In this document: piece after piece, positions 1-64,000 of the stretch
Layout of the letters: every line of letters begins with the position of its first letter
Position numbering within the stretch: position 1 is the stretch's first letter
NCBI GenBank assembly: GCA_018432315.1
Contig: JAHDLB010000022.1
Span: 12,247-76,246 of the forward strand
Direction of reading: 5' to 3'
Source of the DNA: Anaerolineae bacterium
GTDB lineage: Bacteria; Chloroflexota; Anaerolineae; Aggregatilineales; Aggregatilineaceae
Length of the DNA: 64,000 nucleotides
Position numbers and translations under genes: made by a program
Notes under the pieces: generated by a model
Database searches by the model: none
What the model saw: the letters and a program-made list of their open reading frames with translations, nothing else
What the model was told of the DNA's origin: nothing

Positions 1-322
1 ATACGACTGCGACTGCCAACTGTGAAAAACCTTCCGAGATGTTATTCATGAGCTTTTCCTTTACTGGAACGATAATGATTGATTTTCTCAGCTAACAAAC
101 GTCGGTGTAACCATTTCAGATCGTTTGAGTGAAAACGTGTATGAAGCCCTAAACCGCATCAAATATGACTGTAAAATCGCCACATCAGATACTATTTTAT
201 CATAAATATTTGCTCTCTATTACTGGCTGCTGTTCACTCTCCAACTTTCGTGAAGCCTGATTCTCATAATCTATTTTCAAAATATCTGAACAATACAGGC
301 CCTTTGGCTTCCACAACTAGCT

Positions 323-1057
323 TCAGGCATTGATGCTTTGAAGTAGTTCTCGAAGATTCGCCTCCAGTCGATTTTCTACCTCAGGTATTGTCAATTGCCA
401 TTGCGATAGAAGGTAATGGTGAACCAAATTCACATGTGAGGGCAAAGCAGGTTCTCCACTCACTTTTACAAATGGACCATCAGTTTCTGTCAGAACACGC
501 TCTTTGGGAATGCGGCTGATTATTTTCTTGCCATTTGCGCTACGGATCATTGCCGGATTGATAGAGAAATAGTCCCCTCTAGAAGAAATCTGATCGATCA
601 ACGACAAAGGTCCACTGTACCAATGAAATATGACCGGAGCTATGTTGTAATCGCTGAGCAGTTCAAACACTTGTTTCTCGGCTCGACGCGTATGAAGTGT
701 AGCAATCTTGTGCTGTTTACTCAGAAGACCCAAAACGAACTCAAAAGACTCGATCTGTTTGTCTTTTGTCTCGTTACCCTCTCTTGAAAAATCAAGTCCT
801 ATCTCGCCGATAAAATCAGTGTCTGAGAAAAACTTCTTAAACAGATTCCTTTGCTCGCTAGTGTGGTGCTCTGCAACCAGTGGGTGCAAGCCTAAAGCTA
901 ACTTCAGATGCTTAAAAGGATGCATGTGTGGCCTAGCGGCTGCATAAGCTGAAGGCAAATTGGTCACTGCGACAGTGAAAATACCGGCCTTTTCCGTTTC
1001 AGCCGCCACCACTGGTGGGTTTTGGTACAAATCCAGATGGCAATGTGTGTCGTGCAT
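323..1057 (-). CDS. qatD: TatD-family metal-dependent DNase/hydrolase, last gene of a QatABCD-type defence operon (QatD)
   Basis: 244-aa ORF. It has N-terminal MHDTHCHLD (HxH metal site), HWYSG and C-terminal LTETDGPF, which are typical TatD motifs. It lies 3 nt downstream of the QueC-like gene on the same strand. Confidence 0.8.
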   Translation of the reverse strand: MHDTHCHLDLYQNPPVVAAETEKAGIFTVAVTNLPSAYAAARPHMHPFKHLKLALGLHPLVAEHHTSEQRNLFKKFFSDTDFIGEIGLDFSREGNETKDKQIESFEFVLGLLSKQHKIATLHTRRAEKQVFELLSDYNIAPVIFHWYSGPLSLIDQISSRGDYFSINPAMIRSANGKKIISRIPKERVLTETDGPFVKVSGEPALPSHVNLVHHYLLSQWQLTIPEVENRLEANLRELLQSINA

Positions 1058-1060
1058 GTT

Positions 1061-2461
1061 TTACTCGTTTAGGCCCGCCCAATCAAGAATATAAGGTTTA
1101 GCTTTATCCTTAAAGAATTGTGCAACTTCGGTTACGCCTGATTCAAGAACATGCCTGGCAACTAGCCGTTCGGAGTCTGGCAAGGCCATTGTCGTAGCTT
1201 CAAGTCCAGGGTTGAATTCCCCAATGCGAGCCTCATAAAGCCAGTTGAGAACTGCCCGCAAATCAGATGCTTTATTATCATCTAACTCTAGCTCTCCTGC
1301 ACAAATGTCAATGCCATAATCTTGACCATCGTCAAGACCAACTCTGTGCATAGCTGCCCTTCTTAGAATACAGGGGATACAATATCCGCAGTTATTTTTG
1401 TCGCGCCGGAGCCATGGCTGGCGTCGGCTCGGATGGGCGCAGGAGACCGTGTGACGTGCTAATTCACTTGCAGTATTGAAATCGACAGCCTGTTGAATTG
1501 TCTCTCCCTTTGTGAGATGTCCAAGTGGGTTCAAAACCTGGTTAGTAATACCAAGTTGTGCGACTAGGTTACGGAAATACTGCAAAAACATGGGGTGGGC
1601 TGTTCTCGTACTGCACGATCCCAACCGGGAGCTTGTCAGTGGGGGATTGAGTGCAATGAAACCATTTTCTGGTATCAGCAAGGGGATTGGCTCATTGACT
1701 GACAAACGTCTAGCGGCGTAAAGACCCAAAGCCAGGAAGATCAACGAACGACTGCGGAAGGTGGGTTCCTTTTGGCTATCGGTAACTTGTGTATAGATAC
1801 TTTTTCCTTCTTGAAGTTTCAGAGTCCCTCCAACGCGAGCTTGAATAAGAGGTAGTCTATTCGGATATTCAATTCCGAGTCGTTGGGCTATTCTGCCCTG
1901 GACTGCTTTTGCTGAGGAACCTAGATCGTAATGTCCCATAAGCGCCAGTCGTCCATCATTTGTAGCTAACCAATTGGTTGCTCCAATGAATGAGTCTAGA
2001 CCGCCAGAAAAAAGGCTAACAGCAGCGACTCGACCAACGGGCTTCCGTCGCAGATTTCTATACGGTCTCCCAAAGACACGTCGTTCTTGCTTTGTAAACG
2101 TAAAACTCCAAGCGTCGCCGGTGAGAAAGGAACACGTGGCAACCAAAAGTTCAGCATTTGCAGACCATAAATCAGGATCCGCAGCTGGAAGTTCAACCTC
2201 CAGTTCGCGTGTCCATCTGTCTTCAAAAATTGAACGCGGCACAATTTGATCAATTAGGTAAATACTTCCGGCTACCAGAAGCAAATCATTTGCAGCATCT
2301 TCGCTACGGCCAAAGTAACGGCAGAAATTGTCTAGGGGAAGTTCAAGATATTGCAGGACGTCAATATCCGGCACACGAGCTTCATACGCAGGCTCGCCAG
2401 GCTGAAGCCCAACTCGTTGAGAAACAATAACTTTCATGACTCTGTCCCGTAGACTCGCCAC
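1061..2461 (-). CDS. qatC: QueC-like PP-loop ATPase (QatC)
   Basis: 466-aa ORF with PP-loop VSLFSGGLDSFIGA and a C-terminal Cys cluster NNCGYCIPCILRR, as in QueC/ExsB. The true start may be the internal ATG at 2437, which overlaps the qatB stop as ATGA. Confidence 0.75.
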   Translation of the reverse strand: MASLRDRVMKVIVSQRVGLQPGEPAYEARVPDIDVLQYLELPLDNFCRYFGRSEDAANDLLLVAGSIYLIDQIVPRSIFEDRWTRELEVELPAADPDLWSANAELLVATCSFLTGDAWSFTFTKQERRVFGRPYRNLRRKPVGRVAAVSLFSGGLDSFIGATNWLATNDGRLALMGHYDLGSSAKAVQGRIAQRLGIEYPNRLPLIQARVGGTLKLQEGKSIYTQVTDSQKEPTFRSRSLIFLALGLYAARRLSVNEPIPLLIPENGFIALNPPLTSSRLGSCSTRTAHPMFLQYFRNLVAQLGITNQVLNPLGHLTKGETIQQAVDFNTASELARHTVSCAHPSRRQPWLRRDKNNCGYCIPCILRRAAMHRVGLDDGQDYGIDICAGELELDDNKASDLRAVLNWLYEARIGEFNPGLEATTMALPDSERLVARHVLESGVTEVAQFFKDKAKPYILDWAGLNE

Positions 2462-3168
2462 ACGCTGGTCAAAATCTCTTGCGATATGTTTTCGCCCTCA
2501 GCACCCCGCCAATCGATATCTCTCAGGTCCTGTCCATGGGTCCGTACATCAAGTTTTGCGAAGATGAAATCTTTAATCTCTCTGAGAAGGCGTTTTACAG
2601 CTCGAACCCCTCCTGAGACTTGCTTCAACAGACGCTCAGTCGAATGAGTCTCGAATCGCTTGTAGATACACATTCCAAAAAAACGTTTGACTATCGTGGT
2701 TACTCCATCACGCTGAAGCAACTCTGATATATCTTCGCTCAACTCCTCATAGGTTTCACTCTTATCGAACAATTCCAGTTGGAGATCTAATAACGCCTCG
2801 CGGACTATGTCGTCTTCCAAAATACTGCCATCTCCGATCAGGTGATCTGTTATACCCCGAAGAACATGCATTGGGGGTTGCCCCACCAAATTGTCTAGCC
2901 CTTCTGAAACGAGTGACTCGGAGAGACCTATGCGTTGTGCATTTGACAGAAAGCCTCCGAGTTTCGCTCCGGTCCTGCTGGCCGACGCCATCTGCTGAGC
3001 TGCTTGGCGAGGACCCCCATGTGCCTCGGTATATTTGCCCATTGTTCTGCCGATTTGTGCCGATTCGACAGGTCCAGAAGATCCCGAAGATGACAACGAA
3101 GCAAGGTCTCTTTTGAAATCTGGCCAATTGCCAGATGTAGGGAGGCTATACCCAGCAGATGTTCCCAT
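2434..3168 (-). CDS. qatB: QatB-like protein of unknown function
   Basis: 244-aa ORF with no motif I can recognise. It sits between the KAP NTPase and the QueC-like gene. Its start overlaps the qatA stop by 1 nt, consistent with translational coupling. Confidence 0.6.
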   Translation of the reverse strand: MGTSAGYSLPTSGNWPDFKRDLASLSSSGSSGPVESAQIGRTMGKYTEAHGGPRQAAQQMASASRTGAKLGGFLSNAQRIGLSESLVSEGLDNLVGQPPMHVLRGITDHLIGDGSILEDDIVREALLDLQLELFDKSETYEELSEDISELLQRDGVTTIVKRFFGMCIYKRFETHSTERLLKQVSGGVRAVKRLLREIKDFIFAKLDVRTHGQDLRDIDWRGAEGENISQEILTSVWRVYGTES

Positions 3169-5162
3169 TATCGCTCTCGCTTCAAATCGTCAAGCGCATC
3201 TTTGGCTGCAATACCAAGTGTATTGCTTTCTCTAGCCCATTTGTCGAGTAATTGGGCGACACTAGTTTTATGGCCAGGGACATTCTGAGCTATTCGTACC
3301 AACCAAATTGGAGTAGTTCGATTTAGAGATGCTGGAGCGATTTCCGCAAGAACAGTGATGAGTTTTGGTATGTATTCTGGCAGCATTTGCGCAACCCTGA
3401 TCCAAACGCCAATTGCATTTTGGCTTCCAGGCTCCCGACGAGCATAAGCCGTCAACTCATTAAACAAAACAAGTTTCTCGTCAGACAAAAGGGTTTTGAT
3501 CTGAGCTTCAGTCTCGCCCAATATAGTGCTATCGCCCGAATCTAGGAGGTCTGCCAGAAGATTTCGCAAATGAAGCGGAATTGCAGCAACACCGGATAGA
3601 ATCCCAGTGATACGATCTCTAGTTATCCAGAAGTAATTCCGTAGATCTTCATTGACAAGGGAGGGAACCATTTGAAGCCATGTCTGAACAGCTGTTGTTT
3701 GCCAACCAGGTTGCGATTTAAGTATCTTGTCGGCCATATCCTTGAGTTGCCCGTCGGCAGATTGCGTTCCTCGCTCAAGAGCTTCCAGTTCCTGAGGTTT
3801 ACCTTCCTGAGCACTTTGCCATTGATAAAGTTGAGAAAACAATTCTGGTTGCAGATACTCGAGAATCATCAGCTTGACCAGGATTTGATCAGAAAGCTCA
3901 ATTCGCGCAGCCTCCGCCAGTTTTTTGCGAAGCAACAAGGCATTAAGCAGACGTTTCGTTTGGCGAGGGTTTCCTTTCAGCAAATCACTTAAGGTGAGTG
4001 AGATGCTGCTACACCAGGCTAATTCGCTCGCTAGTACATCAAGGAGTTTCACATCGTGATGCTGCAAGGCCCCCGTGATTTCCTGATGTCGAAAAACTTG
4101 AGTGATATCCTCTTTACGAGAGGCGAGGAATGCATCATGAACATGCTTGAAGTCATCACCTAGCCGAAGCTGACAAAAAAGAAGACTGATGTATGTTTCG
4201 ATTTCGCTCGCTGAAAGGCGAGGCAGATGGTATGGAATCTGAATTAGTTTTTCAAGATAGTCTGTGACCAGATCAAGCTGGCCGGCTGCTCTGCTTTCGG
4301 CTTCTTCAATGCGTCCTGTCTCATAACGTTTGGCAATTGCATAGCGAACAATACGTTGGTCAGCACCGATCACGAAAGCTACGTTTGCTACTGATAAAAA
4401 CAGCTTTATTGCTTCTAGTGTTTCTACAAGGCGGCTTGGTTCACAGCGATCTAAATCATCGATAAGGATAACCAACGAATCGAGTTTCGTTTCAGCAATT
4501 AGCTCTTTGAAATCAGAACGAAACTCTCTGGCCCCTACGATCCCTTGGCTTGCAGGGTTTCCCCTAAGAAGTTCGGTTAAATCGACATCAGCTAGGTCCG
4601 GCGACTTGTCAGAAGATGCAGGCGGCGAAACTGGTGCAGCCATAGGGAAGGTGCCCGTCATAGACGCAATCTGTGCCGTTATGATTGGTGCAACAACTGT
4701 TTGGTACCCCACACTAAACAATCTGAGCCAGTTGATTCTTTGTAGAAGGTTTGCTGCCTTTTCTTTGATTTTTGCGTCAAGCTTCTTGTGTTCGCCAAGC
4801 TCCAGAAGAATTGAATGGATCAATGCGGACTTGGCCTCGTCGTATCCCTCAAACTGCCAACCGTTAAAGTAAATACAGGCGATGTTATTTTCGGACTCAA
4901 GAGAGTTTTGCAGCATTTTGATGATGCTTGACTTACCGCTTCCCCAGTCCCCAAAGACCCCGACTGTTATTGGGAGTAAGCGGCTGTCTGTAACGATACT
5001 CTGTATCAGGTCGGCATGAACTTGAAAACCCAATAGGTCTGTCTGTGTTTCGTTATCTGCCCACATGTTTTTTAACCGATTTCTCTTGTAGCGTTTGTCT
5101 GCGAATAATACCACAAATTCAATTTCAAGGCTGTGAACAATACTTCGGTACACCACGATCAA
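3168..5162 (-). CDS. qatA: KAP-family P-loop NTPase (QatA)
   Basis: 664-aa ORF with Walker A GVFGDWGSGKSS and Walker B SLVILIDDLDRC, followed by a long helical C-terminal region typical of KAP NTPases. The likely true start is the MWADNE ATG at 5066. Confidence 0.75.
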   Translation of the reverse strand: MIVVYRSIVHSLEIEFVVLFADKRYKRNRLKNMWADNETQTDLLGFQVHADLIQSIVTDSRLLPITVGVFGDWGSGKSSIIKMLQNSLESENNIACIYFNGWQFEGYDEAKSALIHSILLELGEHKKLDAKIKEKAANLLQRINWLRLFSVGYQTVVAPIITAQIASMTGTFPMAAPVSPPASSDKSPDLADVDLTELLRGNPASQGIVGAREFRSDFKELIAETKLDSLVILIDDLDRCEPSRLVETLEAIKLFLSVANVAFVIGADQRIVRYAIAKRYETGRIEEAESRAAGQLDLVTDYLEKLIQIPYHLPRLSASEIETYISLLFCQLRLGDDFKHVHDAFLASRKEDITQVFRHQEITGALQHHDVKLLDVLASELAWCSSISLTLSDLLKGNPRQTKRLLNALLLRKKLAEAARIELSDQILVKLMILEYLQPELFSQLYQWQSAQEGKPQELEALERGTQSADGQLKDMADKILKSQPGWQTTAVQTWLQMVPSLVNEDLRNYFWITRDRITGILSGVAAIPLHLRNLLADLLDSGDSTILGETEAQIKTLLSDEKLVLFNELTAYARREPGSQNAIGVWIRVAQMLPEYIPKLITVLAEIAPASLNRTTPIWLVRIAQNVPGHKTSVAQLLDKWARESNTLGIAAKDALDDLKRER

Positions 5163-5370
5163 AGTCTAGGTAATTCGAAACAGTCTGTCGGGATCCGAAA
5201 CTCGGGCGAAGAAAAGCCAGTATTATCTGACTAATCTGCCTAGTTGGGGTTGGAAATAGCATGACATCGGTGATGAGCGTATGCGCGCGGAAGGTCTTTT
5301 ACATAATCGGGAATTAGCCACACTTCCGCTGGAAATTACCAGATATTCCGTTTTCTTTTTTGTACATATG

Positions 5371-5436
5371 TGCTATAGTTGACGTATCTGGAACTCATTG
5401 CGCTTTTTCATCTGATGAGTATTATAGAGTTCCAGA
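5371..5436 (+). promoter_or_regulatory. Extended -10-like box plus nested palindrome in the qatA/sspD divergent intergenic region (candidate promoter/operator)
   Basis: TGCTATAGT (5371-5379) resembles an extended -10 box. A 10-bp inverted repeat TCTGGAACTC / GAGTTCCAGA (5387-5396 / 5427-5436) encloses the palindrome TCATCTGATGA (5408-5418). Confidence 0.3.
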
Positions 5437-5502
5437 AAGCATTTTACGTTACAACAAAGTCGATCTCACACCACTGTCAATGTAGAGCACAAGGAAATCG
5501 AC

Positions 5503-7275
5503 ATGCATGAGGGTATTTATTGGTGCGACAACTGTCAGGCTGTGTTCAAAGCAAAAACCGCGCGCCAAGTTAAAAGTGTAGCATGTGTTGATTGTGGCAA
5601 CGAATCACGCTATCTGACGACAGATGTACGTCCGGTGTTTTCGCGTGAGCGCCGGATATTGCAGTTTTACGGGCACGGGCCTTTGCTCACGGAGCAGGTT
5701 TGGCGTAGCAGTAAATCTGTTTACTACTATATTAATGGCGAGACCGTGCGGCTCCCCAGCGCCGAGACGTTGAAGGAAAATTTGCCTGCCATCGGAGACT
5801 TCATCGCCGACAGCAACCACTACGACGCAGTCGATGAGCAACTTCTTAAGATGTATCACCATCAACTCGAAATCAATCGGCCACATTTGAATAATTTGGA
5901 AGACGAGTCGTTTCAGTATATTCAACATGTCGGCAAGCGATTTCGGCGGCGGTTGTTTTTGGTATCGTTCAGCGGCGGGAAGGACTCGACAGTTGTTTCT
6001 GACCTTGTGCGACGAGCACTAGGGAGGTCCGATATTCTCCACGTCTTTGGTGACACCACTCTGGAGGACGAAAACACATACGCGTATGTACGTGATTTCC
6101 GCGAGCAGAATCCGCTGGTTCCATTCTTTGAGGCGCGCGCGGAGCACGATTTTCACGAATTGGTAGACGAAATTGGGCCCCCCAGCCGTGTGATGCGGTG
6201 GTGCTGTACGATATTCAAAGCCGGTCCCATTAACAATTTGCTGCAAACGCTCGGCGACCAAAAATGCCTCACGTTTTATGGCATCCGGCGCGATGAGTCT
6301 GTTCGCCGTAGTAACTACCAGGACCCATCCAGAAACAGCCCGGATCGCGTCGGTACGGTCATTGAACTAGATCGTGATGCTAAGGAACTCTATGGTATTC
6401 CCGCGAACGTGACCGTGGATGCGAAACTCGGTCAGCACGTCATGGCGTCACCCATTGTTGATTGGACCGAGTTTGATGTTTGGCTGTATATCTTGCTCAA
6501 CAGACTTCATTTCAACAAGTCATATCGTCTCGGTTATACCCGCGTCGGCTGCTGGTTGTGCCCCCTCAACTCGGATTGGTCAGAACTCATCGGCAGCATT
6601 TTTTTCCCAGAAGACACAGCGCGTTGGCGCGCTCAACTCCTCGATTTTGCCCAGCGCATTGGCAAACCTGATCCGGAGGAATACATCGATTCACGTGCCT
6701 GGGTGAAGCGTTTTGGCGGCGCTGGTATGCCCAATAGTTTCACTGCGCCGGAAACAAGGGCTTGTGGCGATATGGCGAATACCGTCCAGATCGAGATAGA
6801 ACGCCCGGTGAATGTGGAGCTGGAAGAGTTTCTCAAGCCCCTCGGCAAGATCAACCGAGATCGCAGTCGCGCCGCGTTGGGAGAGATCTACCTTGAAGGG
6901 CGCAAGGGTCAGAAATGGGATGCTATGATCGTCCAAGCACCCGAAAACAGCACCACACTGCGTGTCACTGTGTTGAATCCGCAAGACTCGCTAAAGAATA
7001 TTTCGGCCTACATCCGCTACCAAGCTGGCAAGTTCCAGACATGTATTCAGTGTACGGCGTGTTCTGCTGTCTGCCCGGCAGGTGCGATTACGATCAAACC
7101 GGACCAGCGGATCTACGAGATCAATCAGGATGTGTGCACCGGATGCATGGAATGTGTGACCCACTTTGGCTCAACCGGCTGTTTGGTGGCGAAGAGCTTG
7201 AGCGTTTACGGTAACTCTAAGCCGCAAGTGGCTCCCGCCGGTAACAGCGGTTTCGTTCCTATCGATTCACTGTAG
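5503..7275 (+). CDS. sspD: PAPS-reductase/DndC-like ATP pyrophosphatase with a C-terminal 4Fe-4S ferredoxin domain (SspD-type)
   Basis: 590 aa. It has an N-terminal zinc ribbon (CDNCQAV...CVDCGNE) and PP-loop SFSGGKDSTV. The C-terminal clusters CIQCTACSAVCP and CTGCMECV indicate a ferredoxin domain. Confidence 0.75.
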   Translation: MHEGIYWCDNCQAVFKAKTARQVKSVACVDCGNESRYLTTDVRPVFSRERRILQFYGHGPLLTEQVWRSSKSVYYYINGETVRLPSAETLKENLPAIGDFIADSNHYDAVDEQLLKMYHHQLEINRPHLNNLEDESFQYIQHVGKRFRRRLFLVSFSGGKDSTVVSDLVRRALGRSDILHVFGDTTLEDENTYAYVRDFREQNPLVPFFEARAEHDFHELVDEIGPPSRVMRWCCTIFKAGPINNLLQTLGDQKCLTFYGIRRDESVRRSNYQDPSRNSPDRVGTVIELDRDAKELYGIPANVTVDAKLGQHVMASPIVDWTEFDVWLYILLNRLHFNKSYRLGYTRVGCWLCPLNSDWSELIGSIFFPEDTARWRAQLLDFAQRIGKPDPEEYIDSRAWVKRFGGAGMPNSFTAPETRACGDMANTVQIEIERPVNVELEEFLKPLGKINRDRSRAALGEIYLEGRKGQKWDAMIVQAPENSTTLRVTVLNPQDSLKNISAYIRYQAGKFQTCIQCTACSAVCPAGAITIKPDQRIYEINQDVCTGCMECVTHFGSTGCLVAKSLSVYGNSKPQVAPAGNSGFVPIDSL

Positions 7276-7283
7276 GTGAACTT

Positions 7284-8234
7284 ATGTATTTCGCAAAACA
7301 TGAAACTTTCCACATTCGCGATGGCTGGCTGTATAAGGGCATGAAAGCCATTTGTGAGGACGAAAACATCTTTTTGGCAGAAGACGCGCCCGAAAGACTT
7401 GGACTTGGCAAGAACATGGTTCGTGCCTTGCGCTACTGGATGCAAGCAGTTGGGCTGTCTAGCGAAGAATTCAGCGGTGGCAAAAAAGCTCAAGCCTTGA
7501 CGCCCGTGGGCGAGCTTATCTGGATGAACGATCCCTACCTGGAACTAGAGGGAACGTTGTGGCTACTGCACCACCAGTTGATCAGCAGTGAAGAACTGGC
7601 CACGACCTGGTACTGGTTCTTTAATCACTACGTGCCCGTTGCTTTTATCTCGCGGGACTTTGTGGAAAGACTGGGGCAGTGGATCAATCTTCAACTCCCT
7701 GAAGGCGCGAACCCAGTTGCTGAAAACTCGCTGCGCAAGGATTTTGACTGCCTACTGCGCACCTATCTGCCGGGAAAAAGGGGGCAATCGCCGGAAGATG
7801 TGATGGCATCTCCGTTTACTACTTTGGGACTGCTATCATCTTTTACTGAACAAGATGAGGAATCTCGGAAGCCCATCCGTGCCTATCGGTTTGAAGCTGG
7901 GTTGCCACAGACCATCCCGCCCCTGATTTTCCTGTACATTCTCCTGAATCGTCAGGCAGAGGAGCGTCCCGGCGCAAATCAGGTGGGTCTGAATATCGTG
8001 CTACGAGAACCCAAAAACGTTGGCCGAACCTTCAATATCGGCATGTTGGCGTTGGAAGAGCTGCTCATGCGGCTGGAAGATATCCATCCGGAGTGGGCGG
8101 TGCGCCTGACTCGCACGGGGGGGCTGGATCAACTGACCTTGCCTGATGTACAGGCATTCGATGTGCTGCGCGTGTTTTATGAGGAACAGACTGTAACAGA
8201 AGAGGTCCGGCCATGGCTACAGCCACTCCACTGA
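7284..8234 (+). CDS. sspB: DUF4007-family protein (SspB-type)
   Basis: 316 aa. The N-terminus MYFAKHETFHIRDGWLYKG matches the DUF4007 signature as I remember it. It starts 9 nt after sspD. Confidence 0.65.
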   Translation: MYFAKHETFHIRDGWLYKGMKAICEDENIFLAEDAPERLGLGKNMVRALRYWMQAVGLSSEEFSGGKKAQALTPVGELIWMNDPYLELEGTLWLLHHQLISSEELATTWYWFFNHYVPVAFISRDFVERLGQWINLQLPEGANPVAENSLRKDFDCLLRTYLPGKRGQSPEDVMASPFTTLGLLSSFTEQDEESRKPIRAYRFEAGLPQTIPPLIFLYILLNRQAEERPGANQVGLNIVLREPKNVGRTFNIGMLALEELLMRLEDIHPEWAVRLTRTGGLDQLTLPDVQAFDVLRVFYEEQTVTEEVRPWLQPLH

Positions 8235-11200
8235 TTCAGACTGCATCCCGATTTCAGCGCGCGATCCACGTGCGTTATGACTTGCGCGACGCCGAAACCA
8301 TCCGGCAGTACATCCCGACCTACAGCGCAGCCAACGCCTTGTCCTCTATTCTGGTCGGCACGCGAGCCGATGGTACCCAACGTGCGCATGTGCTATACGC
8401 CGCTTACGGGTCTGGAAAATCACACTTCGCTGTCGCTCTGGCGGGATTACTTGAAAACGATGCGGCGCTGCGAGCAGCAGTGCTTCGTTTTGTCGAAAAT
8501 GTATCGGAAACAGATCAGCGGGCGGGTGATTTCGCCCATGAGTATCTTAAACGCGACATGCGCTTGTTGCCTGTCGTACTATCGGGTAACGAGGGCGACC
8601 TGACGACAGCGTTGTTGCGTGCTTTGAGCCGGTCACTACATGAGGCAGGACTGGGTGATGTTCAACTCGCAACTCGGTTTGAAGCTGCGTTGAGCATCAT
8701 TCATCGTTGGGGACAAGCCTATCCTGATGTGCTCAATCGTCTAGCTGAGATGACTCGCCAGCAAGTTGGCCTCGAACTTGAAGACCTACTCGAACAACTC
8801 GAAAGACACGATTCACAAGCTTTCGACGTCTTTGAAGACATTTATCCGCATCTAACGGGCGGTGCAACCTTTGATCCGTTCTCAGGACAGACACCGGACC
8901 TTGTATACCGCGATGTAGCTGCTCAACTTTGTGGTTTAGGTTACGATGGCCTAGTTGTGCTATGGGATGAGTTCGGGCGGTATCTGGAAGCGCGAGCATC
9001 CCAGGCATTTAGTGACGAAGCCGCACTGCTTCAGAACTTTGCGGAAGCTTGCAATTACAGTAGCGACAAACAAATGCATTTGCTGCTGCTCACTCACAAG
9101 GAACTTCAAGGCTATGCAGCCACGCTGCCGAAAACGTATCAGCAGGAATGGTCGCGCATCGAAGGTCGTTTCCAGCGTCACAATCTTTCGACCGATCCCT
9201 ACATCGCGTATCGGCTCATTGACGCTGCAATCCAGCATCCCGATGAAGCCCGTGTCGATGCTCTACTTGATGCTGAATTAGACTTTCTCGTCCGGTGGAG
9301 CCGGGAAAAGCATCTGTTTGGTGTGCTTGAAAGCGAGGCCGTCGCTCGGCTCATACGCGGGACATGGCCGCTGCATCCGCTCACGGTTTTTGCGCTCACA
9401 CATCTGTCCAACCGCGTAGCGCAAAATGAACGCACGATGTTCACTTTTTTGACCGCTGATGAGCTTCACTCCCTGAGCAATACTTTCTCTGCGATATCGT
9501 ATGACGACCCGCGCGATATCCTGGTGCGGCCAGACACTCTGTGGGACTATTTTCAAGATGCGATTCGGTCGGATATCGGTGGCACCGGCACACACCATTT
9601 TTGGTCGGGTGTGATCCATGCGCTAGACAAAGTCGCTACCGGCGATATGCTTACCGCTGCGCTGGTGAAAACGCTCGGTGTTCTGCTGGTTTGTGCTGAG
9701 TTTACAGCGGTTAAGCCCGATACAGATACGCTATGTTGGGCAGTCGGCGCGGACAGTCACGATCAGCGGGCTGCTGTCATCGCCACACTTGAGAATTTGC
9801 GTCGGCGCAAGGTGGTCATTCATCGCGAGATCGATGGATATTGGAAGTTTATCGCTGGTAGCGACATCAACTTTGAAGAGCGTTTGCATCAGGTACTCGA
9901 ACGCATCAATCCCACTTCCGCGCAACTGCGGCGCGTGTTACAGGAATACGTTCCAGCTCCGCATACTCTGGCCCGGCGTTACAACCAGGAACATGCCATG
10001 ATCCGGTACTTCACGGGCATGTATCGCTGGCCGCAGGAGATGGAAGGGACGCCATGGGATACGCAACTGGCGCGTGAACGCGCTGATGGACTTGTCATCT
10101 ATGTGTTGGCACGAGACGATGTCGATTGGGACAGGACGTTTCAGGTGTTGCAGGCTCACAATAGAGTTGTGTACGTGCTGCCACGCCGGGATGATGTGCT
10201 GGTATCGATCGAGGGGATTCTCCGTGAGTTGATCGGGCTTCAGAATATCAGCAACGACGCATCACTCAAACAACACGAAGATCGCGCACGCATCCAGCGC
10301 GAGATTGACTGGTTACTCGAAGATGCCCAGACGCGTTTGGAACGGACGATAGCTGCCCTGGTCGATCCGCGTGAAGACAAATCAGTCTGGGTTGTAGTTG
10401 ATGGCGATACGGCTCGATGTTATCCTGTTAACAGCCTAGGACAGACAACCAAAATCGTGAGTGATATTTGTGCTGAGGTGTTTCCGCAAACACCAGTCTT
10501 CAATAGCGAAGGCTTAAACGTCTATCAGCCGTCGACTCAACAACAGAGTGCCGCCCAAAAGGTCATCGATGCGTTGTTTGTCAATCCACCTAGTGAAACA
10601 TTTGGTATGGAAGGGCGAGGACCTGAAATCTTGGCCCTGAATACTCTACTCCAACTGCCGGGCATTCTGTGCCAAGACGATGACAAAGAGTGGATGATCG
10701 CTCGCCCTGATGACCACGCTCTATTGGCAGATGTGTGGGATGAAATCACTGAATACTTAGCGACTTGTCGTGTTGATCAGGGTAGGCCACTCGATCCGCT
10801 GATAGAACAGCTAACTTCGCCGCCCTACGGCCTGAGACCCGGCGTGATCCCGGTGCTCCTAGCCGCAGTTTTGCGGGACAGTCTCATCGTAACGACAGTG
10901 CGGAGAGACGGTCGTGCTGTGACACCGGTCGATGGTGCACTCTTGATTAAGGCGGTGTTTGAGCCGAATCACTACAGTTTTGAGCTAGGCGAATGGAATG
11001 AGACGCTTGAGCATTTGCGGCGAGCGCTTGAAACCCAGTTTAGTGTATACATTCATCAGAATGAACGTAATCAGCAGCCATTGACAATGCTTCAGATGTC
11101 AATGCTGCGCTGGTTGCAGAGTTTGCCGCCGTTCTGTCGAGATACCCGGCGAATATCACAGGACGCACAAGCGTTTCGGGAGCTCGTGCGAAAGGCTCAG

Positions 11201-11881
11201 TTGGAACCATCTCAGGCTCTGTTTGATGAGCTTCCAATACTGCTCCGCGTCGATGAGGCCAACGAGCTGAGCCAGATTACGGCGCGTGTTGATAGCCTCA
11301 TGACAGAGATTAGTAATGCCTATCTCGATTTGCAGCGGCGACTGGATGTGTTTGCTATCGAGGAGTTCGGACAGGGTATTCAGCAACCGGATGGGCTGAA
11401 TGCGATGCGAACCTGGATCGGACAAATTCAGGGAGTCAATGGGCGCCCGATCACCGAGTTCCGGTTCGGGTCGTTGGTTACCCAGGATTTGGTCGATACG
11501 CTCCTCGCCTCGACGAACGGTGATGGGCAGTTCTGGGATAAGGCGTCAGTCGCTGTGTTGGGTGTACAACTACGCGACTGGAATGACAACAGTGAAGAAC
11601 GCTTTTATGAGCGGCTCCGGACGGCACGTGACGAAGTAGAACGTGAAGTAAGCGAGCTGATCGAGGAAGACGCGGTCGTCGCGCTGTCGCTTCAGTTACC
11701 AAATGATCAAGCCCAGGAATACCGTTTCCGCCATTCCGATCTGTCAACACAGGGCAAGCACTTGCTCCAGAACTTCAAGTCCACACTAGATATCGCCGGA
11801 CGTCCACTTTCGATGGACGAAAAGCGCCAGATAGCCGTGGCATTTCTCACCTACGTGATGGGAGAAGATATTGACGACTGA
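8213..11881 (+). CDS. sspC: Large P-loop ATPase (SspC-type)
   Basis: 1222 aa with Walker A AAYGSGKSHF and Walker B GLVVLWDEFGRY. It overlaps sspB by 22 nt and sspA by 11 nt. Confidence 0.65.
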   Translation: MATATPLIQTASRFQRAIHVRYDLRDAETIRQYIPTYSAANALSSILVGTRADGTQRAHVLYAAYGSGKSHFAVALAGLLENDAALRAAVLRFVENVSETDQRAGDFAHEYLKRDMRLLPVVLSGNEGDLTTALLRALSRSLHEAGLGDVQLATRFEAALSIIHRWGQAYPDVLNRLAEMTRQQVGLELEDLLEQLERHDSQAFDVFEDIYPHLTGGATFDPFSGQTPDLVYRDVAAQLCGLGYDGLVVLWDEFGRYLEARASQAFSDEAALLQNFAEACNYSSDKQMHLLLLTHKELQGYAATLPKTYQQEWSRIEGRFQRHNLSTDPYIAYRLIDAAIQHPDEARVDALLDAELDFLVRWSREKHLFGVLESEAVARLIRGTWPLHPLTVFALTHLSNRVAQNERTMFTFLTADELHSLSNTFSAISYDDPRDILVRPDTLWDYFQDAIRSDIGGTGTHHFWSGVIHALDKVATGDMLTAALVKTLGVLLVCAEFTAVKPDTDTLCWAVGADSHDQRAAVIATLENLRRRKVVIHREIDGYWKFIAGSDINFEERLHQVLERINPTSAQLRRVLQEYVPAPHTLARRYNQEHAMIRYFTGMYRWPQEMEGTPWDTQLARERADGLVIYVLARDDVDWDRTFQVLQAHNRVVYVLPRRDDVLVSIEGILRELIGLQNISNDASLKQHEDRARIQREIDWLLEDAQTRLERTIAALVDPREDKSVWVVVDGDTARCYPVNSLGQTTKIVSDICAEVFPQTPVFNSEGLNVYQPSTQQQSAAQKVIDALFVNPPSETFGMEGRGPEILALNTLLQLPGILCQDDDKEWMIARPDDHALLADVWDEITEYLATCRVDQGRPLDPLIEQLTSPPYGLRPGVIPVLLAAVLRDSLIVTTVRRDGRAVTPVDGALLIKAVFEPNHYSFELGEWNETLEHLRRALETQFSVYIHQNERNQQPLTMLQMSMLRWLQSLPPFCRDTRRISQDAQAFRELVRKAQLEPSQALFDELPILLRVDEANELSQITARVDSLMTEISNAYLDLQRRLDVFAIEEFGQGIQQPDGLNAMRTWIGQIQGVNGRPITEFRFGSLVTQDLVDTLLASTNGDGQFWDKASVAVLGVQLRDWNDNSEERFYERLRTARDEVEREVSELIEEDAVVALSLQLPNDQAQEYRFRHSDLSTQGKHLLQNFKSTLDIAGRPLSMDEKRQIAVAFLTYVMGEDIDD

Positions 11882-13031
11882 GGACCGTATCATCTATCTG
11901 GACAACGCTGCGACGACGTTTCCCAAACCCGAAGTGGTCTATCAAACGATGGACCACTTTTACCGAAATTTCGGAGGCAACGCTGGACGCGGTTCCAATC
12001 CGCTGGCTCGCAAAGCTGCTACTCTGGTCGAGGAAACGCGATCGTTACTTAGGTCGTGGCTTGACGCTCCCGAAGTCATCTTCCAACCATCTGCAACGAT
12101 TGCACTCAATACGGCAATCCTGGGAGCGGGTTTGAGTGCGGGGGACATCGTGTATGTTTCCCCGTTTGAGCATAACTCGGTTTTGCGGCCACTTGAGCAT
12201 CTTCGCCAGACAGTAGGCATTCAAATAGAAGTGCTGCCATTTGATAGGCAGACGCTCGAATGCAAGCTCGACGAAGTGAAAGCCCTGTTTCGGCTCGATC
12301 CCCCGGCGATGGTGTGCGTGTCCTTGGTGAGTAATGTGCTTGGTCTGATACTGCCAGTTGGCAAGATTTGCCAGTTTGCCAAGCAGATTTCTTCTCGTGC
12401 AATAACCATCGTTGACGGTGCGCAGGCCGCAGGGTTGATCCCAGTTGATATGGTTCACGTAGATGCCCTGGTTTTTTCTGGACATAAATCGTTGTACGGA
12501 CCCTACGGGATCGCGGGAATTACATTTGGTACAGACTGGCGGCCCTCCCCAGTCATTCGAGGCGGAACTGGTACCCAGTCTGAAAGCATCGATATGCCAC
12601 TCGACGGGCCATCTCGATTTGAGGCTGGAAGTCAGAATATAGCGGCTGTTGCGGGCTTAAAAGCGGCACTTGAGTGGCTAGGCCAAACCGGGCAAGATAG
12701 CATTTGTAGGCATTCGCAGGAACTTTCCGCTCTGCTCTATGAGACGCTAGTTCAGTACCCCCGTGTCGTAGTTCATTTTCCTGCTGATCACAAGAAACAT
12801 TTTGGATCAATCTCATTTTCGGTTGATGGGGTTATGCCCCAAGCAGTTGAAACGGCGCTGGGGTCCAGCGGCGTTGCTGTTCGAGCAGGGCTTCATTGTG
12901 CGCCTTGGTGCCATGAGTTTATCGGCACAATGGCAGCGGGTGGAACGACGAGAGTGAGCGTTGGCCATTTCACCGACGAAAACGACGTCGCTGAATTTGC
13001 TACCAAGTTCGATAAGATAGTTCGTGGATAA
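11871..13031 (+). CDS. sspA: Cysteine desulfurase, class V aminotransferase (SspA-type)
   Basis: 386 aa with IIYLDNAATTFPKP at the N-terminus, the PLP-lysine motif VFSGHKSLYGPYG and the active-site Cys in RAGLHCAPW. Confidence 0.85.
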   Translation: MTTEDRIIYLDNAATTFPKPEVVYQTMDHFYRNFGGNAGRGSNPLARKAATLVEETRSLLRSWLDAPEVIFQPSATIALNTAILGAGLSAGDIVYVSPFEHNSVLRPLEHLRQTVGIQIEVLPFDRQTLECKLDEVKALFRLDPPAMVCVSLVSNVLGLILPVGKICQFAKQISSRAITIVDGAQAAGLIPVDMVHVDALVFSGHKSLYGPYGIAGITFGTDWRPSPVIRGGTGTQSESIDMPLDGPSRFEAGSQNIAAVAGLKAALEWLGQTGQDSICRHSQELSALLYETLVQYPRVVVHFPADHKKHFGSISFSVDGVMPQAVETALGSSGVAVRAGLHCAPWCHEFIGTMAAGGTTRVSVGHFTDENDVAEFATKFDKIVRG

Positions 13032-13099
13032 CATCCCCATCCGTTAGGCGTTGGAAATGAAATGTACGTGAATAATGAACACAGTGACTGACCCGGGTG

Positions 13100-14086
13100 T
13101 CATACTCGACGGAACACTTCAGAATATCGAGGGATTGAATGTTCGTATCTGGTTGGCAAAAAGGCTATCAACCACCGCATCAGAGTTTGCCAGGCTCGGT
13201 CACCGTCAAAACTTGTCATTTGAGCACATGGTAACGACGCCAACAATTGCACAACGGCGCCGAAGCGCTGAGATTCACTCACATAATCATCCACTTGCTT
13301 GATAATTGGAAACTGCAACAACAGCGTTCCCACGTATTGTTCAAATTGCTCGCCACTCAACCCGGTTGGGACATCTAGGAAGGATAGATCAGATAAAGCT
13401 GACTCTCTGGCTGCAGCAGTGAGATCATCAAACCTGCCCTGGTAGGCCACGAATAGTTTTTCAGGTGACCTCAAGGTTGGAATCCAGGCTTCACGCTTCA
13501 TTCGAGGGTACGACGTTTCAGATTCAGTTTGAGGCAGATTCTGCTGTGTGTTGACGGAGGGACGGAAATCGGCTGAACGCAGTGCATCTGCCATCGTTTT
13601 AGCCCGGTCAAAAACATCTTGATCGATCTCAACACAACCCTCAAGCAATTCCCGCTCGAATTTGATCAACATGTCATCATGAGCAGTAGCGATCAGCAGT
13701 TCTAGGTTTGGGTTTCTCGTCCAGCCCAGTGCAGTTAATGTCAGATTTGCTGATCCAATCAAGCAGTGACGATCTGCTCGATAGTACTTCGCGTGCAGAT
13801 CGTTTCTTAACCAAAGCGATGACTGGTTCCGCGTTTGCAGGAAGGGCCAAATCTCAATATCGCTCACACCAGAGGCAATTTCCTCTGGCCGCCAGCGCGT
13901 AACGCATGTTATGCTTACGTCTTTAGCCGCACTTTCGAGCAGGCGCTTCAGCGCCTGCAACTTGATGAATGGCGCGACAAGTAGTAATTCGCACTTCGCT
14001 TGTTGACAAAGCGTTTCCAACTGATAGCCAGGGTTGTTCACTGATTTCCGTTCCGCCTCAGCACATCTTTTAGTCGACGCCCCCAA
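13100..14086 (-). CDS. Single-HKD phospholipase-D-family nuclease
   Basis: HKD motif LHAKYYRADRHCLIGSANLT (HxKx4Dx5GSxN). The likely true start is GTG at 14041, which overlaps the upstream TGA as GTGA. Confidence 0.75.
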   Translation of the reverse strand: MGASTKRCAEAERKSVNNPGYQLETLCQQAKCELLLVAPFIKLQALKRLLESAAKDVSITCVTRWRPEEIASGVSDIEIWPFLQTRNQSSLWLRNDLHAKYYRADRHCLIGSANLTLTALGWTRNPNLELLIATAHDDMLIKFERELLEGCVEIDQDVFDRAKTMADALRSADFRPSVNTQQNLPQTESETSYPRMKREAWIPTLRSPEKLFVAYQGRFDDLTAAARESALSDLSFLDVPTGLSGEQFEQYVGTLLLQFPIIKQVDDYVSESQRFGAVVQLLASLPCAQMTSFDGDRAWQTLMRWLIAFLPTRYEHSIPRYSEVFRRV

Positions 14087-15810
14087 CCACTACGTGCGTC
14101 TTCCGTTCTTTCTCGGACCCTTCGAGACGGTTGGTTTTCTTCAAATTCCGCCCAAGCTATAAGTAGCAACTTCATTGTCTCACCAGCATCAAACGGTTTT
14201 TGTCCTTGTGGCGTAACCGACTTGCCATTGCTCGATGGCTCAATCAGATCCATTACTCGCGCATAGATAGGATGATTAGAGTTGATTATTATGTTGGCAA
14301 CGTTGCCTTCGTTTTTGATTGCAAAGAACGAGTGATCATCTATCTCTGCCGACGAAAAAACATAGTGTATGCCACAATCAATTGTTATGGCATGAAGATT
14401 GTCTTCACTATCGGATTGAGCACCCAGGCTACTATGTCGATTTGATATAGGCTGCCCGTCGGCTTTTTGCAGTAGTTGAGGCTGAAGGTATTCGCCCATT
14501 TCCAACTCGTCGTGCGGGGAACTCTCGTGTCCTGTCTCTTTTTCTCCTGGTAGTTCCTGGAGAGATGGCTGGACGTTCGTTTGTGTGCTGGTCGCGTGTG
14601 GCTCGTGGTTCTGGTCGCGTTTCCTCAAATGGTATACGTACACAGGCGCGAGCGTAGTGTGTGCTGGGGGTTCTTCAGGTTCAGCCAATATGTGTTGCTG
14701 CCTAAGAGTTTGAAGTTGTTCGTATATATCACGATGATGAACTGCTACACCGAGCCGCCTGGTCAACGCCCCCTGCAGTTCTCCGATAGTGGCGGTTTCA
14801 CGTTGACCCAGAAACTCTAGTATTGTTTCCCGAATCTGATCGGGTGTGACGGCGGGTTTTTCCTTTGTTCTGGGGTCTTGCCCATCCATCTTCTTCAGTC
14901 GAAACATTAAGACGGGATGTTGAGGTGTACTCGATGCGTGTGGTTCTGGGCGTGCGAGAAAGCCCGCTTTATGAAGCCCTCTCAGCGCTTGGTTTATTTG
15001 GGTGGGATCAATCCTGTGATCATATATCCGTGCTAACTCGTCTACCAAATCCCGCGACGTGATCATCTCAGAATTCTCAAGAATCCTCATGATACATTCC
15101 GACAGATCCGATTCCAGATGGGGTAACTGTAGCTCGACGTTTTCGTGTTCTTCTGCTGCTGGTTTTGCAGCAAGTTCGTATATGAATATTGGCTGTCGAG
15201 TCGTGCTGTCTGGGTGCTCATGAGGTTCTATGACCACCTTTTTCCCCCTCAGAATTTTCAGGTGTTCATAGATGGTAAGCCCGGTGGACCGAATCCCTTG
15301 CACAGCGAGTGCGTCCACAAGCTCGGCTACTGTGGCAGATCGAAGCTCCTGAAGAGCATTGATGATGTGTTGCTCAAGATCGTATTGTTGTGGCAGTTGT
15401 CTAACCTGAGGTTTTTCGTTTGCCGCTTCGTGTCTGTTGTCAACATCTGTGTCGATTAACTTTGGGCGACTGGCATCAACAATTGGTTCTCCAGCATCGG
15501 CTTGAGCATTGGATTCGATATCCATCCAGTGCATGTGCGAGGCATTATCATAGTAGAAGTGGGTGCGCCCTTCTCGATGAAGCACGCTGTTCACGAGCGA
15601 TTTGTCTACTACGACTCCTCGGTTGGCTAACCCAACAGTGATCTGCCGACTCATGCGTGGCTGTCCGTCAGCCAGTATTTGCCGAATGTGATTCAGAATT
15701 TCCAGGCGCACGGTAAGATCGTCGTCTGCTTGGCGGTTGCCCCATGAGCGCAACAATTTCATACTTGATGTCACTCCTGCCGCATGAAATCGCGGGCTAT
15801 TTTCCCCCAA
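14038..15810 (-). CDS. Protein with four tandem winged-helix-like modules and a C-terminal domain paralogous to the C-terminus of the adjacent GHKL ATPase
   Basis: Three clear repeats share the pattern I..xL....xT..ELvdxL......IYExLxxLRxxxxxxEPxx(8-10)P[IV]x[IMV][YF]xL (aa 143-213, 233-305, 322-395), plus a more divergent first copy (aa 33-88). The C-terminal 130 aa align with aa 478-606 of ORF 15771..17591. The likely true start is ATG 15762, preceded by AGGAG. Confidence 0.6.
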   Translation of the reverse strand: MGENSPRFHAAGVTSSMKLLRSWGNRQADDDLTVRLEILNHIRQILADGQPRMSRQITVGLANRGVVVDKSLVNSVLHREGRTHFYYDNASHMHWMDIESNAQADAGEPIVDASRPKLIDTDVDNRHEAANEKPQVRQLPQQYDLEQHIINALQELRSATVAELVDALAVQGIRSTGLTIYEHLKILRGKKVVIEPHEHPDSTTRQPIFIYELAAKPAAEEHENVELQLPHLESDLSECIMRILENSEMITSRDLVDELARIYDHRIDPTQINQALRGLHKAGFLARPEPHASSTPQHPVLMFRLKKMDGQDPRTKEKPAVTPDQIRETILEFLGQRETATIGELQGALTRRLGVAVHHRDIYEQLQTLRQQHILAEPEEPPAHTTLAPVYVYHLRKRDQNHEPHATSTQTNVQPSLQELPGEKETGHESSPHDELEMGEYLQPQLLQKADGQPISNRHSSLGAQSDSEDNLHAITIDCGIHYVFSSAEIDDHSFFAIKNEGNVANIIINSNHPIYARVMDLIEPSSNGKSVTPQGQKPFDAGETMKLLLIAWAEFEENQPSRRVRERTEDARSGWGRRLKDVLRRNGNQ

Positions 15811-17591
15811 TCGGTACGTGCGTCTTGTGTACGTTCACGCGGGACTCCGTCGAGTTGTTCATCTTCATAGCGTGCCCAGGCTAGCAGTAACAGTTTCAGC
15901 CCCTTGCTAGCTCTTTGAAGACGAGACTGCAATGTCTCTATATCTTCTTCATCCTCAATGTCACCGGTTTCGAGCACTTCCAGTAACTGCTCGTAGGCGG
16001 GGTGATTGACATTAAGCAGTACCGTGATTACGCCGCCTTTTGGCCGAACTGTGAAAAATGCTGAACCTTCGAGATCTGCCACATCGAAAATGTACTTGAG
16101 ACCACTGTCAATAGTGAATGCGGCAAGCTCCTCAGCGTCTTTCTCTGGAATACCACTTGCAACTAGTGTTTCCTGGACCTGTATCTTGCGCTCCTGAACG
16201 GGCAGTGTTCTTTCTTCTTCATCGCTATGGCTGACATGCCCTTCATCACGCCGCCGCTGGGTGGCTTCTGTAGCAATCGCTGGCGGGCTTGACGGATCAG
16301 AGTGACGAGATCGCCGCTCTCGCTCACCACTTTTTTGGGCTGCAATCTGCCGACGCATCATGCGGATGTTCTTGTCGATTCGTTGCGTTATCTCATATAG
16401 CGGCAAGCGGGGGTCCTCGGCAGCTTCCAGTTCAGCTATAGTATCTTCAAACACTTGGTCTTCGGTTGCAATCATCCGTGCAATATCAGAGAAGTTTCTA
16501 GCAGACTGCTTGTTGTTCGTGACGCCGAAGAGATCATCCAGTGCCGGCGGAAAATCGATTTCGACCCCCCACCAGCGTTCGCGAGGATCGTAAGGGACAG
16601 CCCATGCTGCATCCAGCTCGAGTTCTCGATCTGCTCGCATGAGCGAAACTCCTACGTTTCTTTTGGCATGTTTGCCGTGTGGCTTGCTGCCCGCCTGAGC
16701 GCCGCTTCGGGCCTCTTCGGTCGCGATAGAAAACCGGATAATCACTTCTTGCTGTTCTCCACGAAAGCTGACAATGGGTCTGACTTCGTAGCTTTCTGGT
16801 GCTGGCCACGGCATGAACATAGGCTGCTTGTCAAAGGGGGCTGGACAGGAGGTTTCGGCCATCAGGTAACAGGGATCATTAGGGTGTGCGGCCTTCTCCG
16901 TCAATATGTTTGTGGGATTGTCCACATCAAAAGTTTTGAAAAGAATGGTTGTTCTGCCCTGAGTAATGAAGCGACGGTATATGCGTCCCACCAGTTCTTC
17001 GGAGTTATGGATGATTGCTCGTGATGTTTTCCAAAGGCAGCGATCGATCCCTGACCAGACAACAAGTGTTCCAGCGCTTTCAAAGGAGTTTGTTACGTCG
17101 AGCCATATGTTCGGAATATCGCGATAAGCTGGTTTGGGAATGCGGGTCAGAGTTCCTTCCTCGATTTCATCTAGATCCAGATAGGTATGTAGCAGCGTGT
17201 CGGGCCCGTTCGTCCAAGACCACACATCGACGCGGCGACACTGGGAAATCGATGAGGAAGGCAAGCCCATACCGAAACGGCCAATTCCCGTATGGTTCCT
17301 GGGATCTAGATACAGACCATTTCCAAACTGAAGCGCCATGTGCAGCACTTCAGCATCCATTCCACTGCCGTTGTCGAGAACCGCTATTCGATCAATACGA
17401 GAGCGTGAACGTTGGTCGACGATATCTGTTTTGTCTCCACATAAAATCTCTACACGTGAGGCTTCTGCCTGGATGGCGTTATCTACCAGTTCAGCTAGGG
17501 CGTATGCCGCGTTTTTGTAGCCACTGTCCCGCATGGCTTTGATGGCTAGGCTGGCGGGGATAATGTCGTGTTCTTCTGCTTGATTTGTCAT
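15771..17591 (-). CDS. GHKL-superfamily (MORC/HATPase_c_3-like) ATPase
   Basis: 606 aa with N-box ALAELVDNAIQA, G1 box VLDNGSGMD and G2 box GRFGMGLPSS. The start lies 3 nt after the helicase stop. Confidence 0.75.
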   Translation of the reverse strand: MTNQAEEHDIIPASLAIKAMRDSGYKNAAYALAELVDNAIQAEASRVEILCGDKTDIVDQRSRSRIDRIAVLDNGSGMDAEVLHMALQFGNGLYLDPRNHTGIGRFGMGLPSSSISQCRRVDVWSWTNGPDTLLHTYLDLDEIEEGTLTRIPKPAYRDIPNIWLDVTNSFESAGTLVVWSGIDRCLWKTSRAIIHNSEELVGRIYRRFITQGRTTILFKTFDVDNPTNILTEKAAHPNDPCYLMAETSCPAPFDKQPMFMPWPAPESYEVRPIVSFRGEQQEVIIRFSIATEEARSGAQAGSKPHGKHAKRNVGVSLMRADRELELDAAWAVPYDPRERWWGVEIDFPPALDDLFGVTNNKQSARNFSDIARMIATEDQVFEDTIAELEAAEDPRLPLYEITQRIDKNIRMMRRQIAAQKSGERERRSRHSDPSSPPAIATEATQRRRDEGHVSHSDEEERTLPVQERKIQVQETLVASGIPEKDAEELAAFTIDSGLKYIFDVADLEGSAFFTVRPKGGVITVLLNVNHPAYEQLLEVLETGDIEDEEDIETLQSRLQRASKGLKLLLLAWARYEDEQLDGVPRERTQDARTDWGKIARDFMRQE

Positions 17592-17593
17592 GT

Positions 17594-19201
17594 TTAGTCT
17601 TCCCAGACGTCTTCCCAGTTGTAGAAAGCTTCGGCAAAACTCCCAAACCCAGGGAGTTGTTGATCAACGACTGTTACAATTTCTGCGGCTTCGTTCCCAC
17701 CTGCGCGTGTTCCGCGCATAGCGCGGCCTACCATCTGGCTGTAGAGCACCAACGATTTTGTTGGGCGTGCGATTAGAGCAGCACTCGTTCGGGGAGCATC
17801 AAACCCCGTAGTCAAAACACCATAATTGCAAAGCACTTTGGGAGTGTCTTCCGGATTCATATAGTCTGCGATGATGCGAGTTCTAGTGCTGGAAGGGGTG
17901 CTGCCTGTCACGGAATAAGCCTGAATGCCTCTGGCCTGAAGGATAGCCGCGATTAAATCCGCATGTTCGACAGTCGTCGCAAACAAAAGGATACGGCTGT
18001 GTTGTTTGACGAGGCTTTCAACTTCCAACACAATCCGGAGATTTCGTTGATCGTCAGCGGCTAGCTGCTTCAGAATGCTAGGTGGGATGTCCAACAACGT
18101 TTCTAGCTGTCTGAGATCGGCATCCGATAGTTCTAAGCCGCTATTGTGAAACAGCGGGCGGAAGCTCGCTCTAGCCAAATAACCTTCGTGAATAAGGTAT
18201 TCAACCGGGTTATCAAAACCAGCAACTTTCAGAGTTACTTTGCGTCTTGCAAAAAATCTGGATAGTTGCTCGTCTGCTTCAATATCTGCCCAAGTACGGC
18301 CCGGTGTAGCAGTTAGACCAAGTAACGCAGTGTGGGGAAACGGGATAACTAGAGAGTCCAAGACCAGTTGATAGGTTTCTGCTACAGCCATATGTGCTTC
18401 GTCGATAATCACGAGCGAACAGTGCTGACCGAGAGTACCGATTTTTCGAATGCTTTGCTTCAGTAAGTTATAGAGTTTGGCGAGACCTGCAACGACAATA
18501 CCGTCTTTGACCTGTGCTAAATCAAGTTCGTAGTCTCCCCAAAAACGGTGAACCGAGATGGATCTATCTCCAAGTTGTTTCCAGGTCCGTTCAAACTCGC
18601 TTGCCGCCTGTTCACACAACTCTTCGCTGTAAGCGAGCCAAACCACAACCGTTGGTTCTGTAGCGCGGAGATGATCGGAAATGATCGACATCGCCGTCCG
18701 CGTCTTACCCGATCCTGTGGGCATGTGCAGCATTACACGGTGCGGCGGTTCTGTTAGCTGAATCTTAATTTCCCTTGCGGCCTGACGTTGATGTACGAAC
18801 AGTCCATAAGAAGAATCGAGAACCGTTGTACTGGGCGGTTGATCAACCACTTCTTCACGCGGAATAGACAAACCAAAGAAGTCGAAAAGGATCTGTTCGC
18901 GCTCAGAACCATGACGAAAACGAGCCTGTCTTAATGCCGCGTAATTATCAGTGCCATCAAGCCCTAACACTATACGCAAGCTTTCAGCTTCTTTGGGTCG
19001 CAAAAAATCAAACAGGATCCTTCTATCCTCAGGGGATAATAACAAGCCTGCCCGTGTTCGCAGATTCACGACTAGGTTGCGCAACTCACTAGGTGACATT
19101 AGTTTCGGATCAAGATGCATCAATAGCCGCACAGCATCGCCACCTACGAGCTTTTGCAGCGTTTCATCATCGAGTCGGGACAGAAGATTATCAAAATCCA
19201 A
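17594..19201 (-). CDS. SF2 DEAH-box helicase (ResIII-type)
   Basis: 535 aa with motif I HMPTGSGKTRTA, motif II VIIDEAHMAV, motif III LTATPGR and motif VI QMVGRAMRG. It is the first gene of the four-gene minus-strand operon. Confidence 0.85.
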   Translation of the reverse strand: MDFDNLLSRLDDETLQKLVGGDAVRLLMHLDPKLMSPSELRNLVVNLRTRAGLLLSPEDRRILFDFLRPKEAESLRIVLGLDGTDNYAALRQARFRHGSEREQILFDFFGLSIPREEVVDQPPSTTVLDSSYGLFVHQRQAAREIKIQLTEPPHRVMLHMPTGSGKTRTAMSIISDHLRATEPTVVVWLAYSEELCEQAASEFERTWKQLGDRSISVHRFWGDYELDLAQVKDGIVVAGLAKLYNLLKQSIRKIGTLGQHCSLVIIDEAHMAVAETYQLVLDSLVIPFPHTALLGLTATPGRTWADIEADEQLSRFFARRKVTLKVAGFDNPVEYLIHEGYLARASFRPLFHNSGLELSDADLRQLETLLDIPPSILKQLAADDQRNLRIVLEVESLVKQHSRILLFATTVEHADLIAAILQARGIQAYSVTGSTPSSTRTRIIADYMNPEDTPKVLCNYGVLTTGFDAPRTSAALIARPTKSLVLYSQMVGRAMRGTRAGGNEAAEIVTVVDQQLPGFGSFAEAFYNWEDVWED

Positions 19202-19397
19202 AGTCTATATCCTTGTTCAACCTGACACTCCTATACTTTATATTACAACCAGGAATTTTTTGCCAGCTACTTAAATGAAAACTATGTGAATTCAAACGAG
19301 CGAGTTCGGAGTTTTGAATCATTTTGCTCGAAACTGTTCCGCGGGCTTCGTTACTGCGCATATCGCGCCACGCGCCACCCATCCTCGCTAGGACCAA

Positions 19398-19613
19398 TCG
19401 ATGGGTTAGGTGCGAGTTGTTCGCCACTGTCGCACGGCGCAGGGCCGTGTCCAGCCCTGTGGGCTGCTGCGACGAGTTTCTTCCTGGCTTGCGCCGGGGC
19501 GATTGATAAGGCTAATCGCCCCTCACCAGAAACTCGTGCAGGGCTACGCCGACACGTCCCTCCGACGCGCCGTGCGCAAAAGCGGGCGAACTCGCACCTT
19601 AAAAACCCATCGA
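19398..19613. other. Core of a highly structured non-coding element (nested long-range helices); candidate ncRNA or single-stranded-DNA structure
   Basis: The outer helix pairs 19398-19440 (TCGATGGGTTAGGTGCGAG...GCACGGCGC) with 19567-19613 (GCGCCGTGC...GGCGAACTCGCACC...AACCCATCGA). Inside it, 19471-19480 pairs with 19529-19538 and there is a hairpin at 19496-19522. More perfect stems lie at 19724-19749 and 19775-19792. Confidence 0.4.
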
Positions 19614-19963
19614 CCGAACTGGCCCGGCTACGGGCGGATTGCAAAGCTTCATGGCGCTGCGGTCTATCCGCAGCTGAAACCCTATCGAGCCGACGTCAGT
19701 TCCGAGATGAAAACTCCTCCGAAGTAACAAAGCAACCCCGCTTTGTTACGGGCATTTCCGATGGTCGTGGACTACTTGAGATCGATCTCAAGTGCCGGTA
19801 GGGCCTCTGAATGTGTACTGGATTCTCCGGTGTGTTCGCCGCACGCCGCCAGTTGCCACGTCCAGGCCGCAACCGGGAGTGATAGAGGAGCTTGAGCAAG
19901 TTCTAACCATCCCCGGATAGACATGCTTTCCAAAAGCCCTTCAATTCATCTCGGAGGTATTGC

Positions 19964-20641
19964 ATGTCCCAAACAACAACCATTCCGCAGGCAGTGTATA
20001 CCCGTTACCACGCCTGCTACAACAACGATACCTATCGCGCGTTTAGTCTTGGCCTCGCGAATGCGCTGGGCTTAGATGAACGTGTCGTGCGGGCAGAAAT
20101 GCACGATGAACATCACAACCGCATCATGAACCAACTGACTGATGCGGCGATGGAACTGGTCGGTGCGGAGTTCTATGCCGGAGCCGGAAAACGGCTGGGT
20201 AATGCGCTGGGCGCGCTCGATGAGCATACACCACTCCTGGTCAAGCACGCTATCAACCACCTCAACAACTTCGTAACCGGCGATGAACCCTGGGTTGCAC
20301 GACAAAAGATCGCCCATCTGGCGACGCTGTCACTGGCTGAACATGCCCGTCGTGCGCTGGTACAGACGCTGGATCATGCGGCACTGCTGCCGGGCTGGCG
20401 CGGCACAGCCCCGTACTACTGGCTGCGGGCCTGCTCGCTGCTGGTGCAGGCTGCCGAGATTGTCTTGCGCGATGATCCCAGCGAAAGCTACCTGGTCGAG
20501 AAGTTCAGCACTTGCCTTCAGTCTCTCACGATGGGTACCGGTGAGGTGGTTCGTTATGGCAATCCTTCCCTGGCAATCCAACGTTTTTATGAGCAGCTTA
20601 CCGCCACGCAAGACGGGAGGCATCCCGATGTCTCAAAATGA
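19964..20641 (+). CDS. Hypothetical protein
   Basis: 225-aa ORF with GGAGG 8 nt upstream and plausible amino-acid composition. It is the first gene after the structured leader. Confidence 0.55.
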   Translation: MSQTTTIPQAVYTRYHACYNNDTYRAFSLGLANALGLDERVVRAEMHDEHHNRIMNQLTDAAMELVGAEFYAGAGKRLGNALGALDEHTPLLVKHAINHLNNFVTGDEPWVARQKIAHLATLSLAEHARRALVQTLDHAALLPGWRGTAPYYWLRACSLLVQAAEIVLRDDPSESYLVEKFSTCLQSLTMGTGEVVRYGNPSLAIQRFYEQLTATQDGRHPDVSK

Positions 20642-21113
20642 AACCATCACGCAAACCCTGACCGGCAACGGCCTGGTTTTCGCGCGTACTGAAAGACCGG
20701 GTACACCTCAGCCCTGGTGGTGGATTTCCGACGCGAAACGGGTACCAAAGGCGGAGTCGCAGACGTACCGCCACCGTGAGACTCTCAAAGCGTATGGTTG
20801 CCGTTGGTCCAAGCGCAGATTGGCATGGTATTTCATCGGCGCAGAGTTGCCCAATGAGATCGCCGCTCTGGTAGGTCCGCAAGACAACACCGGTGAACCA
20901 GTGGCGCAAGACGATGTTCCCGTCTCCGATGCACCAATGGCACCACGTTATTCTCCACGTTTGACCGGTTCTGTCACCCCTGTTCGCGAGTCGTACCAGC
21001 AGCGTGTCCTGCGTCGTTTTGCCGAGCAGTTCCAGGCCGATCTGGATCGCATCACGCGCTGTCCGGCGCTGCCTGCGGTCGCGACCATTCGCCTCGACGA
21101 TCCCTGGGCGTAG
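20628..21113 (+). CDS. Hypothetical protein (Trp/Arg-rich N-terminal module, WWWISDAKR...RHRETLKAYGCRWSKRRLAWYF)
   Basis: This is an in-frame ATG inside ORF 20283..21113, preceded by GGGAGG. The upstream part of that ORF overlaps the previous gene and translates to W/R/C-rich junk. Confidence 0.55.
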   Translation: MSQNETITQTLTGNGLVFARTERPGTPQPWWWISDAKRVPKAESQTYRHRETLKAYGCRWSKRRLAWYFIGAELPNEIAALVGPQDNTGEPVAQDDVPVSDAPMAPRYSPRLTGSVTPVRESYQQRVLRRFAEQFQADLDRITRCPALPAVATIRLDDPWA

Positions 21114-21125
21114 GAGGTGACAACC

Positions 21126-21701
21126 ATGACAACTCAGCTCATCCCGCAGCAATATGTGGGGCGTATGAACGTTGTGGGTGACTGCTTCGTGTTCGGGGCG
21201 GCGCTGCACGACAACCAACCGGTATATCTCGACATCGCCGGTCCGGCTACGTCCGTTGAAGCAGTCTGGGCACGTTTGGCGCAAGGCAAGGAAGCCCGCA
21301 TTGTGCCGGACACCGGGTCAAGCATCGTCTTACAACCACCCGAACCGGGGTTGTACACGCGATTCCAGCGTAAGCTGGAAGGGCTGGCGATAGATCACCT
21401 GCTGCTGGTTCACAAAGCCATCACCGAACCGGTCTACTCCGAATTGACGACCACCTACATGTTTTTCGCCGACAAGGACCAGGCAACGGCGATCCTGGGT
21501 GACCACATCTCGAAGCTGGTCAAGGTAGCTGTGTTTCCCGAATGGTATGCATTCCTGGTGCAGCAAGGTCGCCTGGAACACCTGATGCAGCGCTGTGTAT
21601 GTTATGGCGGTGCGCAGGTGTGGATGATTACACTGGATGAGTCCCGCTGGACACGCATTATCCAGGGTGGCCTGGTTTCCGGTGTTATTTCGCTTCCGTA
21701 A
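21126..21701 (+). CDS. Hypothetical protein
   Basis: ORF 21117..21701. The ATG at 21126 lies 8 nt after AGGAGG. Confidence 0.55.
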   Translation: MTTQLIPQQYVGRMNVVGDCFVFGAALHDNQPVYLDIAGPATSVEAVWARLAQGKEARIVPDTGSSIVLQPPEPGLYTRFQRKLEGLAIDHLLLVHKAITEPVYSELTTTYMFFADKDQATAILGDHISKLVKVAVFPEWYAFLVQQGRLEHLMQRCVCYGGAQVWMITLDESRWTRIIQGGLVSGVISLP

Positions 21702-21779
21702 AACGACTCTTTCGTCAGACAGCGCCCCGTGATCGGTTCTCCGGTCCCGGGGCGTTTTTGTGTTTAGGGAGAAATTATC

Positions 21780-24700
21780 GTGTGCGCACGTCTCACCTCT
21801 ATCGAATTGGGAGGATACTATCCGGCCCCACGGGATCAACTCCCCGCTATTGCTTCGTTATTCGCGCCAGCATCCAACGGCGGGCGTCTGCTCGATCCGT
21901 GCGCGGGTGAAGGCGAAGCGCTGCATTATCTGGCTGAAGCGTGGCAGCTGACGCCCTACGCCAATGAACTCGACACCGACCGCGCCGCCGCGTGCCAGAC
22001 ATTGTTTGGCCCGATTCAGGCCGTGCAGGGAGATCTCTACACTTTGCGCGCTTCGTTGGGCAGCTTCAACGCGGTGTGGTGCAATCCGCCGTACACCTGG
22101 GATGTAACCAACAAGGACGACAAGCGGCGTGAGCTTGGAATGCTCAAGCACAGCTGGAAATGGCTGGCTCCTGGCGGGTATATGGCATGGGTGGTTTATG
22201 GACACCACGTGACCCCGGATGCGGCGGCATTTCTGGCCAAACACTGCAAGACCGTCGATGTGTGGCGGCTGCCAGGGCTGCATCTGGGCGAGTATGTCCA
22301 TGTTGTGGTGGTCGCGCAGGAAGGCATACCACCCGATGAACCGGCCCAGTTCGCACAGCGTATTCTGCAAGACGCGGCCAATCCCCGTGAGCTGACCGTG
22401 CAAGACACACCACTCTACACCTTCCCACAACCACGCACCACCCGCCGCTTTGTGTTCGCTCCGAAAGTCATCACACCGGAACTTGCGTTACAGGCGGTTC
22501 AGGCGGATGGCGCGCAGTTTGGCGCAGGTTTTCAACGGCTGCTGGAGCCACCCCCACCGGTCGAGAACGTGCGTCCGGTGGTGCGGCCACGCGGTGGACA
22601 GTTGGCCCTGGTGTTAGCGGCGGGCTTGTTCAACGGCATTGTCGTGCAGACCGACGAAGGTCGCGCAGCCGTGCGCAGTACGGTCGAGCCGGTCGAGCAA
22701 CTGGTCGAAGGTGGCGAGATTGATGAGGCCGACGAAACCACAACCGAACGTGAGGTATATCGCACACGCCCGCAGGTAACGATCACGCTGCTGAACGAGC
22801 AGGGCGAGATCACCGACATGAGCGGCGATGCGGCACTGGTGGACTTTATCGGGCGGCATAAAACGGCTTTGCTAGGTTATCTGGATGAGCATTTTTCGCC
22901 CCTCTATGACTTCGAGTACAGCCAACTCGCGCCCATCCTGGATCGAGTGCGGCTCAAGGGTAACCGGCTCTATGAGACGCAAAAACACGTCACCGCAGCA
23001 GCATACACGGCCCTGCAACAGCGCAAAGGCGTCATCGTCGTGGGCGAGCCGGGTGTCGGCAAGACGGTGGTTGGTGCAACCCTGGCGATTGCCTTACGTC
23101 CGCACATGAGACCGGACCAGGTCGCGATCGTGATGGCACCGCCTCATCTGACCGGCAAATGGCAGCGCGAGGTCGAGATGGTCGCCCGTTCGGTGGGCAC
23201 GCGCGTTCACGCGAAGGTGCTCAAGAATGTGGACGACGTGCGGGCGTTCATGGACGCCAATCTGCCCATGACACTCAAGATCGGCATCATCCCGCGCGAG
23301 ATGGCGAAGCTCGGCGAGGGCTGGGAACCGGCGGTCCATTGGCGCACAGTGCGCACGGCACGCTGGGGGTATGGCGAACCGCGACCGGAAAACCTGACGG
23401 GTGACCGCATTCTGACGACGAAAGTTCCCCTCTGCCCGAACTGCAACGCGACCATCACCCGCAATAAAAACGGTGAGGCGATCATCGCCGATGAGAAGTG
23501 GCTGGGACGCGCACCGCAGAAGTGCCCGGCTTGCGGTGGGGCGTTGTGGCAGCATTCGCGCACGTTTTCGGCTCCCAAGCCCGGTGAGAAGTACCCCAAA
23601 CGCAACCCGCGTATGCCGTTGGCTGACTACATCGCCACTGTGTTCCCGAATCGCGTGTACCTGTACGAGTGCGACGAAATCCACGAAGCGAAGTCAACCA
23701 GCACCGACCAGGGCGCGGCCATGATGAAACTGGCGCAGACCGCTGAAAAGGTTGTTGGGCTGACCGGCACACTCTACGGCGGCGTTGCGTCGTCGCTGTA
23801 CGGGTTGCAGTTCGTCTTCAATCCGCGTGTGCGGCTGAACTACCCCTGGGGCGTCAAAGGCCAGGCCGGGTGGGTGCGCGACATGGGAGCGCTGGAACGG
23901 ATTGTAGAGTACCGCCCGGAGTACGACAAGGGCGGGCACTACACCGGCAAACGGCGCGTTGAGCACAAACCGAAGGAAGCGCCGGGCTGCTCCCCGCTCC
24001 TGGTGCGCGAAATCATCGATCACACGGTTTTTGTCGGGTTGCAAGACATCGGGCGCGATATGCCGGAGTTTGAAGAAATCCCGGTCCCTATCCCGATGGA
24101 TGCCGACATGGAGCTGCACTACAACCGCGCCAAGGACAAGATGAACACCTACCTGTTCCAGTGCCGGATGGAAGGCGACGCGAGTTTCCTCGGACGTTAC
24201 CTGCAAACACTGCTGGCCTGGCCGACTGCACCGTTCCGGAGCGAGAAGGTGATCCACAAACGCCGCTTTGACCGTGAGAGCGATCAGTTCATCGAAATCC
24301 CGGTGCATGACATGCCGGGTTTGAGCGAAGACCGGCTGTATCCCAAAGAAGAATGGCTGGTCGAACTGGTGCGTGATGAGCTGGCCCAGGGCCGCAACGT
24401 TGGCGTGTTTCTGCGTCAGACAGGCACCAGAGATATACAGCCGCGCATCGAACGCATCATCCGCGAGCATATTCCTGACGCACGACCGTATGTACTCAAG
24501 GGCAGCGTGGCTCCGGAACGCCGCGAGAGCCTGGTGCAGCAGCAGCTGGATGCAGGCATCAATGTGCTGGTGTGTAATCCTCGCTTGGTCCAGACCGGCC
24601 TCGACCTGGTGGCTTTCCCGACGTTGGTGTTCCTGGAACCGGATTACAGCTTGTTCGTGATGGGACAGGCGTCCCGGCGGGCGTGGCGTATCATCCAGGA

Positions 24701-25268
24701 CCAGCCGTGCAAAACGTTCTATCCTCACTATCTGGACACGATGGAACACCAGGCAGTCGAACTCATCGGGCGCAAGCAGCAGGCGGCCAATCTGCTCTAC
24801 GGCGATACGAGCGCGGGCGGATTGAGTGAACTCACCGGTGCGAATGGCGGCGGTGGCGACCTCATGGCCGAGTTGGCGAAAGCTATCGACCACGACGAAA
24901 GTGTGACGGACCTGCGTGACCTGTTTGCGCGACACGCCCAACAAGCCGATCCGACCGACAGCGCGTGGTTTGTGGCCGAACCCGAACCGGCGCACGACAC
25001 CGAAGGCGAAGACGATCTCATTCGTTTTGGCCTCGAAGAACTCGGCGGCGTTGTGGTAGAGATGGCGGAGAGCGACGAGCGCGTAACACGACCGGCTCCC
25101 AGTCCCGCCGCACTGCCACCGCGCACGAAACGGCGGCGGCGTAAGGTCAGCATCCTCGATGTGCCCGAAACCGATGAAACGCTGATTCAGGTCCCGGATT
25201 GGCCCAAACGCCAGCGGGAACAGGTGCCACTCAAACCGGCTGAACCCCAACAGCTTGCCCTGTTCTAA
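21780..25268 (+). CDS. Fusion of an N6-adenine-type DNA methyltransferase with an SNF2/SF2 helicase; probable anti-restriction/establishment protein
   Basis: 1162 aa with SAM motif LLDPCAGEGEA and catalytic VWCNPPYTW. The helicase part has Walker A VVGEPGVGKT, a DEIH box (YECDEIHEAK) and motif VI QASRRAWRIIQ. There is an internal zinc ribbon CPNC...CPACGG. Confidence 0.75.
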   Translation: MCARLTSIELGGYYPAPRDQLPAIASLFAPASNGGRLLDPCAGEGEALHYLAEAWQLTPYANELDTDRAAACQTLFGPIQAVQGDLYTLRASLGSFNAVWCNPPYTWDVTNKDDKRRELGMLKHSWKWLAPGGYMAWVVYGHHVTPDAAAFLAKHCKTVDVWRLPGLHLGEYVHVVVVAQEGIPPDEPAQFAQRILQDAANPRELTVQDTPLYTFPQPRTTRRFVFAPKVITPELALQAVQADGAQFGAGFQRLLEPPPPVENVRPVVRPRGGQLALVLAAGLFNGIVVQTDEGRAAVRSTVEPVEQLVEGGEIDEADETTTEREVYRTRPQVTITLLNEQGEITDMSGDAALVDFIGRHKTALLGYLDEHFSPLYDFEYSQLAPILDRVRLKGNRLYETQKHVTAAAYTALQQRKGVIVVGEPGVGKTVVGATLAIALRPHMRPDQVAIVMAPPHLTGKWQREVEMVARSVGTRVHAKVLKNVDDVRAFMDANLPMTLKIGIIPREMAKLGEGWEPAVHWRTVRTARWGYGEPRPENLTGDRILTTKVPLCPNCNATITRNKNGEAIIADEKWLGRAPQKCPACGGALWQHSRTFSAPKPGEKYPKRNPRMPLADYIATVFPNRVYLYECDEIHEAKSTSTDQGAAMMKLAQTAEKVVGLTGTLYGGVASSLYGLQFVFNPRVRLNYPWGVKGQAGWVRDMGALERIVEYRPEYDKGGHYTGKRRVEHKPKEAPGCSPLLVREIIDHTVFVGLQDIGRDMPEFEEIPVPIPMDADMELHYNRAKDKMNTYLFQCRMEGDASFLGRYLQTLLAWPTAPFRSEKVIHKRRFDRESDQFIEIPVHDMPGLSEDRLYPKEEWLVELVRDELAQGRNVGVFLRQTGTRDIQPRIERIIREHIPDARPYVLKGSVAPERRESLVQQQLDAGINVLVCNPRLVQTGLDLVAFPTLVFLEPDYSLFVMGQASRRAWRIIQDQPCKTFYPHYLDTMEHQAVELIGRKQQAANLLYGDTSAGGLSELTGANGGGGDLMAELAKAIDHDESVTDLRDLFARHAQQADPTDSAWFVAEPEPAHDTEGEDDLIRFGLEELGGVVVEMAESDERVTRPAPSPAALPPRTKRRRRKVSILDVPETDETLIQVPDWPKRQREQVPLKPAEPQQLALF

Positions 25269-25279
25269 GGCGGTGCATC

Positions 25280-26203
25280 ATGCATCCCGATACACAGGCG
25301 TTTCTCGAAGCCCTGTTTGCCCCGTGCGAGCAGGGCTTTTTGACCTTCACTGCCATCCACCCCGATGGGCAGCACCCAACACCTTCGCGCCATGTCCCGG
25401 TCGGTGATCTGGCCTGTCTTACGCGCACTGTGGAGCGTCTTACGGAAGCAAACCAGCAGGGTTGGGGCGCATACGTGGCGATAGCGACCCGCAAGACCAA
25501 CCTCGGACGCTGGCGGCGCGGCGGGCTAGACGACCTGCTCGCGCTGCCTGCGTTGTTCGTGGACGTGGATGATCCCTCACCGGATACACTGGCACGCCTG
25601 CAAACAGTGCGTCCAACACCATCCTGCATCACGTTCACCACGGGAGGATTTCACGCTTATTGGTGGCTGCGAACTTCGCTCACTGACTTCGATCTTGCAC
25701 GGCATTTGCTGCACGCGCTGGCCGCCAAATTGGGTGGAGACAGATTGTCACCCGCCCAGTCGCTTCGCTTGCCTCAAACACGAAATACAAAACCCCAGCG
25801 TGGTAATGCATTGTGCAAAATCGTTGTCTTGCGTGATGTGCGTTACACACTGGCTGACTTCGATCTGCCCAGCGAACATCCGCCGCTGCGACGTTGCTGC
25901 ACTCGACCATCGCCAGTTGCTAGATATGCTCGATCCAATCGCGCTTTGAATCCCGCCCTGATCGCGGCAGTAGCAGACAACCTTATCGAGCAGGGTTATC
26001 GCCGATCTGGAGATTGGTTGAGTGGTCCCTGCCTCTTTCCGCAAAATCATCATCATGCGGATACACACACCTCGTTTGGCTTCAATGTTCGCACGGGTTA
26101 CGGCAATTGTTTTCGCTGCAACTCAATCCTGCTCAAGGATATCTGCCAGACGCTGATGATCCACCCGTCAGATTACGGCGGATTATTCACGCAAGACAGC
26201 TAA
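25280..26203 (+). CDS. Archaeo-eukaryotic-type primase-polymerase (prim-pol) with a C-terminal zinc-binding module
   Basis: 307 aa with AEP-like motifs GWGAYVAIATR, LFVDVDD (DxD) and TTGGFHAYWWL. The C-terminal segment CLFPQNHHHADTH...GNCFRC is the putative zinc module. Confidence 0.6.
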   Translation: MHPDTQAFLEALFAPCEQGFLTFTAIHPDGQHPTPSRHVPVGDLACLTRTVERLTEANQQGWGAYVAIATRKTNLGRWRRGGLDDLLALPALFVDVDDPSPDTLARLQTVRPTPSCITFTTGGFHAYWWLRTSLTDFDLARHLLHALAAKLGGDRLSPAQSLRLPQTRNTKPQRGNALCKIVVLRDVRYTLADFDLPSEHPPLRRCCTRPSPVARYARSNRALNPALIAAVADNLIEQGYRRSGDWLSGPCLFPQNHHHADTHTSFGFNVRTGYGNCFRCNSILLKDICQTLMIHPSDYGGLFTQDS

Positions 26204-26243
26204 TCCGATCATCTAGCTTCCTCAAATAGAAAAGGACAATCCC

Positions 26244-26891
26244 ATGTCGAAAAAGACAGAGACACCGCCCCCAACGATCATCACCCTGACGTTACCTGAA
26301 ACCGGCAGCGAAAGCACACTGCTCATCCAGCGCGACGATCTGGCGCACCTGAGCCAGTTTGCCTATTCACCGGAAACTGACTTCACTGCTGTGATTCAAC
26401 AGGCTGTGGCCGCACTCACGGTCGTGGAAAGTGATCCACCGGCCATCCCCGAAACACCGCAGCACAAGACAGCGACCCCGCCAGCAGCATCGTCAGAACC
26501 ACCAGAGCCGGTGATCCAGGTACCGACCAAATCGAAGAAGGGCACAACTGCTATCCCGGCGCGTCTCTTGCAGATCACTGGCGACGAGACGGACGAAGCG
26601 GCGCAGCAGGCGTTGAAGGTGGCTGGACGACTGCTCAACAGCGAGTTGTGGGATGGAAAAGTGCCGATTGGCATCGACGATGCGCCTGCCGTGCTGCGCA
26701 GACTGGATGGGTTGACCGACAAGGAATTGAAGGTGCTGTTCAGGCTGGAGCAGTTTGTGCAGCTCAATCCAGCCGTGGCCGCAGATGACATTGACACACC
26801 GCAAGACGATCTTGTCGAAGACCCGGCGGCGCAAGACGTTCCTGAAATCTCCGAAGGTGCTGATGCTTCCGAACAATCCGCTTTGATCTAG
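26244..26891 (+). CDS. Acidic, Pro-rich hypothetical protein (position consistent with PRTRC protein E)
   Basis: 215-aa ORF with low-complexity PPAxPETP segments and a very acidic C-terminus. It is the first gene of the Ubl/E2/E1 cassette. Confidence 0.5.
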   Translation: MSKKTETPPPTIITLTLPETGSESTLLIQRDDLAHLSQFAYSPETDFTAVIQQAVAALTVVESDPPAIPETPQHKTATPPAASSEPPEPVIQVPTKSKKGTTAIPARLLQITGDETDEAAQQALKVAGRLLNSELWDGKVPIGIDDAPAVLRRLDGLTDKELKVLFRLEQFVQLNPAVAADDIDTPQDDLVEDPAAQDVPEISEGADASEQSALI

Positions 26892-26933
26892 CCGTATCTA
26901 TCGCCCAATACCCAAGCTGAAAGGAACCAAATC

Positions 26934-27146
26934 ATGACGAACGAAACCAACCCGACTCCGCGCGTTTTTGTCATCGGTGCCACCCGCATCAAAGAAGATG
27001 CTTCGATGGCTGGCCGGAGTAATGAGGAAATCCGCGATCTTCTCAAACCCACGTATCCCGAAGTGGCTCATGCCACCATCCGTGAAACTGAGCAAGACGG
27101 ACAAAAAACGGTGTCCTTCCTCGTTCGGCCCGGATATAAAGGTTAA
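26934..27146 (+). CDS. Small ubiquitin-like (beta-grasp-sized) protein ending in a free glycine (PRTRC protein C-like)
   Basis: 70 aa ending ...LVRPGYKG-stop. It is linked to E2-like and ThiF/E1-like genes. Confidence 0.55.
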   Translation: MTNETNPTPRVFVIGATRIKEDASMAGRSNEEIRDLLKPTYPEVAHATIRETEQDGQKTVSFLVRPGYKG

Positions 27147-27151
27147 ATTCC

Positions 27152-27403
27152 GTGTTGACCTTGACACACGACGATCTGTGCGCGTGTCTGGCCGCTATGC
27201 CACCGGTGGAACTGCTGGGGATGACCTTGCTCAGGCAGGGAAGTCCCCAGCTTTATCCGGCGGATGTGCCGCGTGACACGCTGCGCGAAGCGGTCACGGA
27301 AATTGTGGCCTACACCGGGCGCTGTACGGCGGCTGCGCACCGTCTGCGCAATCTGACGCCCATTCCCCTTCTTCACATCAGTATTCCGGAATACGCACTA
27401 TGA
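27152..27403 (+). CDS. Hypothetical protein
   Basis: 83-aa ORF packed between the Ubl gene and the next gene; its stop overlaps the next start. Confidence 0.4.
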   Translation: MLTLTHDDLCACLAAMPPVELLGMTLLRQGSPQLYPADVPRDTLREAVTEIVAYTGRCTAAAHRLRNLTPIPLLHISIPEYAL

Positions 27404-28260
27404 CCACACTAACCGATGTGCACAGTTTTCTCGCGGCAGGTTTGCGGGATGATCCACTGTTGTGTCTTGCGCAGGCTGTGGCGAGATTCGACCCGTTCTG
27501 GAATGGACTGTCAGACGATGAATTCAACGATGATGGCTCACTGTCGGCTGCGCTGGATGTCACACGCGATGTGTTTCCTGATGTCTATGCTCTCGCAGTT
27601 GATGCACTACACCACGGTGCGGAGTATGACGATCTCGACAACCTGATCTGCGCTGAAATCTCCGCGCGGGGTATTCCACTCGATTGTATCGAATCGATGG
27701 GGTTTGGAATTCCCTTGCCTGCGTATGGCGCGCAGTTGGACGATCCGGATTTTTATGCGCATCATCCCGATGTAGCGCCAGTGGCAAAGCTGTTTGGCAT
27801 CCAGCCAGCAGACGACTACCCGGTAGATATACCGGATCATGCGTATGCTGCCATGCACCAACTGATGGTCAGCCTGGTGGAACATCCCGACCCGCGTTAC
27901 CAGCAGGTGGGCTGGGTGGTCGGTTGGCTCGGTTCAGCAACCGGCAATAGCTCGATCGATCTCGATTACTCGACGATGGGGGATTACGAGCCGCTGTCCT
28001 GGGAGCAAGATCAACTGGAATTCGCTGTGGCTATCATCCAGGAAGCCGACGAGATCATGGAGTCGGTTCAGGCCGGACTGGCACTGCTGCAATCCAATCC
28101 CTGCATTCAACAGGCGTTGCAAGACAACATTCAGCGTCTGTATCGTTCATTGGCACGACAATCCAAATCCAGGAAGGAGCGCAAGAATCATGACCACCCT
28201 CGACTTCACTGGCCCGCGCTTGACAGCGGCCTTACAGGAACAACCGAGTCTGACCCTTGA
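27400..28260 (+). CDS. Acidic hypothetical protein (position consistent with PRTRC protein F)
   Basis: 286-aa ORF that is Asp/Glu-rich. I see no catalytic motif. Confidence 0.5.
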   Translation: MTTLTDVHSFLAAGLRDDPLLCLAQAVARFDPFWNGLSDDEFNDDGSLSAALDVTRDVFPDVYALAVDALHHGAEYDDLDNLICAEISARGIPLDCIESMGFGIPLPAYGAQLDDPDFYAHHPDVAPVAKLFGIQPADDYPVDIPDHAYAAMHQLMVSLVEHPDPRYQQVGWVVGWLGSATGNSSIDLDYSTMGDYEPLSWEQDQLEFAVAIIQEADEIMESVQAGLALLQSNPCIQQALQDNIQRLYRSLARQSKSRKERKNHDHPRLHWPALDSGLTGTTESDP

Positions 28261-28888
28261 GTTTTACAGTTTTGGCGTACTGCTGCGAAAGCGCGAAGGT
28301 GATGCTGTGACGGAGTATGCGGTTGATCCCGAACAAATCGCCCTGGCACTGGCCGCGAAAGTGACCTTTGATACTGGACTGCTGACTGGCGACACGCTGC
28401 TGGTCCGGCAGGATGGGGTCAAGCGGTTGGTGGTCGAATACCGCCGCCCACAGAAGACCGGTATCTTCATCGAAGGTTCTGAAACACCTTTGCGCGTGCC
28501 GATGCCGCCGCTGGTGCTCATCCGCACGACCACCGAAAACAAGAACCCGCAGTATCAGGTCTACGCGGTCAAGGAACGTCCGGCTGCGTTGGATGCGCCG
28601 CTGTTTCATGCGCCCCTGCCAAACGTCTTCAGTTCCGGCAGTATTTGCTGGGGCAGCGTGCAGCGAGTGGGCGACGCCGCACTCCAGACGAGTTCACTGG
28701 CCGCAGACTGGGATGCACTTCTCGGATCCCCGTTTGGCAATCATGCCGTAAACGGCAAATCGCGATCCCATCCGCACGACATCCGGCAGAAACTGGTTGA
28801 ACTGGAAGCGCGCAAGGCACGGGTATATCCGAAATCAGACCTCATTCCGGTCAAGCGCACGCTGGCTCAAGCGATTGGAGATGCATGA
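28190..28888 (+). CDS. E2/UBC-like protein (PRTRC protein B-like)
   Basis: 232 aa. FHAPLPNVFSSGSICWG resembles the HPN...C active-site region of ubiquitin-conjugating enzymes. Its stop overlaps the ThiF-like start (ATGATGA). Confidence 0.5.
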   Translation: MTTLDFTGPRLTAALQEQPSLTLEFYSFGVLLRKREGDAVTEYAVDPEQIALALAAKVTFDTGLLTGDTLLVRQDGVKRLVVEYRRPQKTGIFIEGSETPLRVPMPPLVLIRTTTENKNPQYQVYAVKERPAALDAPLFHAPLPNVFSSGSICWGSVQRVGDAALQTSSLAADWDALLGSPFGNHAVNGKSRSHPHDIRQKLVELEARKARVYPKSDLIPVKRTLAQAIGDA

Positions 28889-35838: not shown

Positions 35839-37527
35839 ATGACGCAACTTGCAGATTATCTTCCTCAAGCGGCATCATGGTTCTCAAATACGTTGACTTA
35901 CAGTGGCAGAGGTCGTATTGAGTTCCTTAGCCCTAAAGGTTGGGTGGAGGGTGAATTTTCTTGCGAGGTTAGTCGCTTGGGAGAGATGACAGTTATCGTT
36001 AAGGTTCAAGTTTGGCACAATAGCGAAATGCCCAGTGATCCTACCTCGGTCGCCAGTCGAGATTGGCTCGTATCAGGTGTTCAATTGAATAGCGGTACCC
36101 CATGGCCAATGTACCCAGAGCCGACGCCAATTAAGAACACTATTGTTTCAATCGATGTCGAAGCCTCTGACGGTGGTAGATTAACATCAAAAGACATACC
36201 TCACTATGCATGGAACCCCATCGAAAACACCATGAAGCTGTATCTCGACCTAGCTACTTTTATTGCCAATAACCAATCGAAGACAAATGCAAAATACTGG
36301 GTGTTGCCTTGCATCAATGTCAACCTAAAACATCCTTTTGGGATTACACAAGCTCATAAATACACAGAATTGTGGCAGCATCCACTACGGGTTTTCCCAG
36401 TACCTGAGAGAACACGTGCCTTTTTGGAATCAGAGGCTCCAGAACAGGATAAAGCTTGGGTTTTCCACAACCTGACGGCACTAAGTTATGTTGTCGGTTT
36501 TTTGTTCGACGGTAAACCAGCATTTATTGAACGTCTCCCTGATTATGATCGAATCATCCAGGATTTAATGGATGGCCAGTCCCGCTTAGACGCAACCAGC
36601 CTAATGGTTGGTGTCTATTCGTCCGAAGTAGATGAGATGCGCCCCTTGGATTTATTACCGGTATTGGGCTTGGCTACTGGACGCCCCGTTGGAGCGTCCT
36701 GGATCGAATTCCGCAATGAAGACACTAACCTGGTTTACCGAATTCATGGAAATCTAGGACGTTTCACATATGGTCACGGTCGTCCTGTTGTGCATGATGT
36801 AATCCATCGGGGTGGACTTGGACAACTGCTAACTGAAGCTGCTAGGTCAACGATGTTATCTGAACCATTGATTCGTGGCGCATTGCGCAACACTGCCCAT
36901 GCGATTTCGGGAGGGGATGCTACCACGATTTTTTATTACACCTTCACAGCGTTCGATGGGCTTTTTACACGTTACAGTATCGAACAGAAGATACATCCAT
37001 TAACATCTTTCCTTTCTCAATCTCAAATAGACGATATCAAACGAATATTGGTACAAACCAAGACGGATATAGAGAGTTTGAAAACCAAAATCACAAACCC
37101 GAATTCCATCGCAGGCAGACAACAGTCTAGTGTTATCGACAAAGTAGCCAACAAGGCGCGTAGCCAACCCCTGGAAAAAAGGAGTCGGTTTGGTGACAAG
37201 TTAGTAGCGCTTATGATGCATTTTGGAATCTCAGATATGGAAGTGCCTGCTACTCATTATCCAGACATCGAAGTTTGGATTACACAGGTAAATGATTATC
37301 GGAATACAACCATGCATGCAACACACTATGAGAATGTTTTCGATCCTGGAGCCCGACAGAATTTTGAGTTCATCACCCCACACCTAATCGATATTCTCAT
37401 TCGCATTTTGTTGAAGACTGTCGGATATACAGGCAATTATGCTCCATATATGGAAACTCCCAACTCAAGCGAAAGCCTGGATTGGGTTACGCCAACGTCA
37501 TCAGCTAACTCGTTGGGCTACAAATAA
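35839..37527 (+). CDS. A/T-rich cargo gene: protein with a C-terminal HEPN-type Rx4H motif (ApeA/Abi-like candidate RNase)
   Basis: 562 aa. VNDYRNTTMHATHYE contains RNxxxH in a helical C-terminal region. Codon and base composition differ clearly from the flanking ICE genes. I do not recognise the N-terminal 400 aa. Confidence 0.5.
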   Translation: MTQLADYLPQAASWFSNTLTYSGRGRIEFLSPKGWVEGEFSCEVSRLGEMTVIVKVQVWHNSEMPSDPTSVASRDWLVSGVQLNSGTPWPMYPEPTPIKNTIVSIDVEASDGGRLTSKDIPHYAWNPIENTMKLYLDLATFIANNQSKTNAKYWVLPCINVNLKHPFGITQAHKYTELWQHPLRVFPVPERTRAFLESEAPEQDKAWVFHNLTALSYVVGFLFDGKPAFIERLPDYDRIIQDLMDGQSRLDATSLMVGVYSSEVDEMRPLDLLPVLGLATGRPVGASWIEFRNEDTNLVYRIHGNLGRFTYGHGRPVVHDVIHRGGLGQLLTEAARSTMLSEPLIRGALRNTAHAISGGDATTIFYYTFTAFDGLFTRYSIEQKIHPLTSFLSQSQIDDIKRILVQTKTDIESLKTKITNPNSIAGRQQSSVIDKVANKARSQPLEKRSRFGDKLVALMMHFGISDMEVPATHYPDIEVWITQVNDYRNTTMHATHYENVFDPGARQNFEFITPHLIDILIRILLKTVGYTGNYAPYMETPNSSESLDWVTPTSSANSLGYK

Positions 37528-37578
37528 GTTGAAGCCGCTTTCGACCATGTAAAAATTACTTGGATTAAGGGGAGGGCA

Positions 37579-37607
37579 GGTTGCCGAGAGAATCCCTCTC
37601 GGCAACC
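37579..37607. terminator. Hairpin between convergent genes (bidirectional terminator candidate)
   Basis: A 12-bp perfect stem GGTTGCCGAGAG / CTCTCGGCAACC with a 5-nt loop, followed by TTTGCG. Confidence 0.5.
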
Positions 37608-37616
37608 TTTGCGCAT

Positions 37617-39164
37617 TTACAGGTCAACGTCGAGATTTACAGCTTCTAACGCAGGGTTGGATGCTTCATTTAGCCTGGGCTGCCATGCCTCAGCCGGATG
37701 CATAACACGCCATTCGCCCGCCTTGAGCTGCTCCAGAGATTGCTCGTCCATCGTTTTCCACCGGCTGTCCATTTTCAGATCGTCCGCAACTGCTTTGGCG
37801 AACGCGGGACCGGGGATGTGGCTCAGTTCTTCCATGCCCGCCAGCGACATGAAATCATCTCGGAACTGGTTGGCCCTGTCCTCGGTCTGGAACTGCGCGA
37901 CTTCGAGCCACTGCGCACGCTGCGGCGCATCCGGCGAAACAGCCTCAGCGAGATCGGCAAAATCTACCACGCACACCGCCGAATAACCCAACGGCTCACC
38001 TTCGGGATCACGCGCGGGCACGATGTCCAACCGCCAGGTTGGAGCGATGTCCTTCGGCTCAAAATCCTCAAAGACAAAGTCCTGCGCCTGGAGATACGGC
38101 GTGTCAGGCTTGATGCTGATCGCGACCAGCGTGTCATCAGCCAGTGGGGGTGTGGCGGTGGGCAGACTCTCGTGGATGCGCTCGGTGTCATAGATGTTTT
38201 CCGTCACGACTCGCACATGGTCGCGGTAGGCTTGCCACTCCTTCGACGTGAGCGGTTCCCAGGCCGGTTCGTGGTCGCCATCGTAGTCGGGCGGGTAGTG
38301 CCCGTCGTTCTGTTCGAGCAGGTCGGTCAACGCGGCGTCTGATTCGGCCAGCGCGATACGTTCAAAGAGGGCCGGATTGTCGTTGAAACCCGCCGGTGAG
38401 AACGCCGATTCGCGGTCTTCAGCCACGCGACTGAGCAGCGTCTGCTGCTGGTAGGACAAAGCTCCATCAAGCGTGTCGAACTCGCCCATCGGCAGCCAGC
38501 GTGCTGCCCACCGGTTGTCTTCGTGGTTGGCATACACATCGACCACACCGACGCTGTAACCGTCATCCACACCCTGCGGCGTGGCCGACACCAGCGCAGC
38601 ATCGAAGTGATACCAGCCGGTTTCCGGCTTTGGCTCAGGTTCATTTGCACCCAACGCAGGCAGTTTTTCAGGGAAGGGCAAACCGTGATCACCTGCCGTA
38701 TTCCGTGCTAGTATCTGCGCCGCCGAGAGGTCGCCGTTTTCCAGATGCAGGTGCAGCGCAGGCAGCGGCCAGGGCGAGCGGTCAGGATCAGCCACCGGCA
38801 TGACTGGCAACGAGTCGTGCAGGATGATGTCCTCCTCGGTTTTGTGGGCGCGGAAGTAGCGCAGCTCATGTGAGACGTCCTCTGGCAGCGGGCTGTCCGA
38901 CGGGCGATCAATCACCGAAAAGAAGTGAACCGTATCCGCCGCGTCGCGGTGATGCGGGACATAACGTCCCTGAACATCAAAGGGTGTCATGTCGTCGCCG
39001 AACGTAACCGGCAGCACTAGCACGGCAGGCCGGGGTGTGGGCGGCTGGTCCCAGACGCTGCGGTCCGGCCAGTCGGGATGGTCTTCCCATTCCGGCGGCG
39101 TGTTCCCAGTTTCAAATGCGGGTAATGGATTTACCGTCAATTCGACTCCTTCCATGCCAAACAA
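37617..39164 (-). CDS. Acidic hypothetical protein with two copies of a module shared with the next two genes
   Basis: 515 aa and Asp/Glu/Pro-rich. The modules are DDGYSVGVVDVYANHEDNRWAARWLPMGEF and PLGYSAVCVVDFADLAEAV...WLEVAQFQTEDRANQF. The plus-strand ORFs over this span are Arg/Ala/Pro-rich artefacts. Confidence 0.6.
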   Translation of the reverse strand: MFGMEGVELTVNPLPAFETGNTPPEWEDHPDWPDRSVWDQPPTPRPAVLVLPVTFGDDMTPFDVQGRYVPHHRDAADTVHFFSVIDRPSDSPLPEDVSHELRYFRAHKTEEDIILHDSLPVMPVADPDRSPWPLPALHLHLENGDLSAAQILARNTAGDHGLPFPEKLPALGANEPEPKPETGWYHFDAALVSATPQGVDDGYSVGVVDVYANHEDNRWAARWLPMGEFDTLDGALSYQQQTLLSRVAEDRESAFSPAGFNDNPALFERIALAESDAALTDLLEQNDGHYPPDYDGDHEPAWEPLTSKEWQAYRDHVRVVTENIYDTERIHESLPTATPPLADDTLVAISIKPDTPYLQAQDFVFEDFEPKDIAPTWRLDIVPARDPEGEPLGYSAVCVVDFADLAEAVSPDAPQRAQWLEVAQFQTEDRANQFRDDFMSLAGMEELSHIPGPAFAKAVADDLKMDSRWKTMDEQSLEQLKAGEWRVMHPAEAWQPRLNEASNPALEAVNLDVDL

Positions 39165-39751
39165 GGGAGTATGGGGGCCAGGGTATGCGACCGCACCGCT
39201 TCGGCGGTAGCTGCCTTCAGGAACACGTCCGTATCACCTTCCGCCTGGACTTCGAACAGGCGCTGCTCAATTCCCGCCATCTCCGCGACCGGACCGCGCG
39301 CGACCGGCGCGATATCCAGCCGGTCACCATCGAAACGCAGCACATTCAGCGTGGCGAAAGCCACATCCGGGGCAGGTGGATACAACCCAATGAGATAGAG
39401 CGGTTCGTCAGTCTCGTAGGGCATCGCCGTGACCAGATTCATTTCGACATCCAGCCCTTCGCGCCCCTGATCCAACAGCGTTTGCTCGACTTCGCGGACG
39501 TGTTCCTCCGCCGCCATCTGCGAACGATATTCGGCCAGTGTCAGGCGCTGCTGGCGTTCGTCACCCTGCGCGTCGTGTGTGGTGCGCACCAGGTCCACGC
39601 CATACGGCTCGTCGCTCAAGAGGCGTTTGGGCAGATCAAGTTCAACGCTGTAAGCAGCGTCCGTGGTGCGGTACACCAAACCCTCGCCCTCATCGAGCGC
39701 GACGTCGCCGTTCGGGAATTCCTTGCGAGTGATAGTTTGTTCGCCGGTCAT
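39137..39751 (-). CDS. Acidic hypothetical protein
   Basis: 204 aa. It contains PLYLIGLYPPAPDVAFATLNVLRFDGDRL, which is related to the module in the neighbouring genes. Confidence 0.55.
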   Translation of the reverse strand: MTGEQTITRKEFPNGDVALDEGEGLVYRTTDAAYSVELDLPKRLLSDEPYGVDLVRTTHDAQGDERQQRLTLAEYRSQMAAEEHVREVEQTLLDQGREGLDVEMNLVTAMPYETDEPLYLIGLYPPAPDVAFATLNVLRFDGDRLDIAPVARGPVAEMAGIEQRLFEVQAEGDTDVFLKAATAEAVRSHTLAPILPCLAWKESN

Positions 39752-39981
39752 TCCACTCGCTCCACCGGGCGCAGTTTCAGATGGAAAGTGCGCCCATTTG
39801 CCGCAAACTGGCCGCTGCCGTTGTTACCCAGGTCGATCTTGGACTGCCGGATCATCCGCCGCAGGACTGCCCCGCGATCACAGCCCAACTGCTCAGCCAG
39901 TTCGGCCAGAGCAGTCTTGTCCTCATGGGAAAGCCGGAAGGTGAAAGAGGTATTCAGATCGCTCATAGGTCCAGCTCCCAC
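39748..39981 (-). CDS. Ribbon-helix-helix (CopG/Arc-like) protein
   Basis: 77 aa. FTFRLSHEDKTALAELAEQLGCDRGAVLRRMIRQ is an RHH pattern. Confidence 0.6.
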   Translation of the reverse strand: MGAGPMSDLNTSFTFRLSHEDKTALAELAEQLGCDRGAVLRRMIRQSKIDLGNNGSGQFAANGRTFHLKLRPVERVE

Positions 39982-41072
39982 TGCTGCGCGGCATATTCGC
40001 CGATGTCCTGGGCGGAATCCGGTTCAAGTTCAACGCCGCGCTCGTGCTGCCACTCACCGCGCTGATTGCCCGCAATCGCCATACCTTCAGCTGCTTCGAA
40101 GACACGCTCGATGTCGTCACTGCGATCAGCCACACCGATCAGGTGCTCGCTGGCTTGGTACGCTTTGTCCCAGTCGCCGACCACACACGGCGCAAGCTGC
40201 GCTTCATACGCGCCGGAGTCGGGATCGCGTGTCAGCGACAGGATGCTGGCGACACAGACGTCCCGGTCATCGGGATCGGGCTGGTAGACGCCGATCCAGT
40301 AGGCGGTGTTGGTCGCCTGGTCATAGAACGGCGGCGGATCACGGTCAGGATCAAAACCATCGGCAGACAGCCCTATATCCTCCAGCGCCTGCGCCGCCGG
40401 GTAGTGTTCCGGTTCCTCGATTTCAACTGCGACGCCGCCCAACTCGTAAGCCGTGCGCAGCAAGTCGTCATGGGCATATTCCGGCGGAACGTCCGGTTCG
40501 GGGTTTTGTACCAGACCAAACTCACGCTCGAACAGGGTGTACTCATCCGGCGTCAGCGCGCGCCATGCGGGAGGTTCCTCACCCTCACGCCCGGCGATCT
40601 TGGCCGCCGCGCGTTCGGCCAGGTCGGGTACGTCGTGTGCGCCCATCCCCTGGTCATAGGCGTAGTTGTTGAGGCGGTTGAACAGGTCTTCGGCCTGGTC
40701 GAGTTCATCCGGACCAAACGCCTGCACGCGCAGGAACGTGCCGCCCAGATCGCCCGACACCGTGTCGGCGTAGAGGTCCACACAGCCAACCTCATAACCG
40801 GTCAGGTCGCCACCGGCATCAACCTGTTCCAGCCCGACGAAACGCGCGTCCAGCCAGGACCAGTTGTCAGGTGGGTCCGGCGGGGGCGGCTCAAAACCGG
40901 GCAGCGACTGCTGATCCGGCGAGACCACAAACGGCTCCGGTTCATAGTCGTAGGACTCTGGCGGGGCTTCGTCCATGAAGCGCAAGTCATCCGGCGGCGG
41001 CTCGTAGTCATACTCGTAATCCAGCGGTGGTTCTGCCGGAACACCTTCCGGGGGAAAGTCGGCGTAAGTCAT
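39963..41072 (-). CDS. Highly acidic, Pro-rich hypothetical protein with two copies of the shared module
   Basis: 369 aa. The modules are LTGYEVGCVDLYADTVSGDLGGTFLRVQAFGPDELDQAEDLF and NTAYWIGVYQPDPDDRDVCVASILSL. Confidence 0.6.
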   Translation of the reverse strand: MTYADFPPEGVPAEPPLDYEYDYEPPPDDLRFMDEAPPESYDYEPEPFVVSPDQQSLPGFEPPPPDPPDNWSWLDARFVGLEQVDAGGDLTGYEVGCVDLYADTVSGDLGGTFLRVQAFGPDELDQAEDLFNRLNNYAYDQGMGAHDVPDLAERAAAKIAGREGEEPPAWRALTPDEYTLFEREFGLVQNPEPDVPPEYAHDDLLRTAYELGGVAVEIEEPEHYPAAQALEDIGLSADGFDPDRDPPPFYDQATNTAYWIGVYQPDPDDRDVCVASILSLTRDPDSGAYEAQLAPCVVGDWDKAYQASEHLIGVADRSDDIERVFEAAEGMAIAGNQRGEWQHERGVELEPDSAQDIGEYAAQQWELDL

Positions 41073-41087
41073 AGCTTACACTCCTCC

Positions 41088-42962
41088 CTAGCTCGTCGCG
41101 CCGCGCAGCGTGACCGGCTTGTGTTCCAAACCGCGCGTGTAGCCGCAGTCGGGGTAGTTCATGCAGCCGATGAATGAGCCGTGCTTGCCTTTGCGCTCGA
41201 CCAGGTCGCCGCCACAGGCCGGGCAGGTTTCATCGATGGGTGTGGGCGACTGGCGGCGAGTTTTGGTTTGCTGCTGGGCCGCCTGACCGGCAGCGCCTAA
41301 CTGCGGCGTGAAGTCGGCCCAGAAAGCTTTCAACACAGCCAGGCGGGTTGCTTCGCCGCGCGCGACTGCATCCAATGCTTCTTCAAGGTGCGCGGTATAG
41401 GGTACGGCGAACAGGTCCGGGAAGTGCTCGACCAGGAAATCACACAGAAGCGTGCCGGTGTCGGTTGGCACCAGGCGCTTCTTCTGGAGTTTGGCGTATT
41501 CGCGCTGCTTCAGGGTCTGGACCATGCTGGCGTAGGTCGATGGGCGACCGATACCGCGTCGCTCCAACTCGCGCACGAGCGACGCTTCGGTGAAACGCGG
41601 CGGCGCTTTGGTCTGGCGTTCGATGGGCAACCATTCGACCAGGTGCAGGGCAGTGCTTTCTTGCAGGAAGGGTAGTTGACTGTCCTGCTCGGCTTCCGCA
41701 TCCGGATCGGGCGGCTCCTGATAGACCTTGAGGAACCCATCGAAGATCAGGCTGCGGCCTTTGGCCTGGAACGTCAGCGGGTAGGCGTGTCCCTGTGTTT
41801 TGCCCGCCAGGATTTCAACCGCCTGCACCGCGTAACGTGCCTCAGCCATCTGCGACGCGACAAAGCGCTGCCAGATAAGCGCATACAGCGCCGCGCCATC
41901 ACCTTCAACCTGGACTGGCAGTTGCGCCACGTCGGTAGGCCGGATCGCCTCGTGCGCTTCCTGGGCGTGTTTGGCTTTGGCCTGGTAGCTTTGCGGTTGA
42001 TTAGGCACATAATCACCGCCATAGGTACGGGCGATGTGCTGCAAGGCCGCGCGCTGCGCTTCCGGCGCGACGTCCACGCCATCCGTGCGGTGGTAGGTAA
42101 TCTGTCCCGCTTCATACAGTCGCTGGGCGATCTGCATCGTGCGTTCCGGCGACAACCCTAATGCCTGACTCGCCGCCTGCTGCAAGGTGCTGGTGGTGAA
42201 GGGCGGGTGAGGATTACGGCGCTGCTCGCCGTGTTTGACGCTGCCTACCCAGAACGCGGCGTCGGTCAAACCTTTGGTCAGCGACTGTACCTGTTCATGG
42301 TTGAGCCGTTCGGCGGACTGCTGCTTGACGGTGTTCAACCGGGCAGTGAGCTCACCGGTATCGGCTTTCAGCAACGCATCCAGTGTCCAGTAGATTTCGG
42401 GCGTGAAGGCGGTGATCTGGCGCTCACGCTCCACGACCAGGCGCAGGCAGGCGCTTTGCACCCGTCCGGCGGAATAACGCCCATCCAATGCCTGACAGAC
42501 CACCGGCGACACGAGATAACCGACGAGGCGATCTACGATACGGCGTGCCTGCTGCGCTTCGACCAGGTTCACGTCGAGCGGGCGGGGGGATGCAACAGCC
42601 GCTCTCACGGCGTCTTCGGTGATGGCGGTGAAGGTCACACGAAACACCGGTTTATCCGGCGGCAGGTCGGCCAGTTGCAGCACATGCCACGCAATCGCTT
42701 CGCCCTCGCGATCCATATCCGTAGCGACATAAACCGCTTCTGCTTCCGAGATCGCTTTCAGCAGCCGCCGGACGATGTTCACCTGGCGCGGCAGCACCTC
42801 GTACAATGGGCGGAAATCAGCTTCGACTTCAATGCCCAACGTGTTTTCAGGCAGATCGCGGACATGGCCGTGTGTGGCTTCCACCTGCCAGCCTGCGCCG
42901 AGCATTTTGGCGATGCGAGCGCTTTTGGCGGTGCTCTCGACAATCAACAGCTTGTTAGCCAT
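41088..42962 (-). CDS. Type IA DNA topoisomerase (TopA/TopB-like) with a C-terminal zinc ribbon
   Basis: 624 aa with Toprim LLIVESTAKSARIAK and DMDREGEAIAWH, the catalytic Tyr region GQITYHRTDG, and C-terminal CPACGG...CMNYPDC. Confidence 0.85.
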   Translation of the reverse strand: MANKLLIVESTAKSARIAKMLGAGWQVEATHGHVRDLPENTLGIEVEADFRPLYEVLPRQVNIVRRLLKAISEAEAVYVATDMDREGEAIAWHVLQLADLPPDKPVFRVTFTAITEDAVRAAVASPRPLDVNLVEAQQARRIVDRLVGYLVSPVVCQALDGRYSAGRVQSACLRLVVERERQITAFTPEIYWTLDALLKADTGELTARLNTVKQQSAERLNHEQVQSLTKGLTDAAFWVGSVKHGEQRRNPHPPFTTSTLQQAASQALGLSPERTMQIAQRLYEAGQITYHRTDGVDVAPEAQRAALQHIARTYGGDYVPNQPQSYQAKAKHAQEAHEAIRPTDVAQLPVQVEGDGAALYALIWQRFVASQMAEARYAVQAVEILAGKTQGHAYPLTFQAKGRSLIFDGFLKVYQEPPDPDAEAEQDSQLPFLQESTALHLVEWLPIERQTKAPPRFTEASLVRELERRGIGRPSTYASMVQTLKQREYAKLQKKRLVPTDTGTLLCDFLVEHFPDLFAVPYTAHLEEALDAVARGEATRLAVLKAFWADFTPQLGAAGQAAQQQTKTRRQSPTPIDETCPACGGDLVERKGKHGSFIGCMNYPDCGYTRGLEHKPVTLRGATS

Positions 42963-42967
42963 CGGGT

Positions 42968-43162
42968 TCAGTTCTCCGAATCGGATTGAGCAGAACCACG
43001 AGCGCTTTCAACTGCTCGCGGGTTCGCTTGCGGTCGATTTGCGGCCAGGTAGCTGGCGAGTTCCTTTTCGCGAAGAACCAGCCATACGGGCCATTCCAGG
43101 AAAGCATGATACGCTTCCTCCTCCATGACCTTGAAGGGGCTGGTGCTGGACTGTTTGACCAT
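42968..43162 (-). CDS. Small hypothetical protein
   Basis: This is an internal ATG of ORF 42968..43261, located 10 nt after the VirB4-like stop. 64 aa. Confidence 0.3.
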   Translation of the reverse strand: MVKQSSTSPFKVMEEEAYHAFLEWPVWLVLREKELASYLAANRPQANPRAVESARGSAQSDSEN

Positions 43163-43172
43163 GTGTTTTCCC

Positions 43173-45302
43173 TCATGTCGTCCCAAAACGAGCAAACTCT
43201 GAGATAGGCGGGCGAGCGTTACTAAGCCAGAAAATTCCCTCATCCTGGATGTCCAGAACAAACTGGAAGCGCGGCAGCGAAGCGATGATGTCCCGGTGAT
43301 GCTGGTTCAGGTGCTGAAACGCCGCATCTTCACGGAAGACGTTCATGCCCTGCCGCTGCGAGAAAATGACGCGGATCGGGCAGTTCTCGAACACCAACCG
43401 CGCCTTGTTTTCCAGAAAAACGCTCATCTGTTGATCGATCACCAGGAGCTTTTTTCGTTTGGTGCGGAAGGTCTTGGCCGCCTCGATCAGGAAGTCCAAA
43501 AGCGACGGGTGGCGCATCAGACGGTAGACCTCATCGACTGCAATGATGCGCGGCTGCTCGTCGTACAGGCTGTCGCGGCGGATAGCCGACAGCACCTGCG
43601 CGTAGGCCAGCGCAGTCATGACCGGGTCGCCTTCGAGTTCGTGGAATGAGAAGACACGCGGGCCAATACTCTCGCGGCTGCCACGCCCGAAATCGACGGT
43701 GGTGTGACCGTTGAGAAATCTGGCCCAGGGACCGGAGCCGGTACACAGCCCGGCGATTTCGTCGGCCAGGTCGTGCGCGATCTGCTGGATGTGCGGCTTG
43801 TCACCCAATCCTGCCAACACATCACATACCGTCTCGCAGGTAGGGGTAATGTCAGGCGAGATGGCTTCCAGGTCACCGAAGCCCGCGTACAGGATTTCGA
43901 GCGCTTCGCCAAGCAGACCACGCTCCAGGTTTTCACGCTGGCCGCCGGAAAGCTGACGACCAAGCACGGTTTCATAGATGCGGATGGTGTGCGACTTCTG
44001 CTCGATGAGCGTCGGAAACATCACATCCTGAGGGTTGAGACAGGTGTGTTGGGCGCTGAGCACGTACCAGGGCAGGTTGAAGGCTTCGACGATGTGGCGG
44101 CCATGTCCCATCGGTTCCAGGAAGTCAAACGGGATGCCCGCTTCGGCGTACTCACGGGAAAGATAGCCGTTGAGTAAGAATGTTTTCCCGTAACCGGTTT
44201 GGCCCACCCACACTTCGTGAGTGGCGCGTTTGTCGCGCCAGGAGTTGTGGAAGACCGGATAGGACGCGCCGACCGCTTCGCCGCGCAAGACGCCATCGGT
44301 GGTCGAGAGCTTGCGGTAACCGAGCGGCGCGAGCATGAGCGCCAGTTCGCGCGACGTAACCGGCCAGGTGGTGGGTGGGACACTGATCAGCTTACTCGGC
44401 GCATGGGAAAAGAACTGCACCGACCGCGACAGCAGTTCGCCTACTTCCTGTCGCAGCAGGAACCAGGGACGGGTTTCGTTGATCACCTCATGCGCGCGGC
44501 GCTTGAGGGTGCTCAAATCTGGCGCGAACACGGCGATGCTGATCTGGACCTGATGCAGCGCGTCCCCAGCGTTGATTTCCTGCAAGGTGCGGCGGCAGTC
44601 GTTGATACGTGTGACCGAGCGGCTGTCCTCACCGGTTACACTGGCAAGATGCACCTGGTAGGCGGCAATGATGTTTTCGACCGCATCGACCGCCGCGTTG
44701 CGCTCGAAGGTTTTGGGGATGTCCACGACAAGCGCAAGCGGGATATTCAGGCGCAAGACGGATGCCAACGGGCGGAAGAAGTTCCACGCCGCAGGCAGGA
44801 ACTCGTAGCTGGTCAGGATCGCGACCAGGGGACGACCACCCGGACGCCCGACCGGAGCCAGGTGCCAAAGGGATGATTCACGCAGGTCATACCGTCCCTC
44901 GAAGAGCGGCGGCAGCGGCGCTTCGAAAGCGGGCGTGTCAAAGGCGGAACCCATGCCACCTGCCAGGGCACGTGGGGTTTCGTCCGACCACAACGCCATA
45001 CCGCACAATGTGCGCTGGTAGTCGGCTTCGGCTTCCAGCAGTTCGTAGTGGCGGCGGTACTCCATCAGCAGGGCGGCGCGGCGCTCGTCACCGGTTTCAC
45101 GGGCGGCGCGGCTGACCTGGGCGATTTTCCCGTCCAGGCTGGCGGGCGTCTGCCAGCAGAAAAACCGTGCCGGACCGGGCAATGTGCGCAGCCAGGTGGC
45201 AAAGCGCGCCTGCAATGCCTGCACACCCTCTTCGGTGGCGTGCAGCATGATGTCGAAGGGTTCGATCAGGAATGTGCGCACCGGAATGTCTTTGTCAGCC
45301 AT
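43173..45302 (-). CDS. VirB4/TrbE/TraC-like conjugative ATPase
   Basis: 709 aa with Walker A VWVGQTGYGKTF and Walker B RIIAVDEVYRL. It is adjacent to small membrane proteins. Confidence 0.7.
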   Translation of the reverse strand: MADKDIPVRTFLIEPFDIMLHATEEGVQALQARFATWLRTLPGPARFFCWQTPASLDGKIAQVSRAARETGDERRAALLMEYRRHYELLEAEADYQRTLCGMALWSDETPRALAGGMGSAFDTPAFEAPLPPLFEGRYDLRESSLWHLAPVGRPGGRPLVAILTSYEFLPAAWNFFRPLASVLRLNIPLALVVDIPKTFERNAAVDAVENIIAAYQVHLASVTGEDSRSVTRINDCRRTLQEINAGDALHQVQISIAVFAPDLSTLKRRAHEVINETRPWFLLRQEVGELLSRSVQFFSHAPSKLISVPPTTWPVTSRELALMLAPLGYRKLSTTDGVLRGEAVGASYPVFHNSWRDKRATHEVWVGQTGYGKTFLLNGYLSREYAEAGIPFDFLEPMGHGRHIVEAFNLPWYVLSAQHTCLNPQDVMFPTLIEQKSHTIRIYETVLGRQLSGGQRENLERGLLGEALEILYAGFGDLEAISPDITPTCETVCDVLAGLGDKPHIQQIAHDLADEIAGLCTGSGPWARFLNGHTTVDFGRGSRESIGPRVFSFHELEGDPVMTALAYAQVLSAIRRDSLYDEQPRIIAVDEVYRLMRHPSLLDFLIEAAKTFRTKRKKLLVIDQQMSVFLENKARLVFENCPIRVIFSQRQGMNVFREDAAFQHLNQHHRDIIASLPRFQFVLDIQDEGIFWLSNARPPISEFARFGTT

Positions 45303-45772
45303 TAATGATTTCCTTCCAGGGGTTTCTCGACAAACACCAGCCCGCTGTCGTGGTCGGCTTCACCGGCGTGGGCGAAGGTGATCCACTCGGTCATGTCGGC
45401 TTCGACGTCACCTTCCGGCGGCGCGAAGACCAGGTCGGCGTCGAGCGCTACCAGGCCGGTGGGCATGTCGAATGTGGTGCCCAGGCGACCGGCGAGGCTT
45501 TTGGGTTTGCGTTCGGCGGCGAGCATCAGGCTGCCGCGCATCCGGTACAGCAGGCGCTGCCACAGCGGAATGCCGCCGCGCGGACCGGTCAGAGTCAGGG
45601 CAAGAATGAACGTGAGGGCGGCCACGAGAAAGGCCAGGTTGCCCAACGCAAAACGGGCGATGATGAGGGTCATGCCGCCGCTGACGCCGCCCAGCAGCAG
45701 GCGTTTGAACGGAATGCCCATGAACCCCTTTTCGTCTCGGCGCAGGACGTGTGATTTGAGATCGGCTGCCAT
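45302..45772 (-). CDS. PrgI/VirB3-like small membrane protein
   Basis: 156 aa. FMGIPFKRLLLGGVSGGMTLIIARFALGNLAFLVAALTFILALTL forms a two-TM hairpin. It lies immediately upstream of, and overlaps, the VirB4-like gene. Confidence 0.4.
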   Translation of the reverse strand: MAADLKSHVLRRDEKGFMGIPFKRLLLGGVSGGMTLIIARFALGNLAFLVAALTFILALTLTGPRGGIPLWQRLLYRMRGSLMLAAERKPKSLAGRLGTTFDMPTGLVALDADLVFAPPEGDVEADMTEWITFAHAGEADHDSGLVFVEKPLEGNH

Positions 45773-45855
45773 CCATATCTTCCTTGTTCCCTGAGCAAAA
45801 GCAGCCAGCCCATCAGACTGGCTGCAATTGCTGTGGGGTAGGTGAGTGGGCGGGA

Positions 45856-46110
45856 CTAGGTGAACGAGATGAGGCTGGCGACGGTCGAGGCGGCGATGAC
45901 GAATAGCAGGCCCATGACGACCTGATTAGCGGCGCGTGGATTGTCCTGTTTCCACTGGCCGATAATAGGCCATGAAGAACCCATATACATGAGGCCCAAT
46001 CCAATAAACCCGAGGAAGGCGGCCATCGGAGCGACGATTTGCGCGACAGCTTGCGCTTCGGCAAACCACTGTTCGAGAGTCTGGCTGATCGACACGATGA
46101 AATCCTCCAC
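45856..46110 (-). CDS. VirB2/TrbC-like pilin-sized membrane protein
   Basis: 84 aa with two hydrophobic helices (IVAPMAAFLGFIGLGLMYM and VVMGLLFVIAASTVASLI). It is the first gene after promoter-motif copy B. Confidence 0.4.
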   Translation of the reverse strand: MEDFIVSISQTLEQWFAEAQAVAQIVAPMAAFLGFIGLGLMYMGSSWPIIGQWKQDNPRAANQVVMGLLFVIAASTVASLISFT

Positions 46111-46256
46111 ATGTGGACGTTTGACGAATGTGCCAGGGGCGGGGTGGGAGTCGCGCGCTCAGACGCTGTTCTCCTCCTGGATGTGTGGGGTCTCGTTGCG
46201 GCTGCGCCACCCCGCTCATCTGACACTTTCAGGATAACAAAGCGAGGGGGTCGAAC

Positions 46257-46314
46257 ATGCGGAGAATTACCGTTTTGGGCATGTAAAATTGACCGGTTCC
46301 AGATGTAAAATTCC
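46257..46314 (-). promoter_or_regulatory. Copy B of the 58-bp conserved promoter/operator motif
   Basis: The reverse complement reads GGAATTTTAC...GGTCAATTTTAC...CCAAAACGGTAATTCTCCGCAT. It lies 147 nt upstream of the pilin-like gene. Confidence 0.6.
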
Positions 46315-46331
46315 GATCTGGCCTGGATCAG

Positions 46332-46365
46332 AAAAAAACACAGCCGACCTGAGTGATCGGCTGTG
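46332..46365 (-). terminator. Rho-independent terminator
   Basis: On the minus strand it reads CACAGCCGA-9 nt-TCGGCTGTG followed by TTTTTTT, 57 nt after the stop of gene 46422..46811. Confidence 0.65.
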
Positions 46366-46421
46366 AACATGCAAAACGTAGGACCCTGTGATTAGGGTTA
46401 TAGCTCGAAGTCGTCTTCTGC

Positions 46422-46811
46422 CTAGATTTCTTCCCATTCTTCCCAGGTGACGCCGTAGGGCGCGCCACCGCCGGTGTAGCCGATAATCATGGCAAAGGTA
46501 TCATCTCGAGGCCATCCGAATGCGCTTTCCAGTTCCGCTGCGCGTTCCAGTTTCTTCTGCCGCCGGATTTCAGCCTGTCGTTCCACATCTCGCAAGGTTT
46601 GTTCTTTGCGGGCCGGATCGATTTCGACGCCAAGCATTTCAAGTTCGGTGAATGCGCACCGGAAATCGACGCCATAGCGTTTCCGGTAGCCTTTTACAAT
46701 GTCCTTGCCCTCGTAGGTGGGCAGCCAGCTTTTGGCCGCATCCAGACGCTGCGCACGCTTGAAGCGTTTGCGGCGTGGTGTGTTATCCGGTTTGCGCTTT
46801 TTCTTTGCCAT
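46422..46811 (-). CDS. Hypothetical protein with a very basic N-terminus
   Basis: 129 aa starting MAKKKRKPDNTPRRKRFKRAQR. It is the last gene of the upstream transfer operon. Confidence 0.5.
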   Translation of the reverse strand: MAKKKRKPDNTPRRKRFKRAQRLDAAKSWLPTYEGKDIVKGYRKRYGVDFRCAFTELEMLGVEIDPARKEQTLRDVERQAEIRRQKKLERAAELESAFGWPRDDTFAMIIGYTGGGAPYGVTWEEWEEI

Positions 46812-46869
46812 AGGAACTCACTTTCTCGACTTGTGTTCAGCTTACCATGCCGGTCTGAGGCAGGACAAG

Positions 46870-48237
46870 TTATCGCTCTTCAAGCTGCAAGGCATACCGG
46901 TACACGCCGAAACGCAGCATGGCATAGGGTTCACCCGTCCAGGCCCAATGCAGTGTGAGATCGACAGCCTGACCGGGCAGCAGCGTGAACGGCTCAAGAC
47001 CGTCAGCAGGCGTCCAAGGACCAGGTGGACGCGGAGCATAACCAAACGCAATCGCGACATCCTCCGGTCGGATGTTCACCGGTTCGGGCTGGCCGTTGTA
47101 GGCGCGCAGTTGAATGGTGATTCTCCCGCCGGTTGTGACGACGGAGATCACGTCCACATGCAGCAGGTCGCGCACCGGGAGTGGCGTCGCGGTGGGCGGT
47201 GGCAGTGTAGGCGTCACATCGACTACCGGCAGGTCCAGGAGATCGGCCACCAGCACATCATCGCGCGAAAGCTCCTGCTCCGGCGGGTAAGTGGCAAGCA
47301 CGAGCAGGCGTGTAGCCGTTGGCGCGCCGCGCTCATCCCGTTCACCAATCAGGACTAACACCAGACCCGGCTCAATCTGCCGGAACGCGCTGGTGTCGCT
47401 GCGGCTGACCTCAGTCTTCGAAGCGAAGTCAAACTGCTGCACCGCGCCGGTGTTCAGGCGAATGCTAAACGTGGCTCCCGGCCCCAACGATTCAAAGAGC
47501 GCTTCATTCTGTGGCGACCAGGGTACACCAATCACCGGGCGCACGCTCAGAGCGTGGATGAACGACGCGGTGTCGGGATTGGGATCGTACAACCACTCGG
47601 AGAGTTCGACCTTGCGTCGCTGCACGACAAACACACGCGGCTGGGTTTGCCCGGCAGGCAGGATTTGCAGGTTGACCGGGTAGGCAGGCGCACGGTCACG
47701 CACACCATCCCGGATGATCACATCCTGCTCTTCGAGCGCAATCGGCGTTGGCGATGGTGTGTAGCGCAGAGTCGGCGTGGCGTAAGGTGAGATAGTCCCG
47801 ACGTCCATCACGGGTTGAGGATCATCCCCACCGCGCCGTGACAGCAGCATGAAGACGAAAAACAGTAAAAACAGCGCCGCCCCACCCAGGATCAGGAACA
47901 CCTGAGTCTTGTTAGTCGCAGGCGGCGTGAACTCTGCTTCAGGCGGCACCAGCGATTCGCCCTCCCTGACCGCTGCCTGGATACGCGCCGGGGTTTTGGC
48001 CCAGCGTGCGCCAATCGGCACCAGCGCGCCCTCGTCATAGCGCTGGATGAGGGCGGTCACGACCTGCTGCTCCAGGGCGTCCGAGCCGGACGCCCCGTTG
48101 GTGCGCACTTCGCGCTGGTAGACGGTCTGGTAGCGGTGCTGGCGGTCGGTGGGCACCAGTTCCCATAGCGCGCGCAGGTCCTCGATGCTCAATGCCCGCA
48201 GTTCTTCAATCGTGTGGTATGTCAGGTGTTCGCTCAT
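46870..48237 (-). CDS. Single-pass membrane protein with a large extracytoplasmic beta-rich domain
   Basis: 455 aa with one TM segment (VFLILGGAALFLLFFVFMLL). Its start overlaps the upstream stop. Confidence 0.55.
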   Translation of the reverse strand: MSEHLTYHTIEELRALSIEDLRALWELVPTDRQHRYQTVYQREVRTNGASGSDALEQQVVTALIQRYDEGALVPIGARWAKTPARIQAAVREGESLVPPEAEFTPPATNKTQVFLILGGAALFLLFFVFMLLSRRGGDDPQPVMDVGTISPYATPTLRYTPSPTPIALEEQDVIIRDGVRDRAPAYPVNLQILPAGQTQPRVFVVQRRKVELSEWLYDPNPDTASFIHALSVRPVIGVPWSPQNEALFESLGPGATFSIRLNTGAVQQFDFASKTEVSRSDTSAFRQIEPGLVLVLIGERDERGAPTATRLLVLATYPPEQELSRDDVLVADLLDLPVVDVTPTLPPPTATPLPVRDLLHVDVISVVTTGGRITIQLRAYNGQPEPVNIRPEDVAIAFGYAPRPPGPWTPADGLEPFTLLPGQAVDLTLHWAWTGEPYAMLRFGVYRYALQLEER

Positions 48238-50900
48238 GCTTCTCCTCGTGGAGGCACAATCTGGCTGCCCGCCAGCCCTGCCTGTGATTTCATGGCGTCG
48301 TCAAGACCGCCGCCGGATGATGCGGCACCTGGTGGTGACGCAGGCGCATTGACCTGGACCTGCACATTTGGCGTGACGGTGACGTTGGGCACCGCCGCCG
48401 TACCCCGCGCGGTGATGGCGTTCGGCAGCATCACGGCAGCACGCTGCAAGGCGCTGACTGCGCGTTCCGCGCCTTCCCAGCCGGTATTGAGCGTGCCGCG
48501 TGCCTGCTCAACCAACATGGTGCGGGTGGGCGGTGTGAGTTCGCCGGTCGGAGAGTTCTTGACCTCGGTAATCACGGTTTGCGCTTGTTGGCCGGTCATT
48601 CCCAGGCGCAGCGCCATGTCGCCAAACAACCCCAACCGTGACACATCTCCCTGGACGGGCGCGCGGTCATCCGGTTCAGGCGTCACCCCCATTGCCCGTG
48701 CGACGCCTTGCGCTACGGTGAAGTGATCTGCGCCGCCGGTCATGGGTTGGTCATCCAAGGTGCGCTGGACACGTGTTTGGGCAATGAAGTCACCCATCAC
48801 GCCGGCGACGTTGTCCGCACCTTCCACGCGCATCAGTCCCATCACCGGCTGGGTTTGTCCGGTTTGCAGGGTTGCGCCCAGGGTAGCGATGCGGTCTTCC
48901 ACTTCCTCGCCGTGCATGTCCGAAGCATAGGCCGCGCGATCCTGATCATGTTTCGCCTGACCCGCCTCTGACCGGACATCCGCACCAACGGCGCTGACCC
49001 GTTCTTCGACCTCTTCCCCTTGCGTATCCGTGCCGTGCTGGACACGATCTGCTGCTGCGCGTGTTTGGCCCGCATGTGAGCGCACCGACGCGCCGACGTC
49101 GCTAACGCGCTCCTCGATTTCCTCACCGGGATCGCCTGCGGCCACCGGAGGCCGGATCACGGCAGGCGGCGGCACGTTGTCAGGTAAAGGCGTAAACGTG
49201 CCCATCCGTCGTGGACGATTGGGCGGCGTCTCGCGCGGGTTGGTTTCGTCCACCGGCTCCGGTTCGGCAGGCAGGCGGTAACCGTGACCACGCGATGGAC
49301 GCTCGGAGCGGTCGCTGAGCAGATGCGCACCAATCACCGGGCCAGCCACCCCGCCCACCACCGGGATGCTCTGCCCGACCTGGCGCAGCATCGACCCTTC
49401 GGTGAATTCGTCGGCCATCTGGCCCAGGGGAGTGTTGCGCGTGCCGGGCAGATACGCCAGCGTGCGCGCGGCACTCTGCAAGCGCCGCGATCCACCCAAC
49501 ATCACGCCCGCAGTCTGGGAAACGGTCGCCCCCTGCTGCATGGCGGACACACCGGCCAGCGCGCTGCTGCCCACATTCACTGCCGCAGCGGTGGCTCCGA
49601 CGCCCGCCGCAACTCCGGCTCCGGCCAATCCCAGACCGACCGCTCCCGGCGCGACCATCACGCCGCCGGTCGCCTGCCCAATCGCGCCAAACAACCGGTT
49701 GAAGCTGTTCCACACGGCTTTGATGCCGCTCCACAGCAGGACCAGGATGAAGATGGTGCAGAGCAGGGAGACACCCAGGACCACCAGTGCATTCTGAGTT
49801 GCGGCTGCACCGAGCAGGAATGAGATGATGAGCGACTGCATCAGGGCGATGACCACCGTCTGCACAATGAGTTCGATCCACATATCCAGGATCGAGCGGG
49901 CGATCACCTCTGTCTTTTTGAAAAAGGCGAACAGAATGGCAATGCTGAAACTCACAAAGGTCAAGCCCTGAGCAATCGTCAGCAGCAGGAAAATCAACTG
50001 CTCGACCACGCCAAAGATGACCATCGGCCAGGCGGAGAAGATGCGAAACTGCGCCGCGCCCGCTTTGTCGATGGAGGCTTTGCGCTCCTCTTCGTTGAGC
50101 GGGTCGCCAAAAAACTGCGAGCTGTTACCCACGTAGAAGTACGAGTCCTCGTAGAACTGCCAGTGCGTCGGCAGGGCGGGATCGTACAATGCGCCGCGTG
50201 GTTGGTAACAGGTGGTCAACGTCGGAGGTGGGTAGCCCATCACATCCTGACCGTCGGCCAGCAGGTAAGCCAGGGCAATATCCAGGCCATCGACATCGTT
50301 ACTGAAGCCGGTCGCGCCGGGCAGGTACGGTCCCAGCGCATCGCAAGCTTCCAGCGGCGGCAGGTCGCTGCTGGTCACCGCTCCGAGGGAACTGAACGGA
50401 CTACCCGCGCTCTGCATACTGTCCAGCGCGACGGTATAGAACCCGGTGCTCAGGTCACGGCGGAAGTCGTTCATGCCCTGGTACAGCAGCGGGCCAAGCT
50501 GGAAAAAGACGATTCCCGCCAGGTACCAGCCAATCGCACCGCGTGGACTGACCACGTCCAGCTTCACGAAGGCCGCCAGCATATACGTGATACCCAACAC
50601 CATGAGGGCGATTACGAAGGCGAGGCTGGCCGTGACCCGCATCTGGTTGTTGGTCTGCGTGATGAGCGGTGCAAAGGCGTTCTCGACCAGCCAGAGATTG
50701 GCCAGCTCAATGGCATGGCCCATCATGAACAGCCCTTTTTGCAGCGTCCAGCCCGCCAGCGCCAGCAGGCGCAGCAGGTCGTACCACAGCTTGTCGATCT
50801 GGACTTGCAGTCCGTCAAGGACGTCATCAACCCAGGGCATACTTCCTCCTACGGCTCGGCGATGTCGCCGGTGCAGATGGTATTGACTTCGTTGATCCAC
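48234..50900 (-). CDS. Polytopic membrane protein (VirB6/TrbL-like) with a long C-terminal tail containing tandem repeats
   Basis: It has many hydrophobic helices in the first 480 aa or so and a Gly/Ala-rich segment. There are three repeats of about 31 aa (GEE[IV]EERVS.VGA.VRS.AGQ). The likely true start is ATG 50840, preceded by GGAGGAAGT and 8 nt after the upstream stop. Confidence 0.55.
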   Translation of the reverse strand: MDQRSQYHLHRRHRRAVGGSMPWVDDVLDGLQVQIDKLWYDLLRLLALAGWTLQKGLFMMGHAIELANLWLVENAFAPLITQTNNQMRVTASLAFVIALMVLGITYMLAAFVKLDVVSPRGAIGWYLAGIVFFQLGPLLYQGMNDFRRDLSTGFYTVALDSMQSAGSPFSSLGAVTSSDLPPLEACDALGPYLPGATGFSNDVDGLDIALAYLLADGQDVMGYPPPTLTTCYQPRGALYDPALPTHWQFYEDSYFYVGNSSQFFGDPLNEEERKASIDKAGAAQFRIFSAWPMVIFGVVEQLIFLLLTIAQGLTFVSFSIAILFAFFKKTEVIARSILDMWIELIVQTVVIALMQSLIISFLLGAAATQNALVVLGVSLLCTIFILVLLWSGIKAVWNSFNRLFGAIGQATGGVMVAPGAVGLGLAGAGVAAGVGATAAAVNVGSSALAGVSAMQQGATVSQTAGVMLGGSRRLQSAARTLAYLPGTRNTPLGQMADEFTEGSMLRQVGQSIPVVGGVAGPVIGAHLLSDRSERPSRGHGYRLPAEPEPVDETNPRETPPNRPRRMGTFTPLPDNVPPPAVIRPPVAAGDPGEEIEERVSDVGASVRSHAGQTRAAADRVQHGTDTQGEEVEERVSAVGADVRSEAGQAKHDQDRAAYASDMHGEEVEDRIATLGATLQTGQTQPVMGLMRVEGADNVAGVMGDFIAQTRVQRTLDDQPMTGGADHFTVAQGVARAMGVTPEPDDRAPVQGDVSRLGLFGDMALRLGMTGQQAQTVITEVKNSPTGELTPPTRTMLVEQARGTLNTGWEGAERAVSALQRAAVMLPNAITARGTAAVPNVTVTPNVQVQVNAPASPPGAASSGGGLDDAMKSQAGLAGSQIVPPRGEA

Positions 50901-51955
50901 GACACGATGTTCTGACCCGGCACGATGGTAGGAATACCGCCGCCATCATCACGGGTGGTCACGTCCAGCACGTATGAGACGCGCCGCGCTGTGCCCCGTG
51001 GACCGTAAGCGGCCAGCGTGAAGGTTTTGGTTTCCCCCGGCTGCACATCGGTCAACTCGTAATTGGGCGTGAACCCGGCTTCTTCTGCCGCCGCGAGGCT
51101 CGCTCCCCATACGCCTTCGGTCTCCATGCCGCTGGGCAGCGTGATGGTGCTGACGTACATCTGGCCCGCCGGGAAAATGTCGTACTCCACCGAGCCGACG
51201 TTCTTGACCTCGAACTCCCAGATGAAGATCGACTGTGGCTGACCACCCGCATCGGGTTCTGCCGCAGGCAGATCGCTGATGCGGGATACGCGGAACATGA
51301 GTTGCAGACCGGAAGGCTGCACCGGGGTATAGATCGCGTCGCCCACGAAGTAATCATTGGTGCGCACGTACTGCGTCGGCGTCGGCCAGGGCGTGTAGGT
51401 CGGGCGTGGCGTGGGCGTCATACTCCCCGGTGCGCCGCCCGGCGGTGGGTTGAGCGGATTCGGATAGATATAGTACGTCACCCGCGTGACACCATAGCTG
51501 CGGCTCGACCCGGCCACGCCGCTCGCGTAGATGCTGACCGAGGCGTAGTACACGCTGGTCGGGATGGTGATGGCATACAGGTTGGTCCGGGTCGAGCCAG
51601 TGATGGTATCGACCGCGATATACCCATTGCTGCCGGGCCAGTAGTACGGGTAGGTCATCATACTGCCCGAATATGACAGGTAGACCGTGCCGGCATTCTG
51701 GCCGGTCCACTGCGCATGGATCGTGTTGAAGTTGGGCGCGACCTGGTACCAGTTCAGGTTGGACGAAAAATACGGTGGCCACAGCGGCTGGCTGGTCGCA
51801 GGCTGCGTATGTGTCGGGCGCGGCGTGCTGGACGGGCAGATGTACTGCGGCAGGCCGGTGACCTGGAGATTGTTCACCGTACCCGCGCAGGCCATGGCGG
51901 CTGCCAGCAGCAGCGACAGCGCGATGATCCAATGGATACGTCGTTTGTTTCTCAT
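50849..51955 (-). CDS. Secreted lipoprotein
   Basis: 368 aa with signal peptide and lipobox IIALSLLLAAAMACAG. The body is Tyr/Thr/Pro-rich and beta-like. Confidence 0.6.
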   Translation of the reverse strand: MRNKRRIHWIIALSLLLAAAMACAGTVNNLQVTGLPQYICPSSTPRPTHTQPATSQPLWPPYFSSNLNWYQVAPNFNTIHAQWTGQNAGTVYLSYSGSMMTYPYYWPGSNGYIAVDTITGSTRTNLYAITIPTSVYYASVSIYASGVAGSSRSYGVTRVTYYIYPNPLNPPPGGAPGSMTPTPRPTYTPWPTPTQYVRTNDYFVGDAIYTPVQPSGLQLMFRVSRISDLPAAEPDAGGQPQSIFIWEFEVKNVGSVEYDIFPAGQMYVSTITLPSGMETEGVWGASLAAAEEAGFTPNYELTDVQPGETKTFTLAAYGPRGTARRVSYVLDVTTRDDGGGIPTIVPGQNIVSWINEVNTICTGDIAEP

Positions 51956-51964
51956 GACTGTCCT

Positions 51965-53086
51965 CTAGGGTATAAGGCCGGGCTGGTTGCCTGCGGGCAG
52001 GAGCAGGGTGAAGGTCGAGTCGTCGCCCCATCGTCGTGAGACGTCCCACGACTGGCCGAAGTAGGGCACGACCAGGCTGATCTGGGCATTGGTCCGCAGC
52101 TGGATGCGCGCATACCCCGACTCATCGGTGAAAGCTTGTGCCAGCGCGCGATTGGTGGTCACATCCACCAGCCTGACGGGAATACCGCGCACACCTTCCG
52201 CCGGGTCTACCGAGCGGTTGGCGTTTTCGTCGTAGGCGATGAGCACGGCGACGGTCACCAGTTCCGGCGGCGCATCGGTGGCAGTCGGCTGAATGGCCGG
52301 AGGACCCTGGATGAGTTCTACCCGGCGCGCGGGCTGGGCTTCCGGCGAGGCTGTGAAGGAAGCAGCAGACGTGATTACGGCGGATGGACTGCTGTGATAG
52401 GTCAGCACCGCGTCCAGCGCGAGCATGGTGTCCGAACTGGCCGGGTCGCGTTCGCCGGTGTTGCGGATCACCAAGGTGTGCGCACCGGCCTCTACCGGAA
52501 ACGTGTCGGTGCAGGTGAAGTGCGCTTCGGCGGAGTAGGCATCGACCGAGCCGACGACACGACCATCTACGGCCACGTCCCAGATGCCGCCGTTCCAGAA
52601 AGCGACGTAACACACGCGCACACCTTCGCCTTCGAAGTCCAGGCGCACGGCGGCGTCCGCGTCCACACTGTAGCGGTACTCGTTTTGCCCGGCGGACCAG
52701 GACCACATATCCACCCACTCGCCGCCGAGGTAATCCAATGCAGGGTGATCTGACTCAAAGCGCACCCACTCGTCGAGTGGCAGCGCGTCGGATGTTGCCA
52801 GCAGGTCCGCCGCTGGTTCCAACGCTAATCCGGGCATCACGGCGGTGACTTGCAGCACCCGCACTGCCAGCGTGGGCGTAATCGTCTGGGTAGGCAGCGG
52901 CGTGTGTGTTGGCGATGCGGTCGGCGTCAGCGTCGGCGTGAAGGTTGGTGGAATGGTGATCTCCACCGTCGCCGTGGCTGTCAGGGTGGCGGTCGATGTA
53001 ATCTCCACCGGTGGGGTGTCATCGTCGCTGCCGCCGCAAGCCACGAGCGTCAACGCTACGAGCGCGAAACAAAGGATTCGGGTCAT
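51965..53086 (-). CDS. Secreted lipoprotein
   Basis: 373 aa with lipobox FALVALTLVACGG and a Thr/Pro-rich linker. It is the first gene after promoter-motif copy C. Confidence 0.6.
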   Translation of the reverse strand: MTRILCFALVALTLVACGGSDDDTPPVEITSTATLTATATVEITIPPTFTPTLTPTASPTHTPLPTQTITPTLAVRVLQVTAVMPGLALEPAADLLATSDALPLDEWVRFESDHPALDYLGGEWVDMWSWSAGQNEYRYSVDADAAVRLDFEGEGVRVCYVAFWNGGIWDVAVDGRVVGSVDAYSAEAHFTCTDTFPVEAGAHTLVIRNTGERDPASSDTMLALDAVLTYHSSPSAVITSAASFTASPEAQPARRVELIQGPPAIQPTATDAPPELVTVAVLIAYDENANRSVDPAEGVRGIPVRLVDVTTNRALAQAFTDESGYARIQLRTNAQISLVVPYFGQSWDVSRRWGDDSTFTLLLPAGNQPGLIP

Positions 53087-53150
53087 ACGACTGCTCCAGA
53101 GCTAGATGAGGTCGGCCATCTACCATAGTAGCGGAGCAGGGGTGTGTGGA

Positions 53151-53208
53151 ATGCGGAGAATTACCGTTTTGGGGTGGGAAATTTACGCGATCCGGAGCGC
53201 AAAATTCC
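53151..53208 (-). promoter_or_regulatory. Copy C of the 58-bp conserved promoter/operator motif
   Basis: The reverse complement reads GGAATTTTGC...GCGTAAATTTCC...CCAAAACGGTAATTCTCCGCAT. It lies 65 nt upstream of the lipoprotein operon. Confidence 0.6.
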
Positions 53209-53270
53209 CAACACGAACAGAAGTGCCTGGTTTGCCACACCAGGTACTTGTGAGTTGGTTGTGATGTACT

Positions 53271-53906
53271 CTAATTTCCTGCCTTAATCATACTGTCGAT
53301 TTGGTTGGCTAGATCGAGATAAAGAGTTTCTCTGAATGTTTTCACTTCCAGACTATCTCGATACTCTCGCGCAGCCTTTTGAATTGCGCTGACCTCCGCA
53401 CGTGATCCCGGATTCATCAGGTTAGGATTCCCCATATAAGTTTTATAGGCTTGTGGATTTAGCTCTGCCCAAAAGGCGAATACCCGGGCCACGAATACGC
53501 TGTCAATGGAATACCAGGCCAGTCTTCGGCAGACTTCAGGGTTATTTTCGACATAAGCCTTAAAGGAGCCATCCAAGAGCTGGACTGCTTCAACAAAGGA
53601 TACTGTGCCAGGACTAATTACCCCGTTTCTATCGAAAATTTTCTCTCCATCATAAAAACCGAAAGCAGCAGTGGAATAATCAATGGGTTCAAGTCGCTCA
53701 AGATGTTCTGTCCAGGCAGGAAGCCATTTGATTTCCGGGTGCTGAATTGCGAATGCCACCATATAGGGCTTCAATTGTTCAAGTGCAAGTGTGATGACCT
53801 GATTGGGATCAAGCAGGTTGATCACCTTGCTCATCATGCGCTCGCAATCACGGAATTCATGGGTTTTTGCGGAGTTTCGCAGGTGAATCAGAATATCTTT
53901 ACTCAT
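53271..53906 (-). CDS. A/T-rich cargo gene, hypothetical protein
   Basis: 211-aa ORF with no motif I can recognise. Its composition resembles block A and the HEPN cargo rather than the ICE backbone. Confidence 0.5.
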   Translation of the reverse strand: MSKDILIHLRNSAKTHEFRDCERMMSKVINLLDPNQVITLALEQLKPYMVAFAIQHPEIKWLPAWTEHLERLEPIDYSTAAFGFYDGEKIFDRNGVISPGTVSFVEAVQLLDGSFKAYVENNPEVCRRLAWYSIDSVFVARVFAFWAELNPQAYKTYMGNPNLMNPGSRAEVSAIQKAAREYRDSLEVKTFRETLYLDLANQIDSMIKAGN

Positions 53907-54009
53907 ATCAGTTGCCTGTTTTTCTACATGTTGTTGAGAGCGAATTCAAGTGGTGGTAGAGGAATACTGATTTTGTAAATCGTATTGTTTAATACCAATT
54001 TCGACAGGA

Positions 54010-54657
54010 TCAAAACAGAAACCCCTCTGTCGCAGCGAGGGCAATAAGCTGGATGTTCGTCTCGGCACCAAAGCGGCGGCGCAGCCGCTCGCAAACGCTG
54101 TAGACACGGCGCACCGGCACATTGCGGCGCAGGGCGATCTCCTGCGGGCGATATCCCCGTGCCATCTGGCGCAGGATTTCGCGCGCTTCGGCGTCAAGCT
54201 GCCAGCCCGCGCGCTCCGACTGCATTGCCAACAGGTATTCCGAATTAGCCGTAGGGGAGAGATAGGGCCGACCGCGCATCACGGTCTGAATGGCTTCGAC
54301 GAGACAGAGGCTCAGGGGATCGTTCTTGTAGAGGTAACCAGCCGCCCCAACGGTGAACAACTCCTGGACGATCAGTCCGTCGGACAGGTTGCTCAGGATC
54401 ACGATGCGCGCACGTGGGGCGGCCTGTTGGATGCGCTCGACCAGCGCCAGCACATCCAAGCCCGGCTCAATCTTATCCCCGACCAGGATCACGTTCGGGC
54501 GTAGTTCGACCAATGCTTGAAGCATTTCGGAAAGCAGCAGGTAAGCACCGGTGACCTGAAAAGAATCATGCTGGCGCAGGATGGCTCTCATGCCTTCCAG
54601 CGCCAGGTCCATGTCGTCTGCCATTACAATCCTGACCGTCATGCCCACCCACCTCAC
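54010..54657 (-). CDS. NarL/LuxR-family response regulator
   Basis: Receiver domain (IVMADDMD, ILVGDKIEPG, ILSN, YLYK) plus a C-terminal LuxR HTH (EIALRRNVPVRRVYSVCERLRRRFG). Confidence 0.75.
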   Translation of the reverse strand: MRWVGMTVRIVMADDMDLALEGMRAILRQHDSFQVTGAYLLLSEMLQALVELRPNVILVGDKIEPGLDVLALVERIQQAAPRARIVILSNLSDGLIVQELFTVGAAGYLYKNDPLSLCLVEAIQTVMRGRPYLSPTANSEYLLAMQSERAGWQLDAEAREILRQMARGYRPQEIALRRNVPVRRVYSVCERLRRRFGAETNIQLIALAATEGFLF

Positions 54658-54762
54658 GGGGAAACCTTACCCTTAGCATACCACCAACTGAGGCGGGAAA
54701 CATGAGCAATTCAGGAAGTCACGACGGGCAAAATTACCGAGCCTCTCCGTAATTCTCCGAGG

Positions 54763-55389
54763 TCATCCATCACCACGCAGCAGTCCCCGCCGCACGGCTT
54801 CGGCCACAATCTGCTCGTTGGTGTCCACTTCCAGAATTTCACGCAGGCGCTTGCGGGCGTTATACACCGCCCGGTCGGTGATGCTTAACTCTTGCGCTAT
54901 TTCCTGGACATGACACCCGCGCGCCATCAAGTGCAGCACCTGGTCGAGACGTGGGGTAAGTACCAGAGAGGGTTCGAGGCGCCCCGCGATCAGCGCGGCA
55001 GATGGAGAAAGATAGACCTGCCCGGCGTGCGCGTGCCGGATACCCACTACCAGCATATCCTGCACCGGCTCATTCTTGCATACGACGCCCAGCGCACCCG
55101 CTCCGATCACGCGGTGAATATCGTGCGCCGACATCTGAGAACCGAGGATCAGAACGGCGGCGTTGGGACATTGTTCCTGTACGGTTTCGTAAGCCTGGAC
55201 GATATCTGTGTCCGGCAGCGAGTCATCCAGCAGGACCACGTCTGTGCGTTGAGCGGCAGCAGACCGGCAGAATGAAGAAACATCGGAGTACCCACCCAGA
55301 AAGGTGATGTGCGGGACGTCGCCCAGCGACTGCCGGACCCCCAAACGGATAATGTCCTGATCATCCACGATAACCACGTTGATACCCAA
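54763..55389 (-). CDS. NarL/LuxR-family response regulator
   Basis: Receiver domain (VVIVDDQD, VVLLDDSLPD, ILGS, VVCK) plus a LuxR HTH (EIAQELSITDRAVYNARKRLREIL). Confidence 0.75.
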   Translation of the reverse strand: MGINVVIVDDQDIIRLGVRQSLGDVPHITFLGGYSDVSSFCRSAAAQRTDVVLLDDSLPDTDIVQAYETVQEQCPNAAVLILGSQMSAHDIHRVIGAGALGVVCKNEPVQDMLVVGIRHAHAGQVYLSPSAALIAGRLEPSLVLTPRLDQVLHLMARGCHVQEIAQELSITDRAVYNARKRLREILEVDTNEQIVAEAVRRGLLRGDG

Positions 55390-55542
55390 CCAACCCTTCC
55401 TTTCGAAGAAGGCCCCCGCCTGCTACAGGGTTGAAATCAGCGGTGTAGATGGTGGCCTATGCAGTTGTTTATAAAACTACCTGACCCTTCATGGTGTGCG
55501 ACTTGCTAACACATAGCCTGTATTATAATTAAAATCTATAGT

Positions 55543-55569
55543 TTGCGAAAGATGATGATATGGTACAAT
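55543..55569 (+). promoter_or_regulatory. Sigma-70-like promoter candidate for the XRE/ImmA-like operon
   Basis: TTGCGA is followed after 15 nt by TACAAT with an extended TGG prefix (TGGTACAAT). It lies in an A/T-rich divergent intergenic region 68 nt upstream of ATG 55637. Confidence 0.35.
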
Positions 55570-55636
55570 TATCCTAATTGAGCCGCCTGTCTTTCCGGTT
55601 ATCATCAAGTGGTGCCGGTGAACAAAGGGGAATATC

Positions 55637-56083
55637 ATGAGTAAAGAACCAGAACCACTTCCACTCAAAGACCTGATCAACTTCCTGTTTGAGCATGTTA
55701 AGCACCCCGAAGGGCGACCCTACATCACCCAGGAAGTGGCGGACCAGGTCCGCATCAGCCATGCCACCATCAACCAACTGCGCACAGGCAGAAACAAGAA
55801 TCCCACGGTGCCCACGCTGCAAGAAATCGCCGGATTTTTCGGCGTGCCGTTGAACTTCTTTGACTGTTCGACGTTTGACGAGTGTTATGCCGTGTTGTCC
55901 GGCCAGCGCCCGGAGGACTTACCCGGCACAATTGCCGAGATCGCGTTCCGGGCTTCCGGACTCTCCGCGAAATCCCAGGAGGATATTCTGAAGATCATCA
56001 CCTGGGTGGAAGCTGCCGAACGCGAACGCAAGGCGGGCCGTGCCATGCCGGCCTTTCCCGATGACCTTGATGCAGAACCGTAG
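55637..56083 (+). CDS. XRE-family helix-turn-helix regulator
   Basis: 148 aa. ITQEVADQVRISHATINQLRTGRNKNPTVPTLQEIAGFFGV is a Cro/CI-type HTH. Confidence 0.7.
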   Translation: MSKEPEPLPLKDLINFLFEHVKHPEGRPYITQEVADQVRISHATINQLRTGRNKNPTVPTLQEIAGFFGVPLNFFDCSTFDECYAVLSGQRPEDLPGTIAEIAFRASGLSAKSQEDILKIITWVEAAERERKAGRAMPAFPDDLDAEP

Positions 56084-56173
56084 TCGCTAACCACCGCTTT
56101 CTCAACGGTCGTCTTGCAGCGTCATATTTTCCCATTGTCATGATTTGCGCCTGCGGCCAAACCGGTTACAGTT

Positions 56174-56770
56174 GTGAACTTTGACACGGATCGGGACTCA
56201 TGCGCCTGGTCCGGGACCGGTCTGGTGGAGATCGCGGGGAGTACACACATGACCGACGGTGAAGCACGGGTGCAGGCCGCTGTAGACGGGTTGGGTTACG
56301 ACTTCAGGCAGTTCACCGTACCACACTTCGTCAAACACCTTGAGGCGCTTCGCACGCGCGATATCATCCTGCACGGCGTCGCTTTTGATCAGGGACTACA
56401 CGGGTTCTGGGTGCAGGCAGAGACCGCCGACTACGTGTTTTTTAACCGGCGCACGCACGAAGTCCACCAGGCACATCACATCCTGCACGAGTTGGGACAC
56501 ATGATGTTGAGACACCAACTGCGTGACCTGGCCGCGTTCCTTCCACCGGAACTGATGGCCCATCTGCGCGCTTCGATTTCCGCTGCGCCCCAGGGTCACT
56601 GCCGGAGGTGGGATCCGCATGACACGCCGGAAGAACGCGAAGCCGAGCTGTTTGTACGCAGGTTGCAGCGCGAGATTTTGCTGGCCGGACGTCTGGCCGC
56701 GCTGACCCACCCGGACACCAGCATCGGCGCACTGGACCGGTTCACGCGGGGTTTGGGTTACGATGGTTGA
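56174..56770 (+). CDS. ImmA/IrrE-like zinc metallopeptidase
   Basis: It has the HExxH motif ILHELGHMMLRH and lies directly downstream of the XRE gene. An alternative start is ATG 56249, preceded by GGGGAG. Confidence 0.5.
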   Translation: MNFDTDRDSCAWSGTGLVEIAGSTHMTDGEARVQAAVDGLGYDFRQFTVPHFVKHLEALRTRDIILHGVAFDQGLHGFWVQAETADYVFFNRRTHEVHQAHHILHELGHMMLRHQLRDLAAFLPPELMAHLRASISAAPQGHCRRWDPHDTPEEREAELFVRRLQREILLAGRLAALTHPDTSIGALDRFTRGLGYDG

Positions 56771-57752
56771 GATCGTCCTGTGCAGTCTGGTATGGGGTTT
56801 TGTGTTGTACGGGATGTGGCGGGGCTATCGCCGTGCGCAGCGGATCGATCGCTACGTCCTCATCACCTGGACCATCTTCACATCACTGGGTGTGGTGTTC
56901 ACCCTGCGCATCCAAGCAGTCCAGCCCTTCATAGACGCGTATTTCCACGACTACCCGGTCACGTTCCTGGTTAGCCTGCTGGCGGTGCTGGCGGCGACTG
57001 CCGCTTACTCGTTGACCCTGCTGTGGCTGGTGCAGCGTTCGCCGGGCTTGTACCGTCTGCGGTGGTTCCACCTTCGTCTGATCCAGGCGACACTGGGTAT
57101 CACCGGTTCACTGCTGGGATTGATGGCAATGCACGTCGCCGGGTGTGTGTCTTCGTTCCGGGTTCAATACATGATGAAGTGGTTGGTTGAAGGATATGGA
57201 CTGCTGCAATCGGCGCTGGTGTTTGTGCCCATCAATGCGGCTATGTTCCGGCAGGAACGGGTCTTCCCGATGCGGGTCAAACATCTGGCGACGCTCGTGC
57301 TCACGACAACCTTTGCCATCAGCGCTGCATTTTCAGTGATATTCATCCCGCCGATTATCTTCACCAGCCACCCCAATCAGGGACCCTACGTCATCCCACG
57401 CGGCCTGATTGCGGCCCTTTGCCTGGTGATCATCCTGGTCCCGCATCGCTGGCTGGCGCTGCTGCTGCTTCCACCGCGACTGCGCCGCTATGCACGGTTG
57501 GCGGATACCGAACGACAGATTGAAAAGCTGGTGTCGATCCGGCGGGAAGCACCTGTCTGGTCGTTTGTGTTCGACCCGGAGGAAGTGGAGCTGGCGATCT
57601 ACGTCACAGTGATCAACATCCTGGACCACTACCGGCGCGTGGCCCTGGGCGATCCGCGCGGCTGTGAACTGGTCGCGCAGATTGACGCGCTGTGGCCGGA
57701 GTGTGCGGGTTATGACGAACTGGTGGAGGGCTTATGTCGCATCAGGCTGTGA
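56763..57752 (+). CDS. Polytopic membrane protein of unknown function
   Basis: 329 aa with at least 7 hydrophobic helices and a soluble C-terminal tail. It overlaps the peptidase gene by 8 nt. Confidence 0.55.
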   Translation: MVEIVLCSLVWGFVLYGMWRGYRRAQRIDRYVLITWTIFTSLGVVFTLRIQAVQPFIDAYFHDYPVTFLVSLLAVLAATAAYSLTLLWLVQRSPGLYRLRWFHLRLIQATLGITGSLLGLMAMHVAGCVSSFRVQYMMKWLVEGYGLLQSALVFVPINAAMFRQERVFPMRVKHLATLVLTTTFAISAAFSVIFIPPIIFTSHPNQGPYVIPRGLIAALCLVIILVPHRWLALLLLPPRLRRYARLADTERQIEKLVSIRREAPVWSFVFDPEEVELAIYVTVINILDHYRRVALGDPRGCELVAQIDALWPECAGYDELVEGLCRIRL

Positions 57753-58351
57753 TCGATCCGGTCCCGCACAACGGCAATCGCCTGGGATACTGGCTGGGTT
57801 TGATTTTCCATCCATTCACCGTTTTTATTCCGGCGCTTATCGTGGTGCTCAAGGACACTGAGCCGCTGGTGGCGGTGGGGTGGGTGGTGTTCATCGCTGT
57901 GATCATCCTGGTGCCAGCCCTGACGCTGATCCACCTCGCCAGGCGGAAAGGTCGTTACACTTACCAGCGTGGAATGCGGCACCCATTGTACCTGGTGTTT
58001 TGGGCGAGCATGGTGTTGTGTGTGGGTCTGGCCGTGACGCTGGATGCCCCGGAGCGGCTGGTGTTTTCGCTGCTGGCGCTGGTGGTCTGGGTGCCGCTGC
58101 AAGCTGTGATCAATGCCCGGCTGACAAAAATCTCCGCGCATACCGCAGTCGTCACCGGTATCCTCACCGCGCTGTTCCTGATGGGCGATCTGGATTCGCC
58201 ATTCTTAGTGGTAGGCGCAGTGAGTGTCGTGTGCGCTACGGCCTGGGCACGAGTCGTGACCGGCCACCACTCGGTCTCGCAGGTAAGCCTGGGGGTTGTA
58301 GTTAGCGCGGTATCGGTCGCCGCTGCGTTCGGGTTGGTGGCGCTATTTTAG
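57734..58351 (+). CDS. PAP2-like membrane phosphatase (tentative)
   Basis: 205 aa and polytopic. ISAHTAVVTG and ARVVTGHHSVSQVSLG resemble PAP2 motifs (PSGH; SRxxxxxHxxxD). Confidence 0.35.
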   Translation: MSHQAVIDPVPHNGNRLGYWLGLIFHPFTVFIPALIVVLKDTEPLVAVGWVVFIAVIILVPALTLIHLARRKGRYTYQRGMRHPLYLVFWASMVLCVGLAVTLDAPERLVFSLLALVVWVPLQAVINARLTKISAHTAVVTGILTALFLMGDLDSPFLVVGAVSVVCATAWARVVTGHHSVSQVSLGVVVSAVSVAAAFGLVALF

Positions 58352-58377
58352 GTGTTTTTACGTCGTCCGTTCCCTCG

Positions 58378-58474
58378 ATTGACCATCGCAACTTCCGATT
58401 TTCCACATTCAAACTTCCGAAATTGACCATACCGATGTGGAAAATTGCCCATCCCAACTTCCGAAATTGACCAT
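58378..58474. repeat. Direct and inverted repeats upstream of the DUF3987-like gene (operator candidate)
   Basis: AACTTCCGAAATTGACCAT is exact at 58412-58430 and 58456-58474. A partial copy ATTGACCAT-CGC-AACTTCCGATTTT lies at 58378-58402. An inverted repeat TTTTCCACAT / ATGTGGAAAA sits around 58399-58408 / 58434-58444. Confidence 0.6.
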
Positions 58475-58576
58475 GATCTGACGCCCGGCTCCTGGTACGC
58501 TTGATCCATCGGTCGATCAAGTGAAAGGAGTCTGTTATGACACCCCCACCATTATCCAGCCTGTGTTGGACGAGTT

Positions 58577-60208
58577 GTGGAGCCAGACGTCATGCATTCC
58601 CCCTTATCTGAAGTCAATCTTTCCCCACACGACACGTATGTGTTGGCCCGTGTTCTGGTTGGGCTGGAGTGGCGCGACCTGCCGTGCAGCCCGCTGACCC
58701 GCCTGCTCCTTTCCCATGTCGATATTTCCGTCCCGGATGACCTGGCCGCCCTGCGCCGGTTGCTCGGACCGGAGGGCTTGCGCATCATTCTCAGTATTGA
58801 CCCTGAAGTCCCTTTACCGGAGGACTACCAGCAACGTTCGAGTGATGTCAATACGGTACCCGACTTACCAGAGTCGGCGTGTTTGACACCCGATCAGCAG
58901 GAACAGGCCGCTGGAGTGGGGCAGTGGCTGGACCGGTATGTGGCCTGGGCCAGCACGGCTGCGAATGAAACCCCGCTGCGGTTTCACGAAGGCGCGGGCC
59001 TGTGGCTGGCGGCGCTGGCGATTGGCCGCCGGTTGTTCATTCACACTCCCTGGCGGCAGCGTGTATTTCCGAACCTGTACATCATGTCGGTGGCGGTCTC
59101 GACCTACTACCGCAAGTCTGCCGGGCTGAATCTCGCCAACGACGTGGCGCGCGCCGCCATGCCACACATGATTCTCCCTCAGCCGGGGTCGCCCGAAGCG
59201 TTCATGAGTATGTTGGGCGGGGTGCTGCCGCCCAACTTCGAAGACATCGCCTACCGCGACCGCGAGCGTTTGGTCAAGGGTAATCGTTATGCAGCCCAAC
59301 GCGGTATCCTGCGCGATGAATTATCGGCGTTGTTCAAGTCGTTTGGCCGGGATTACATGTCGGGCATGAAGGAGCTGCTGATGCAGCTCTACGACTGCCC
59401 GGACTATCTCGATTCCAACACCAACAACCGGGGATTGGTAGTCATTCGTGATGCGGCGCTGTCCATCCTGGGCGCAGCTACTCCGGCAGAGTTGTCCGTC
59501 TCACTCAGCCATAACGACTGGCACAACGGGACGCTGGCACGCTTTGTGTTGCTCACACCGGAGCCGGACTACGCCGAGCGTATCGCCGCGCGTGACACAA
59601 CCATGCCGCAGGACCTGGTGCGGCTGCTGCGCCAGTTACACGAGACGCTGCCCGCGCCACCGGAGCCGCAGGCCATCGGCGACAAGCAGCCTGCCATCGA
59701 CCCTTGGTCGTTGGTCGCGACAGACCTGTGGGAGCCGCTGCACGCCTACGAGCGCGTGCTGCGTGAGATGACCGCGCCGAGTTCGCCGCTGGATGACCGC
59801 CTGCGCACGGTCTACGGGCGGCTGCACGTCCAGGCGTTGAAGGTATCCATCATCCTGGCGGCGCTGGACTGGATCACGCTGGACGAGCGGCGGCAGAGCA
59901 AGCCGGTCGTGCGCGCGGCCCACTGGTACCGGGCGCAGCAGATTGTCGAAACCTGGCGGGCATCCGCGCACCGCCTCTTGCATGACCTGGGGGAGAGCGA
60001 AGAAGCCCGCCTCGAAACCCGCATCATCAAGCTGTTGTCATCCAATACAAACGGTTTATCGGTCCGCGACGTCTACCGCGCGCTGCGCTCGCCGCGCAAG
60101 CCGGTGATGGAAGCGCTCAAGGCGCTGGAGCAGGACGGGCAGGTAGTTCCCGAAATCATCCAGAGCGGCGACCGGGGCCGCCCGTCGGAACGTTACCGGC
60201 TGGTCTGA
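58577..60208 (+). CDS. DUF3987-like protein (replication/helicase-loader-like) with a C-terminal winged helix
   Basis: 543 aa. GILRDELSALF...LMQLYDCPDYL...VIRDAALSILGA...NGTLARFVLLTPE resembles the DUF3987 pattern as I remember it. The C-terminal VRDVYRALRSPRKPVMEALKALEQDGQVV is wHTH-like. Confidence 0.4.
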   Translation: MEPDVMHSPLSEVNLSPHDTYVLARVLVGLEWRDLPCSPLTRLLLSHVDISVPDDLAALRRLLGPEGLRIILSIDPEVPLPEDYQQRSSDVNTVPDLPESACLTPDQQEQAAGVGQWLDRYVAWASTAANETPLRFHEGAGLWLAALAIGRRLFIHTPWRQRVFPNLYIMSVAVSTYYRKSAGLNLANDVARAAMPHMILPQPGSPEAFMSMLGGVLPPNFEDIAYRDRERLVKGNRYAAQRGILRDELSALFKSFGRDYMSGMKELLMQLYDCPDYLDSNTNNRGLVVIRDAALSILGAATPAELSVSLSHNDWHNGTLARFVLLTPEPDYAERIAARDTTMPQDLVRLLRQLHETLPAPPEPQAIGDKQPAIDPWSLVATDLWEPLHAYERVLREMTAPSSPLDDRLRTVYGRLHVQALKVSIILAALDWITLDERRQSKPVVRAAHWYRAQQIVETWRASAHRLLHDLGESEEARLETRIIKLLSSNTNGLSVRDVYRALRSPRKPVMEALKALEQDGQVVPEIIQSGDRGRPSERYRLV

Positions 60209-60218
60209 ATACTGGCGC

Positions 60219-60347
60219 GTGACAAAAAAAGAATTCTGTCACGTGTCACACCGGCGTGACAAAAATCGCCGGACGCCGATTTTGAGGGAAAAGAATTTTG
60301 TCACGCACCTGTGACAATAAAGGAATTTTGTCACGTGTCACGTGTCA
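60219..60347. repeat. Array of TGTCAC/GTGACA boxes upstream of the primase gene (operator or origin candidate)
   Basis: (G)GAATT(C/T)TGTCACG occurs three times (60231, 60293, 60322). GTGACA occurs at 60219, 60256 and 60311. TGTCACGTGTCAC(GTGTCA) repeats are also present. Confidence 0.65.
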
Positions 60348-60381
60348 TATATGCGGGACAATAATGCAGAGGTGAAGTGAA

Positions 60382-61407
60382 GTGGTCGATACCAGGGTAT
60401 TAAAAGCGCAGGTGGACCTGCGGCGCATCGTCGAGCAGGACCTGGGACCGGCTCCCATGCGCGGCGGGCAGGCGCTGCTGTGGCGCTGTCCTTTTCACCA
60501 CGAACGCCAGGGCTACAGCCTGGCGGTGTGGGCGGACGGGTTTCGCTGCTTCGGCAAGTGCCAGGTCAGCGGCGACGCGCTCGACTGGCTGCAGTTGTAT
60601 CGCCACCTGAGCTTTCAGGAATCACTCCAGGCACTCGGCGAAGCGCCGCGCGCTGCGCCCGGTCTCGCGGCCAACCGTCCCACGCCCCCGGCGGAGCCGC
60701 CACCTCTCGAGTGGCAGGCTGCTGCCCGGCAGGTGGTGGAGGGGGCCGAAGAAACGTTGTGGTCCATTCGTGGAGAACAGGCGCTGGAATACCTGACCGG
60801 GCGCGGGCTGGAAGGTGAGGCCATCCTGAAAGCGCACCTCGGTGTCGTGCCGGGCGGATACCGGCGGTGGCGGACCATCGCCGGGCTGAACGTGCCGTGC
60901 GGCATCACCATCCCGTGGATCACCGGCGAAACGTTGTGGGCGGTGAAGGTGCGGCGCGCTGCCGGGCAGCCCAAATATGCCCAGATTGCCGGTGGCAGCA
61001 GCAGCGGTTTATATCGTGGTGATACGCTCCCGGATACGAAAGCCGTGCTGTTTTGCGAAGGTGAATTTGATGCCCTGCTGGCGCACCAGGAAGCGTCGGA
61101 CCTGGTCGCGGCAGTGTCGTTAGGCAGCGCCAGCAGCGGCCTGAGTGACCGGTGGATTATCGACCTGGTCACCGTGCCACTGATCCTGGTTGCCTATGAT
61201 GTTGATCCGGCAGGACTCAAAGGGGCAGCTCGCTTGCAAGCCTTATCCGACCGCGTGCATACCATTCAAGTGCCCAAAGGCAAAGACATTACCGAGTTTT
61301 TCAAGTTGAGTGAAGAAGGTGCTGTGTTCACCTGGTTGGCGCGCGAACTGCGCCAGGCGCGCCAGCGGGTGATGTTTACAGCTGCCGGACAACAAGAGGT
61401 GACCTGA
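60382..61407 (+). CDS. DnaG-type primase (CHC2 zinc finger plus TOPRIM)
   Basis: 341 aa with CPFHHERQGYSLAVWADGFRCFGKC (CHC2), TOPRIM VLFCEGEFDALL and VAYDVDPAG. Confidence 0.75.
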   Translation: MVDTRVLKAQVDLRRIVEQDLGPAPMRGGQALLWRCPFHHERQGYSLAVWADGFRCFGKCQVSGDALDWLQLYRHLSFQESLQALGEAPRAAPGLAANRPTPPAEPPPLEWQAAARQVVEGAEETLWSIRGEQALEYLTGRGLEGEAILKAHLGVVPGGYRRWRTIAGLNVPCGITIPWITGETLWAVKVRRAAGQPKYAQIAGGSSSGLYRGDTLPDTKAVLFCEGEFDALLAHQEASDLVAAVSLGSASSGLSDRWIIDLVTVPLILVAYDVDPAGLKGAARLQALSDRVHTIQVPKGKDITEFFKLSEEGAVFTWLARELRQARQRVMFTAAGQQEVT

Positions 61408-61628
61408 TGGCTGAGCCTGACAAATCTGTCAAACACAGGGTCTATTATCCGCCGGAACCGGCGGAAATCGAGGAAGCAGCCGCCCTGCTGCGGCAGAAAA
61501 TGGATCGCGACAGTGATTTTGAAGACGGATTTGGTGGCCTGTTGAAAGCCATTGCCAAAGCGTATGCCAACCATCTTAACCGAGAGAACGGCTCCGGAGT
61601 GCTTGACAATGACCACGAAACCGCGTAA
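61407..61628 (+). CDS. Small hypothetical protein
   Basis: 73-aa ORF whose start overlaps the primase stop (TGATG). Confidence 0.45.
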   Translation: MAEPDKSVKHRVYYPPEPAEIEEAAALLRQKMDRDSDFEDGFGGLLKAIAKAYANHLNRENGSGVLDNDHETA

Positions 61629-61790
61629 GCTACACGAAATCAAGGTGAGTACCGAGGTGTTGCAACCACCTCGGCACTCTGGACGATGCACTAGTGTAGG
61701 TAGCGCACCGACCGTATCAGACTCTAACGTGTCTGGTGGCGGCTCGCTACTGACTCGTATCTACCAACTGGACACGCAAGGAGTCTGAAG

Positions 61791-63827
61791 ATGTCCCCCA
61801 AGAAGAAAAAACGGTCTGATTCTGCCCCGGCGCAAGTAGCGTTGTGTTACGTGCGCCAATCGTTTACCCGTGACGAAACCGACAAAGACAGCCCGGAGCG
61901 GCAGCGCGCCAACATCGAGCGTGTCTGCCAGGAAAACGGCTGGACCCCGGAGTGGTATGAAGACGCAGAAGGGCATAAGTCCGCGCGTACCGTCAAAAAT
62001 CGTCCCGGCTGGCTGGCGCTGGAAAAGCGCCTGGGCAATGCCGATGTGGTGGCCCTGGTCGGTAACGATCTGGCCCGCCTGCACCGCAAGGGCTGGCGCG
62101 TTGGCGACCTGATTGACCGGCTTGAGAAACATGACATATCGTTGGTTTTGGCGGCTCCCAACCGCCAGGTCGATACCTCCACCCCGATGGGTCGCATTTT
62201 CATTCAGTTCGCAGCTATTTTCGATGAATACTATTCGGAAGATATCGCCGCAAGAGCGCGCGACAGCGTCCGATTTCGCAAAGGCAAGGGCATCACCATT
62301 GGGATGCCGCCCTTTGGCACCGAGCGTGATGCGGACGGCCACCTGGTGCCCAGTCCGGAAGGGGCCTGGCTGCTGCGCGATGGTCAATTTGTCGAAGGCG
62401 ATGATCCCGACGATCCCCCGGAAAATGCGTTGGTCTGGCGCAGTTACTACGAGTGTGCCGGGCACATCCTGACAATGTACGCCGATCTCAAAATTGGGGC
62501 GGACAAAATCGCTGAGAAGCTGAATGAACAGGGCTGGCCGTTTCGCGACCGTCAGAATGTGCCGCGACCGGTCAAACGAGATGACGTGCGGCGTGTGTTG
62601 GCTAACTGGATTGAATACGGTGGAGTGGTGATGGACCAGAAAGCCAAAGACCGCCCGGCGTATGCCGAGCCGGATTTTGACGATCTGTCGATCATGGAAG
62701 ACCGCACTGTCTTTCCCGTCAAACTGCTACAGAAGGTCGCCAAGCTGCGCAAGAAGCGGTCGTTTGTGCCGATTGACAACGGCATCAAACACAAGGACTA
62801 CCCGTATCCGTTATCGGGCATTATGCGCTGCGCACACTGTGCGCAGATGGCGCAGGACCAGGATGATCCCAGGCTCATCACGCGCCTGGGCGGTACGAAT
62901 ATGAATGATGTGTTGCGCTACCGGCATCAGGCTGGGGCGGCGTGTGGCACGACCAACAAGTCGGTGCGGTGTGACCTGGTCCACGAAGACTTTGGCCGAT
63001 TAATTGAACTCCTGACGATTGACGAAGAAGGTCAGGCGAATTTGCTTGAGCTATCAATGGAACTCGATATGGCCAAACGGGGAGGGGAGAATGGTGAAGA
63101 CCCCGAAGTCACGCGCCAGAAAGCGATTGCGCTCGCCAAGCGCAAGCTGGACGCGGCCATCCATTTGTACTCGGAAGGGTTGATTGCCCAGGATGAGTTC
63201 GTCCGGCGGCGCGAGTTCCTGGAACGCGAGATTTCCCACTGGGAATCCTGGACGACCGAATCCGAGCAGATGGCGTTGGAACTGGCGATGTGCATTGATG
63301 CGGTCGAAAAGCTGCATTTCATCTGGGAACAAAGCAACGACGAAGACCGGCAGGGTTTTGTGCGCAACCTGTTTGAGTGGGTCGAGTATGACCTGGATGC
63401 GCGCCGCATCACCAACTTCCGGCTCAAGTCCTGGGCTGACCGATTCATCATTCTACGTGGTGCGCTCTATGAAGAAGACAAACGGGATGGTCTGGGGGAT
63501 GATTCGGATGACGATGGCAGCCCATCTGAGGGGAAAAAAGAACTTGCTCCACCCTCTCAAGAGGTGAAGCAAGCTGTGCCCCATAGGGGCCTTGACGTCC
63601 CATCATTCCCCAAACTGCTGTTCGCGATGGTCTTCGCGACGGCTATCAGCTACTACGGCCAGGTATTGCCGCAGACGCCGGTTTCCAATTCAACGTCAGC
63701 CAAGTGCGCTCGAAATGCCGAGATTCGTGCTCGTTATAAGCTAGGAGAATCCAGAGCAACGTTAGCTGAGGTCTTCGGCATTTCCGAACAGCGGGTATGG
63801 CAGATTTTGAATGATCGCCGGAAGTGA
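61791..63827 (+). CDS. Large serine recombinase (integrase) with an extra C-terminal HTH
   Basis: 678 aa. The resolvase-type N-terminus VALCYVRQSFTRDETDKDSPERQR holds the catalytic Ser. It has a recombinase domain, a zinc-ribbon region (CAHCAQM...C), a coiled coil and a C-terminal ATLAEVFGISEQRVWQIL HTH. Confidence 0.8.
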   Translation: MSPKKKKRSDSAPAQVALCYVRQSFTRDETDKDSPERQRANIERVCQENGWTPEWYEDAEGHKSARTVKNRPGWLALEKRLGNADVVALVGNDLARLHRKGWRVGDLIDRLEKHDISLVLAAPNRQVDTSTPMGRIFIQFAAIFDEYYSEDIAARARDSVRFRKGKGITIGMPPFGTERDADGHLVPSPEGAWLLRDGQFVEGDDPDDPPENALVWRSYYECAGHILTMYADLKIGADKIAEKLNEQGWPFRDRQNVPRPVKRDDVRRVLANWIEYGGVVMDQKAKDRPAYAEPDFDDLSIMEDRTVFPVKLLQKVAKLRKKRSFVPIDNGIKHKDYPYPLSGIMRCAHCAQMAQDQDDPRLITRLGGTNMNDVLRYRHQAGAACGTTNKSVRCDLVHEDFGRLIELLTIDEEGQANLLELSMELDMAKRGGENGEDPEVTRQKAIALAKRKLDAAIHLYSEGLIAQDEFVRRREFLEREISHWESWTTESEQMALELAMCIDAVEKLHFIWEQSNDEDRQGFVRNLFEWVEYDLDARRITNFRLKSWADRFIILRGALYEEDKRDGLGDDSDDDGSPSEGKKELAPPSQEVKQAVPHRGLDVPSFPKLLFAMVFATAISYYGQVLPQTPVSNSTSAKCARNAEIRARYKLGESRATLAEVFGISEQRVWQILNDRRK

Positions 63828-64000
63828 GGGTATTGTGTGCGCATCGCATAGGACTTTCAATCTTCAGGTCGCTTTCCTTTCAGTGAAAACCCATTTCTTG
63901 GAAAGAACATGACAACCACAAGCGTCAACAAACAATCGAACAGGATCAGCGTATTGCTTGTGAGGATGTAACCTGTGTGATTCACAGACATCGTTTCAAG

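Follow-up and report, generated by a model that had tools for sequence, protein, structure and literature searches.

Organization of the locus

The window analyzed here, a stretch of 64,000 nucleotides, carries a phosphorothioation writer module, and the question that it raises is which effector, if any, is coupled to that module. Canonical SspABCD works with SspE or with SspFGH, without the helicase, GHKL ATPase and nuclease triad described below (PMC8092258). The writer module (positions 5503..13031, plus strand) was identified using PADLOC, NCBIfam and the Pfam labels of the public contig. It comprises sspD (5503-7275; a long form with PAPS reductase and 4Fe-4S ferredoxin, PADLOC BrxP 297 bits and SspD 45 bits), sspB (7284-8234; DUF4007, PADLOC 226 bits), sspC (8213-11881; PADLOC 479 bits) and sspA (11871-13031; cysteine desulfurase, PADLOC 133 bits). 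No SspE, SspF, SspG or SspH was detected among the checked genes neighbouring the operon that faces this module, in agreement with the original prediction that nothing SspE-like lies nearby.

Converging on sspD-B-C-A, four genes, named here A to D, occupy positions 13100-19201 of the minus strand: an SF2 helicase (A), a MORC-type GHKL ATPase (B), a protein with an array of winged helices (C) and a PLD nuclease with a single HKD motif (D). The helicase ORF runs from TTG 19201 to TAA 17596-17594, the GHKL ORF from ATG 17591 to TGA 15773-15771, the gene C ORF from ATG 15762 to TGA 14040-14038, and the PLD ORF from GTG 14041, which overlaps the gene C stop as GTGA, to 13100. Re-reading of the ORFs and the independent gene calls of the public contig, which give the same four products (535, 606, 574 and 313 aa), bore out the four predicted genes and their translational coupling at all three junctions. 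One detail had to be corrected: the AGGAG previously placed after the GHKL stop codon lies 5' of it, at 15778-15774, within the last GHKL codons. The operon sits in a low-GC defence island on a conjugative element, and QatABCD is adjacent in the window.

The helicase, the GHKL ATPase and the nuclease

All motifs quoted in the original prediction for the first two proteins (PTGSGKT, DEAH, TATPGR and QMVGRAMRG in the helicase; ELVDNAIQA, DNGSGMD and GRFGMGL in the GHKL protein) were found in the translations, and Pfam supported the helicase, GHKL and PLD domain readings, the last below its cutoff. In gene A, an N-terminal domain of ~125 aa without assigned function is followed by a RecA1/RecA2 core (aa ~129-513), with the Walker A lysine at K166 and the DEAH box at 267-270. 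Its Pfam scores are 81.5 bits for ResIII, 56.9 for DEAD and 47.6 for Helicase_C, and motifs I, II, III, V and VI show at least 90% conservation among 58 homologues. RadD and SauUSI (7clg) are its closest PDB sequence relatives, and the repair helicase RadD is also its top NCBIfam relative. The best PADLOC match is PbeA (83 bits), confined to the helicase core (profile positions 248-435 of 672).

In gene B, a GHKL domain and a putative S5-like transducer (aa ~12-375) are connected by a helical linker to a C-terminal domain (aa ~487-605; nt 15777-16133), for which Pfam and PDB searches gave no relative. The GHKL part matches HATPase_c_3 (74 bits) and, in PDB sequence searches, MORC2/3/4; its motifs are intact, with E34, N38, D73, G75, G77, the G102-G109 loop and G174-T175 invariant in 20 homologues. 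When compared by eye, its sequence GVSLMRADREL differs from the MORC S5 motif GhXhhpXXRhl (PMC2292703) by one mismatch, an E at a hydrophobic position. The modelled fold appears MORC/MutL-like: the AlphaFold model (pLDDT 74.9) has MORC2, SMCHD1, MORC3, Hsp90 and MutL-N as its best Foldseek matches, and ~390-460 residues align to MORC2, MORC3, SMCHD1 and MutL-N with TM scores of just 0.3-0.5. The resemblance to MutL is also seen with NCBIfam.

Gene D carries an HKD motif at H83-K85-D90...G96-S97-A98-N99 (HAKYYRAD...GSAN, nt 13745-13795), followed by a conserved C-terminal domain of ~160 aa without assigned function. Its PLDc_2 score of 24.2 bits lies under the Pfam cutoff of 27. Partial PADLOC matches to ZacB and DrmC (28 bits for DrmC), and an NCBIfam DrmC score of 30 bits (cutoff 133), were also obtained. 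Across 35 homologues, conservation reaches 90% or more at the H, the K, the GSAN and positions of the C-terminal domain. Each of the three enzymes has catalytic motifs that are conserved among its homologues.

Gene C, a rare accessory

Four winged helices can be assigned in gene C: one of R1 type (aa 14-85; nt 15508-15723) and a tandem array of three, R2-R4 (aa ~126-385; nt 14608-15387). They are accompanied by a C-terminal domain (aa ~447-570; nt 14053-14424) whose homologue is found in gene B. The Pfam winged-helix matches are weak (MCM4_WHD, 25.5 bits against a cutoff of 24.4), and the repeat profile matches PDB winged-helix domains with E values of 0.005-0.05. The repeats are predicted to form three helices followed by strands, in a model of low confidence (pLDDT 42) in which R4 reaches ~80. 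The suggestion that gene C is a non-catalytic paralogue of the GHKL protein holds for its last ~125 residues, which match the gene B C-terminal domain (E 5e-23); the rest of the GHKL protein is not matched.

Only two relatives with the full array were found among 1.84 billion representatives, and gene C is missing from all 80 related genome loci, so that the four-gene quartet is not conserved as a unit. Small proteins consisting of one winged helix and a C-terminal domain of the gene C/B type exist elsewhere; in one locus (L082), a 215-aa short version lies between the GHKL and PLD genes, the same slot as gene C. The R1-type winged helix also occurs in other defence proteins. Gene C is a rare, lineage-specific accessory and not a core component.

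A conserved triad linked to ssp genes

Gene B relatives are encoded in 409 species genomes; 80 such loci were fetched, and 44 of them have flanks of 9 kb or more on either side. The neighbourhood is that of the MORC family, as the helicase adjoins the GHKL gene in 72 of the 80 loci and a PLD, PD-(D/E)xK or other nuclease gene lies downstream. The conserved unit is the triad of helicase, GHKL ATPase and nuclease. The nuclease slot is occupied by PLD in most loci, by PD-(D/E)xK in Microcoleus and by another endonuclease on an Agrobacterium plasmid.

The triad is strongly and recurrently linked to ssp genes. At least one of SspB, SspC and SspD is present in 57 of the 80 loci, and in 36 of the 44 loci with full flanks one lies within 10 kb, against a background of ~3% of genomes with sspBCD (PMC12914056; binomial P 2e-47). 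Among plasmids, 10 of the 12 gene B carriers (at least 40% identity) also encode SspB, compared with 96 of 72,556 records overall (P = 7e-28). The association recurs in Cyanobacteria, Bacteroidota, Alphaproteobacteria, Chloroflexota and other groups. It involves both the Ssp lineage with a short SspD and the one with a long SspD-ferredoxin, and the genes are arranged either co-directionally or convergently. The commonest gene order, on one strand, is SspB-C-D-helicase-GHKL-PLD-SspA, with the triad between sspD and sspA. Since three of the four genes recur beside sulfur-modification genes across many bacterial phyla, they look like an unnamed candidate partner in this type of phage defence. In the Agrobacterium locus the triad and SspF-G-H belong to the same string of genes, which converges on SspABCD, and on an Anabaena variabilis plasmid it lies between a DndB-like gene and SspA; it is therefore not simply a substitute for SspFGH or for the DndB-like gene.

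It is important to mention that 8 of the 44 full-flank loci contain no ssp gene within 10 kb, and the triad may thus be able to work alone. Triads of this kind occur in Microcoleus, including one flanked by housekeeping-type genes (L039), and at other loci. They would fit an autonomous system of restriction or abortive infection that is blind to phosphorothioate (PT) and stands beside ssp through the clustering of defence genes, as would the defence-island and mobile-element setting of the window with its adjacent QatABCD, the separate orientation of the operon here, and the prediction of MORC, SF2 helicase and nuclease operons as mostly methylase-paired restriction systems (PMC2292703). We consider this reading unlikely, given that the triad most often lies interleaved between sspD and sspA on the same strand, that the association recurs across phyla and with both Ssp lineages, that the plasmid co-occurrence is as strong as stated above, and that no methylase or other partner recurs likewise in the loci read.

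The location of the module inside the modification operon in most loci, together with the RadD-like helicase and the MutL-like ATPase, could also indicate a helper that loads, moves or recycles the Ssp complex or repairs SspB nicks. Such a role appears highly improbable: the Ssp systems studied so far modify DNA without these genes (PMC8092258), the distribution is patchy, cross-phylum and extends to plasmids, the swappable nuclease slot is a hallmark of defence effectors, and gene D gives DrmC-like matches.

Proposed mechanism

We propose, with a probability of roughly 55%, that the operon is the effector half of an ATP-dependent, PT-based defence resembling restriction-modification. The coupling of the operon, the conserved catalytic motifs, the MORC/MutL-like fold of gene B, the linkage to ssp, the variable nuclease slot, the PT context, the lack of another effector among the neighbouring genes checked and the small adaptor proteins elsewhere point to this role. 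The window operon itself is convergent on ssp and not co-transcribed with it, which counts against the proposal, as do the full-flank loci free of ssp genes, the canonical systems that use other effectors, the co-occurrence with SspFGH or a DndB-like gene, and the failure to recognize a PT-reading domain. SspABCD would write PT on host DNA, as demonstrated for Ssp homologues elsewhere, and the helicase, the MORC-type ATPase and the PLD nuclease would together form an ATP-dependent, DNA-acting machine. By analogy, the GHKL protein may act as an ATP-gated dimeric clamp, joined through its C-terminal domain, with the SF2 helicase providing translocation or unwinding. As with Nuc and BfiI, a single-HKD nuclease needs a pair of protomers for each active site, and gene D might cut upon closure of the complex or when two complexes meet. 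Gene C would dock into the complex through the C-terminal domain that it has in common with the GHKL protein, and the array of four winged helices would add DNA-binding or target-selection capacity.

Self and non-self would be told apart by the PT marks or by the SspB-SspC recognition complex, the latter being shared in a manner analogous to the type I specificity subunit common to the modifying and cutting enzymes. Attack on PT-lacking DNA, as by DndFGH and SspFGH, is favoured. The alternative is a module that, like SspE, has its ATPase and nuclease switched on by host PT marks against incoming DNA. SspE is a precedent within Ssp systems (PMC8092258, PMC13251355), the single-stranded and sparse Ssp modification suits sensing better than blanket protection, and the gene C array, with an R1-type winged helix known from other defence proteins, could supply readers. 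This alternative seems improbable to us, because Pfam and PADLOC detected no DUF262/ParB-like PT-sensing domain in the four proteins, a second sensor would be superfluous in those loci where a DndB-like gene accompanies the triad, and unmarked DNA is the usual target of helicase-nuclease machines in Pbe, type I and type III systems.

Comparison with known systems

The four proteins gave no full-length match to SspE, SspFGH, DndFGH or PbeABCD in PADLOC and Pfam profile searches. SspE is likewise a nuclease effector coupled to Ssp, but is a single protein of other folds, a DUF262 NTPase with a DUF1524 nuclease, and it was rejected as Pfam and PADLOC gave no such match for genes A-D and the neighbouring genes checked. 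SspFGH (PMC8092258) is also a multi-gene effector next to sspBCD, and one relative of the triad shares its gene string; it differs in comprising a Walker-A protein (SspF) and an FtsK-like protein (SspH), with no helicase, GHKL or PLD content. The PADLOC SspF and SspG models were silent on the window proteins, whereas they scored 787 and 726 bits at a control locus (L085), and SspFGH was rejected. DndFGH consists of DndF, DndG with a triple winged helix, and the HerA/FtsK-like DndH; as far as the PADLOC library covers Dnd, none of these was matched by the four proteins, and this identity was likewise discarded.

PbeABCD (PMC6459918; annotation revised in PMC10853773), the CxC ABC-ATPase system that accompanies DndCDEA, resembles the operon as a PT-associated module with an HKD nuclease and an SF2 helicase. 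However, PbeA fuses the two activities that are encoded separately in the window (PMC10853773), Pbe lacks a GHKL ATPase and is paired with Dnd instead of Ssp, and the window contains no CxC ABC ATPase, DndE cognate or small PbeB. PADLOC matched neither PbeB, PbeC nor PbeD in the four proteins or their neighbours; with the sole PbeA match limited to the helicase core and the HKD on a separate gene, PbeABCD was rejected.

SauUSI and DISARM DrmC also pair a PLD-family nuclease with an SF2 helicase. SauUSI, to which gene A is related, is a single-chain, modification-dependent enzyme, and DISARM, in which the PLD protein DrmC is an accessory, requires the helicase DrmA, DrmB (DUF1998) and a methylase, all absent here. 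DISARM was excluded, as PADLOC and NCBIfam gave weak DrmC matches on gene D alone and none to DrmA or DrmB. MzaB of mzaABCDE has an N-terminal GHKL domain similar to that of gene B (65 bits in PADLOC; 79 bits in NCBIfam, where the cutoff is 850), but only ~200 N-terminal residues are matched and no other Mza gene is present.

Neither the literature searched nor the curated models describe a helicase-GHKL-nuclease module coupled to ssp. Tentatively, and at somewhat less than even odds, the triad may represent a third, so far unnamed class of PT-coupled restriction effector, with PT-gated MORC clamps and adaptors that retarget it. If so, about one Ssp system in ten would be served by it (of 96 SspB-bearing plasmids, at least 10 carry it), and it would explain some of the orphans that reportedly make up ~84% of sspBCD loci. 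Bacterial MORC ATPases would then act as DNA clamps under the control of a backbone modification, comparable in prokaryotes to epigenetic silencing by MORC proteins, and the machine would be given new targets by adaptors, such as gene C, in which winged helices are joined to the shared C-terminal domain.

Operons of MORC, SF2 helicase and nuclease genes were already predicted to be restriction-modification systems by Iyer, Abhiman and Aravind in 2008 (PMC2292703). Like the window module, in which the S5 part is putative, these have a GHKL and S5 MORC-type ATPase beside an SF2 helicase, with a nuclease possibly of the HKD type, and a patchy, horizontally transferred distribution. In contrast, the partners of the MORCs described there are mainly DNA methylases and helicases of Rad25-like, SWI2/SNF2 or a third type, and phosphorothioation, DUF4007 and PAPS reductase are unmentioned. 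Nor does that study describe the C-terminal domain common to genes B and C or the adaptor with winged helices. The species list of that study includes Anabaena variabilis, whose plasmid A carries the present module.

Organization of the operon

The candidate effector operon consists of four open reading frames on the minus strand (13100-19201), here named A (SF2 helicase), B (MORC-type GHKL ATPase), C (predicted winged-helix adaptor) and D (single-HKD PLD protein). When the coordinates were re-read, the three junctions were exactly as described in the original prediction: the TAA stop codon of A (17596-17594) precedes the ATG start codon of B at 17591, the TGA of B (15773-15771) precedes the ATG of C at 15762, and the TGA of C overlaps the GTG start codon of D in the sequence GTGA (14041-14038). 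The AGGAG that had been placed after the stop codon of B is actually located at 15778-15774, inside the final codons of this gene. The lengths of the A to D products (535, 606, 574 and 313 aa) were also obtained from the gene calls on the public contig, whose sequence is identical. The operon is convergent with the phosphorothioation (PT) writer genes sspD (5503-7275), sspB (7284-8234), sspC (8213-11881) and sspA (11871-13031).

Protein domains and comparison with known systems

The helicase, GHKL ATPase and single-HKD PLD assignments, initially read from the translations, were backed by Pfam and other profile matches. Protein A contains the ResIII, DEAD and Helicase_C domains, its nearest relatives of solved structure, judged by sequence, are RadD and SauUSI, a PLD-helicase restriction enzyme, and every helicase motif is kept across 58 homologues. 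Protein B is a MORC-type GHKL ATPase: it matches HATPase_c_3 with 74 bits, its sequence matches in the PDB are MORC2, MORC3 and MORC4, and none of its ATP-binding residues varies in the alignment of homologues. For a model of B built with 20 homologues (pLDDT 74.9), the top Foldseek matches were MORC2, SMCHD1, MORC3, Hsp90 and MutL (N-terminal half). Protein D is a single-HKD member of the PLD family with partial matches to the DrmC and ZacB profiles; its H-K...GSAN motif and the C-terminal ~160 residues are conserved across 35 homologues.

PT-coupled effectors are an established class that includes DndFGH, SspE, SspFGH, PbeABCD and DndI. Using the PADLOC models, no SspE, SspF, SspG, SspH or Dnd effector match was obtained for A to D, and the SspF and SspG models scored 787 and 726 bits at a positive control locus (L085). 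Membership of A to D in SspFGH, SspE, DndFGH, Pbe, DISARM or Mza was ruled out by the Pfam, PADLOC and NCBIfam scans; as the original prediction had left possible, none of the four proteins has a full-length match to one of these systems, and no PT-linked or module-specific model of PADLOC v2 or NCBIfam fits the module. On A, the PbeA profile matches over the helicase core alone. In PbeA itself, HKD and helicase are fused, and its partners are a CxC ABC ATPase and a DndE cognate (PMC10853773); the operon contains neither the fusion nor the partners. The MzaB match on B and the DrmC match on D are domain-level and far under the NCBIfam cutoffs, and SspFGH is composed of a Walker-A protein, SspG and an FtsK-like protein (PMC8092258). 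A theme that does correspond was predicted in 2008, when prokaryotic MORC ATPases were proposed to be parts of restriction systems, in operons combining MORC, an SF2 helicase and a nuclease (PMC2292703).

Distribution and linkage to ssp genes

Relatives of B were collected from the protein collection at E <= 1e-5 and comprised more than 4,500 protein clusters, the nearest of which (~55% identity over the full length) are mostly from cyanobacteria; when a single genome was scanned for each species, 409 genomes from many phyla had a relative of B. Among the best 80 loci, in which neighbourhoods were counted, 72 have the helicase gene adjacent to and co-directional with the GHKL gene, and a PLD homologue is next in line in 43. 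SspB, SspC or SspD is encoded in 57/80 loci, and in 36 of the 44 loci where both flanks reach at least 9 kb. Compared with the published sspBCD background of about 3% of genomes (PMC12914056), this presence at the GHKL loci corresponds to P = 2e-47. Likewise, SspB was found in 10 of 12 plasmids carrying a B homologue (at least 40% identity), as against 96 of the 72,556 records of the whole plasmid collection (co-occurrence P = 7e-28). The module is thus strongly linked to ssp.

The commonest order on one strand is SspB-SspC-SspD-helicase-GHKL-PLD-SspA, so that the triad of helicase, GHKL ATPase and nuclease is interleaved with the modification genes. A Hymenobacter plasmid carries SspB-C-D, helicase, GHKL and PLD. 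The convergent layout of the window was found again in seven loci (L055, L056, L057, L065, L067, L068 and L074). In L067, which is devoid of gene C, the Ssp proteins are 68-84% identical to those of the window, whereas A, B and D are only 53-59% identical. Two lineages of Ssp are paired with the triad: in the first, SspD is short (266 aa), and in the second it is the long SspD-ferredoxin form present in the window.

The proposal that the quartet of A to D might be conserved beside ssp was borne out for the triad and failed for gene C, as no C-like gene apart from B itself was found in any of the 80 loci. The quartet as a conserved unit is therefore ruled out, also because the two relatives that share the full repeat array of C have another C-terminus and another context.

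Variable slots and stand-alone triads

Loci differ in what occupies the slot that separates sspD from the helicase gene. In plasmid A of Anabaena variabilis (L084, NC_007410.1 324041-340533), where the triad accompanies ssp and DndB-like genes, the order is a gene annotated as 'DNA phosphorothioation-associated putative methyltransferase' upstream, DUF4007, SspC, PAPS reductase, the DndB-like protein, helicase, ATP-binding protein, PLD and cysteine desulfurase. The slot is occupied by a 768-aa protein annotated DndB in this plasmid and in L001, L009 and L021, whereas L015 (5951-8300) and L058 have two proteins there, one of 239 aa and an ORC/CDC6-like ATPase of 536 aa.

The third slot, which corresponds to the nuclease, does not always hold a PLD gene. 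In an Agrobacterium tumefaciens plasmid (L085/L086, NZ_CP039925.1 353848-375149), a 42%-identical helicase-GHKL pair is followed by a different endonuclease and by SspF, SspG and SspH in a single gene string convergent on SspA-B-C-D, so the triad and a characterised PT effector can occur together. In Microcoleus loci such as L039 (8370-12614, M. vaginatus HSN003), and in L013, the helicase-GHKL pair is followed by a 202-aa PD-(D/E)xK nuclease. Since nucleases of different kinds can fill this slot, the third gene probably encodes the cutting component.

No ssp gene was detected within 10 kb of the Microcoleus loci, and L039, whose flanks are complete, has housekeeping-type neighbours (histidine kinases and a cation efflux protein); it represents a stand-alone form of the triad. 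Such triads leave room for the main rival explanation, in which the module works autonomously, as one of the MORC-helicase-nuclease systems predicted in 2008 (PMC2292703), and the linkage to ssp would be a matter of co-travelling only. We estimate the probability that the module is coupled to PT at roughly 55-60%.

In 19 of the 80 loci, mostly from Nostocales, a 462-aa gene with HTH_3 and Cas9-type HNH_4 domains is located directly upstream of the helicase ORF (L019, 7388-9996; also L002, L014, L017, L023, L028, L033 and others). The helicase ORF behind it has lost its 5' third (the first ~177 residues), including Walker A, with a nearly constant break point at residues ~177-182 in the five loci inspected in detail. 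The GHKL gene remains intact, and 15 of the 19 loci lack PLD. Because the helicase lacks Walker A, HNH was rejected as a swapped-in nuclease and these loci were not counted as evidence. They may be rearranged or decayed, and either a mobile insertion or a functional variant of derived origin might account for the arrangement.

Gene C and a shared C-terminal domain

Protein C consists of four winged-helix-like units followed by a C-terminal domain of ~125 residues that is homologous to that of B (E 5e-23). The view of C as a non-catalytic, DNA-binding-looking paralogue of the GHKL gene was supported for the winged helices at the level of fold class only, and was rejected for full paralogy, since the homology is confined to the last ~125 residues. 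The winged-helix assignment is a prediction of fold class based on weak Pfam matches, a poor single-sequence AlphaFold model (pLDDT 42, too low to warrant a fold search) in which every unit shows a helix-helix-helix-strand pattern, and marginal matches of the repeat profile to winged helices from MCM4, ZBP1 Z-alpha, RTP and ArgR. The match to Z-DNA-binding domains (E ~0.01) is marginal and does not exceed those to MCM4, RTP and ArgR, and comparison of the repeats with SspB using hhalign revealed no homology.

The shared domain (~120 residues; 15777-16133 in B and 14053-14424 in C) has no relative among the Pfam models or PDB sequences, and invariant F, N..H, WA..E and R..WG positions are common to B, C and a set of small adaptors. 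A word-index search with C recovered only C itself. When 1.84 billion representatives were searched exhaustively with HMMER, two proteins with the same four-unit array (P0122 and P0123, 32-34% identity) and a different C-terminal region of ~300 residues were retrieved; one of them adjoins an 878-aa protein with sigma-70 regions 2 and 4 (L083, 484-5359). The same search retrieved proteins of ~215-300 aa composed of one or two winged helices of the R1 type (that of the first winged helix in C) and a B-like C-terminal domain. The gene for one of them, P0135, has the position of C in a locus ordered like the window: helicase (57% identity), GHKL ATPase (53%), P0135 and PLD protein (44%). Gene C is thus no oddity without relatives: it belongs, as an enlarged form, to an adaptor class that is recurrent though minor. 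Candidate roles of the shared domain include dimerisation and docking. The shared domain and the adaptors built on it suggest a plug-in mode for adding DNA-binding modules.

The R1-type winged helix (residues 14-85 of C, 15508-15723; related proteins P0124-P0141) has the motif GQPR..RQI....L...G..VDK.LVNSVL..EGR..F.YD and no Pfam model. Small proteins contain tandem copies of it, and it is present in two defence-type contexts: a 1951-aa DUF4011/SF1-helicase/REase_MTES_1575 protein, and a BrxD-like ATPase in which it lies at the N-terminus.

Proposed mechanism and significance

We take as established the domains of the proteins, their conserved catalytic residues, the coupling of the genes in the operon and the ssp linkage. 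SspABCD would put marks on host DNA, and the helicase, MORC-type ATPase and nuclease would together process DNA as an ATP-dependent complex. A single-HKD nuclease such as D would have to dimerise to build one active site, as established for Nuc and BfiI; cutting might therefore be gated by MORC-like dimer closure or by the collision of translocating complexes. Self and non-self would be told apart by PT marks or by an SspB-SspC recognition complex, and C may dock via the shared C-terminal domain and contribute DNA contacts. If the module is PT-coupled, action on unmodified DNA is favoured, not decisively, over PT-stimulated action.

Neither SspE nor SspFGH was found in 83.9% of 2,678 sspBCD loci, and the question of further restriction partners was raised in the SspFGH study (PMC8092258). 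The module is a concrete, widespread and clonable candidate for such a partner, and it would provide a first functional context for prokaryotic MORC ATPases. In the literature covered, which was incomplete, we found no description of Ssp with helicase, MORC and PLD, nor an experimental test of the 2008 prediction with this partner set. The triad-Ssp pairing, the shared C-terminal domain and the adaptor class are absent from the comparative-genomic reappraisals of PT and BREX (PMC10853773, PMC12839542) and from the sspD neighbourhood analysis (PMC12914056). Given that coverage, their absence from the literature is likely rather than proven; these three features are likely new, and the predicted MORC/helicase/nuclease theme and the PT-effector class are known.

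Genomic surroundings

A scan for promoters and terminators gave sites not above the level of shuffled sequence. Immediately beside the ssp genes, a complete QatABCD system is encoded on the minus strand (323-5162), with PADLOC scores of 367 (QatA), 282 (QatC) and 201 bits (QatD) and a match to QatB; with NCBIfam, QatC is over the curated cutoff (314 vs 280) and QatA under it (432 vs 600). An E1/ThiF-like protein is encoded at 28885-29670. The G+C content is 45-53% in the first 20 kb of the window vs about 60% beyond, where we found a 1162-aa DUF6094 methyltransferase with an SNF2/ZorD-like C-terminal region (21780-25268, plus strand), a type IV secretion coupling protein (33442-35463), a topoisomerase (41088-42962, minus strand) and a serine recombinase (61791-63827). 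The low-GC defence island (1-20 kb) therefore appears to be cargo of a conjugative element.

Follow-up and report, generated by a model that had tools for sequence, protein, structure and literature searches.

Organisation of the locus

The window, i.e. the whole stretch of 64,000 nucleotides of Anaerolineae bacterium DNA that was analysed, contains an operon of four genes on the reverse strand. They encode, in this order, an SF2 helicase, a GHKL ATPase, a protein that we call the adaptor, and a nuclease candidate of the PLD/HKD family. The operon is convergent with a phosphorothioation module, SspD-B-C-A, which spans positions 5503 to 13031 of the forward strand and ends 68 nt from it. The GHKL ATPase and the adaptor have a C-terminal domain in common, referred to below as the tail. 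The features are as follows.

5503-7275, forward: SspD/BrxP-like PAPS reductase with Fer4 (PADLOC BrxP 7e-89; Pfam PAPS_reduct)
7284-8234, forward: SspB/DUF4007 (PADLOC SspB 1e-67; Pfam DUF4007)
8213-11881, forward: SspC (PADLOC SspC 6e-144)
11871-13031, forward: SspA cysteine desulfurase (PADLOC SspA 5e-39; Pfam Aminotran_5)
13100-14041, reverse: PLD/HKD-family nuclease candidate, 313 aa from GTG 14041 (Pfam PLDc_2, PADLOC, NCBIfam)
13739-13795, reverse: HKD motif of the PLD candidate, HAKYYRADRHCLIGSANLT (sequence motif)
14038-15762, reverse: adaptor, 574 aa, with four predicted winged helices, a disordered linker and the tail (start context, AF2, Foldseek)
14041-14421, reverse: adaptor copy of the tail, motifs ITIDCGIHY, NSNHPIYAR, LLLIAWAEFEENQ and RSGWGRRLKDV (HMM of foreign GHKL tails)
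14422-14625, reverse: disordered linker of the adaptor, about model residues 380-447 (pLDDT below 50 over residues 383-462)
14626-15384, reverse: predicted winged helices 2-4 of the adaptor, model residues 127-197, 213-290 and 307-379 (AF2 pLDDT 80-94)
15523-15726, reverse: predicted winged helix 1 of the adaptor, model residues 13-80, motifs ILADGQPR and VNSVLHREGR (pLDDT about 95)
15771-17591, reverse: GHKL (MORC/paraMORC-like) ATPase, 606 aa (Pfam HATPase_c_3)
15774-16145, reverse: GHKL copy of the tail, residues 483-606 (BLASTP, MAFFT, HMM, AF2)
16146-16439, reverse: charged flexible linker of the GHKL protein, about residues 385-482 (consensus of 26 and of 125 homologues)
16200-16247, reverse: family-conserved acidic motif in this linker, DEGHVSHSDEEERTLP (same consensus sequences)
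17253-17282, reverse: Bergerat motif GRFGMGLPSS (sequence motif)
17358-17375, reverse: Bergerat motif DNGSGM (sequence motif)
17466-17492, reverse: Bergerat motif ELVDNAIQA (sequence motif)
17594-19201, reverse: SF2 helicase, 535 aa, first gene of the operon (Pfam ResIII 8e-23, DEAD, Helicase_C)
18392-18409, reverse: DEAH box of the helicase, IIDEAH (sequence motif)
18701-18724, reverse: Walker A motif of the helicase, MPTGSGKT (sequence motif)

The genes of the operon are tightly packed, as expected for subunits that are made together. The helicase and GHKL genes are 2 nt apart, the GHKL and adaptor genes are separated by an 8-nt gap and accompanied by an AGGAG, and the adaptor stop overlaps the PLD start in GTGA. 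Promoter and terminator scans over 12.9-20 kb gave signals at chance level. The reading frame 14038-15810 proposed for the adaptor in an earlier, sequence-only reading does exist, but its start had to be moved: the AGGAG lies 9 nt upstream of ATG 15762, itself 8 nt past the GHKL stop, so that this ATG, and not TTG 15810, is the most likely start. The resulting 574-aa form is entry P0130 of the protein collection. With regard to the two outer genes, the helicase also shows partial matches to the NCBIfam RadD-like and PADLOC PbeA models. The PLD candidate scores 24.1 bits with Pfam PLDc_2, under the gathering cut-off of 27, and also matches PADLOC ZacB and DrmC and NCBIfam DrmC.

A conserved module linked to Ssp genes

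The helicase, GHKL and PLD genes form a conserved module that is linked to Ssp phosphorothioation genes. The helicase gene lies directly upstream of the GHKL gene in 76 of 80 genomes, and a PLD gene is found in 46 of the 80 loci, directly downstream of the GHKL gene in 44 of 49 same-strand cases. Of the 80 loci, 69 contain one or more Ssp genes; where the flanks are complete (44 genomes), Ssp genes lie within 10 kb in 42. On an Agrobacterium plasmid (L105), a helicase-GHKL pair of the same GHKL family directly adjoins sspFGH, whose products match the PADLOC SspF/G/H models at E=1e-219 or better. The module occurs in cyanobacteria, Chloroflexota, Acidobacteriota, Bacteroidota, Pseudomonadota and Actinomycetota, and in one archaeal MAG. 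An apparent GHKL-PLD fusion (L070) was rejected as a designed fusion, since it is a deletion that joins a truncated tail to the PLD protein.

In the literature searched, the helicase-GHKL-PLD module has no name or paper of its own, and no study connects Ssp to a GHKL ATPase. The helicase-GHKL-nuclease set is apparently a defence module that has not been described so far.

The GHKL ATPase and the adaptor end in the same domain

The sequence-only reading held that the GHKL ATPase and the downstream ORF end in a paralogous domain, and this was confirmed. Whole-protein BLASTP returned one significant alignment (E=5e-23), whose informative part is the last ~125 residues; its extension upstream, into the charged linkers, is rich in gaps and was left out of the homology. 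Aligned alone with MAFFT, the two tails are 34% identical, with 42 of 124 positions invariant and two short gaps. A tail HMM built independently from 90 GHKL tails of foreign genomes, with no window sequence in the profile, matched the adaptor almost end to end (E=5.4e-26; profile positions 3-125 of 127). It was run against the 658 ORFs of the window that reach 50 aa, and no other ORF passed E<0.9. The two tails are homologous. A length of about 130 aa had been claimed for the shared tail; the homologous core is shorter, about 120-125 aa.

The motifs common to both tails are FF, NxNHPxY, LLLxAWAxxE and RxxWG(K/R), and the residues N, H, P, Y, E, W, R and WG are invariant across both tail families. 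Being polar or aromatic, these residues fit a site for a ligand or partner no less well than a hydrophobic dimer interface. The tail is acidic overall (EDEQ, EEN). GHKL tails exhibit a mean identity of 62% (n=91), against about 55% for the whole GHKL protein, and adaptor tails a mean identity of 30% among themselves. The adaptor tail is 32% identical to its cognate GHKL tail and up to 34% identical to foreign ones, i.e. there is no signal of co-variation. Tail homologues were gathered by an exhaustive HMMER search; a word-indexed search with a two-tail profile gave 8 fragments only. Candidates rejected as tails were the C-terminal end of another, only distantly related GHKL in L013 and L043 (hhalign probability 0.3%) and the "tail-only" ORFs of L090 and L094, which are GHKL fragments at contig ends.

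The structure of the GHKL tail was modelled with AF2 from an alignment of 125 sequences, with moderate confidence (pLDDT 76; lower at the start, on the linker side) and the order H-H-E-E-E-H-H-H. The adaptor model exhibits the identical E-E-E-H-H-H order in its tail, which predicts a fold consisting of a three-stranded sheet followed by three helices. In both proteins the tail hangs on a long low-confidence linker; in the adaptor the low-confidence stretch reaches as far as residue 462 and overlaps the beginning of the region of tail homology. Like the sequence-only reading, the searches recognised no named domain in the tail. It had no match in Pfam, NCBIfam or PADLOC and no significant sequence match in the PDB (best E=0.094), and Foldseek searches with the model reached at best E=0.17 with TM below 0.3 in the PDB, where no DNA-binding or sulfur-binding domain was similar, and E=0.042 in BFVD. 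Weak Foldseek matches to the zincins SprT, IrrE and MATCAP recur (E 0.04-0.7, TM below 0.3) and are at most a tentative lead; the HExxH motif is absent from the tail. Phage genomes and viral contigs contained no tail homologue, and thus no sign of a phage decoy.

Heads of the two proteins

The two tails are attached to very different heads: an ATPase head on one partner and an array of DNA-binding type on the other, as the sequence-only reading had described them. In the GHKL protein, Pfam HATPase_c_3 matches residues 29-155 with 74.1 bits (cut-off 25; E=1.4e-20), and the ATP-binding motifs I-III (ExxxN, DxGxG, GxxGxG) were all located. The family profile finds MORC2 and MORC4 as its best sequence relatives in the PDB. 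In terms of sequence, the protein can be classified as a GHKL (Bergerat-fold) ATPase of the MORC/paraMORC radiation. Every one of its best 120 homologues is full length. Strong conservation within the family extends over residues about 160-380, the region after the GHKL domain where members of this radiation carry an S5-fold transducer domain with a catalytic basic residue; no Pfam or PDB match spans it. Matches to the MzaB and MutL models are confined to the head.

The adaptor head comprises four H-H-H-beta-beta units (AF2 pLDDT 80-96). In Foldseek, the adaptor model matched proteins with tandem winged helices (E=1.6e-5), e.g. TFIIIC tauB, UFL1, Rpc5 and FokI, and weak Pfam matches were obtained with MCM4_WHD (25.3 bits, cut-off 24.4), Penicillinase_R and RTP. 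On these models, the head consists of tandem winged-helix domains and is putatively DNA-binding. A word-indexed search of 5.8 billion proteins with the whole adaptor recovered the adaptor alone and no close full-length homologue. Winged helix 1 is the family-typical head: it is conserved in nine other adaptor-type proteins, and its HMM matches the window at E=6e-30. Winged helices 2-4 are an inserted array, missing from short adaptors; winged helix 1 together with a three-wHTH array recurs in a 719-aa protein of L100-L102. Overall, adaptor heads are of the winged helix 1, mycobacterial wHTH, helical or XRE-HTH type, and the tail is kept throughout. Such variable heads on a constant tail are the pattern of an adaptor.

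Three of the 80 genomes encode the tail-bearing adaptor, and further copies come from metagenome loci. Its gene invariably follows the GHKL gene and precedes the PLD gene, as seen in the window, in Mycobacterium (L059, L069, L078) and in the metagenome loci L086, L092 and L095. On a short contig (L093), the adaptor gene is followed by the PLD gene. The GHKLs from adaptor-bearing loci cluster in the GHKL tree, so that GHKL and adaptor are inherited together as a pair. Since most systems lack it, the adaptor is accessory and not a core sensor. The proposal of a "sensor plus motor" pair as the basic design is therefore not borne out: the tail occurs in 80 of 80 GHKLs of the family sampled, the adaptor in 3 of 80 loci. 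The sequence-only reading also overlooked the setting of the pair, a four-gene operon convergent on the SspDBCA cluster. The distribution of tail and adaptor indicates that the tail has a function independent of the adaptor and, given its conservation, a core one.

Possible role of the tail

We give a probability of roughly 0.5 to the reading in which the tail is an assembly domain of the GHKL ATPase and the adaptor docks its DNA-binding array onto the complex through its paralogous copy. On this view, the C-terminal tail would serve the assembly of a MORC-like GHKL ATPase and be specific to its family. The ATPase would work with the SF2 helicase and the PLD/HKD nuclease as the effector of a system based on DNA phosphorothioation of the Ssp type. 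A sub-lineage of these systems has a fourth gene, which encodes a variable, putatively DNA-binding head, a long disordered leash and a diverged tail paralogue. By tail-tail pairing, the adaptor would join the assembly site used by the GHKL tail, and the DNA-binding or DNA-reading array thus tethered to an ATP-driven clamp would alter the place or the timing of helicase and nuclease action.

In GHKL ATPases such as MutL, Hsp90, GyrB and MORC, the C-terminal regions hold the protein together as a constitutive dimer, and the heterodimers of eukaryotic MutL homologues form by way of C-terminal domains that are paralogous. Hetero-oligomerisation through the tail, as the sequence-only reading had suggested, is plausible and finds indirect support in two architectures. 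In P0133, a Rosetta-stone fusion, the GHKL tail is followed by five or more HARE-HTH/wHTH-like repeats, as judged by reading the sequence; Pfam recognises one of them as HARE-HTH. P0255 is a GHKL with two tandem tails (i-E 1.5e-17 and 8.7e-8), as expected if tails pair. Against this reading stand the adaptor tail being no closer to its cognate GHKL tail than to foreign ones, the character of the invariant residues and the moderate confidence of the tail model. In addition, if the tail were the sole dimer contact of the GHKL protein, a 1:1 heterodimer with a single ATPase head would result, which argues for inhibition or higher-order assembly and against simple recruitment.

The invariant polar and aromatic residues could suggest a binding site for a partner that both proteins share, either the helicase or the PLD nuclease, to which GHKL and adaptor would dock independently, side by side or in competition. 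The tail is kept and highly conserved even without an adaptor, the helicase gene is adjacent in 76 of 80 genomes, and in topo VI-B the C-terminal end touches the cleavage subunit. However, the tail is also kept in Nostocales loci without a PLD gene (e.g. L001, L015, L019), so that the PLD protein cannot be the universal receptor, and the tandem tails of P0255 fit self-pairing more naturally; we regard this docking as unlikely. Still less probable is a role of the adaptor as a headless "poison" subunit or brake. GHKL ATPases require N-terminal dimerisation for hydrolysis, and the adaptor has no ATPase head, so a heterodimer with the GHKL tail would have one head and could not close, and the nuclease would stay inactive for as long as the winged helices detect no signal. 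The adaptor is also optional, as regulators often are. Nevertheless, the tight operon coupling would lead to near-stoichiometric amounts and hence to permanent inhibition, and P0133 places a wHTH array in cis on an intact GHKL, which favours recruitment over capping.

Two further readings were weighed. The tail could be a nucleic-acid- or phosphorothioate-binding domain that GHKL and adaptor use independently, a notion to which its invariant His, Pro, Tyr, Trp and Arg residues and its constant linkage to phosphorothioation genes lend some appeal; the sulfur-binding domain of ScoMcrA has a pocket lined by Pro, Tyr and His. We find this improbable, as the PDB holds no similar DNA-binding or sulfur-binding structure, the acidity of the tail speaks against it and the adaptor has four winged helices already. 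Hardly credible is a plain winged-helix transcription regulator of the island whose tail is a functionless relic of a partial gene duplication, even though wHTH regulators are frequent in defence islands and adaptor tails evolve fast. In several phyla and across four or more classes of head, the tail is encoded by an unbroken ORF and keeps its invariant motifs, and this motif conservation suggests purifying selection on the adaptor tail. Moreover, the gene has a fixed place between GHKL and PLD, with overlapping or nearly overlapping codons, whereas the usual regulators sit upstream.

With regard to tail-mediated assembly, the common tail is a simple experimental handle, since it leads to predictions about the residues that hold the complex together and about the way in which modules for DNA-binding specificity attach to a prokaryotic MORC-like ATPase. 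Attachment through the tail bears on the targeting of MORC-type clamps in general. About 84% of sspBCD clusters are reported to have no known restriction partner (PMC8092258), and SspE and SspFGH are the sole Ssp restriction partners given in reviews up to 2026. The three- or four-gene module, accompanied by Ssp in nearly every sampled genome that has it, is a concrete candidate effector for testing. More tentatively, and with considerable doubt, the helicase-GHKL-PLD set could be the missing phosphorothioate-coupled effector of a large part of the "orphan" Ssp systems, with the tail as a self-pairing plug that mounts interchangeable DNA-reading heads (winged-helix arrays, HARE-HTH, XRE-HTH) in trans on a MORC-like clamp. 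If true, heads exchangeable through the tail would represent a modular sensor-exchange principle new for GHKL machines.

Comparison with known systems

In the MutL/UvrD/MutH system, a GHKL ATPase acts as matchmaker, bringing together a DNA sensor, a helicase and a nuclease able to read an epigenetic mark. The window operon resembles MutL/UvrD/MutH and MLH1-PMS2, by analogy only, in its paralogous C-terminal domains for a possible (hetero)dimerisation. In contrast to MutL, the window GHKL has no Pfam MutL_C and reaches 22.5 bits with NCBIfam mutl (cut-off 180), in the head only, and was rejected as a MutL; in contrast to MLH1-PMS2, the partner has no ATPase head. The GHKL head also resembles MzaB (PADLOC 1e-18; NCBIfam 79.2 bits), and MZA is likewise a multi-gene defence system. 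However, the match covers profile positions 2-196 of 480 and lies far under the curated cut-off of 850, and neither a MzaB-type C-terminus nor the other Mza genes are present, so the protein was rejected as a MzaB.

As in SspABCD-SspE and SspABCD-SspFGH, the effector operon lies beside sspBCD(A) (PMC8092258, PMC9646914). SspF has a Walker A motif, SspH is FtsK-like and SspE combines DUF262 with a nuclease (PMC8092258, PMC9646914). The four window proteins differ from these in domain content, and none is matched by the PADLOC SspE, SspF, SspG or SspH models. PbeABCD, or CxC-ABC, has an HKD-SF2 helicase fusion linked to phosphorothioation genes, and thus shares with the window an SF2 helicase and an HKD nuclease beside such genes (PMC10853773). 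In the window, by contrast, helicase and HKD are encoded by separate genes, and there is no ABC ATPase, DndE-like protein or small protein. The PADLOC PbeB, PbeC and PbeD models find no match in the operon and PbeA covers the helicase core only (83 bits, positions 248-435 of 672); the operon was rejected as a PbeABCD.

Prokaryotic MORC/paraMORC GHKL ATPases occur in restriction-modification-like operons and carry family-specific C-terminal extensions (Iyer, Abhiman and Aravind 2008, PMC2292703). In the literature searched, including that study, no mention of the tail or of an Ssp linkage was found, and the ExxxH motif described there for paraMORC2 is not evident in the consensus of the window GHKL family. 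The likeness lies in the combination of a HATPase_c_3-type GHKL with an SF2 (ResIII/Rad25-like) helicase and a nuclease, possibly of HKD type, and in the location on a mobile island beside a DNA-modification module (PMC2292703). The modification partner is a methylase in the paraMORC operons, whereas in the window it is Ssp phosphorothioation, and the C-terminal extension of the window GHKL is a distinct unnamed domain that is also found on a separate winged-helix protein.

Homology of the C-terminal domains

The GHKL ATPase and the neighbouring winged-helix protein, hereafter the adaptor, are the products of genes two and three in an operon of four minus-strand genes. The helicase and GHKL genes are 2 nt apart, the GHKL and adaptor genes 8 nt, and the start codon of the PLD gene overlaps the adaptor stop codon in GTGA.

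17594..19201, minus strand, SF2 helicase with intact Walker A and DEAH motifs
15771..17591, minus strand, GHKL ATPase with HATPase_c_3 and ATP-binding motifs
14038..15762, minus strand, winged-helix adaptor (AF2 model, tail homology)
13100..14041, minus strand, PLD-family protein with an intact HxK(x)4D...GSxN motif

Comparison of the 606-aa GHKL ATPase with the 590-aa ORF at 14038..15810 (minus strand) by BLASTP gave a single significant alignment (E=5e-23), the dense part of which corresponds to the last ~125 residues; its gap-filled upstream extension through the charged linkers was left out of the homology claim. Aligned by themselves, the two C-terminal tails show 34% identity, with 42 invariant positions out of 124 and two short gaps. 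A tail HMM, for which 90 GHKL tails from other genomes and no window sequences were used, was run with filters off on every window ORF of 50 aa or more (658 in total). The neighbour matched this foreign profile at E=5.4e-26 over positions 3-125 of 127, and no ORF other than the GHKL ATPase and this neighbour scored below E=0.9. The similarity is thus real and beyond chance, and the shared, alignable C-terminal domain proposed in the sequence-only reading is confirmed. The two ORFs also stand as described there, except for the start of the neighbour: judging from the sequence, ATG 15762, located 8 nt past the GHKL stop and 9 nt past an AGGAG, is most likely the true start, which gives a protein of 574 aa instead of 590 aa. 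This shorter form is entry P0130 of the searched protein collection.

Heads, linkers and tail fold

The ATPase head and the DNA-binding array attributed to the two partners are both recovered. In the GHKL ATPase, Pfam HATPase_c_3 covers residues 29-155 (74 bits), the ExxxN, DxGxG, and GxxGxG motifs are all found, and the only PDB relatives in a family profile search are MORC2 and MORC4. The head is followed by a conserved middle region, a charged linker of ~100 aa, and the tail. The linker is of low complexity, apart from a conserved acidic motif (window 16200..16247, minus strand) with the approximate family consensus EGHxGxSDxDExLPxEER, which reads DEGHVSHSDEEERTLP in the window and could be a short docking peptide. 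With the window GHKL as query, several thousand homologues were found at E<=1e-5; the best 120, all of them 590-611 aa long, match over 97-100% of the query and bear no annotation beyond 'ATP-binding protein'.

The AF2 model of the adaptor shows four winged-helix units (residues 13-80, 127-197, 213-290, and 307-379; pLDDT 80-96), a disordered stretch (residues 383-462), and a tail of three strands and three helices. Its Foldseek matches are tandem winged-helix proteins, namely TFIIIC tauB on DNA, UFL1, Rpc5, FokI, and AlkX. The first winged helix (wH1) and three-winged-helix array of the adaptor are also present in a 719-aa protein (L100 7968..10127; also L101 and L102) with another C-terminal region, HARE-HTH-like by eye, in place of the tail. 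Its gene neighbours encode a sigma-70/HARE-HTH protein and a DpdA-like TGT, a hint that the array moves as a module and is used near other DNA-modification systems.

The tail, modelled by AF2 from an alignment of 125 sequences (pLDDT 76), is predicted to begin with two short helices, followed by a meander of three strands, one further short helix, and a pair of long ones. No relative was found in Pfam, NCBIfam, PADLOC, or the PDB sequences, and no fold match was significant (best PDB E=0.17, best viral fold E=0.042). The tail is an unnamed domain, in line with the sequence-only reading, which did not recognise it as a named one. An exhaustive profile search recovered 694 clusters at the 50% identity level (E<=1e-3), and no tail homologue was found in the phage genomes and viral contigs searched. 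Weak Foldseek matches of the model (m757b0030557c) in two independent libraries lean to small zincin-like folds (SPRTN, MATCAP, SprT-like, and IrrE), none of them significant (E 0.04-0.7, TM <0.3), and the HExxH motif is absent from the tail. The resemblance may reflect a degenerate zincin-like scaffold, or it may be just chance.

Distribution of the tail and of the adaptor

Among 80 loci from species-representative genomes, the GHKL ATPase carries the tail in every one. The helicase gene is directly upstream in 76, a PLD gene is present in 46, and the PLD gene directly follows the GHKL gene in 44 of 49 same-strand cases. Within 10 kb, one or more Ssp genes occur in 69 of the 80 loci; when only fully flanked loci are considered, this is the case for 42 of 44, and SspB, SspC, or SspD is found in 37 of 44. 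RefSeq names of the module proteins are generic.

A second tail-bearing ORF is restricted to three of the 80 loci, all from Mycobacterium, where a ~195-aa protein (wHTH and tail) is encoded between GHKL and PLD. Scanning metagenomes with adaptor-type sequences revealed an adaptor in the same position in L086, L092, and L095; on the short contig L093, PLD comes next after the adaptor. Heads vary across the adaptor family (conserved wH1 type, mycobacterial wHTH, helical head, XRE-type HTH). Mean identity is 62% among GHKL tails, 30% among adaptor tails, and 36% between the two sets, adaptor tails being no closer to their own GHKL tail than to foreign ones. In the GHKL tree, the GHKLs from adaptor-bearing loci cluster. 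The tail is a constant, conserved part of the GHKL family of this module. As a fourth gene, the adaptor is optional and co-inherited, and it bears a diverged tail copy on a flexible leash. The 'sensor and motor' picture of the sequence-only reading has to be revised in one respect: the adaptor is an accessory rather than a core sensor, since more than 90% of the sampled systems have none.

DNA-binding arrays can also be attached to the GHKL ATPase in cis, and by implication in trans: inspection of the P0133 sequence shows at least five HARE-HTH/winged-helix-like repeats C-terminal to the GHKL tail, and Pfam scores one of them as HARE-HTH (E=4e-9). P0255 comprises one GHKL and two tandem tails. 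In L103 (7326..8135), a 269-aa protein combining an XRE-type HTH with the tail is encoded beside a large integrase-domain protein. Genes for a GHKL, a helicase, and PLD are all missing within 8 kb, which makes it an orphan tail protein; any partner it has must lie at another site.

Several loci depart from the usual layout. Many Nostocales loci, which may represent a variant modification module, retain PAPS reductase, helicase, GHKL, and cysteine desulfurase, and PLD is often missing. In Nostoc sp. PCC 7524 (L001, 4166..13274), PLD is absent, neither SspB nor SspC was detected, and their position is occupied by a 239-aa protein and an ORC/CDC6-like AAA protein. On Trichormus variabilis plasmid A (L104), a 768-aa protein annotated 'DndB' precedes the helicase and PLD is present. 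Two cyanobacterial loci (L013 6068..7855 and L043 5926..7707) encode a second, very distant GHKL (~595 aa) between sspD and the helicase; it is similar only around the ATP-binding motifs, and hhalign gave no support for its C-terminus as a tail homologue. In L070 (9953..12640), a GHKL whose tail is cut short at GLKL runs on into the PLD protein as one continuous ORF of 896 aa. It looks like a deletion or a MAG assembly artefact, and we rejected it as a functional fusion.

Genomic context in the window

The operon is convergent with a phosphorothioation cluster in the order SspD, SspB, SspC, and SspA. The PAPS-reductase protein, SspD (5503..7275, plus strand), is a long form (590 aa), extended at the N-terminus and carrying a 4Fe-4S dicluster domain at the C-terminus, and scores 7e-89 with the BREX type 4 BrxP model vs 3e-12 with SspD. 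Because of this BrxP-like long SspD and the D-B-C-A order, we regard the modification module as an Ssp/BREX type 4 hybrid. Long SspD ORFs likewise occur in L055, L061, and L074. The Ssp cluster is immediately preceded by a complete QatABCD system (323..5162, minus strand), which makes the first 19 kb a stacked defence island.

323-1057, minus strand, QatD/TatD
1061-2461, minus strand, QatC/QueC-like
2434-3168, minus strand, QatB
3168-5162, minus strand, QatA/KAP NTPase

Near 20 kb, the G+C content rises from about 0.50 to 0.58-0.65, and 20000..64000 contains conjugative-element genes and no tRNA genes.

21780-25268, DUF6094 methyltransferase-helicase
33442-35463, TraG/TrwB coupling protein
41088-42962, topoisomerase IA
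61791-63827, large serine recombinase

Possible role of the tail

GHKL ATPases generally dimerise via their C-terminal regions, and MLH1-PMS2 heterodimerises via paralogous C-terminal domains. We propose, with a probability of about 0.5, that the GHKL ATPase assembles through its tail and that the adaptor's copy pairs with this tail or enters the same oligomer. This contact would tether the winged-helix array to an ATP-gated clamp that would act on DNA together with the helicase and the PLD nuclease, phosphorothioate status marking self.

Both tails could instead dock on a common third subunit, which we consider unlikely; the helicase would be the likeliest receptor, since the tail is kept in loci where PLD is absent. 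It is less probable still that the adaptor acts as a headless brake on the ATPase, and there is a slightly smaller chance that the tail itself binds DNA or phosphorothioate. It seems very improbable that the neighbour is no more than a regulator whose tail is a relic. The significance of the finding lies mostly in its implication for the whole system and in an assembly hypothesis that is open to direct testing.

Comparison with known systems

The pair belongs to a four-gene variant of a widespread, apparently undescribed Ssp-linked helicase-GHKL-PLD module. Sequence tests ruled out SspE, SspFGH, PbeABCD, MzaB, and MutL; the MzaB and MutL models match only the GHKL head, far under their cut-offs. 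No paper linking Ssp to a GHKL ATPase was found in a search with incomplete journal coverage, so a prior description is possible, and a 2026 review gives only SspE and SspFGH as Ssp restriction partners. On Agrobacterium tumefaciens plasmid pAtCFBP7129b (L105, 5705..17991), the genes for a helicase and a GHKL of this family (42% identity, including the tail) precede one for a 359-aa endonuclease-like protein and then sspF, sspG, and sspH, and therefore the helicase-GHKL pair also accompanies the known SspFGH restriction module; the plasmid stretch covered contains no Ssp modification genes. The closest described kind is that of the MORC/paraMORC GHKL ATPases, whose operons also encode an SF2 helicase and a nuclease and adjoin a modification module (PMC2292703), so that the general theme is already known.

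Follow-up and report, generated by a model that had tools for sequence, protein, structure and literature searches.

The window, by which we mean the whole 64,000-nucleotide stretch of DNA analyzed, carries a structured noncoding region directly upstream of an operon on the plus strand (Table 1). The operon begins with a gene for a protein that gave no informative match in our searches, continues with genes for 161-aa and 191-aa proteins, and then encodes a methyltransferase-helicase and a primase-like protein. Relatives share this synteny. Every gene listed from 19.9 to 31.4 kb lies on the plus strand, and the element also encodes a DnaG-like protein and a DUF3987 protein. After ssb comes a very structured noncoding region at 31.39-31.87 kb, followed by an RHH-T4CP operon. 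The first-pass annotation had placed the noncoding stretch at the left end of a mobile element, which was not borne out. The upstream flank holds a different defense system in all relatives, so position 19398 is the border between variable defense cargo and conserved backbone, not a demonstrated element end or attachment site.

Table 1. Hairpins, putative regulatory motifs and neighboring genes (window coordinates)
Feature	Coordinates	Strand	Description
D1	19398-19613	-	Branched hairpin, ~215 nt; from inverted repeats, folding, covariation and homologs
-10-like element	19426-19434	-	Putative extended -10, TGC + GACAGT, 16 nt after the -35
-35-like element	19448-19453	-	Putative -35, TGGACA (plus strand TGTCCA); spans the base of Pa and the main stem
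Pa hairpin	19452-19466	.	CAGCCC-loop-GGGCTG; stem sequence invariant, loop variable
Pb hairpin	19471-19538	.	Stem covaries freely
3'-arm block	19595-19613	+	CACCTTAAAAACCCATCGA; conserved, carries a bulged CTTAA
D2	19614-19963	+	Probable structured 5' leader of the operon; covarying hairpins include 19656-19674, 19724-19749 and 19774-19793
Anti-Shine-Dalgarno block	19716-19722	+	Putative; CCTCCGA, CCTCC core conserved in both subfamilies
Shine-Dalgarno of first gene	19951-19957	+	TCGGAGG; conserved in all loci
First operon gene	19964-20641	+	225-aa protein, no known domain; ATG at 19964
DUF6094 methyltransferase-helicase	21780-25268	+	
RepB-primase-like protein	25280-26203	+	Weak match, E = 0.0013, below the Pfam cut-off
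D1'	30796-31006	-	Paralogous branched hairpin directly upstream of ssb; from structure scan and sequence
ssb	31034-31387	+	117 aa; Pfam PF00436, E = 4e-16

The helices listed in the first-pass annotation are all present. An inverted-repeat search recovered long repeats at 19408-19440/19567-19599 and 19398-19407/19604-19613, a helix at 19472-19481/19528-19537, a hairpin stem at 19496-19504/19514-19522, a stem at 19724-19733/19740-19749, and a palindrome at 19774-19793; a small hairpin at 19656-19674 was read straight from the sequence. The stretch is noncoding, as had been supposed: mechanically called open reading frames show no conservation, and single-base indels distinguish the homologous loci. 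The folding energy of positions 19380-19630 is -141.5 kcal/mol for the plus strand (z = -10.2) and -143.2 for the minus strand (z = -9.2), a stability that none of 200 shuffles attained, and a scan of the whole window found only three strongly structured places, this being one. A structured signal at 27.1 kb falls in coding sequence and was set aside. An intrinsic terminator was set aside as well, since no T-run follows either arm.

The region is kept in about 30 related Anaerolineae loci, with similarity that sets in sharply at 19398 and runs to about 19891 at ~80% identity. It has two parts, which we call D1 and D2, and the helices covary in both. No Rfam family matches the stretch: Rfam 15 gave no match at gathering score anywhere in the window, and in E-value mode the sole match over 19150-20050 was a 14-bit chance hit, while 30700-31960 (the paralogous hairpin D1' and an oriT-like region) gave spurious hairpin hits only. 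A blastn search of the region (word size 11) against 72,556 plasmids and 5,426 E. coli genomes gave no match.

D1 consists of an outer stem, internal loops, and a three-way junction with hairpins Pa, Pb, and Pc, and the identical architecture occurs in 23 homologs. These and the nine D1' homologs come from two diverged subfamilies, and the structure is under selection in both D1 and D1'. In D1, compensatory change affects 31 pairs (187 cells changed on both sides), counts that are conservative because the MAFFT alignments underlying the structural comparison misalign parts of the outer stem between subfamilies. The covariation score is 0.242, versus 0.080 in shuffles (0 of 500 reach 0.242) and 0.04-0.06 when the structure is slid. 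The six pairs of the Pa stem are identical in 23/23 sequences, and a seventh pair occurs only in the nine with a longer loop. Pb has compensatory changes in 10 of 15 pairs, with none broken in the covarying part. At its apex is a conserved motif, GGCTTGCGCCG (19486-19496) with CTCA (19522-19525), which in the window is split by an extra hairpin (19496-19522) specific to type A. This motif, GGCTTGYGCCGCTNCGCTCA, is the most conserved sequence of D1.

The paralog D1' matches D1 in architecture, in its apical motif (GGCTTGTGCCGCTGCGCTCA, 30894-30913), and in the promoter geometry described below. It is conserved in relatives, where nine homologs are kept upstream of ssb homologs, and covariation is found in 22 of its 46 pairs (score 0.325 versus 0.127). 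Its folding energies under DNA parameters are -70.2 for the plus strand (z = -5.5) and -76.0 for the minus strand (z = -8.0). Of the D1' regions that we folded, nearly all favor the minus strand; L061 is equal and the truncated L058 slightly favors the plus strand. In L071-L074, the gene upstream of D1' lies on the minus strand.

D2 behaves as plus-strand RNA. In the RNAalifold consensus, 42 of 75 pairs show compensatory changes, 95.4% of cells are paired, the covariation score is 0.375 versus 0.193, and the energy is -76.0 kcal/mol on the plus strand versus -44.4 on the minus strand. Only this consensus analysis separates the strands, as single-sequence minimum free energies (-155 versus -152) do not. 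Pair types include 181 G-U and 16 A-C cells among 1,277, with G-U in 36 of 75 columns, and on the basis of these many plus-strand G-U pairs D2 looks like a structured mRNA leader of the operon with an anti-Shine-Dalgarno block. RNAalifold pairs CCTCC of this block with GGAGG of the first gene's ribosome-binding site (columns 160-164 with 480-484); as these pairs carry no compensatory changes, they provide no covariation proof of pairing. A perfect 11-nt complement, 19701-19711/19945-19955, is not kept in L006, L029, and L030 and was therefore dropped in favor of the shorter pairing. D2 thus has the character of a cis-regulatory mRNA leader that touches the ribosome-binding site, counted from a predicted transcription start, and may exert leader-mediated translational control. 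The first-pass annotation had offered three readings of the stretch, namely a large structured noncoding RNA, a single-stranded-DNA (ssDNA) promoter or priming structure of the Frpo/ssi type, and part of a recombination site. The RNA reading holds for 19614-19963 only, and there as the 5' leader of an operon rather than as a free-standing RNA.

D1 differs from D2 in its pairs. Its inner helices contain 1094 Watson-Crick, 6 G-T, and 4 A-C cells (~1,100 in all), and G-T was ever seen in 3 of 60 pair columns; compared in the same sequences, the pair types of D1 and D2 differ at p = 4e-43 (Fisher). Watson-Crick-only pairs next to a G-U-rich leader are the pattern one would expect of a D1 that functions as DNA and a D2 that functions as plus-strand RNA. 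Under DNA parameters, 21 of 23 D1 copies are more stable as the minus strand. Fold energies are -79 to -82 kcal/mol for the window's copy and -64 to -94 for the set of homologs. D1 is a large, stable, imperfect stem-loop of the kind made by one DNA strand, and we propose that it forms on the single-stranded minus (template) strand.

The same contrast bears on the reading of D1 and D2 as one plus-strand structured RNA of ~550 nt, either a cis-regulatory leader or a noncoding RNA, with its promoter upstream of 19398. We consider this unlikely. Although D2 is clearly RNA-like, although conserved unpaired blocks and multihelix junctions are typical of functional RNAs, and although D1' is surrounded by genes of the same strand and could be cotranscribed with them, G-U pairs are almost absent from D1 and D1' yet free in D2 of the same molecules, and D1 folds equally well on both strands under RNA parameters. 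A single RNA would also lack an Rfam match and a conserved upstream promoter, and it would leave the minus-strand promoter motif described next unexplained. No conserved promoter was found upstream of D1, since homology does not extend past the hairpin base into the flank, which is unrelated cargo. 6S RNA is a long, mostly double-stranded hairpin whose central bubble mimics an open promoter and which binds sigma-70 holoenzyme. Unlike D1, it is an RNA, uses G-U pairs, and sequesters polymerase, and no 6S model matches here. A retron-like reading from first principles, with D1 as msd-like and D2 as msr-like, was set aside because the order of the parts is the reverse of a retron's and no reverse-transcriptase domain was found among the proteins scanned.

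We scanned both strands with a sigma-70-like consensus, on the assumption that sigma-factor specificity in Anaerolineae resembles that of E. coli. In 32 of 32 sequences, the minus strand carries the best match, and its structural position does not vary. Out of 13, this match scores 8-10 for D1 and reaches 11 for D1', against a background per 210 nt of 0.047 for a score of at least 9 and 0.003 for at least 10; plus-strand matches score 4-8 at scattered positions. The -35-like TGGACA is present in 22 of 23 D1 homologs (TGGACC in L034). For the -10, most type-B relatives have (T/G)GC + TAnnnT with a 17-nt spacer (TGC in 6 of 13 aligned), and the L004/L010 group has a degenerate CAGACT. Both this hexamer and the window's GACAGT are without the first T, which counts against a promoter, and the window's own copy is the weaker for it. 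Most of the nine D1' copies have TTGACn, a spacer of 14-15 nt, and TGcTAnnnT. In the window's D1' these are TTGACG (reverse complement of 30850-30855) and TATGCT preceded by TGC (reverse complement of 30830-30835). Exceptions are L060, with a -10 of CAAGAT, and the window/L055 pair and L067, where the scan preferred other -35 hexamers. The short spacing in D1' also counts against the promoter reading.

The geometry of the motif is constant within the hairpin. The -35 is fully paired in the 20 minus-strand D1 folds examined, and fully or almost fully paired across D1 and D1', while the -10 hexamer sits in a conserved internal loop. A2 and T6 of the -10 occupy the same structural position in every copy, although the scan itself required both bases. 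In the otherwise covarying stem, the invariant columns are the A that corresponds to T6 and the GC that represents the TG element's G together with the base after it. From the -10, the hairpin base is 27-30 nt away in D1 copies and 33-34 nt away in D1' copies. Within the folded hairpin, the motif points toward the downstream genes, and in all 23 D1 copies the fold places a -35 and a -10 of the form (TGc)nAnnnT, 16-17 nt apart, on the nontemplate arm in that direction. From the -10 position and the pairing of the arms, we predict that the transcript would start at about 19586-19590, just upstream of the 3'-arm block. A simple promoter model has no need of the apical motif or of the invariant Pa hairpin, which counts against it.

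On duplex DNA, the same motif would face left, and it could be an ordinary double-stranded promoter reading into the cargo, with the repeat as a regulator-binding or insulating element. The adjacent upstream gene does lie on the minus strand in the window and most relatives, but it lies on the plus strand in L005 and L015, and, both in the window and in the ThiF-linked (backbone) relatives, a leftward transcript from D1' would run antisense to a gene on the plus strand. Such a promoter also gives no reason for ~85 covarying base pairs or a pre-melted -10, and we regard this explanation as very unlikely.

A promoter that works from a folded single strand is known from conjugative plasmids. Frpo1 and Frpo2 of F and ssi1-3 of ColIb-P9 are class 1 ssDNA promoters, in which a large imperfect stem-loop on the transferred (template) strand rebuilds -35 and -10 elements (PMC9849209, PMC11541004). 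A leading region has several such promoters, including one in front of ssb. They are inactive as duplex and drive early, transient expression of establishment and anti-defense genes (PMC9849209, PMC11541004). In F, ssb is preceded by Frpo2 and ygeA by Frpo1 (PMC9849209), and in pESBL ssDNA promoters lie upstream of a methylase (PMC12672017). D1 and D1' are alike in context, one copy lying upstream of ssb and the other upstream of the methyltransferase-helicase/primase operon. We used F as a control and found a template-strand bias for Frpo1 and Frpo2 (-84 versus -76), confirmed the gene orientation, and found TGGACA on the 3' arm, like in D1. The control was partial, as a simple hexamer scan did not recover the published Frpo -10, because of bulges.

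There are also differences. D1 has no sequence similarity to Frpo/ssi and is thus a functional analog in our reading, not a sequence homolog. It belongs to a Chloroflexota integrative element rather than an enterobacterial plasmid, its function is predicted, it is branched, with two extra hairpins and the apical motif upstream of the -35 where Frpo has an A+T-rich UP element, and it is followed by a 375-nt structured RNA leader, unlike Frpo. Lack of similarity has a precedent in the class 2/3 ssDNA promoters of pESBL and F, which are large stem-loops with reconstituted -35 and -10 elements, unrelated in sequence to Frpo and found by homology-independent hairpin mining, upstream of M.EcoGIX methylase and klcA homologs (PMC12672017). 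The mechanism has thus arisen with unrelated sequences. Like D1, they precede methyltransferase or anti-restriction operons, but they were validated by 5'-RACE and RNA-seq in transconjugants, whereas D1 is known from covariation, pair types, and motif geometry.

Taken together, we think D1 and D1' are probably ssDNA promoters of the Frpo/ssi kind, which is the best supported of the three first-pass readings for 19398-19613. This rests on Watson-Crick-only covariation, the better DNA fold of the template strand, a conserved -35 and extended -10 on the correct hairpin arm with the -10 pre-melted, and the paralog directly upstream of ssb. The sister hairpin at ssb suggests, therefore, that this plasmid-type trick also occurs in Chloroflexota. 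Most likely, D1 is active as a promoter only while the conjugative element is single-stranded in a new host.

Single-strand origins such as ssoA, ssoT, and ssoU of rolling-circle plasmids and sso1 of ICEBs1 are likewise strand-specific folded ssDNA, 150-300 nt long, with conserved unpaired motifs. Host RNA polymerase recognizes these sites, whose conserved motifs include RS-B and CS-6, and makes a short primer RNA. Compared with D1, their output is a primer and not an mRNA, and they are not placed as operon promoters. A second type, the complementary-strand origin of G4 and ssiA/ssiB of RSF1010, consists of hairpins recognized by primase (DnaG, RepB') with GCGNNAGC or CCGAAGG-type mini-hairpins (PMC13037366). 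These sites are 40-140 nt long and without promoter boxes, unlike D1; they are alike in that the element here has a RepB-primase-like protein, though a weak match, and that the mini-hairpin consensus is partly kept.

D1 and D1' could accordingly be ssi/sso sites where a primase, namely the element's RepB'-like or DnaG-like enzyme or the host primosome, starts complementary-strand synthesis, rather than mRNA promoters. DNA-type pairs and the minus-strand preference would suit this, as would the RepB-primase-like, DnaG-like, and DUF3987 proteins. The apical motif, read from the alignments, often gives GCGNNAGC on the minus strand, the DNA mini-hairpin motif of the G4 origin and RSF1010 ssiA (PMC13037366), and Frpo itself also primes DNA synthesis, according to an account citing Masai and Arai 1997 (PMC12672017). 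However, the consensus is present in about two-thirds of D1 copies (~17 of 25) and few D1' copies (2 of 9), two same-orientation sites 11 kb apart are not needed for priming, and the positions directly upstream of the operon and ssb, the sigma-70-like geometry, and the RNA-type leader all fit transcription. Priming as the sole role is improbable in our estimation.

With respect to transfer functions, ssb, the methyltransferase-helicase gene, and the primase-like gene lie on one strand, as would suit a leading region if the minus strand were the T-strand. The layout of operon and structured region matches oriT-adjacent transfer operons in which the T-strand is the template, a rule of orientation that we checked on F. 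Pfam, NCBIfam, and PHROGs gave nothing for a relaxase among the large unknown proteins, and the 562-aa protein after T4CP had no PDB sequence match and a confident model (pLDDT 88) without a fold match. As no relaxase or oriT was recognized, we infer the transferred strand only indirectly.

The noncoding region could instead be a DNA-processing site, either an oriT with nic and relaxase-binding hairpins or part of a serine-recombinase attachment site. It sits at a border of variable and conserved DNA, oriT regions are noncoding and rich in inverted repeats, and the L014 break falls exactly at the CACCT|TAA bulge. But a second homologous copy lies 11 kb off, inside the backbone and upstream of ssb, and the hairpin cluster at 31388-31870 beside the RHH-T4CP genes is a better oriT candidate than D1. 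Known relaxase or serine-integrase sites do not resemble freely covarying stems of ~100 bp. Every upstream flank consists of defense genes and not of a common target, and the gene for the large serine recombinase is 42 kb away. We judge this explanation highly improbable, and the recombination-site part of it, the last of the first-pass readings, found no support.

The break in L014 is an IS110-like insertion or a rearrangement that disrupts the hairpin at the conserved bulge.

Returning to the ssDNA-promoter reading, we propose the following mechanism. During conjugation or rolling-circle replication, the minus strand, on which every plus-strand gene from 19.9 to 31.4 kb is templated, would be single-stranded and would fold into the ~215-nt branched hairpin. 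Its 3' arm would supply the nontemplate strand of a promoter, with TGGACA, 16-17 paired positions, and an extended -10, which reads TGC-GACAGT in the window and TGC-TAnnnT in many relatives and has its key bases in the conserved internal loop. The 5' arm would serve as template, so that host RNA polymerase could start near 19586-19590 and leave the hairpin base rightward. It would first produce the ~375-nt structured leader with its putative anti-Shine-Dalgarno block and then transcribe the genes for the 225-aa protein, the methyltransferase-helicase, the primase-like protein, and others. Once the complementary strand is made, the hairpin would be gone and the promoter sequence would face the other way; expression would therefore be transient. 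The same RNA could prime complementary-strand synthesis, as described for Frpo.

To our knowledge, the IncF and IncI plasmids of enterobacteria are the only elements in which ssDNA promoters have been demonstrated. Others have been predicted from similarity or promoter boxes. The family described here, which is unrelated in sequence and belongs to integrative conjugative elements of Anaerolineae (Chloroflexota), appears to follow the same logic. It offers a comparative signature for such elements: Watson-Crick-only compensatory changes, a template-strand stability bias, an invariant -11A/-7T in an internal loop, and contrast with an adjoining G-U-rich RNA leader. If the reading is true, early expression from incoming ssDNA would be an ancient or repeatedly invented feature of conjugation, the signature would show how to look for such promoters in uncultured phyla, and it would allow leading regions and transferred strands to be oriented without a known relaxase.

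A broader reading would make the locus a switch that responds to arrival in a new host, well beyond Proteobacteria. Pa and the apical motif may dock a primase, SSB, or activator, from element or host, on ssDNA; one structure may couple complementary-strand priming with timed transcription; and the 375-nt leader may be a new regulatory RNA that senses a ligand or protein and so gates the translation of an anti-defense operon. We hold this combination, taken jointly, to be doubtful.

The apical motif is common to D1, D1', and two unrelated lower-GC contigs. A scan of viral contigs gave 14 hits to it, most of which look like chance occurrences in coding DNA. Hairpin context was found only in L043 and L054, where the promoter scan did not discriminate between strands and the Pb apical motif is the one seen in D1'.

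The intergenic stretch at 19202-19963 separates a minus-strand gene set on its left from plus-strand genes on its right (table below). The plus-strand run starts with proteins of 225, 161, and 191 aa, all without known domains, followed by a 1162-aa DUF6094 methyltransferase-helicase and a weak RepB-primase-like protein; further along are a PRTRC-type Prok-E2/ThiF pair, ssb, an RHH protein, and a VirD4-type coupling protein. VirB4-like ATPase and topoisomerase genes are on the minus strand, and the integrase of the element is probably the 678-aa large serine recombinase. Based on the coupling protein, VirB4-like ATPase, serine recombinase, and other genes in the window, this is an integrative conjugative element. 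Homologs of the 225-aa protein occur in metagenome-assembled genomes of Anaerolineae and other Chloroflexota, with gene order kept downstream of it. There were no tRNA genes, and the intergenic region resembled nothing among 72,556 plasmids or 5,426 E. coli genomes. An Rfam scan, proposed in the first-pass annotation, gave no family match at gathering score across the window or in permissive mode for the region.

Every helix listed in that annotation is present in the sequence. Positions 19380-19630 fold with -141.5 kcal/mol (plus strand, z -10.2) and -143.2 kcal/mol (minus strand, z -9.2), more stably than any of 200 shuffles. Similarity to related loci begins abruptly at 19398 (TCGATGGG) and extends to ~19891 at ~80% identity. 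Almost every locus has its most stable 230-nt fold 570 to 630 nt upstream of the start codon, even in the absence of blastn similarity. Two sequence subfamilies, types A and B, share a single architecture: a branched hairpin, D1, and a series of hairpins, D2, before the 225-aa gene. D2 segments of the two types can be aligned with each other.

Features of the structured regions and their surroundings (window positions)
Feature	Position	Strand	Description
dnd-type cluster	within 5503-19201		Window's own defense slot: PAPS reductase, DUF4007, 1222-aa protein, cysteine desulfurase
Second defense set	within 5503-19201	minus	Window's own slot: PLD / winged-helix / HATPase / ResIII helicase
ResIII-type helicase gene	17594-19201	minus	Left neighbor of intergenic stretch
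D1	19398-19613		Long outer stem with internal loops, leading to three-way junction with Pa, Pb, Pc
Pa			Hairpin, invariant stem CAGCCC/GGGCTG
Pb			Hairpin, stem freely covarying, apical motif conserved
Pc			Short hairpin
-10	reverse complement of 19426-19431	minus	Putative D1 promoter motif
-35	reverse complement of 19448-19453	minus	Putative D1 promoter motif
Mini-hairpin	19486-19495 and 30894-30903	minus	Small GGC-TTGC-GCC hairpin, reads GGCGCAAGCC
D2	19614-19963		Covarying hairpins in series, conserved single-stranded blocks between
Plus-strand gene run	from 19964	plus	Right of intergenic stretch
PRTRC-type cassette	26934-29670		Small ubiquitin-like ORF, Prok-E2_D protein, ThiF-family protein; within putative leading region
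Apical motif of D1'	30894-30913		GGCTTGTGCCGCTGCGCTCA, same motif as D1
Hairpin cluster	31388-31870		Nested and tandem, non-coding; between ssb and RHH / 218-aa / coupling-protein genes
562-aa protein	35839-37527		Directly after coupling protein
DUF3987 protein, DnaG-like zinc-ribbon/Toprim protein, 678-aa large serine recombinase	58577-63827		Right part of window

Covariation in related elements, another check proposed earlier, showed that the helices of both D1 and D2 are conserved and covary. Across 23 D1 sequences, 89.9% of cells (one base pair in one aligned sequence) were paired, with double-sided changes at 31 pairs (187 cells). The D1 covariation score was 0.242, compared to 0.080 for shuffled controls (0/500 as high) and 0.04 to 0.06 with slid partners. 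For D2, 95.4% of cells were paired, 42 of 75 pairs were compensatory, and the score was 0.375 (0.193 shuffled, 0.04 to 0.07 with slid partners).

The two parts differ in the kind of pairing, which we compared using the well-aligned inner helices of D1 and 75 pair columns of D2. D1 had 1094 Watson-Crick, 6 G-T, and 4 A-C cells, whereas D2 had 1096 Watson-Crick, 181 G-U, and 16 A-C cells. G-U ever appeared in 3/60 columns of D1 and 36/75 of D2, and A-C in 3/60 and 13/75, respectively; the difference in G-U use was highly significant (Fisher p = 4e-43). Because both parts belong to the same molecules, neither host temperature nor GC content can explain this contrast. The D2 consensus fold reached -76.0 kcal/mol on the plus strand versus -44.4 kcal/mol on the minus strand, and with RNA parameters both strands of D1 folded equally well. 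The simplest reading of these alignments is that D2 acts as plus-strand RNA, while D1 acts as DNA or has to pair on both strands.

We scanned the whole window for unusually stable folds and found three places: D1, 30761-31020, and 31481-31940. A structured signal at ~27.1 kb was discarded, as it falls inside coding sequence in the PRTRC-type cassette region. The second place holds a paralogous hairpin, D1' (~30796-31006), with the three-way-junction architecture of D1. D1' ends ~30 nt upstream of a gene (31034-31387) encoding SSB (PF00436, E = 4e-16), and hairpins of this type also precede ssb homologs (58 to 91% identity) in other Chloroflexota elements. Among nine D1' sequences, 22/46 pairs were compensatory (score 0.325 versus 0.127 shuffled, 0/500), and, like D1, D1' has nearly no variable G-T pairs. 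In the D1 lineage as in the D1' lineage, Pb occurs in both its type A and its type B form (L071).

Both hairpins show a strand bias. With DNA energy parameters, the minus strand was more stable in 21/23 D1 copies (mean difference, 2.8 kcal/mol) and in nearly all D1' regions folded. In 32/32 D1 and D1' sequences, the minus strand carried the best sigma-70-like match, always at one structural position on the 3' arm of its hairpin. In D1, the -35 is TGGACA (TGGACC in L034), the spacer is 16 to 17 nt, and the -10 is (TGc)TAnnnT in most type-B copies and GACAGT, GATACT, or CACACT in type A; one group has CAGACT. D1' has TTGACn, a 14- to 15-nt spacer, and TGcTAnnnT. Out of 13, these matches scored 8 to 10 for D1 and as much as 11 for D1'; the best plus-strand matches, which were scattered in position, scored 4 to 8. 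The background rate within the element, per strand and 210 nt, is 0.047 matches scoring at least 9 and 0.003 scoring at least 10. When the minus strand is folded, all or nearly all bases of the -35 are paired, and the -10 falls in an asymmetric internal loop that is conserved, which usually leaves the -11A equivalent unpaired. The -10 is a constant distance from the hairpin base, and an A and a GC (the latter being the G of the extended TG plus the base after it) are invariant columns amid the freely covarying stem.

This geometry would make the 5' arm the template and the motif-bearing 3' arm the non-template strand, so polymerase would head toward higher coordinates, exiting via the hairpin base into D2 and then the 225-aa gene for D1, and into ssb for D1'. 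Transcription is predicted to start at ~19586-19590, which would make D2 a leader of ~375 nt. The motif would face the opposite way in duplex DNA.

Single-stranded-DNA promoters are known from plasmid leading regions. In F, the non-coding Frpo, as single-stranded DNA, forms a stem-loop in which -10 and -35 boxes are reconstituted; Frpo2 is upstream of ssb and Frpo1 upstream of ygeA, early expression in transconjugants needs both, and conversion to double-stranded DNA is the off-switch (PMC9849209). Leading regions are enriched in anti-defense genes, methylases, and SSBs, all oriented with the transferred strand as template (PMC11541004). On pESBL, six large hairpins are such promoters, three of them unrelated to Frpo by sequence, including one upstream of a methylase (PMC12672017). 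In the F record, we found methylase, antirestriction, ssb, psiB, and ygeA-type genes all directed toward oriT. The template strands of Frpo1 and Frpo2 fold better (-84 versus -76 kcal/mol), with TGGACA on the 3' arm; a simple hexamer scan did not recover their -10. The Chloroflexota elements are thus like Frpo-type promoters in logic and context but unlike them in sequence, and have an added branched upstream module and long RNA leader.

The first-pass annotation had offered three readings: a structured non-coding RNA, a Frpo/ssi-type single-stranded-DNA promoter or priming structure, or part of the recombination site. The promoter reading is best for D1, and the structured RNA reading holds for D2, as an mRNA leader. 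We lean toward D1 being a Frpo-like single-stranded-DNA promoter, possibly also a priming site, and D2 is best explained as a structured leader made by D1, with a possible anti-Shine-Dalgarno switch. D1 would extend this kind of promoter to a distant phylum, with unusually clear comparative evidence.

D1 and D1' may have a combined or alternative priming role. The promoter model leaves the apical motif and the invariant Pa hairpin unexplained, and the element encodes primase-like proteins. On the minus strand, the apical motif often reads GCGNNAGC, a DNA mini-hairpin motif known from primase sites (PMC13037366), and GGCGCAAGCC fits this consensus of very stable mini-hairpins (G4 origin, RSF1010 ssiA). 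The match is kept in about two thirds of D1 copies but in few D1' copies.

Within D2, at 19706-19727, a conserved GATG has AGG/GAGG before it and the CCTCC block after it. It starts a 6-codon mini-ORF in the window (MKTPPK, then stop) and longer, proline-rich or serine-rich ORFs in relatives, and may encode a leader peptide. The CCTCC reading frame is not the same in the two subfamilies, which favors a nucleotide-level, anti-Shine-Dalgarno role for this block.

The earlier proposal that D1 marks the left end of the element was not confirmed. The flank upstream of D1 varies by lineage and holds a defense system in every related locus; thus, 19398 marks the boundary between a variable defense-cargo slot and the conserved backbone. 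In L004-L030, this slot carries SNF2 helicases, HsdM, DndB, an AbiEii-like ATPase, a NERD-Mrr helicase, DUF499, or an MrfA-like helicase. A comparable slot, following ssb, contains DndB, Druantia DruA, SNF2/PLD helicases, or integrases in elements that are more distant.

That the minus strand is the one transferred is suggested by four indirect lines: the shared plus-strand orientation of all genes listed at 19.9-31.4 kb, the DNA-folding bias, the promoter geometry, and the start of the RHH-coupling-protein operon after the very structured non-coding 31388-31870, which resembles oriT-proximal transfer operons. This cluster includes perfect 18-nt arms (31601-31618 / 31669-31686) and folds as DNA with -149.8 kcal/mol (plus strand, z -13) and -141.5 kcal/mol (minus strand, z -8.4), a bias opposite to that of D1 and D1'. 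The cluster is a candidate origin of transfer. Neither a relaxase nor oriT was found, and family searches of the large proteins other than the 562-aa one were uninformative. The 562-aa protein, conserved in Anaerolineae and distantly in Rubrobacter, had no match in Pfam, NCBIfam, PHROGs, PDB sequences, or PDB folds. Its confident model (pLDDT 88, pTM 0.82) is beta-rich in the N-terminal half and helical in the C-terminal half, and the protein may represent an undescribed relaxase family.

Parts of these modules also appear in other settings. The apical motif, GGCT(T/G)GCGCCGCT(C/T)CGCTCA, tips long hairpins in two lower-GC IMG/VR contigs classed as viral (L043 661-680 and L054 367-386), which suggests that the module reaches beyond Chloroflexota; the remaining 12 matches, in coding DNA, look like chance. 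In L072-L074, the D1'-ssb unit adjoins a Tn7 TnsA-like gene, so it also travels in transposon contexts. An Anaerolineaceae contig (L059 1709-2857) has two ssb genes after a TniQ-like gene, with repeated TTACG/TTACAC-type units upstream of the ssb homolog in place of the hairpin. Finally, L014 (1311-3305) carries two tandem D1 copies. The type-B copy breaks off precisely at the conserved CACCT|TAA bulge. Next come, in order, a 418-aa ORF (1778-3034; by eye, a putative IS110-family transposase), a full-length type-A D1 plus part of D2, and the remainder of the type-B element.

Follow-up and report, generated by a model that had tools for sequence, protein, structure and literature searches.

Hyper-acidic modular proteins of an Anaerolineae conjugative element and a C-terminal tail that they share with relaxases

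What are the strongly acidic proteins encoded beside the conjugation genes of an Anaerolineae bacterium, and what might they do for the element that carries them? To our knowledge, there has been almost no work on conjugation in Chloroflexota, and few parts of the machinery are recognisable there. In the stretch of 64,000 nucleotides analysed here (hereafter the window), an initial annotation made from the sequence alone had described three adjacent acidic proteins that share a repeated module of about 45 aa and are split by an RHH gene, and had proposed an anti-defence or entry-exclusion locus resembling ArdA or Ocr. Here, we have re-examined the genes, predicted structures, relatives and genomic context of these proteins.

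The three ORFs (39963..41072, 39137..39751 and 37617..39164, all on the minus strand) are present, and computed pI and charge place them as the most acidic products among the 45 genes of the window, with pI values of 4.05, 4.35 and 4.30, respectively. The first, gene S, contains 23% Asp plus Glu and 10.8% Pro, and its net charge of -67 corresponds to -0.18 per residue. The other two, of 204 and 515 aa in this assembly, are one gene, L, split by a 1-base deletion. In close relatives L is intact, collinear and 685-711 aa long, the intact-L profile matches the window in two frames (profile positions 7-203 and 192-696), and a MAFFT alignment shows one base missing beside the C5 run at 39173-39177, where the window reads GGCCCCC-ATAC and relatives read GGCTCCCAACAC. 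The two ORFs are thus two frames of one gene, and the locus holds two acidic genes in the order S, RHH and L (369, 72 and approximately 718 aa), and the supposed expansion to three members is in part a frameshift artefact. The frameshift could be an assembly error; since L is disrupted here, it may also be dispensable in this copy.

Table 1. Coordinates of the features discussed, in window positions
Feature	Position	Strand	Basis or remark
Type IA topoisomerase, directly upstream of S, same operon	41088..42962	-	Pfam Topoisom_bac, E 7.7e-113
Gene S, hyper-acidic protein, 369 aa	39963..41072	-	net -67, pI 4.05
S residues 1-66, disordered acidic N-terminal region, rich in Pro and aromatic residues	40875..41072	-	pLDDT <50
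S module A, residues 71-163, predicted beta3-alpha2, WxW...GYEVGCVDLYAD	40584..40862	-	AF2, pLDDT 80-93
S module B, residues 249-344, predicted beta3-alpha2, TAYWIGVYQPD...SILSL	40041..40328	-	AF2
S C-terminal tail, E-L-D-L-COOH	39966..39977	-	S family consensus W-E-[LIVM]-[DE]-L
RHH gene, 72 aa, pI 9.2	39748..39966	-	ATG at 39966; Pfam RHH_1
Gene L, approximately 718 aa, read as one gene	37617..39751	-	orthologue collinearity, profile match, DNA alignment
L module N1, predicted beta-meander and long helix	39428..39703	-	AF2 of P0126; hhalign
L module N2, class B, LYLIGLYPPAPD...LNVLRFDG	39191..39400	-	AF2 of P0126; hhalign
L frameshift site	39172..39177	-	MAFFT DNA alignment with L002, L009 and L019
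L module m1, HHxD..VHFFSV...ELRYFRA, same predicted topology	38688..38954	-	AF2 of P0126
L module m2, class A, GYSVGVVDVYAN...WLPMGEF	38310..38615	-	AF2 of P0126; hhalign
L C-terminal module, borderline class A, GYSAVCVVDFAD...WLEVAQFQTE	37779..38039	-	AF2 of P0126; hhalign
L C-terminal tail, D-V-D-L-COOH	37620..37631	-	L family consensus [DE]-hydrophobic-[DE]-[LF]
Type IV coupling protein (T4CP), basic C-terminal tail	33442..35463	+	Pfam T4SS-DNA_transf, E 2.7e-35
Candidate HUH relaxase, 218 aa	32428..33084	+	invariant Y12, Y33, H130, H142 and H144

The gene between S and L does encode an RHH protein, as residues 13-46 match Pfam RHH_1 (PF01402) with E 1.7e-4 and 21.9 bits, above the cut-off of 20.5; there is also a weak NikA-like match (E 0.036), and most related loci hold an ORF of 72-89 aa at this position. 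Its start overlaps the stop of S and its stop the start of L, each in an ATGA sequence, and the three genes are thereby translationally coupled. S itself starts 15 nt after the topoisomerase stop codon, with a Shine-Dalgarno sequence (GGAGGAG) 8 nt upstream, and a search of the coding strand detected no internal promoter-like site. The initial annotation correctly placed the genes last in a transfer operon: S-RHH-L ends a VirB4-topoisomerase operon of an Anaerolineae ICE and is co-transcribed with the VirB4-like ATPase and the topoisomerase. The order VirB4-topoisomerase-S-RHH-L recurs next to the T4CP gene in all of the approximately 80 related loci, followed either by same-strand T4CP and HU genes or by an RHH2-relaxase-T4CP-HU block in convergent orientation. 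S and L thus belong to the backbone and not to the cargo. Relative to the candidate oriT, both are found on the side of the relaxase and T4CP genes, outside the set of ssb, methyltransferase-helicase and PRTRC-like genes that looks like the leading region. The relaxase of the window is a candidate recognised by conserved Tyr and HxH residues and a sub-threshold profile match to TrwC (E 0.0025).

AlphaFold models predict that the repeat is larger than first described: a module of approximately 95 aa, in which a beta-meander of three long strands is followed by two helices, is present in two copies in S and five in L, and the strings of 45 aa correspond to its beta2-beta3 hairpins. The structure of L was taken from the AF2 model of the intact orthologue P0126 (82% identical), from which the module coordinates were mapped onto the window. 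In these models, S and L are composed of beta3-alpha2 modules joined by acidic linkers. The two proteins are paralogous and soluble. Formal alignment by hhalign upholds part of the proposed repeat relationship. Among the strings originally listed, the first and third (S module A and L m2, E 3e-8 to 1e-11) and the second and fifth (S module B and L N2, E 1e-6) belong together, as do L N1 and L m2 (E 7e-7); the first and fourth (S module A and the L C-terminal module) give a borderline result (E 2e-4, probability 45%). On the other hand, class A and class B modules show no significant similarity to each other (S A against S B, E 0.4), and no significant sequence partner was found for L m1 among the modules. 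The modules thus share a predicted topology and split into two sequence classes, with two modules fitting neither clearly. The disordered N-terminal region of S carries the motifs DY[DE]Y, PPDD and EPEPF in the alignment and has a median net charge of -18 across the family.

In an alignment of 28 L orthologues, all invariant columns fall within the C-terminal module or just past its end. W, G, F, L, A and P account for most invariant columns of both proteins, to which S adds a few Q and R, and no conserved catalytic-type residues were seen in either. L had also been considered as an HUH relaxase, given that it follows the RHH gene and precedes T4CP in some elements; this was rejected, as the m1 string H-x-D-x5-H-x-F is not invariant across the orthologues, the Foldseek matches include no relaxase, and the separate candidate relaxase is present in the window.

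The family remains unnamed, as the initial annotation had supposed. All 349 homologues of S are unnamed and belong to Chloroflexota, and the acidic family comprises only 257 clusters among 1.84 billion proteins. No match was obtained to Pfam or NCBIfam (S, L-N and L-C at E<=1; P0126 at E<=0.1), to PHROGs, or to the PADLOC defence profiles at E<=0.1. Fold searches, which used whole multi-domain models with a pTM of 0.36, gave best E values of 0.037 and 0.084 for the two models in Foldseek against PDB (probability <=0.5, no DNA-mimic entry) and a best E of 5e-3 with a probability of 0.12 in BFVD. The family is also highly charged and divergent: the median net charge of S is -64, L orthologues range from -58 to -156 with charge across both modules and linkers, and no other backbone genes evolve as fast as S and L (45% and 30-34% identity, respectively, compared to 75% for VirB4 and 68% for T4CP). 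L varies from 498 to 1,081 aa across loci according to its number of modules. Rapid divergence and variable module number fit proteins that face varying partners, and fast evolution may also reflect just weak constraint on acidic, linker-rich proteins.

Acidity and a distal position in a transfer operon had prompted the first comparison of these proteins with ArdA and Ocr, and their charge density makes a nucleic-acid-mimic role possible. The charge density of S and L resembles that of ArdA and Ocr, with the value of S close to that of ArdA, the genes lie on a conjugative element and evolve rapidly, and conserved catalytic-type residues are likewise not seen. However, neither protein matches the ArdA (PF07275) or Ocr (PF08684) profile, and in the searches above neither sequence nor fold resembled ArdA, Ocr or any other anti-defence or defence family. 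Ocr and ArdA are compact proteins with a fixed DNA-like shape, whereas S and L are 2-6 times larger, with flexible linkers and a variable number of modules. Anti-restriction cargo is usually variable, whereas S and L are invariant in every element, as core genes of the T4SS operon behind VirB4 and topoisomerase, with no promoter of their own found and a position away from the leading region. It is therefore improbable that they are classical DNA-mimic anti-restriction proteins expressed early from incoming DNA, and membership of the ArdA-like or Ocr-like groups is not borne out. An entry-exclusion factor, or a structural or surface part of the mating apparatus, would accord with an operon shared with T4SS genes. 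Nevertheless, S and L match no VirB-type component and carry no detectable signal peptide, lipobox, transmembrane segment or cell-wall anchor, with maximal 19-residue hydropathy of 0.62 for S and 1.16-1.22 for L, far below the 2.9-3.0 that polytopic membrane proteins of the window reach. Entry exclusion is unlikely given this lack of hydrophobic segments and signal peptides, and we consider this whole group of roles very hard to credit.

The most informative feature of the locus, absent from the initial annotation, is the C-terminal tail common to S, L and relaxases. Among 658 window ORFs of at least 50 aa, only S and L end in [DE]-hydrophobic-[DE]-[LF]. Across 80 loci, the tail terminates 133 of the 2,960 ORFs of at least 100 aa, and by best match these are S (71), L (48), relaxase (13) and topoisomerase (1, probably a topoisomerase-S read-through), with none left unassigned. 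The candidate relaxase of the window ends in DIDDLDLWFPR, with the same acidic-hydrophobic motif near its end; short relaxases have D[LF][DE]x[WF]F 2-4 residues from the end, which aligns (MAFFT) with the terminal motif of long relaxases. Genome-wide, the tail ends 10 of 11,361 ORFs of at least 150 aa, including S, L and a second relaxase paralogue that sits on a T4SS-less, mobilisable-looking element. Model confidence is low in the tail region of S and L (<50 at the last residues), as expected for a free linear motif.

Such a tail could instead mimic an SSB C-terminal tip or a clamp-binding peptide, and thereby recruit or titrate the ICE topoisomerase, the beta-clamp or host enzymes that interact with SSB. 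The SSB tip is bound by Topo III and by many repair enzymes, and S always follows directly on the topoisomerase gene. The SSBs of the host have the C-termini DDYPF and EDLPF, and the ICE SSB, ending in EDEAFS, lacks such a tip; the S and L tails (ELDL, DVDL, PDFDL, PELDF) resemble tips of the DDDIPF type in being disordered acidic segments that have a hydrophobic residue at -2 and end in Leu or Phe, and the disordered S N-terminus has further DDPF/DDLF/EPEPF-like motifs. However, position -1 is Asp or Glu rather than the conserved Pro of SSB tips, and S and L have no OB fold; the resemblance is one of short motifs only. The clamp motifs QxxLxL and QVELEF resemble QWELDL, but S proteins vary at the position of the Gln (Q, A, N, T or D). 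We give this interpretation little chance of being correct.

Judged from sequence, the shared tail points instead to docking on the coupling protein or the T4SS. The tail would serve as a signal for docking or translocation and be recognised by a single receptor. T4CP is the most likely candidate, because it has to recognise the relaxase and its C-terminus is conserved and basic. As S and L carry the same tail as relaxases, they may be clients or substrates of the conjugation machine, and any anti-defence role would then act via protein delivery and not via early expression. That S and L are coupling-protein substrates or clients, possibly delivered as polyanionic decoys, is the reading that we tentatively favour, while rating its chance as somewhat below even.

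Two reports (PMC8406263; PMC11288057) describe plasmid proteins co-translocated by conjugative T4SSs, with signals that can be C-terminal or internal. Such co-translocated proteins include ParA, ParB1, ParB2, SSB, PsiB and PsiA of pED208 and the Sog and TraC primases. By analogy, S and L would be comparable as element-encoded proteins proposed to travel with DNA and aid establishment, with a signal that can be C-terminal. However, the families are unrelated, and the signals described there are positively charged, hydrophobic or internal rather than a short acidic-hydrophobic consensus; the description of known C-terminal T4SS signals is one of positive charge or hydrophobicity, not of acidity (PMC11288057).

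Docking need not imply transfer, and S and L might act as donor-side accessories that bind T4CP or the relaxosome through the shared tail. As acidic chaperones or adaptors, they could serve the basic proteins of DNA processing (HU-like, RHH or relaxase); alternatively, they could gate T4CP by competing with the relaxase for it until mating. The operon and gene order that they share with VirB4, topoisomerase, T4CP and HU, the coupling to a basic RHH protein that suggests a stoichiometric complex, and a common tail that implies one receptor competed for or shared are all consistent with such roles, and the HU-like (pI 10.9) and RHH proteins are natural partners of a polyanion. VirE1 and IcmS/IcmW/LvgA with DotL would offer a parallel as acidic cytoplasmic proteins working at a coupling protein, but these are small, single-domain and unrelated in sequence, whereas S and L are very large, modular and polyanionic, and their tail is relaxase-like. 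The acidic chaperones and adaptors known so far are small, with 60-200 aa, compared to 370-1,080 aa and net charges up to -156 here, and variable module number and rapid divergence would be unusual for the housekeeping adaptor of a conserved machine. A purely donor-side role is possible but rather unlikely.

If S and L are instead substrates, these polyanionic, partly disordered proteins might be threaded into the recipient like the ssDNA-relaxase complex. In the recipient, they would act as nucleic-acid mimics occupying nucleases, restriction enzymes or other DNA-binding defences before any ICE gene can be expressed. This further step is the least certain. Passage through the channel would also require the unfolding of 370-1,080 aa of folded modules. 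The RHH protein probably autoregulates the operon or joins the complex. In its boldest form, which we regard as doubtful, this proposal makes S and L the founders of a new class of 'escort' proteins in conjugation: very large polyanions that mimic nucleic acid, use the tail as an export tag, are injected with or ahead of the DNA, and saturate recipient nucleases and DNA-sensing defences.

The locus provides two conserved, unnamed backbone proteins and a short motif that, in related loci, is shared only with relaxases. Even if S and L act only in the donor, they would represent a new type of T4CP-associated accessory. If the tail targets T4CP or the T4SS, it would be a rare example of a simple consensus signal for a conjugative T4SS and would explain how T4SS-less elements of the same genome could be mobilised via their own relaxases, and the hyper-acidic modular proteins would be delivered factors, possibly with a protein-level anti-defence function independent of early gene expression. 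If the proposal is true, this would be the first time that a short consensus signal for translocation is defined in a Chloroflexota conjugative system.

The three highly acidic ORFs listed in the initial annotation do exist, on the minus strand (41072-37617), and their acidity and the RHH gene among them hold: S and the 204-aa and 515-aa ORFs are the most acidic among the 45 plausible genes of the window, and a small ORF separating S from the 204-aa ORF scores above the Pfam RHH_1 threshold. The number of acidic genes, given as three, had to be corrected to two, since homologues of the 515-aa ORF, mostly 685-711 aa long, are collinear over both the 204-aa and the 515-aa ORF, the L-family profile matches two adjacent frames in the window's genome (positions 7-203 and 192-696), and alignment with three close relatives reveals one base missing in this assembly beside a run of five C. 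On this sequence evidence, the two ORFs are a single gene, L, of approximately 718 aa, split by either a real mutation or an assembly error. Programmed frameshifting is an unlikely cause: no slippery heptamer was seen at the site, where the reading frame of the close relatives examined continues without a break. None of the three ORFs contains a membrane-like hydrophobic segment. The junctions of the S-RHH-L region are tightly coupled: the topoisomerase stop is followed after 15 nt by the start of S, which has a GGAGGAG Shine-Dalgarno sequence ahead of it, the stop of S overlaps the RHH start in an ATGA, and a second ATGA joins the RHH stop to the start of L. Scanning of the coding strand inside this region detected no promoter-like site. 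The two minus-strand transfer operons are each preceded by a copy of a 58-nt direct repeat (72% identity); the one at 46257 stands before the operon whose last genes are S-RHH-L.

Coordinates of the features discussed (window positions unless a locus or contig is named)
Feature	Coordinates	Strand	Description
S	39963..41072	minus	369 aa, pI 4.05, 23% Asp+Glu, 10.8% Pro, net charge -67
L-N ORF	39137..39751	minus	204 aa, pI 4.35
L-C ORF	37617..39164	minus	515 aa, pI 4.30
C5 run at the L split	39173-39177
T4CP-HU pair, window	33442-35759		convergent operon behind relaxase
T4CP-HU pair, related locus L001	L001:14351-16650		end of S-RHH-L operon
562-aa ORF	35839-37527	plus	low GC (0.476), between HU and L end
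ICE SSB	~31049-31330	plus	short, end EDEAFS
171-aa ORF	19286-19801	plus	pI 10.3, very basic, at ICE GC-content boundary
58-nt direct repeat	46257-46314 and 53151-53208
Two relaxase paralogues, related locus L042	L042:2032-3042 and ~15338-16009
Region of the second relaxase, own genome	C64:38844-42692		relaxase of 240 aa, end TPDLEIDL
Host chromosomal SSBs, own genome	C15:12762-13067 / C51:127084-127389		end DDYPF; other EDLPF

The surrounding 20-64 kb constitute an integrative conjugative element (ICE), which carries a methyltransferase-helicase, an E2/E1-like cassette, ssb, an RHH gene with a candidate relaxase, the type IV coupling protein (T4CP) with an HU-like protein, a VirB4-like ATPase, a type IA topoisomerase, a DUF3987 protein, a primase, and a large serine recombinase. 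The order VirB4-topoisomerase-S-small ORF-L is invariant in about 80 related loci, which makes S and L part of the backbone. No other backbone genes evolve faster: in distant elements S is 45% and L 30-34% identical, compared with 75% for VirB4, 68% for T4CP, 61% for HU, 59% for the topoisomerase, and 54% for the relaxase. Downstream of L, either T4CP-HU follows on the same strand or a convergent RHH2-relaxase-T4CP-HU block is found, as in the window, and these two arrangements imply rearrangement of the DNA-processing module. The length of L varies from 498 to 1,081 aa among the related loci through module gain and loss. In addition, the L ORF is shortened in five loci (354 aa in L022, L036, L044, and L074; 325 aa in L043) and absent from L035; all six are without a downstream T4CP match, and such elements probably represent ICE copies that have decayed or been interrupted. 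The 562-aa ORF beyond the end of L has no Pfam or PADLOC match and looks like inserted cargo, since none of the approximately 80 related loci gave a tblastn match to it.

The initial annotation had also described one repeated module of about 45 aa. Its five strings proved to be real beta-hairpin cores, but the module is approximately 95 aa long and of two classes rather than one. In the AlphaFold2 model of S (34-sequence alignment, mean pLDDT 70.8), residues 1-66 are disordered and are followed by two units, each consisting of three long antiparallel strands and then two helices; five such units appear in the model of L, for which the intact orthologue P0126 was used (82% identical, mean pLDDT 75.4). 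Profile-profile comparison related S module A to L m2 (E 3e-8 to 1e-11), S module B to L N2 (E 1e-6), L N1 to L m2 (E 7e-7), and, at a borderline level, S module A to the C-terminal module of L (E 2e-4). Classes A and B, including modules A and B of S, did not match each other significantly (E 0.4), and L m1 had no significant partner among all other modules. These profiles define two sequence classes, neither of which clearly accommodates L m1 or the C-terminal module of L. In the distant L relative P0294 (1,028 aa; found in the search of representative proteins described below), the N-terminal modules of L are followed by an inserted module A of the S type (GWGWHE...LLDVYRD...GDLAGSYLPL...WQPM..YALYEQL), and the protein ends in MDWEL; this shows that modules have been shuffled between the two lineages, S and L. 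The negative charge is evenly spread (-8 to -14 per module, with similar linkers) and conserved, the median being -64 in the S family and the range -58 to -156 in L. W, G, F, L, A, and P make up most of the invariant columns, with a few Q and R also kept in S, which argues for binding or scaffold proteins rather than enzymes.

Searches of Pfam, NCBIfam, PHROGs, and PADLOC with S, L, and the intact L orthologue gave no match, nor did PDB sequences match profiles A1 (the S family alignment) and A3. Foldseek comparisons of both whole models with PDB, and of L with BFVD, returned weak and inconsistent matches, all with E>=0.005 (PUR-alpha repeats, SAS-6/XLF heads, RNAP beta lobes, dsRBD, ERF/Rad52, and leviviral coats), which were not used as relatives for that reason. 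An exhaustive HMM search with 28 diverse L orthologues against 1.84 billion representative proteins matched 257 clusters, all of them members of the family itself, and the distant members checked had no informative Pfam domain. All named source organisms belong to the Chloroflexota; most are Anaerolineae, Aggregatilineales, and Thermoflexus MAGs, and some MAGs have three to six copies. Among 300 genomes sampled evenly over the phylum, S was found in the window's own genome only. L itself was considered as a relaxase, as suggested by the RHH gene before it, the T4CP after it in some elements, and an HHxD..VHFF string; this was ruled out by the lack of conservation of those residues, the lack of a fold match, and the existence of a separate relaxase.

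The last five residues are WELDL in S and LDVDL in L, and the family consensus is W-E-[LIVM]-[DE]-L for S and [DE]-hydrophobic-[DE]-[LF] for L. S and L are the only two of the 658 window ORFs of at least 50 aa that end in this tail. Among 2,960 ORFs of at least 100 aa in 80 related loci, 133 do so: 71 S, 48 L, 13 relaxases, and one topoisomerase-classed ORF that is probably a Topo-S read-through. In the whole genome, ten of the 11,361 ORFs of at least 150 aa have it, namely S, L, a second relaxase paralogue, and seven others that look like chance matches, among which are a metallopeptidase-like ORF and proteins that are apparently secreted or membrane-bound. The tail never occurs on VirB4, the topoisomerase, T4CP, HU, or RHH2; the C-termini of T4CP are conserved and basic. 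In the models, the tails are low-confidence ends and presumably flexible. The 171-aa ORF ends in ...LLEIDLKCR and thus has the same acidic-hydrophobic motif four residues from its C-terminus.

The relaxase family, which has the invariant residues Y12, Y33, H130, H142, and H144 and matches TrwC weakly (E 0.0025), occurs in two forms. The long form ends exactly in the tail (PDFEL, PDLDL, IELDL), and in the short form the C-terminus is preceded at a distance of two to four residues by D[LF][DE]x[WF]F (the window copy ends in DIDDLDLWFPR), which MAFFT aligns with the terminal motif of the long form. Many related ICEs contain both paralogues (for example L042, L001, L027, L029, L048, and L082), the short one (217-226 aa, DLDAWFPR-like end) adjoining T4CP and the long one (306-342 aa, with [DE]-hydrophobic-[DE]-L as its exact end) lying upstream of the VirB4 operon. 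The second relaxase of the window's own genome is 43% identical to the ICE relaxase; its gene has an RHH2-like gene and a primase-like gene (753 aa) as neighbours. The approximately 8 kb on either side showed no T4SS gene, and VirB4 and T4CP had no match elsewhere in the genome; this region resembles a mobilisable element for whose transfer the ICE coupling protein could serve.

Considering that the tail is shared by three unrelated families, one of which is necessarily recognised by the coupling protein, it is most simply read as a putative docking signal for one receptor, with T4CP as the obvious candidate. Another receptor, such as the topoisomerase, the SSB interactome, or the beta-clamp, could recognise it instead: the ends of the host SSBs resemble the tails, and the ICE SSB is without the canonical acidic-Pro-Phe tip. 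With T4CP as receptor, S and L would be clients of the conjugation machine, and their role would then follow one of two models. In the first they would be exported together with the DNA; co-transfer of proteins by conjugative T4SSs is established, and the signals can be C-terminal (PMC8406263; PMC11288057). In the second they would act in the donor only, as adaptors, chaperones, or gatekeepers. We tentatively favour the first, in which they might be delivered as nucleic-acid-mimicking decoys, because of their extreme and conserved polyanionic character, the absence of conserved catalytic-type residues, their rapid divergence, and their modular expansion. The interpretation in the initial annotation is partly supported; its classical ArdA/Ocr reading is weakened by the lack of a homology or fold match, by the operon position behind VirB4 and the topoisomerase, and by the distance from the probable leading-region genes (ssb, methyltransferase-helicase, and E2/E1 cassette). 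The S/L family is new and unnamed, although it is of a known kind: T4SS-associated accessories or substrates that may also be DNA mimics.
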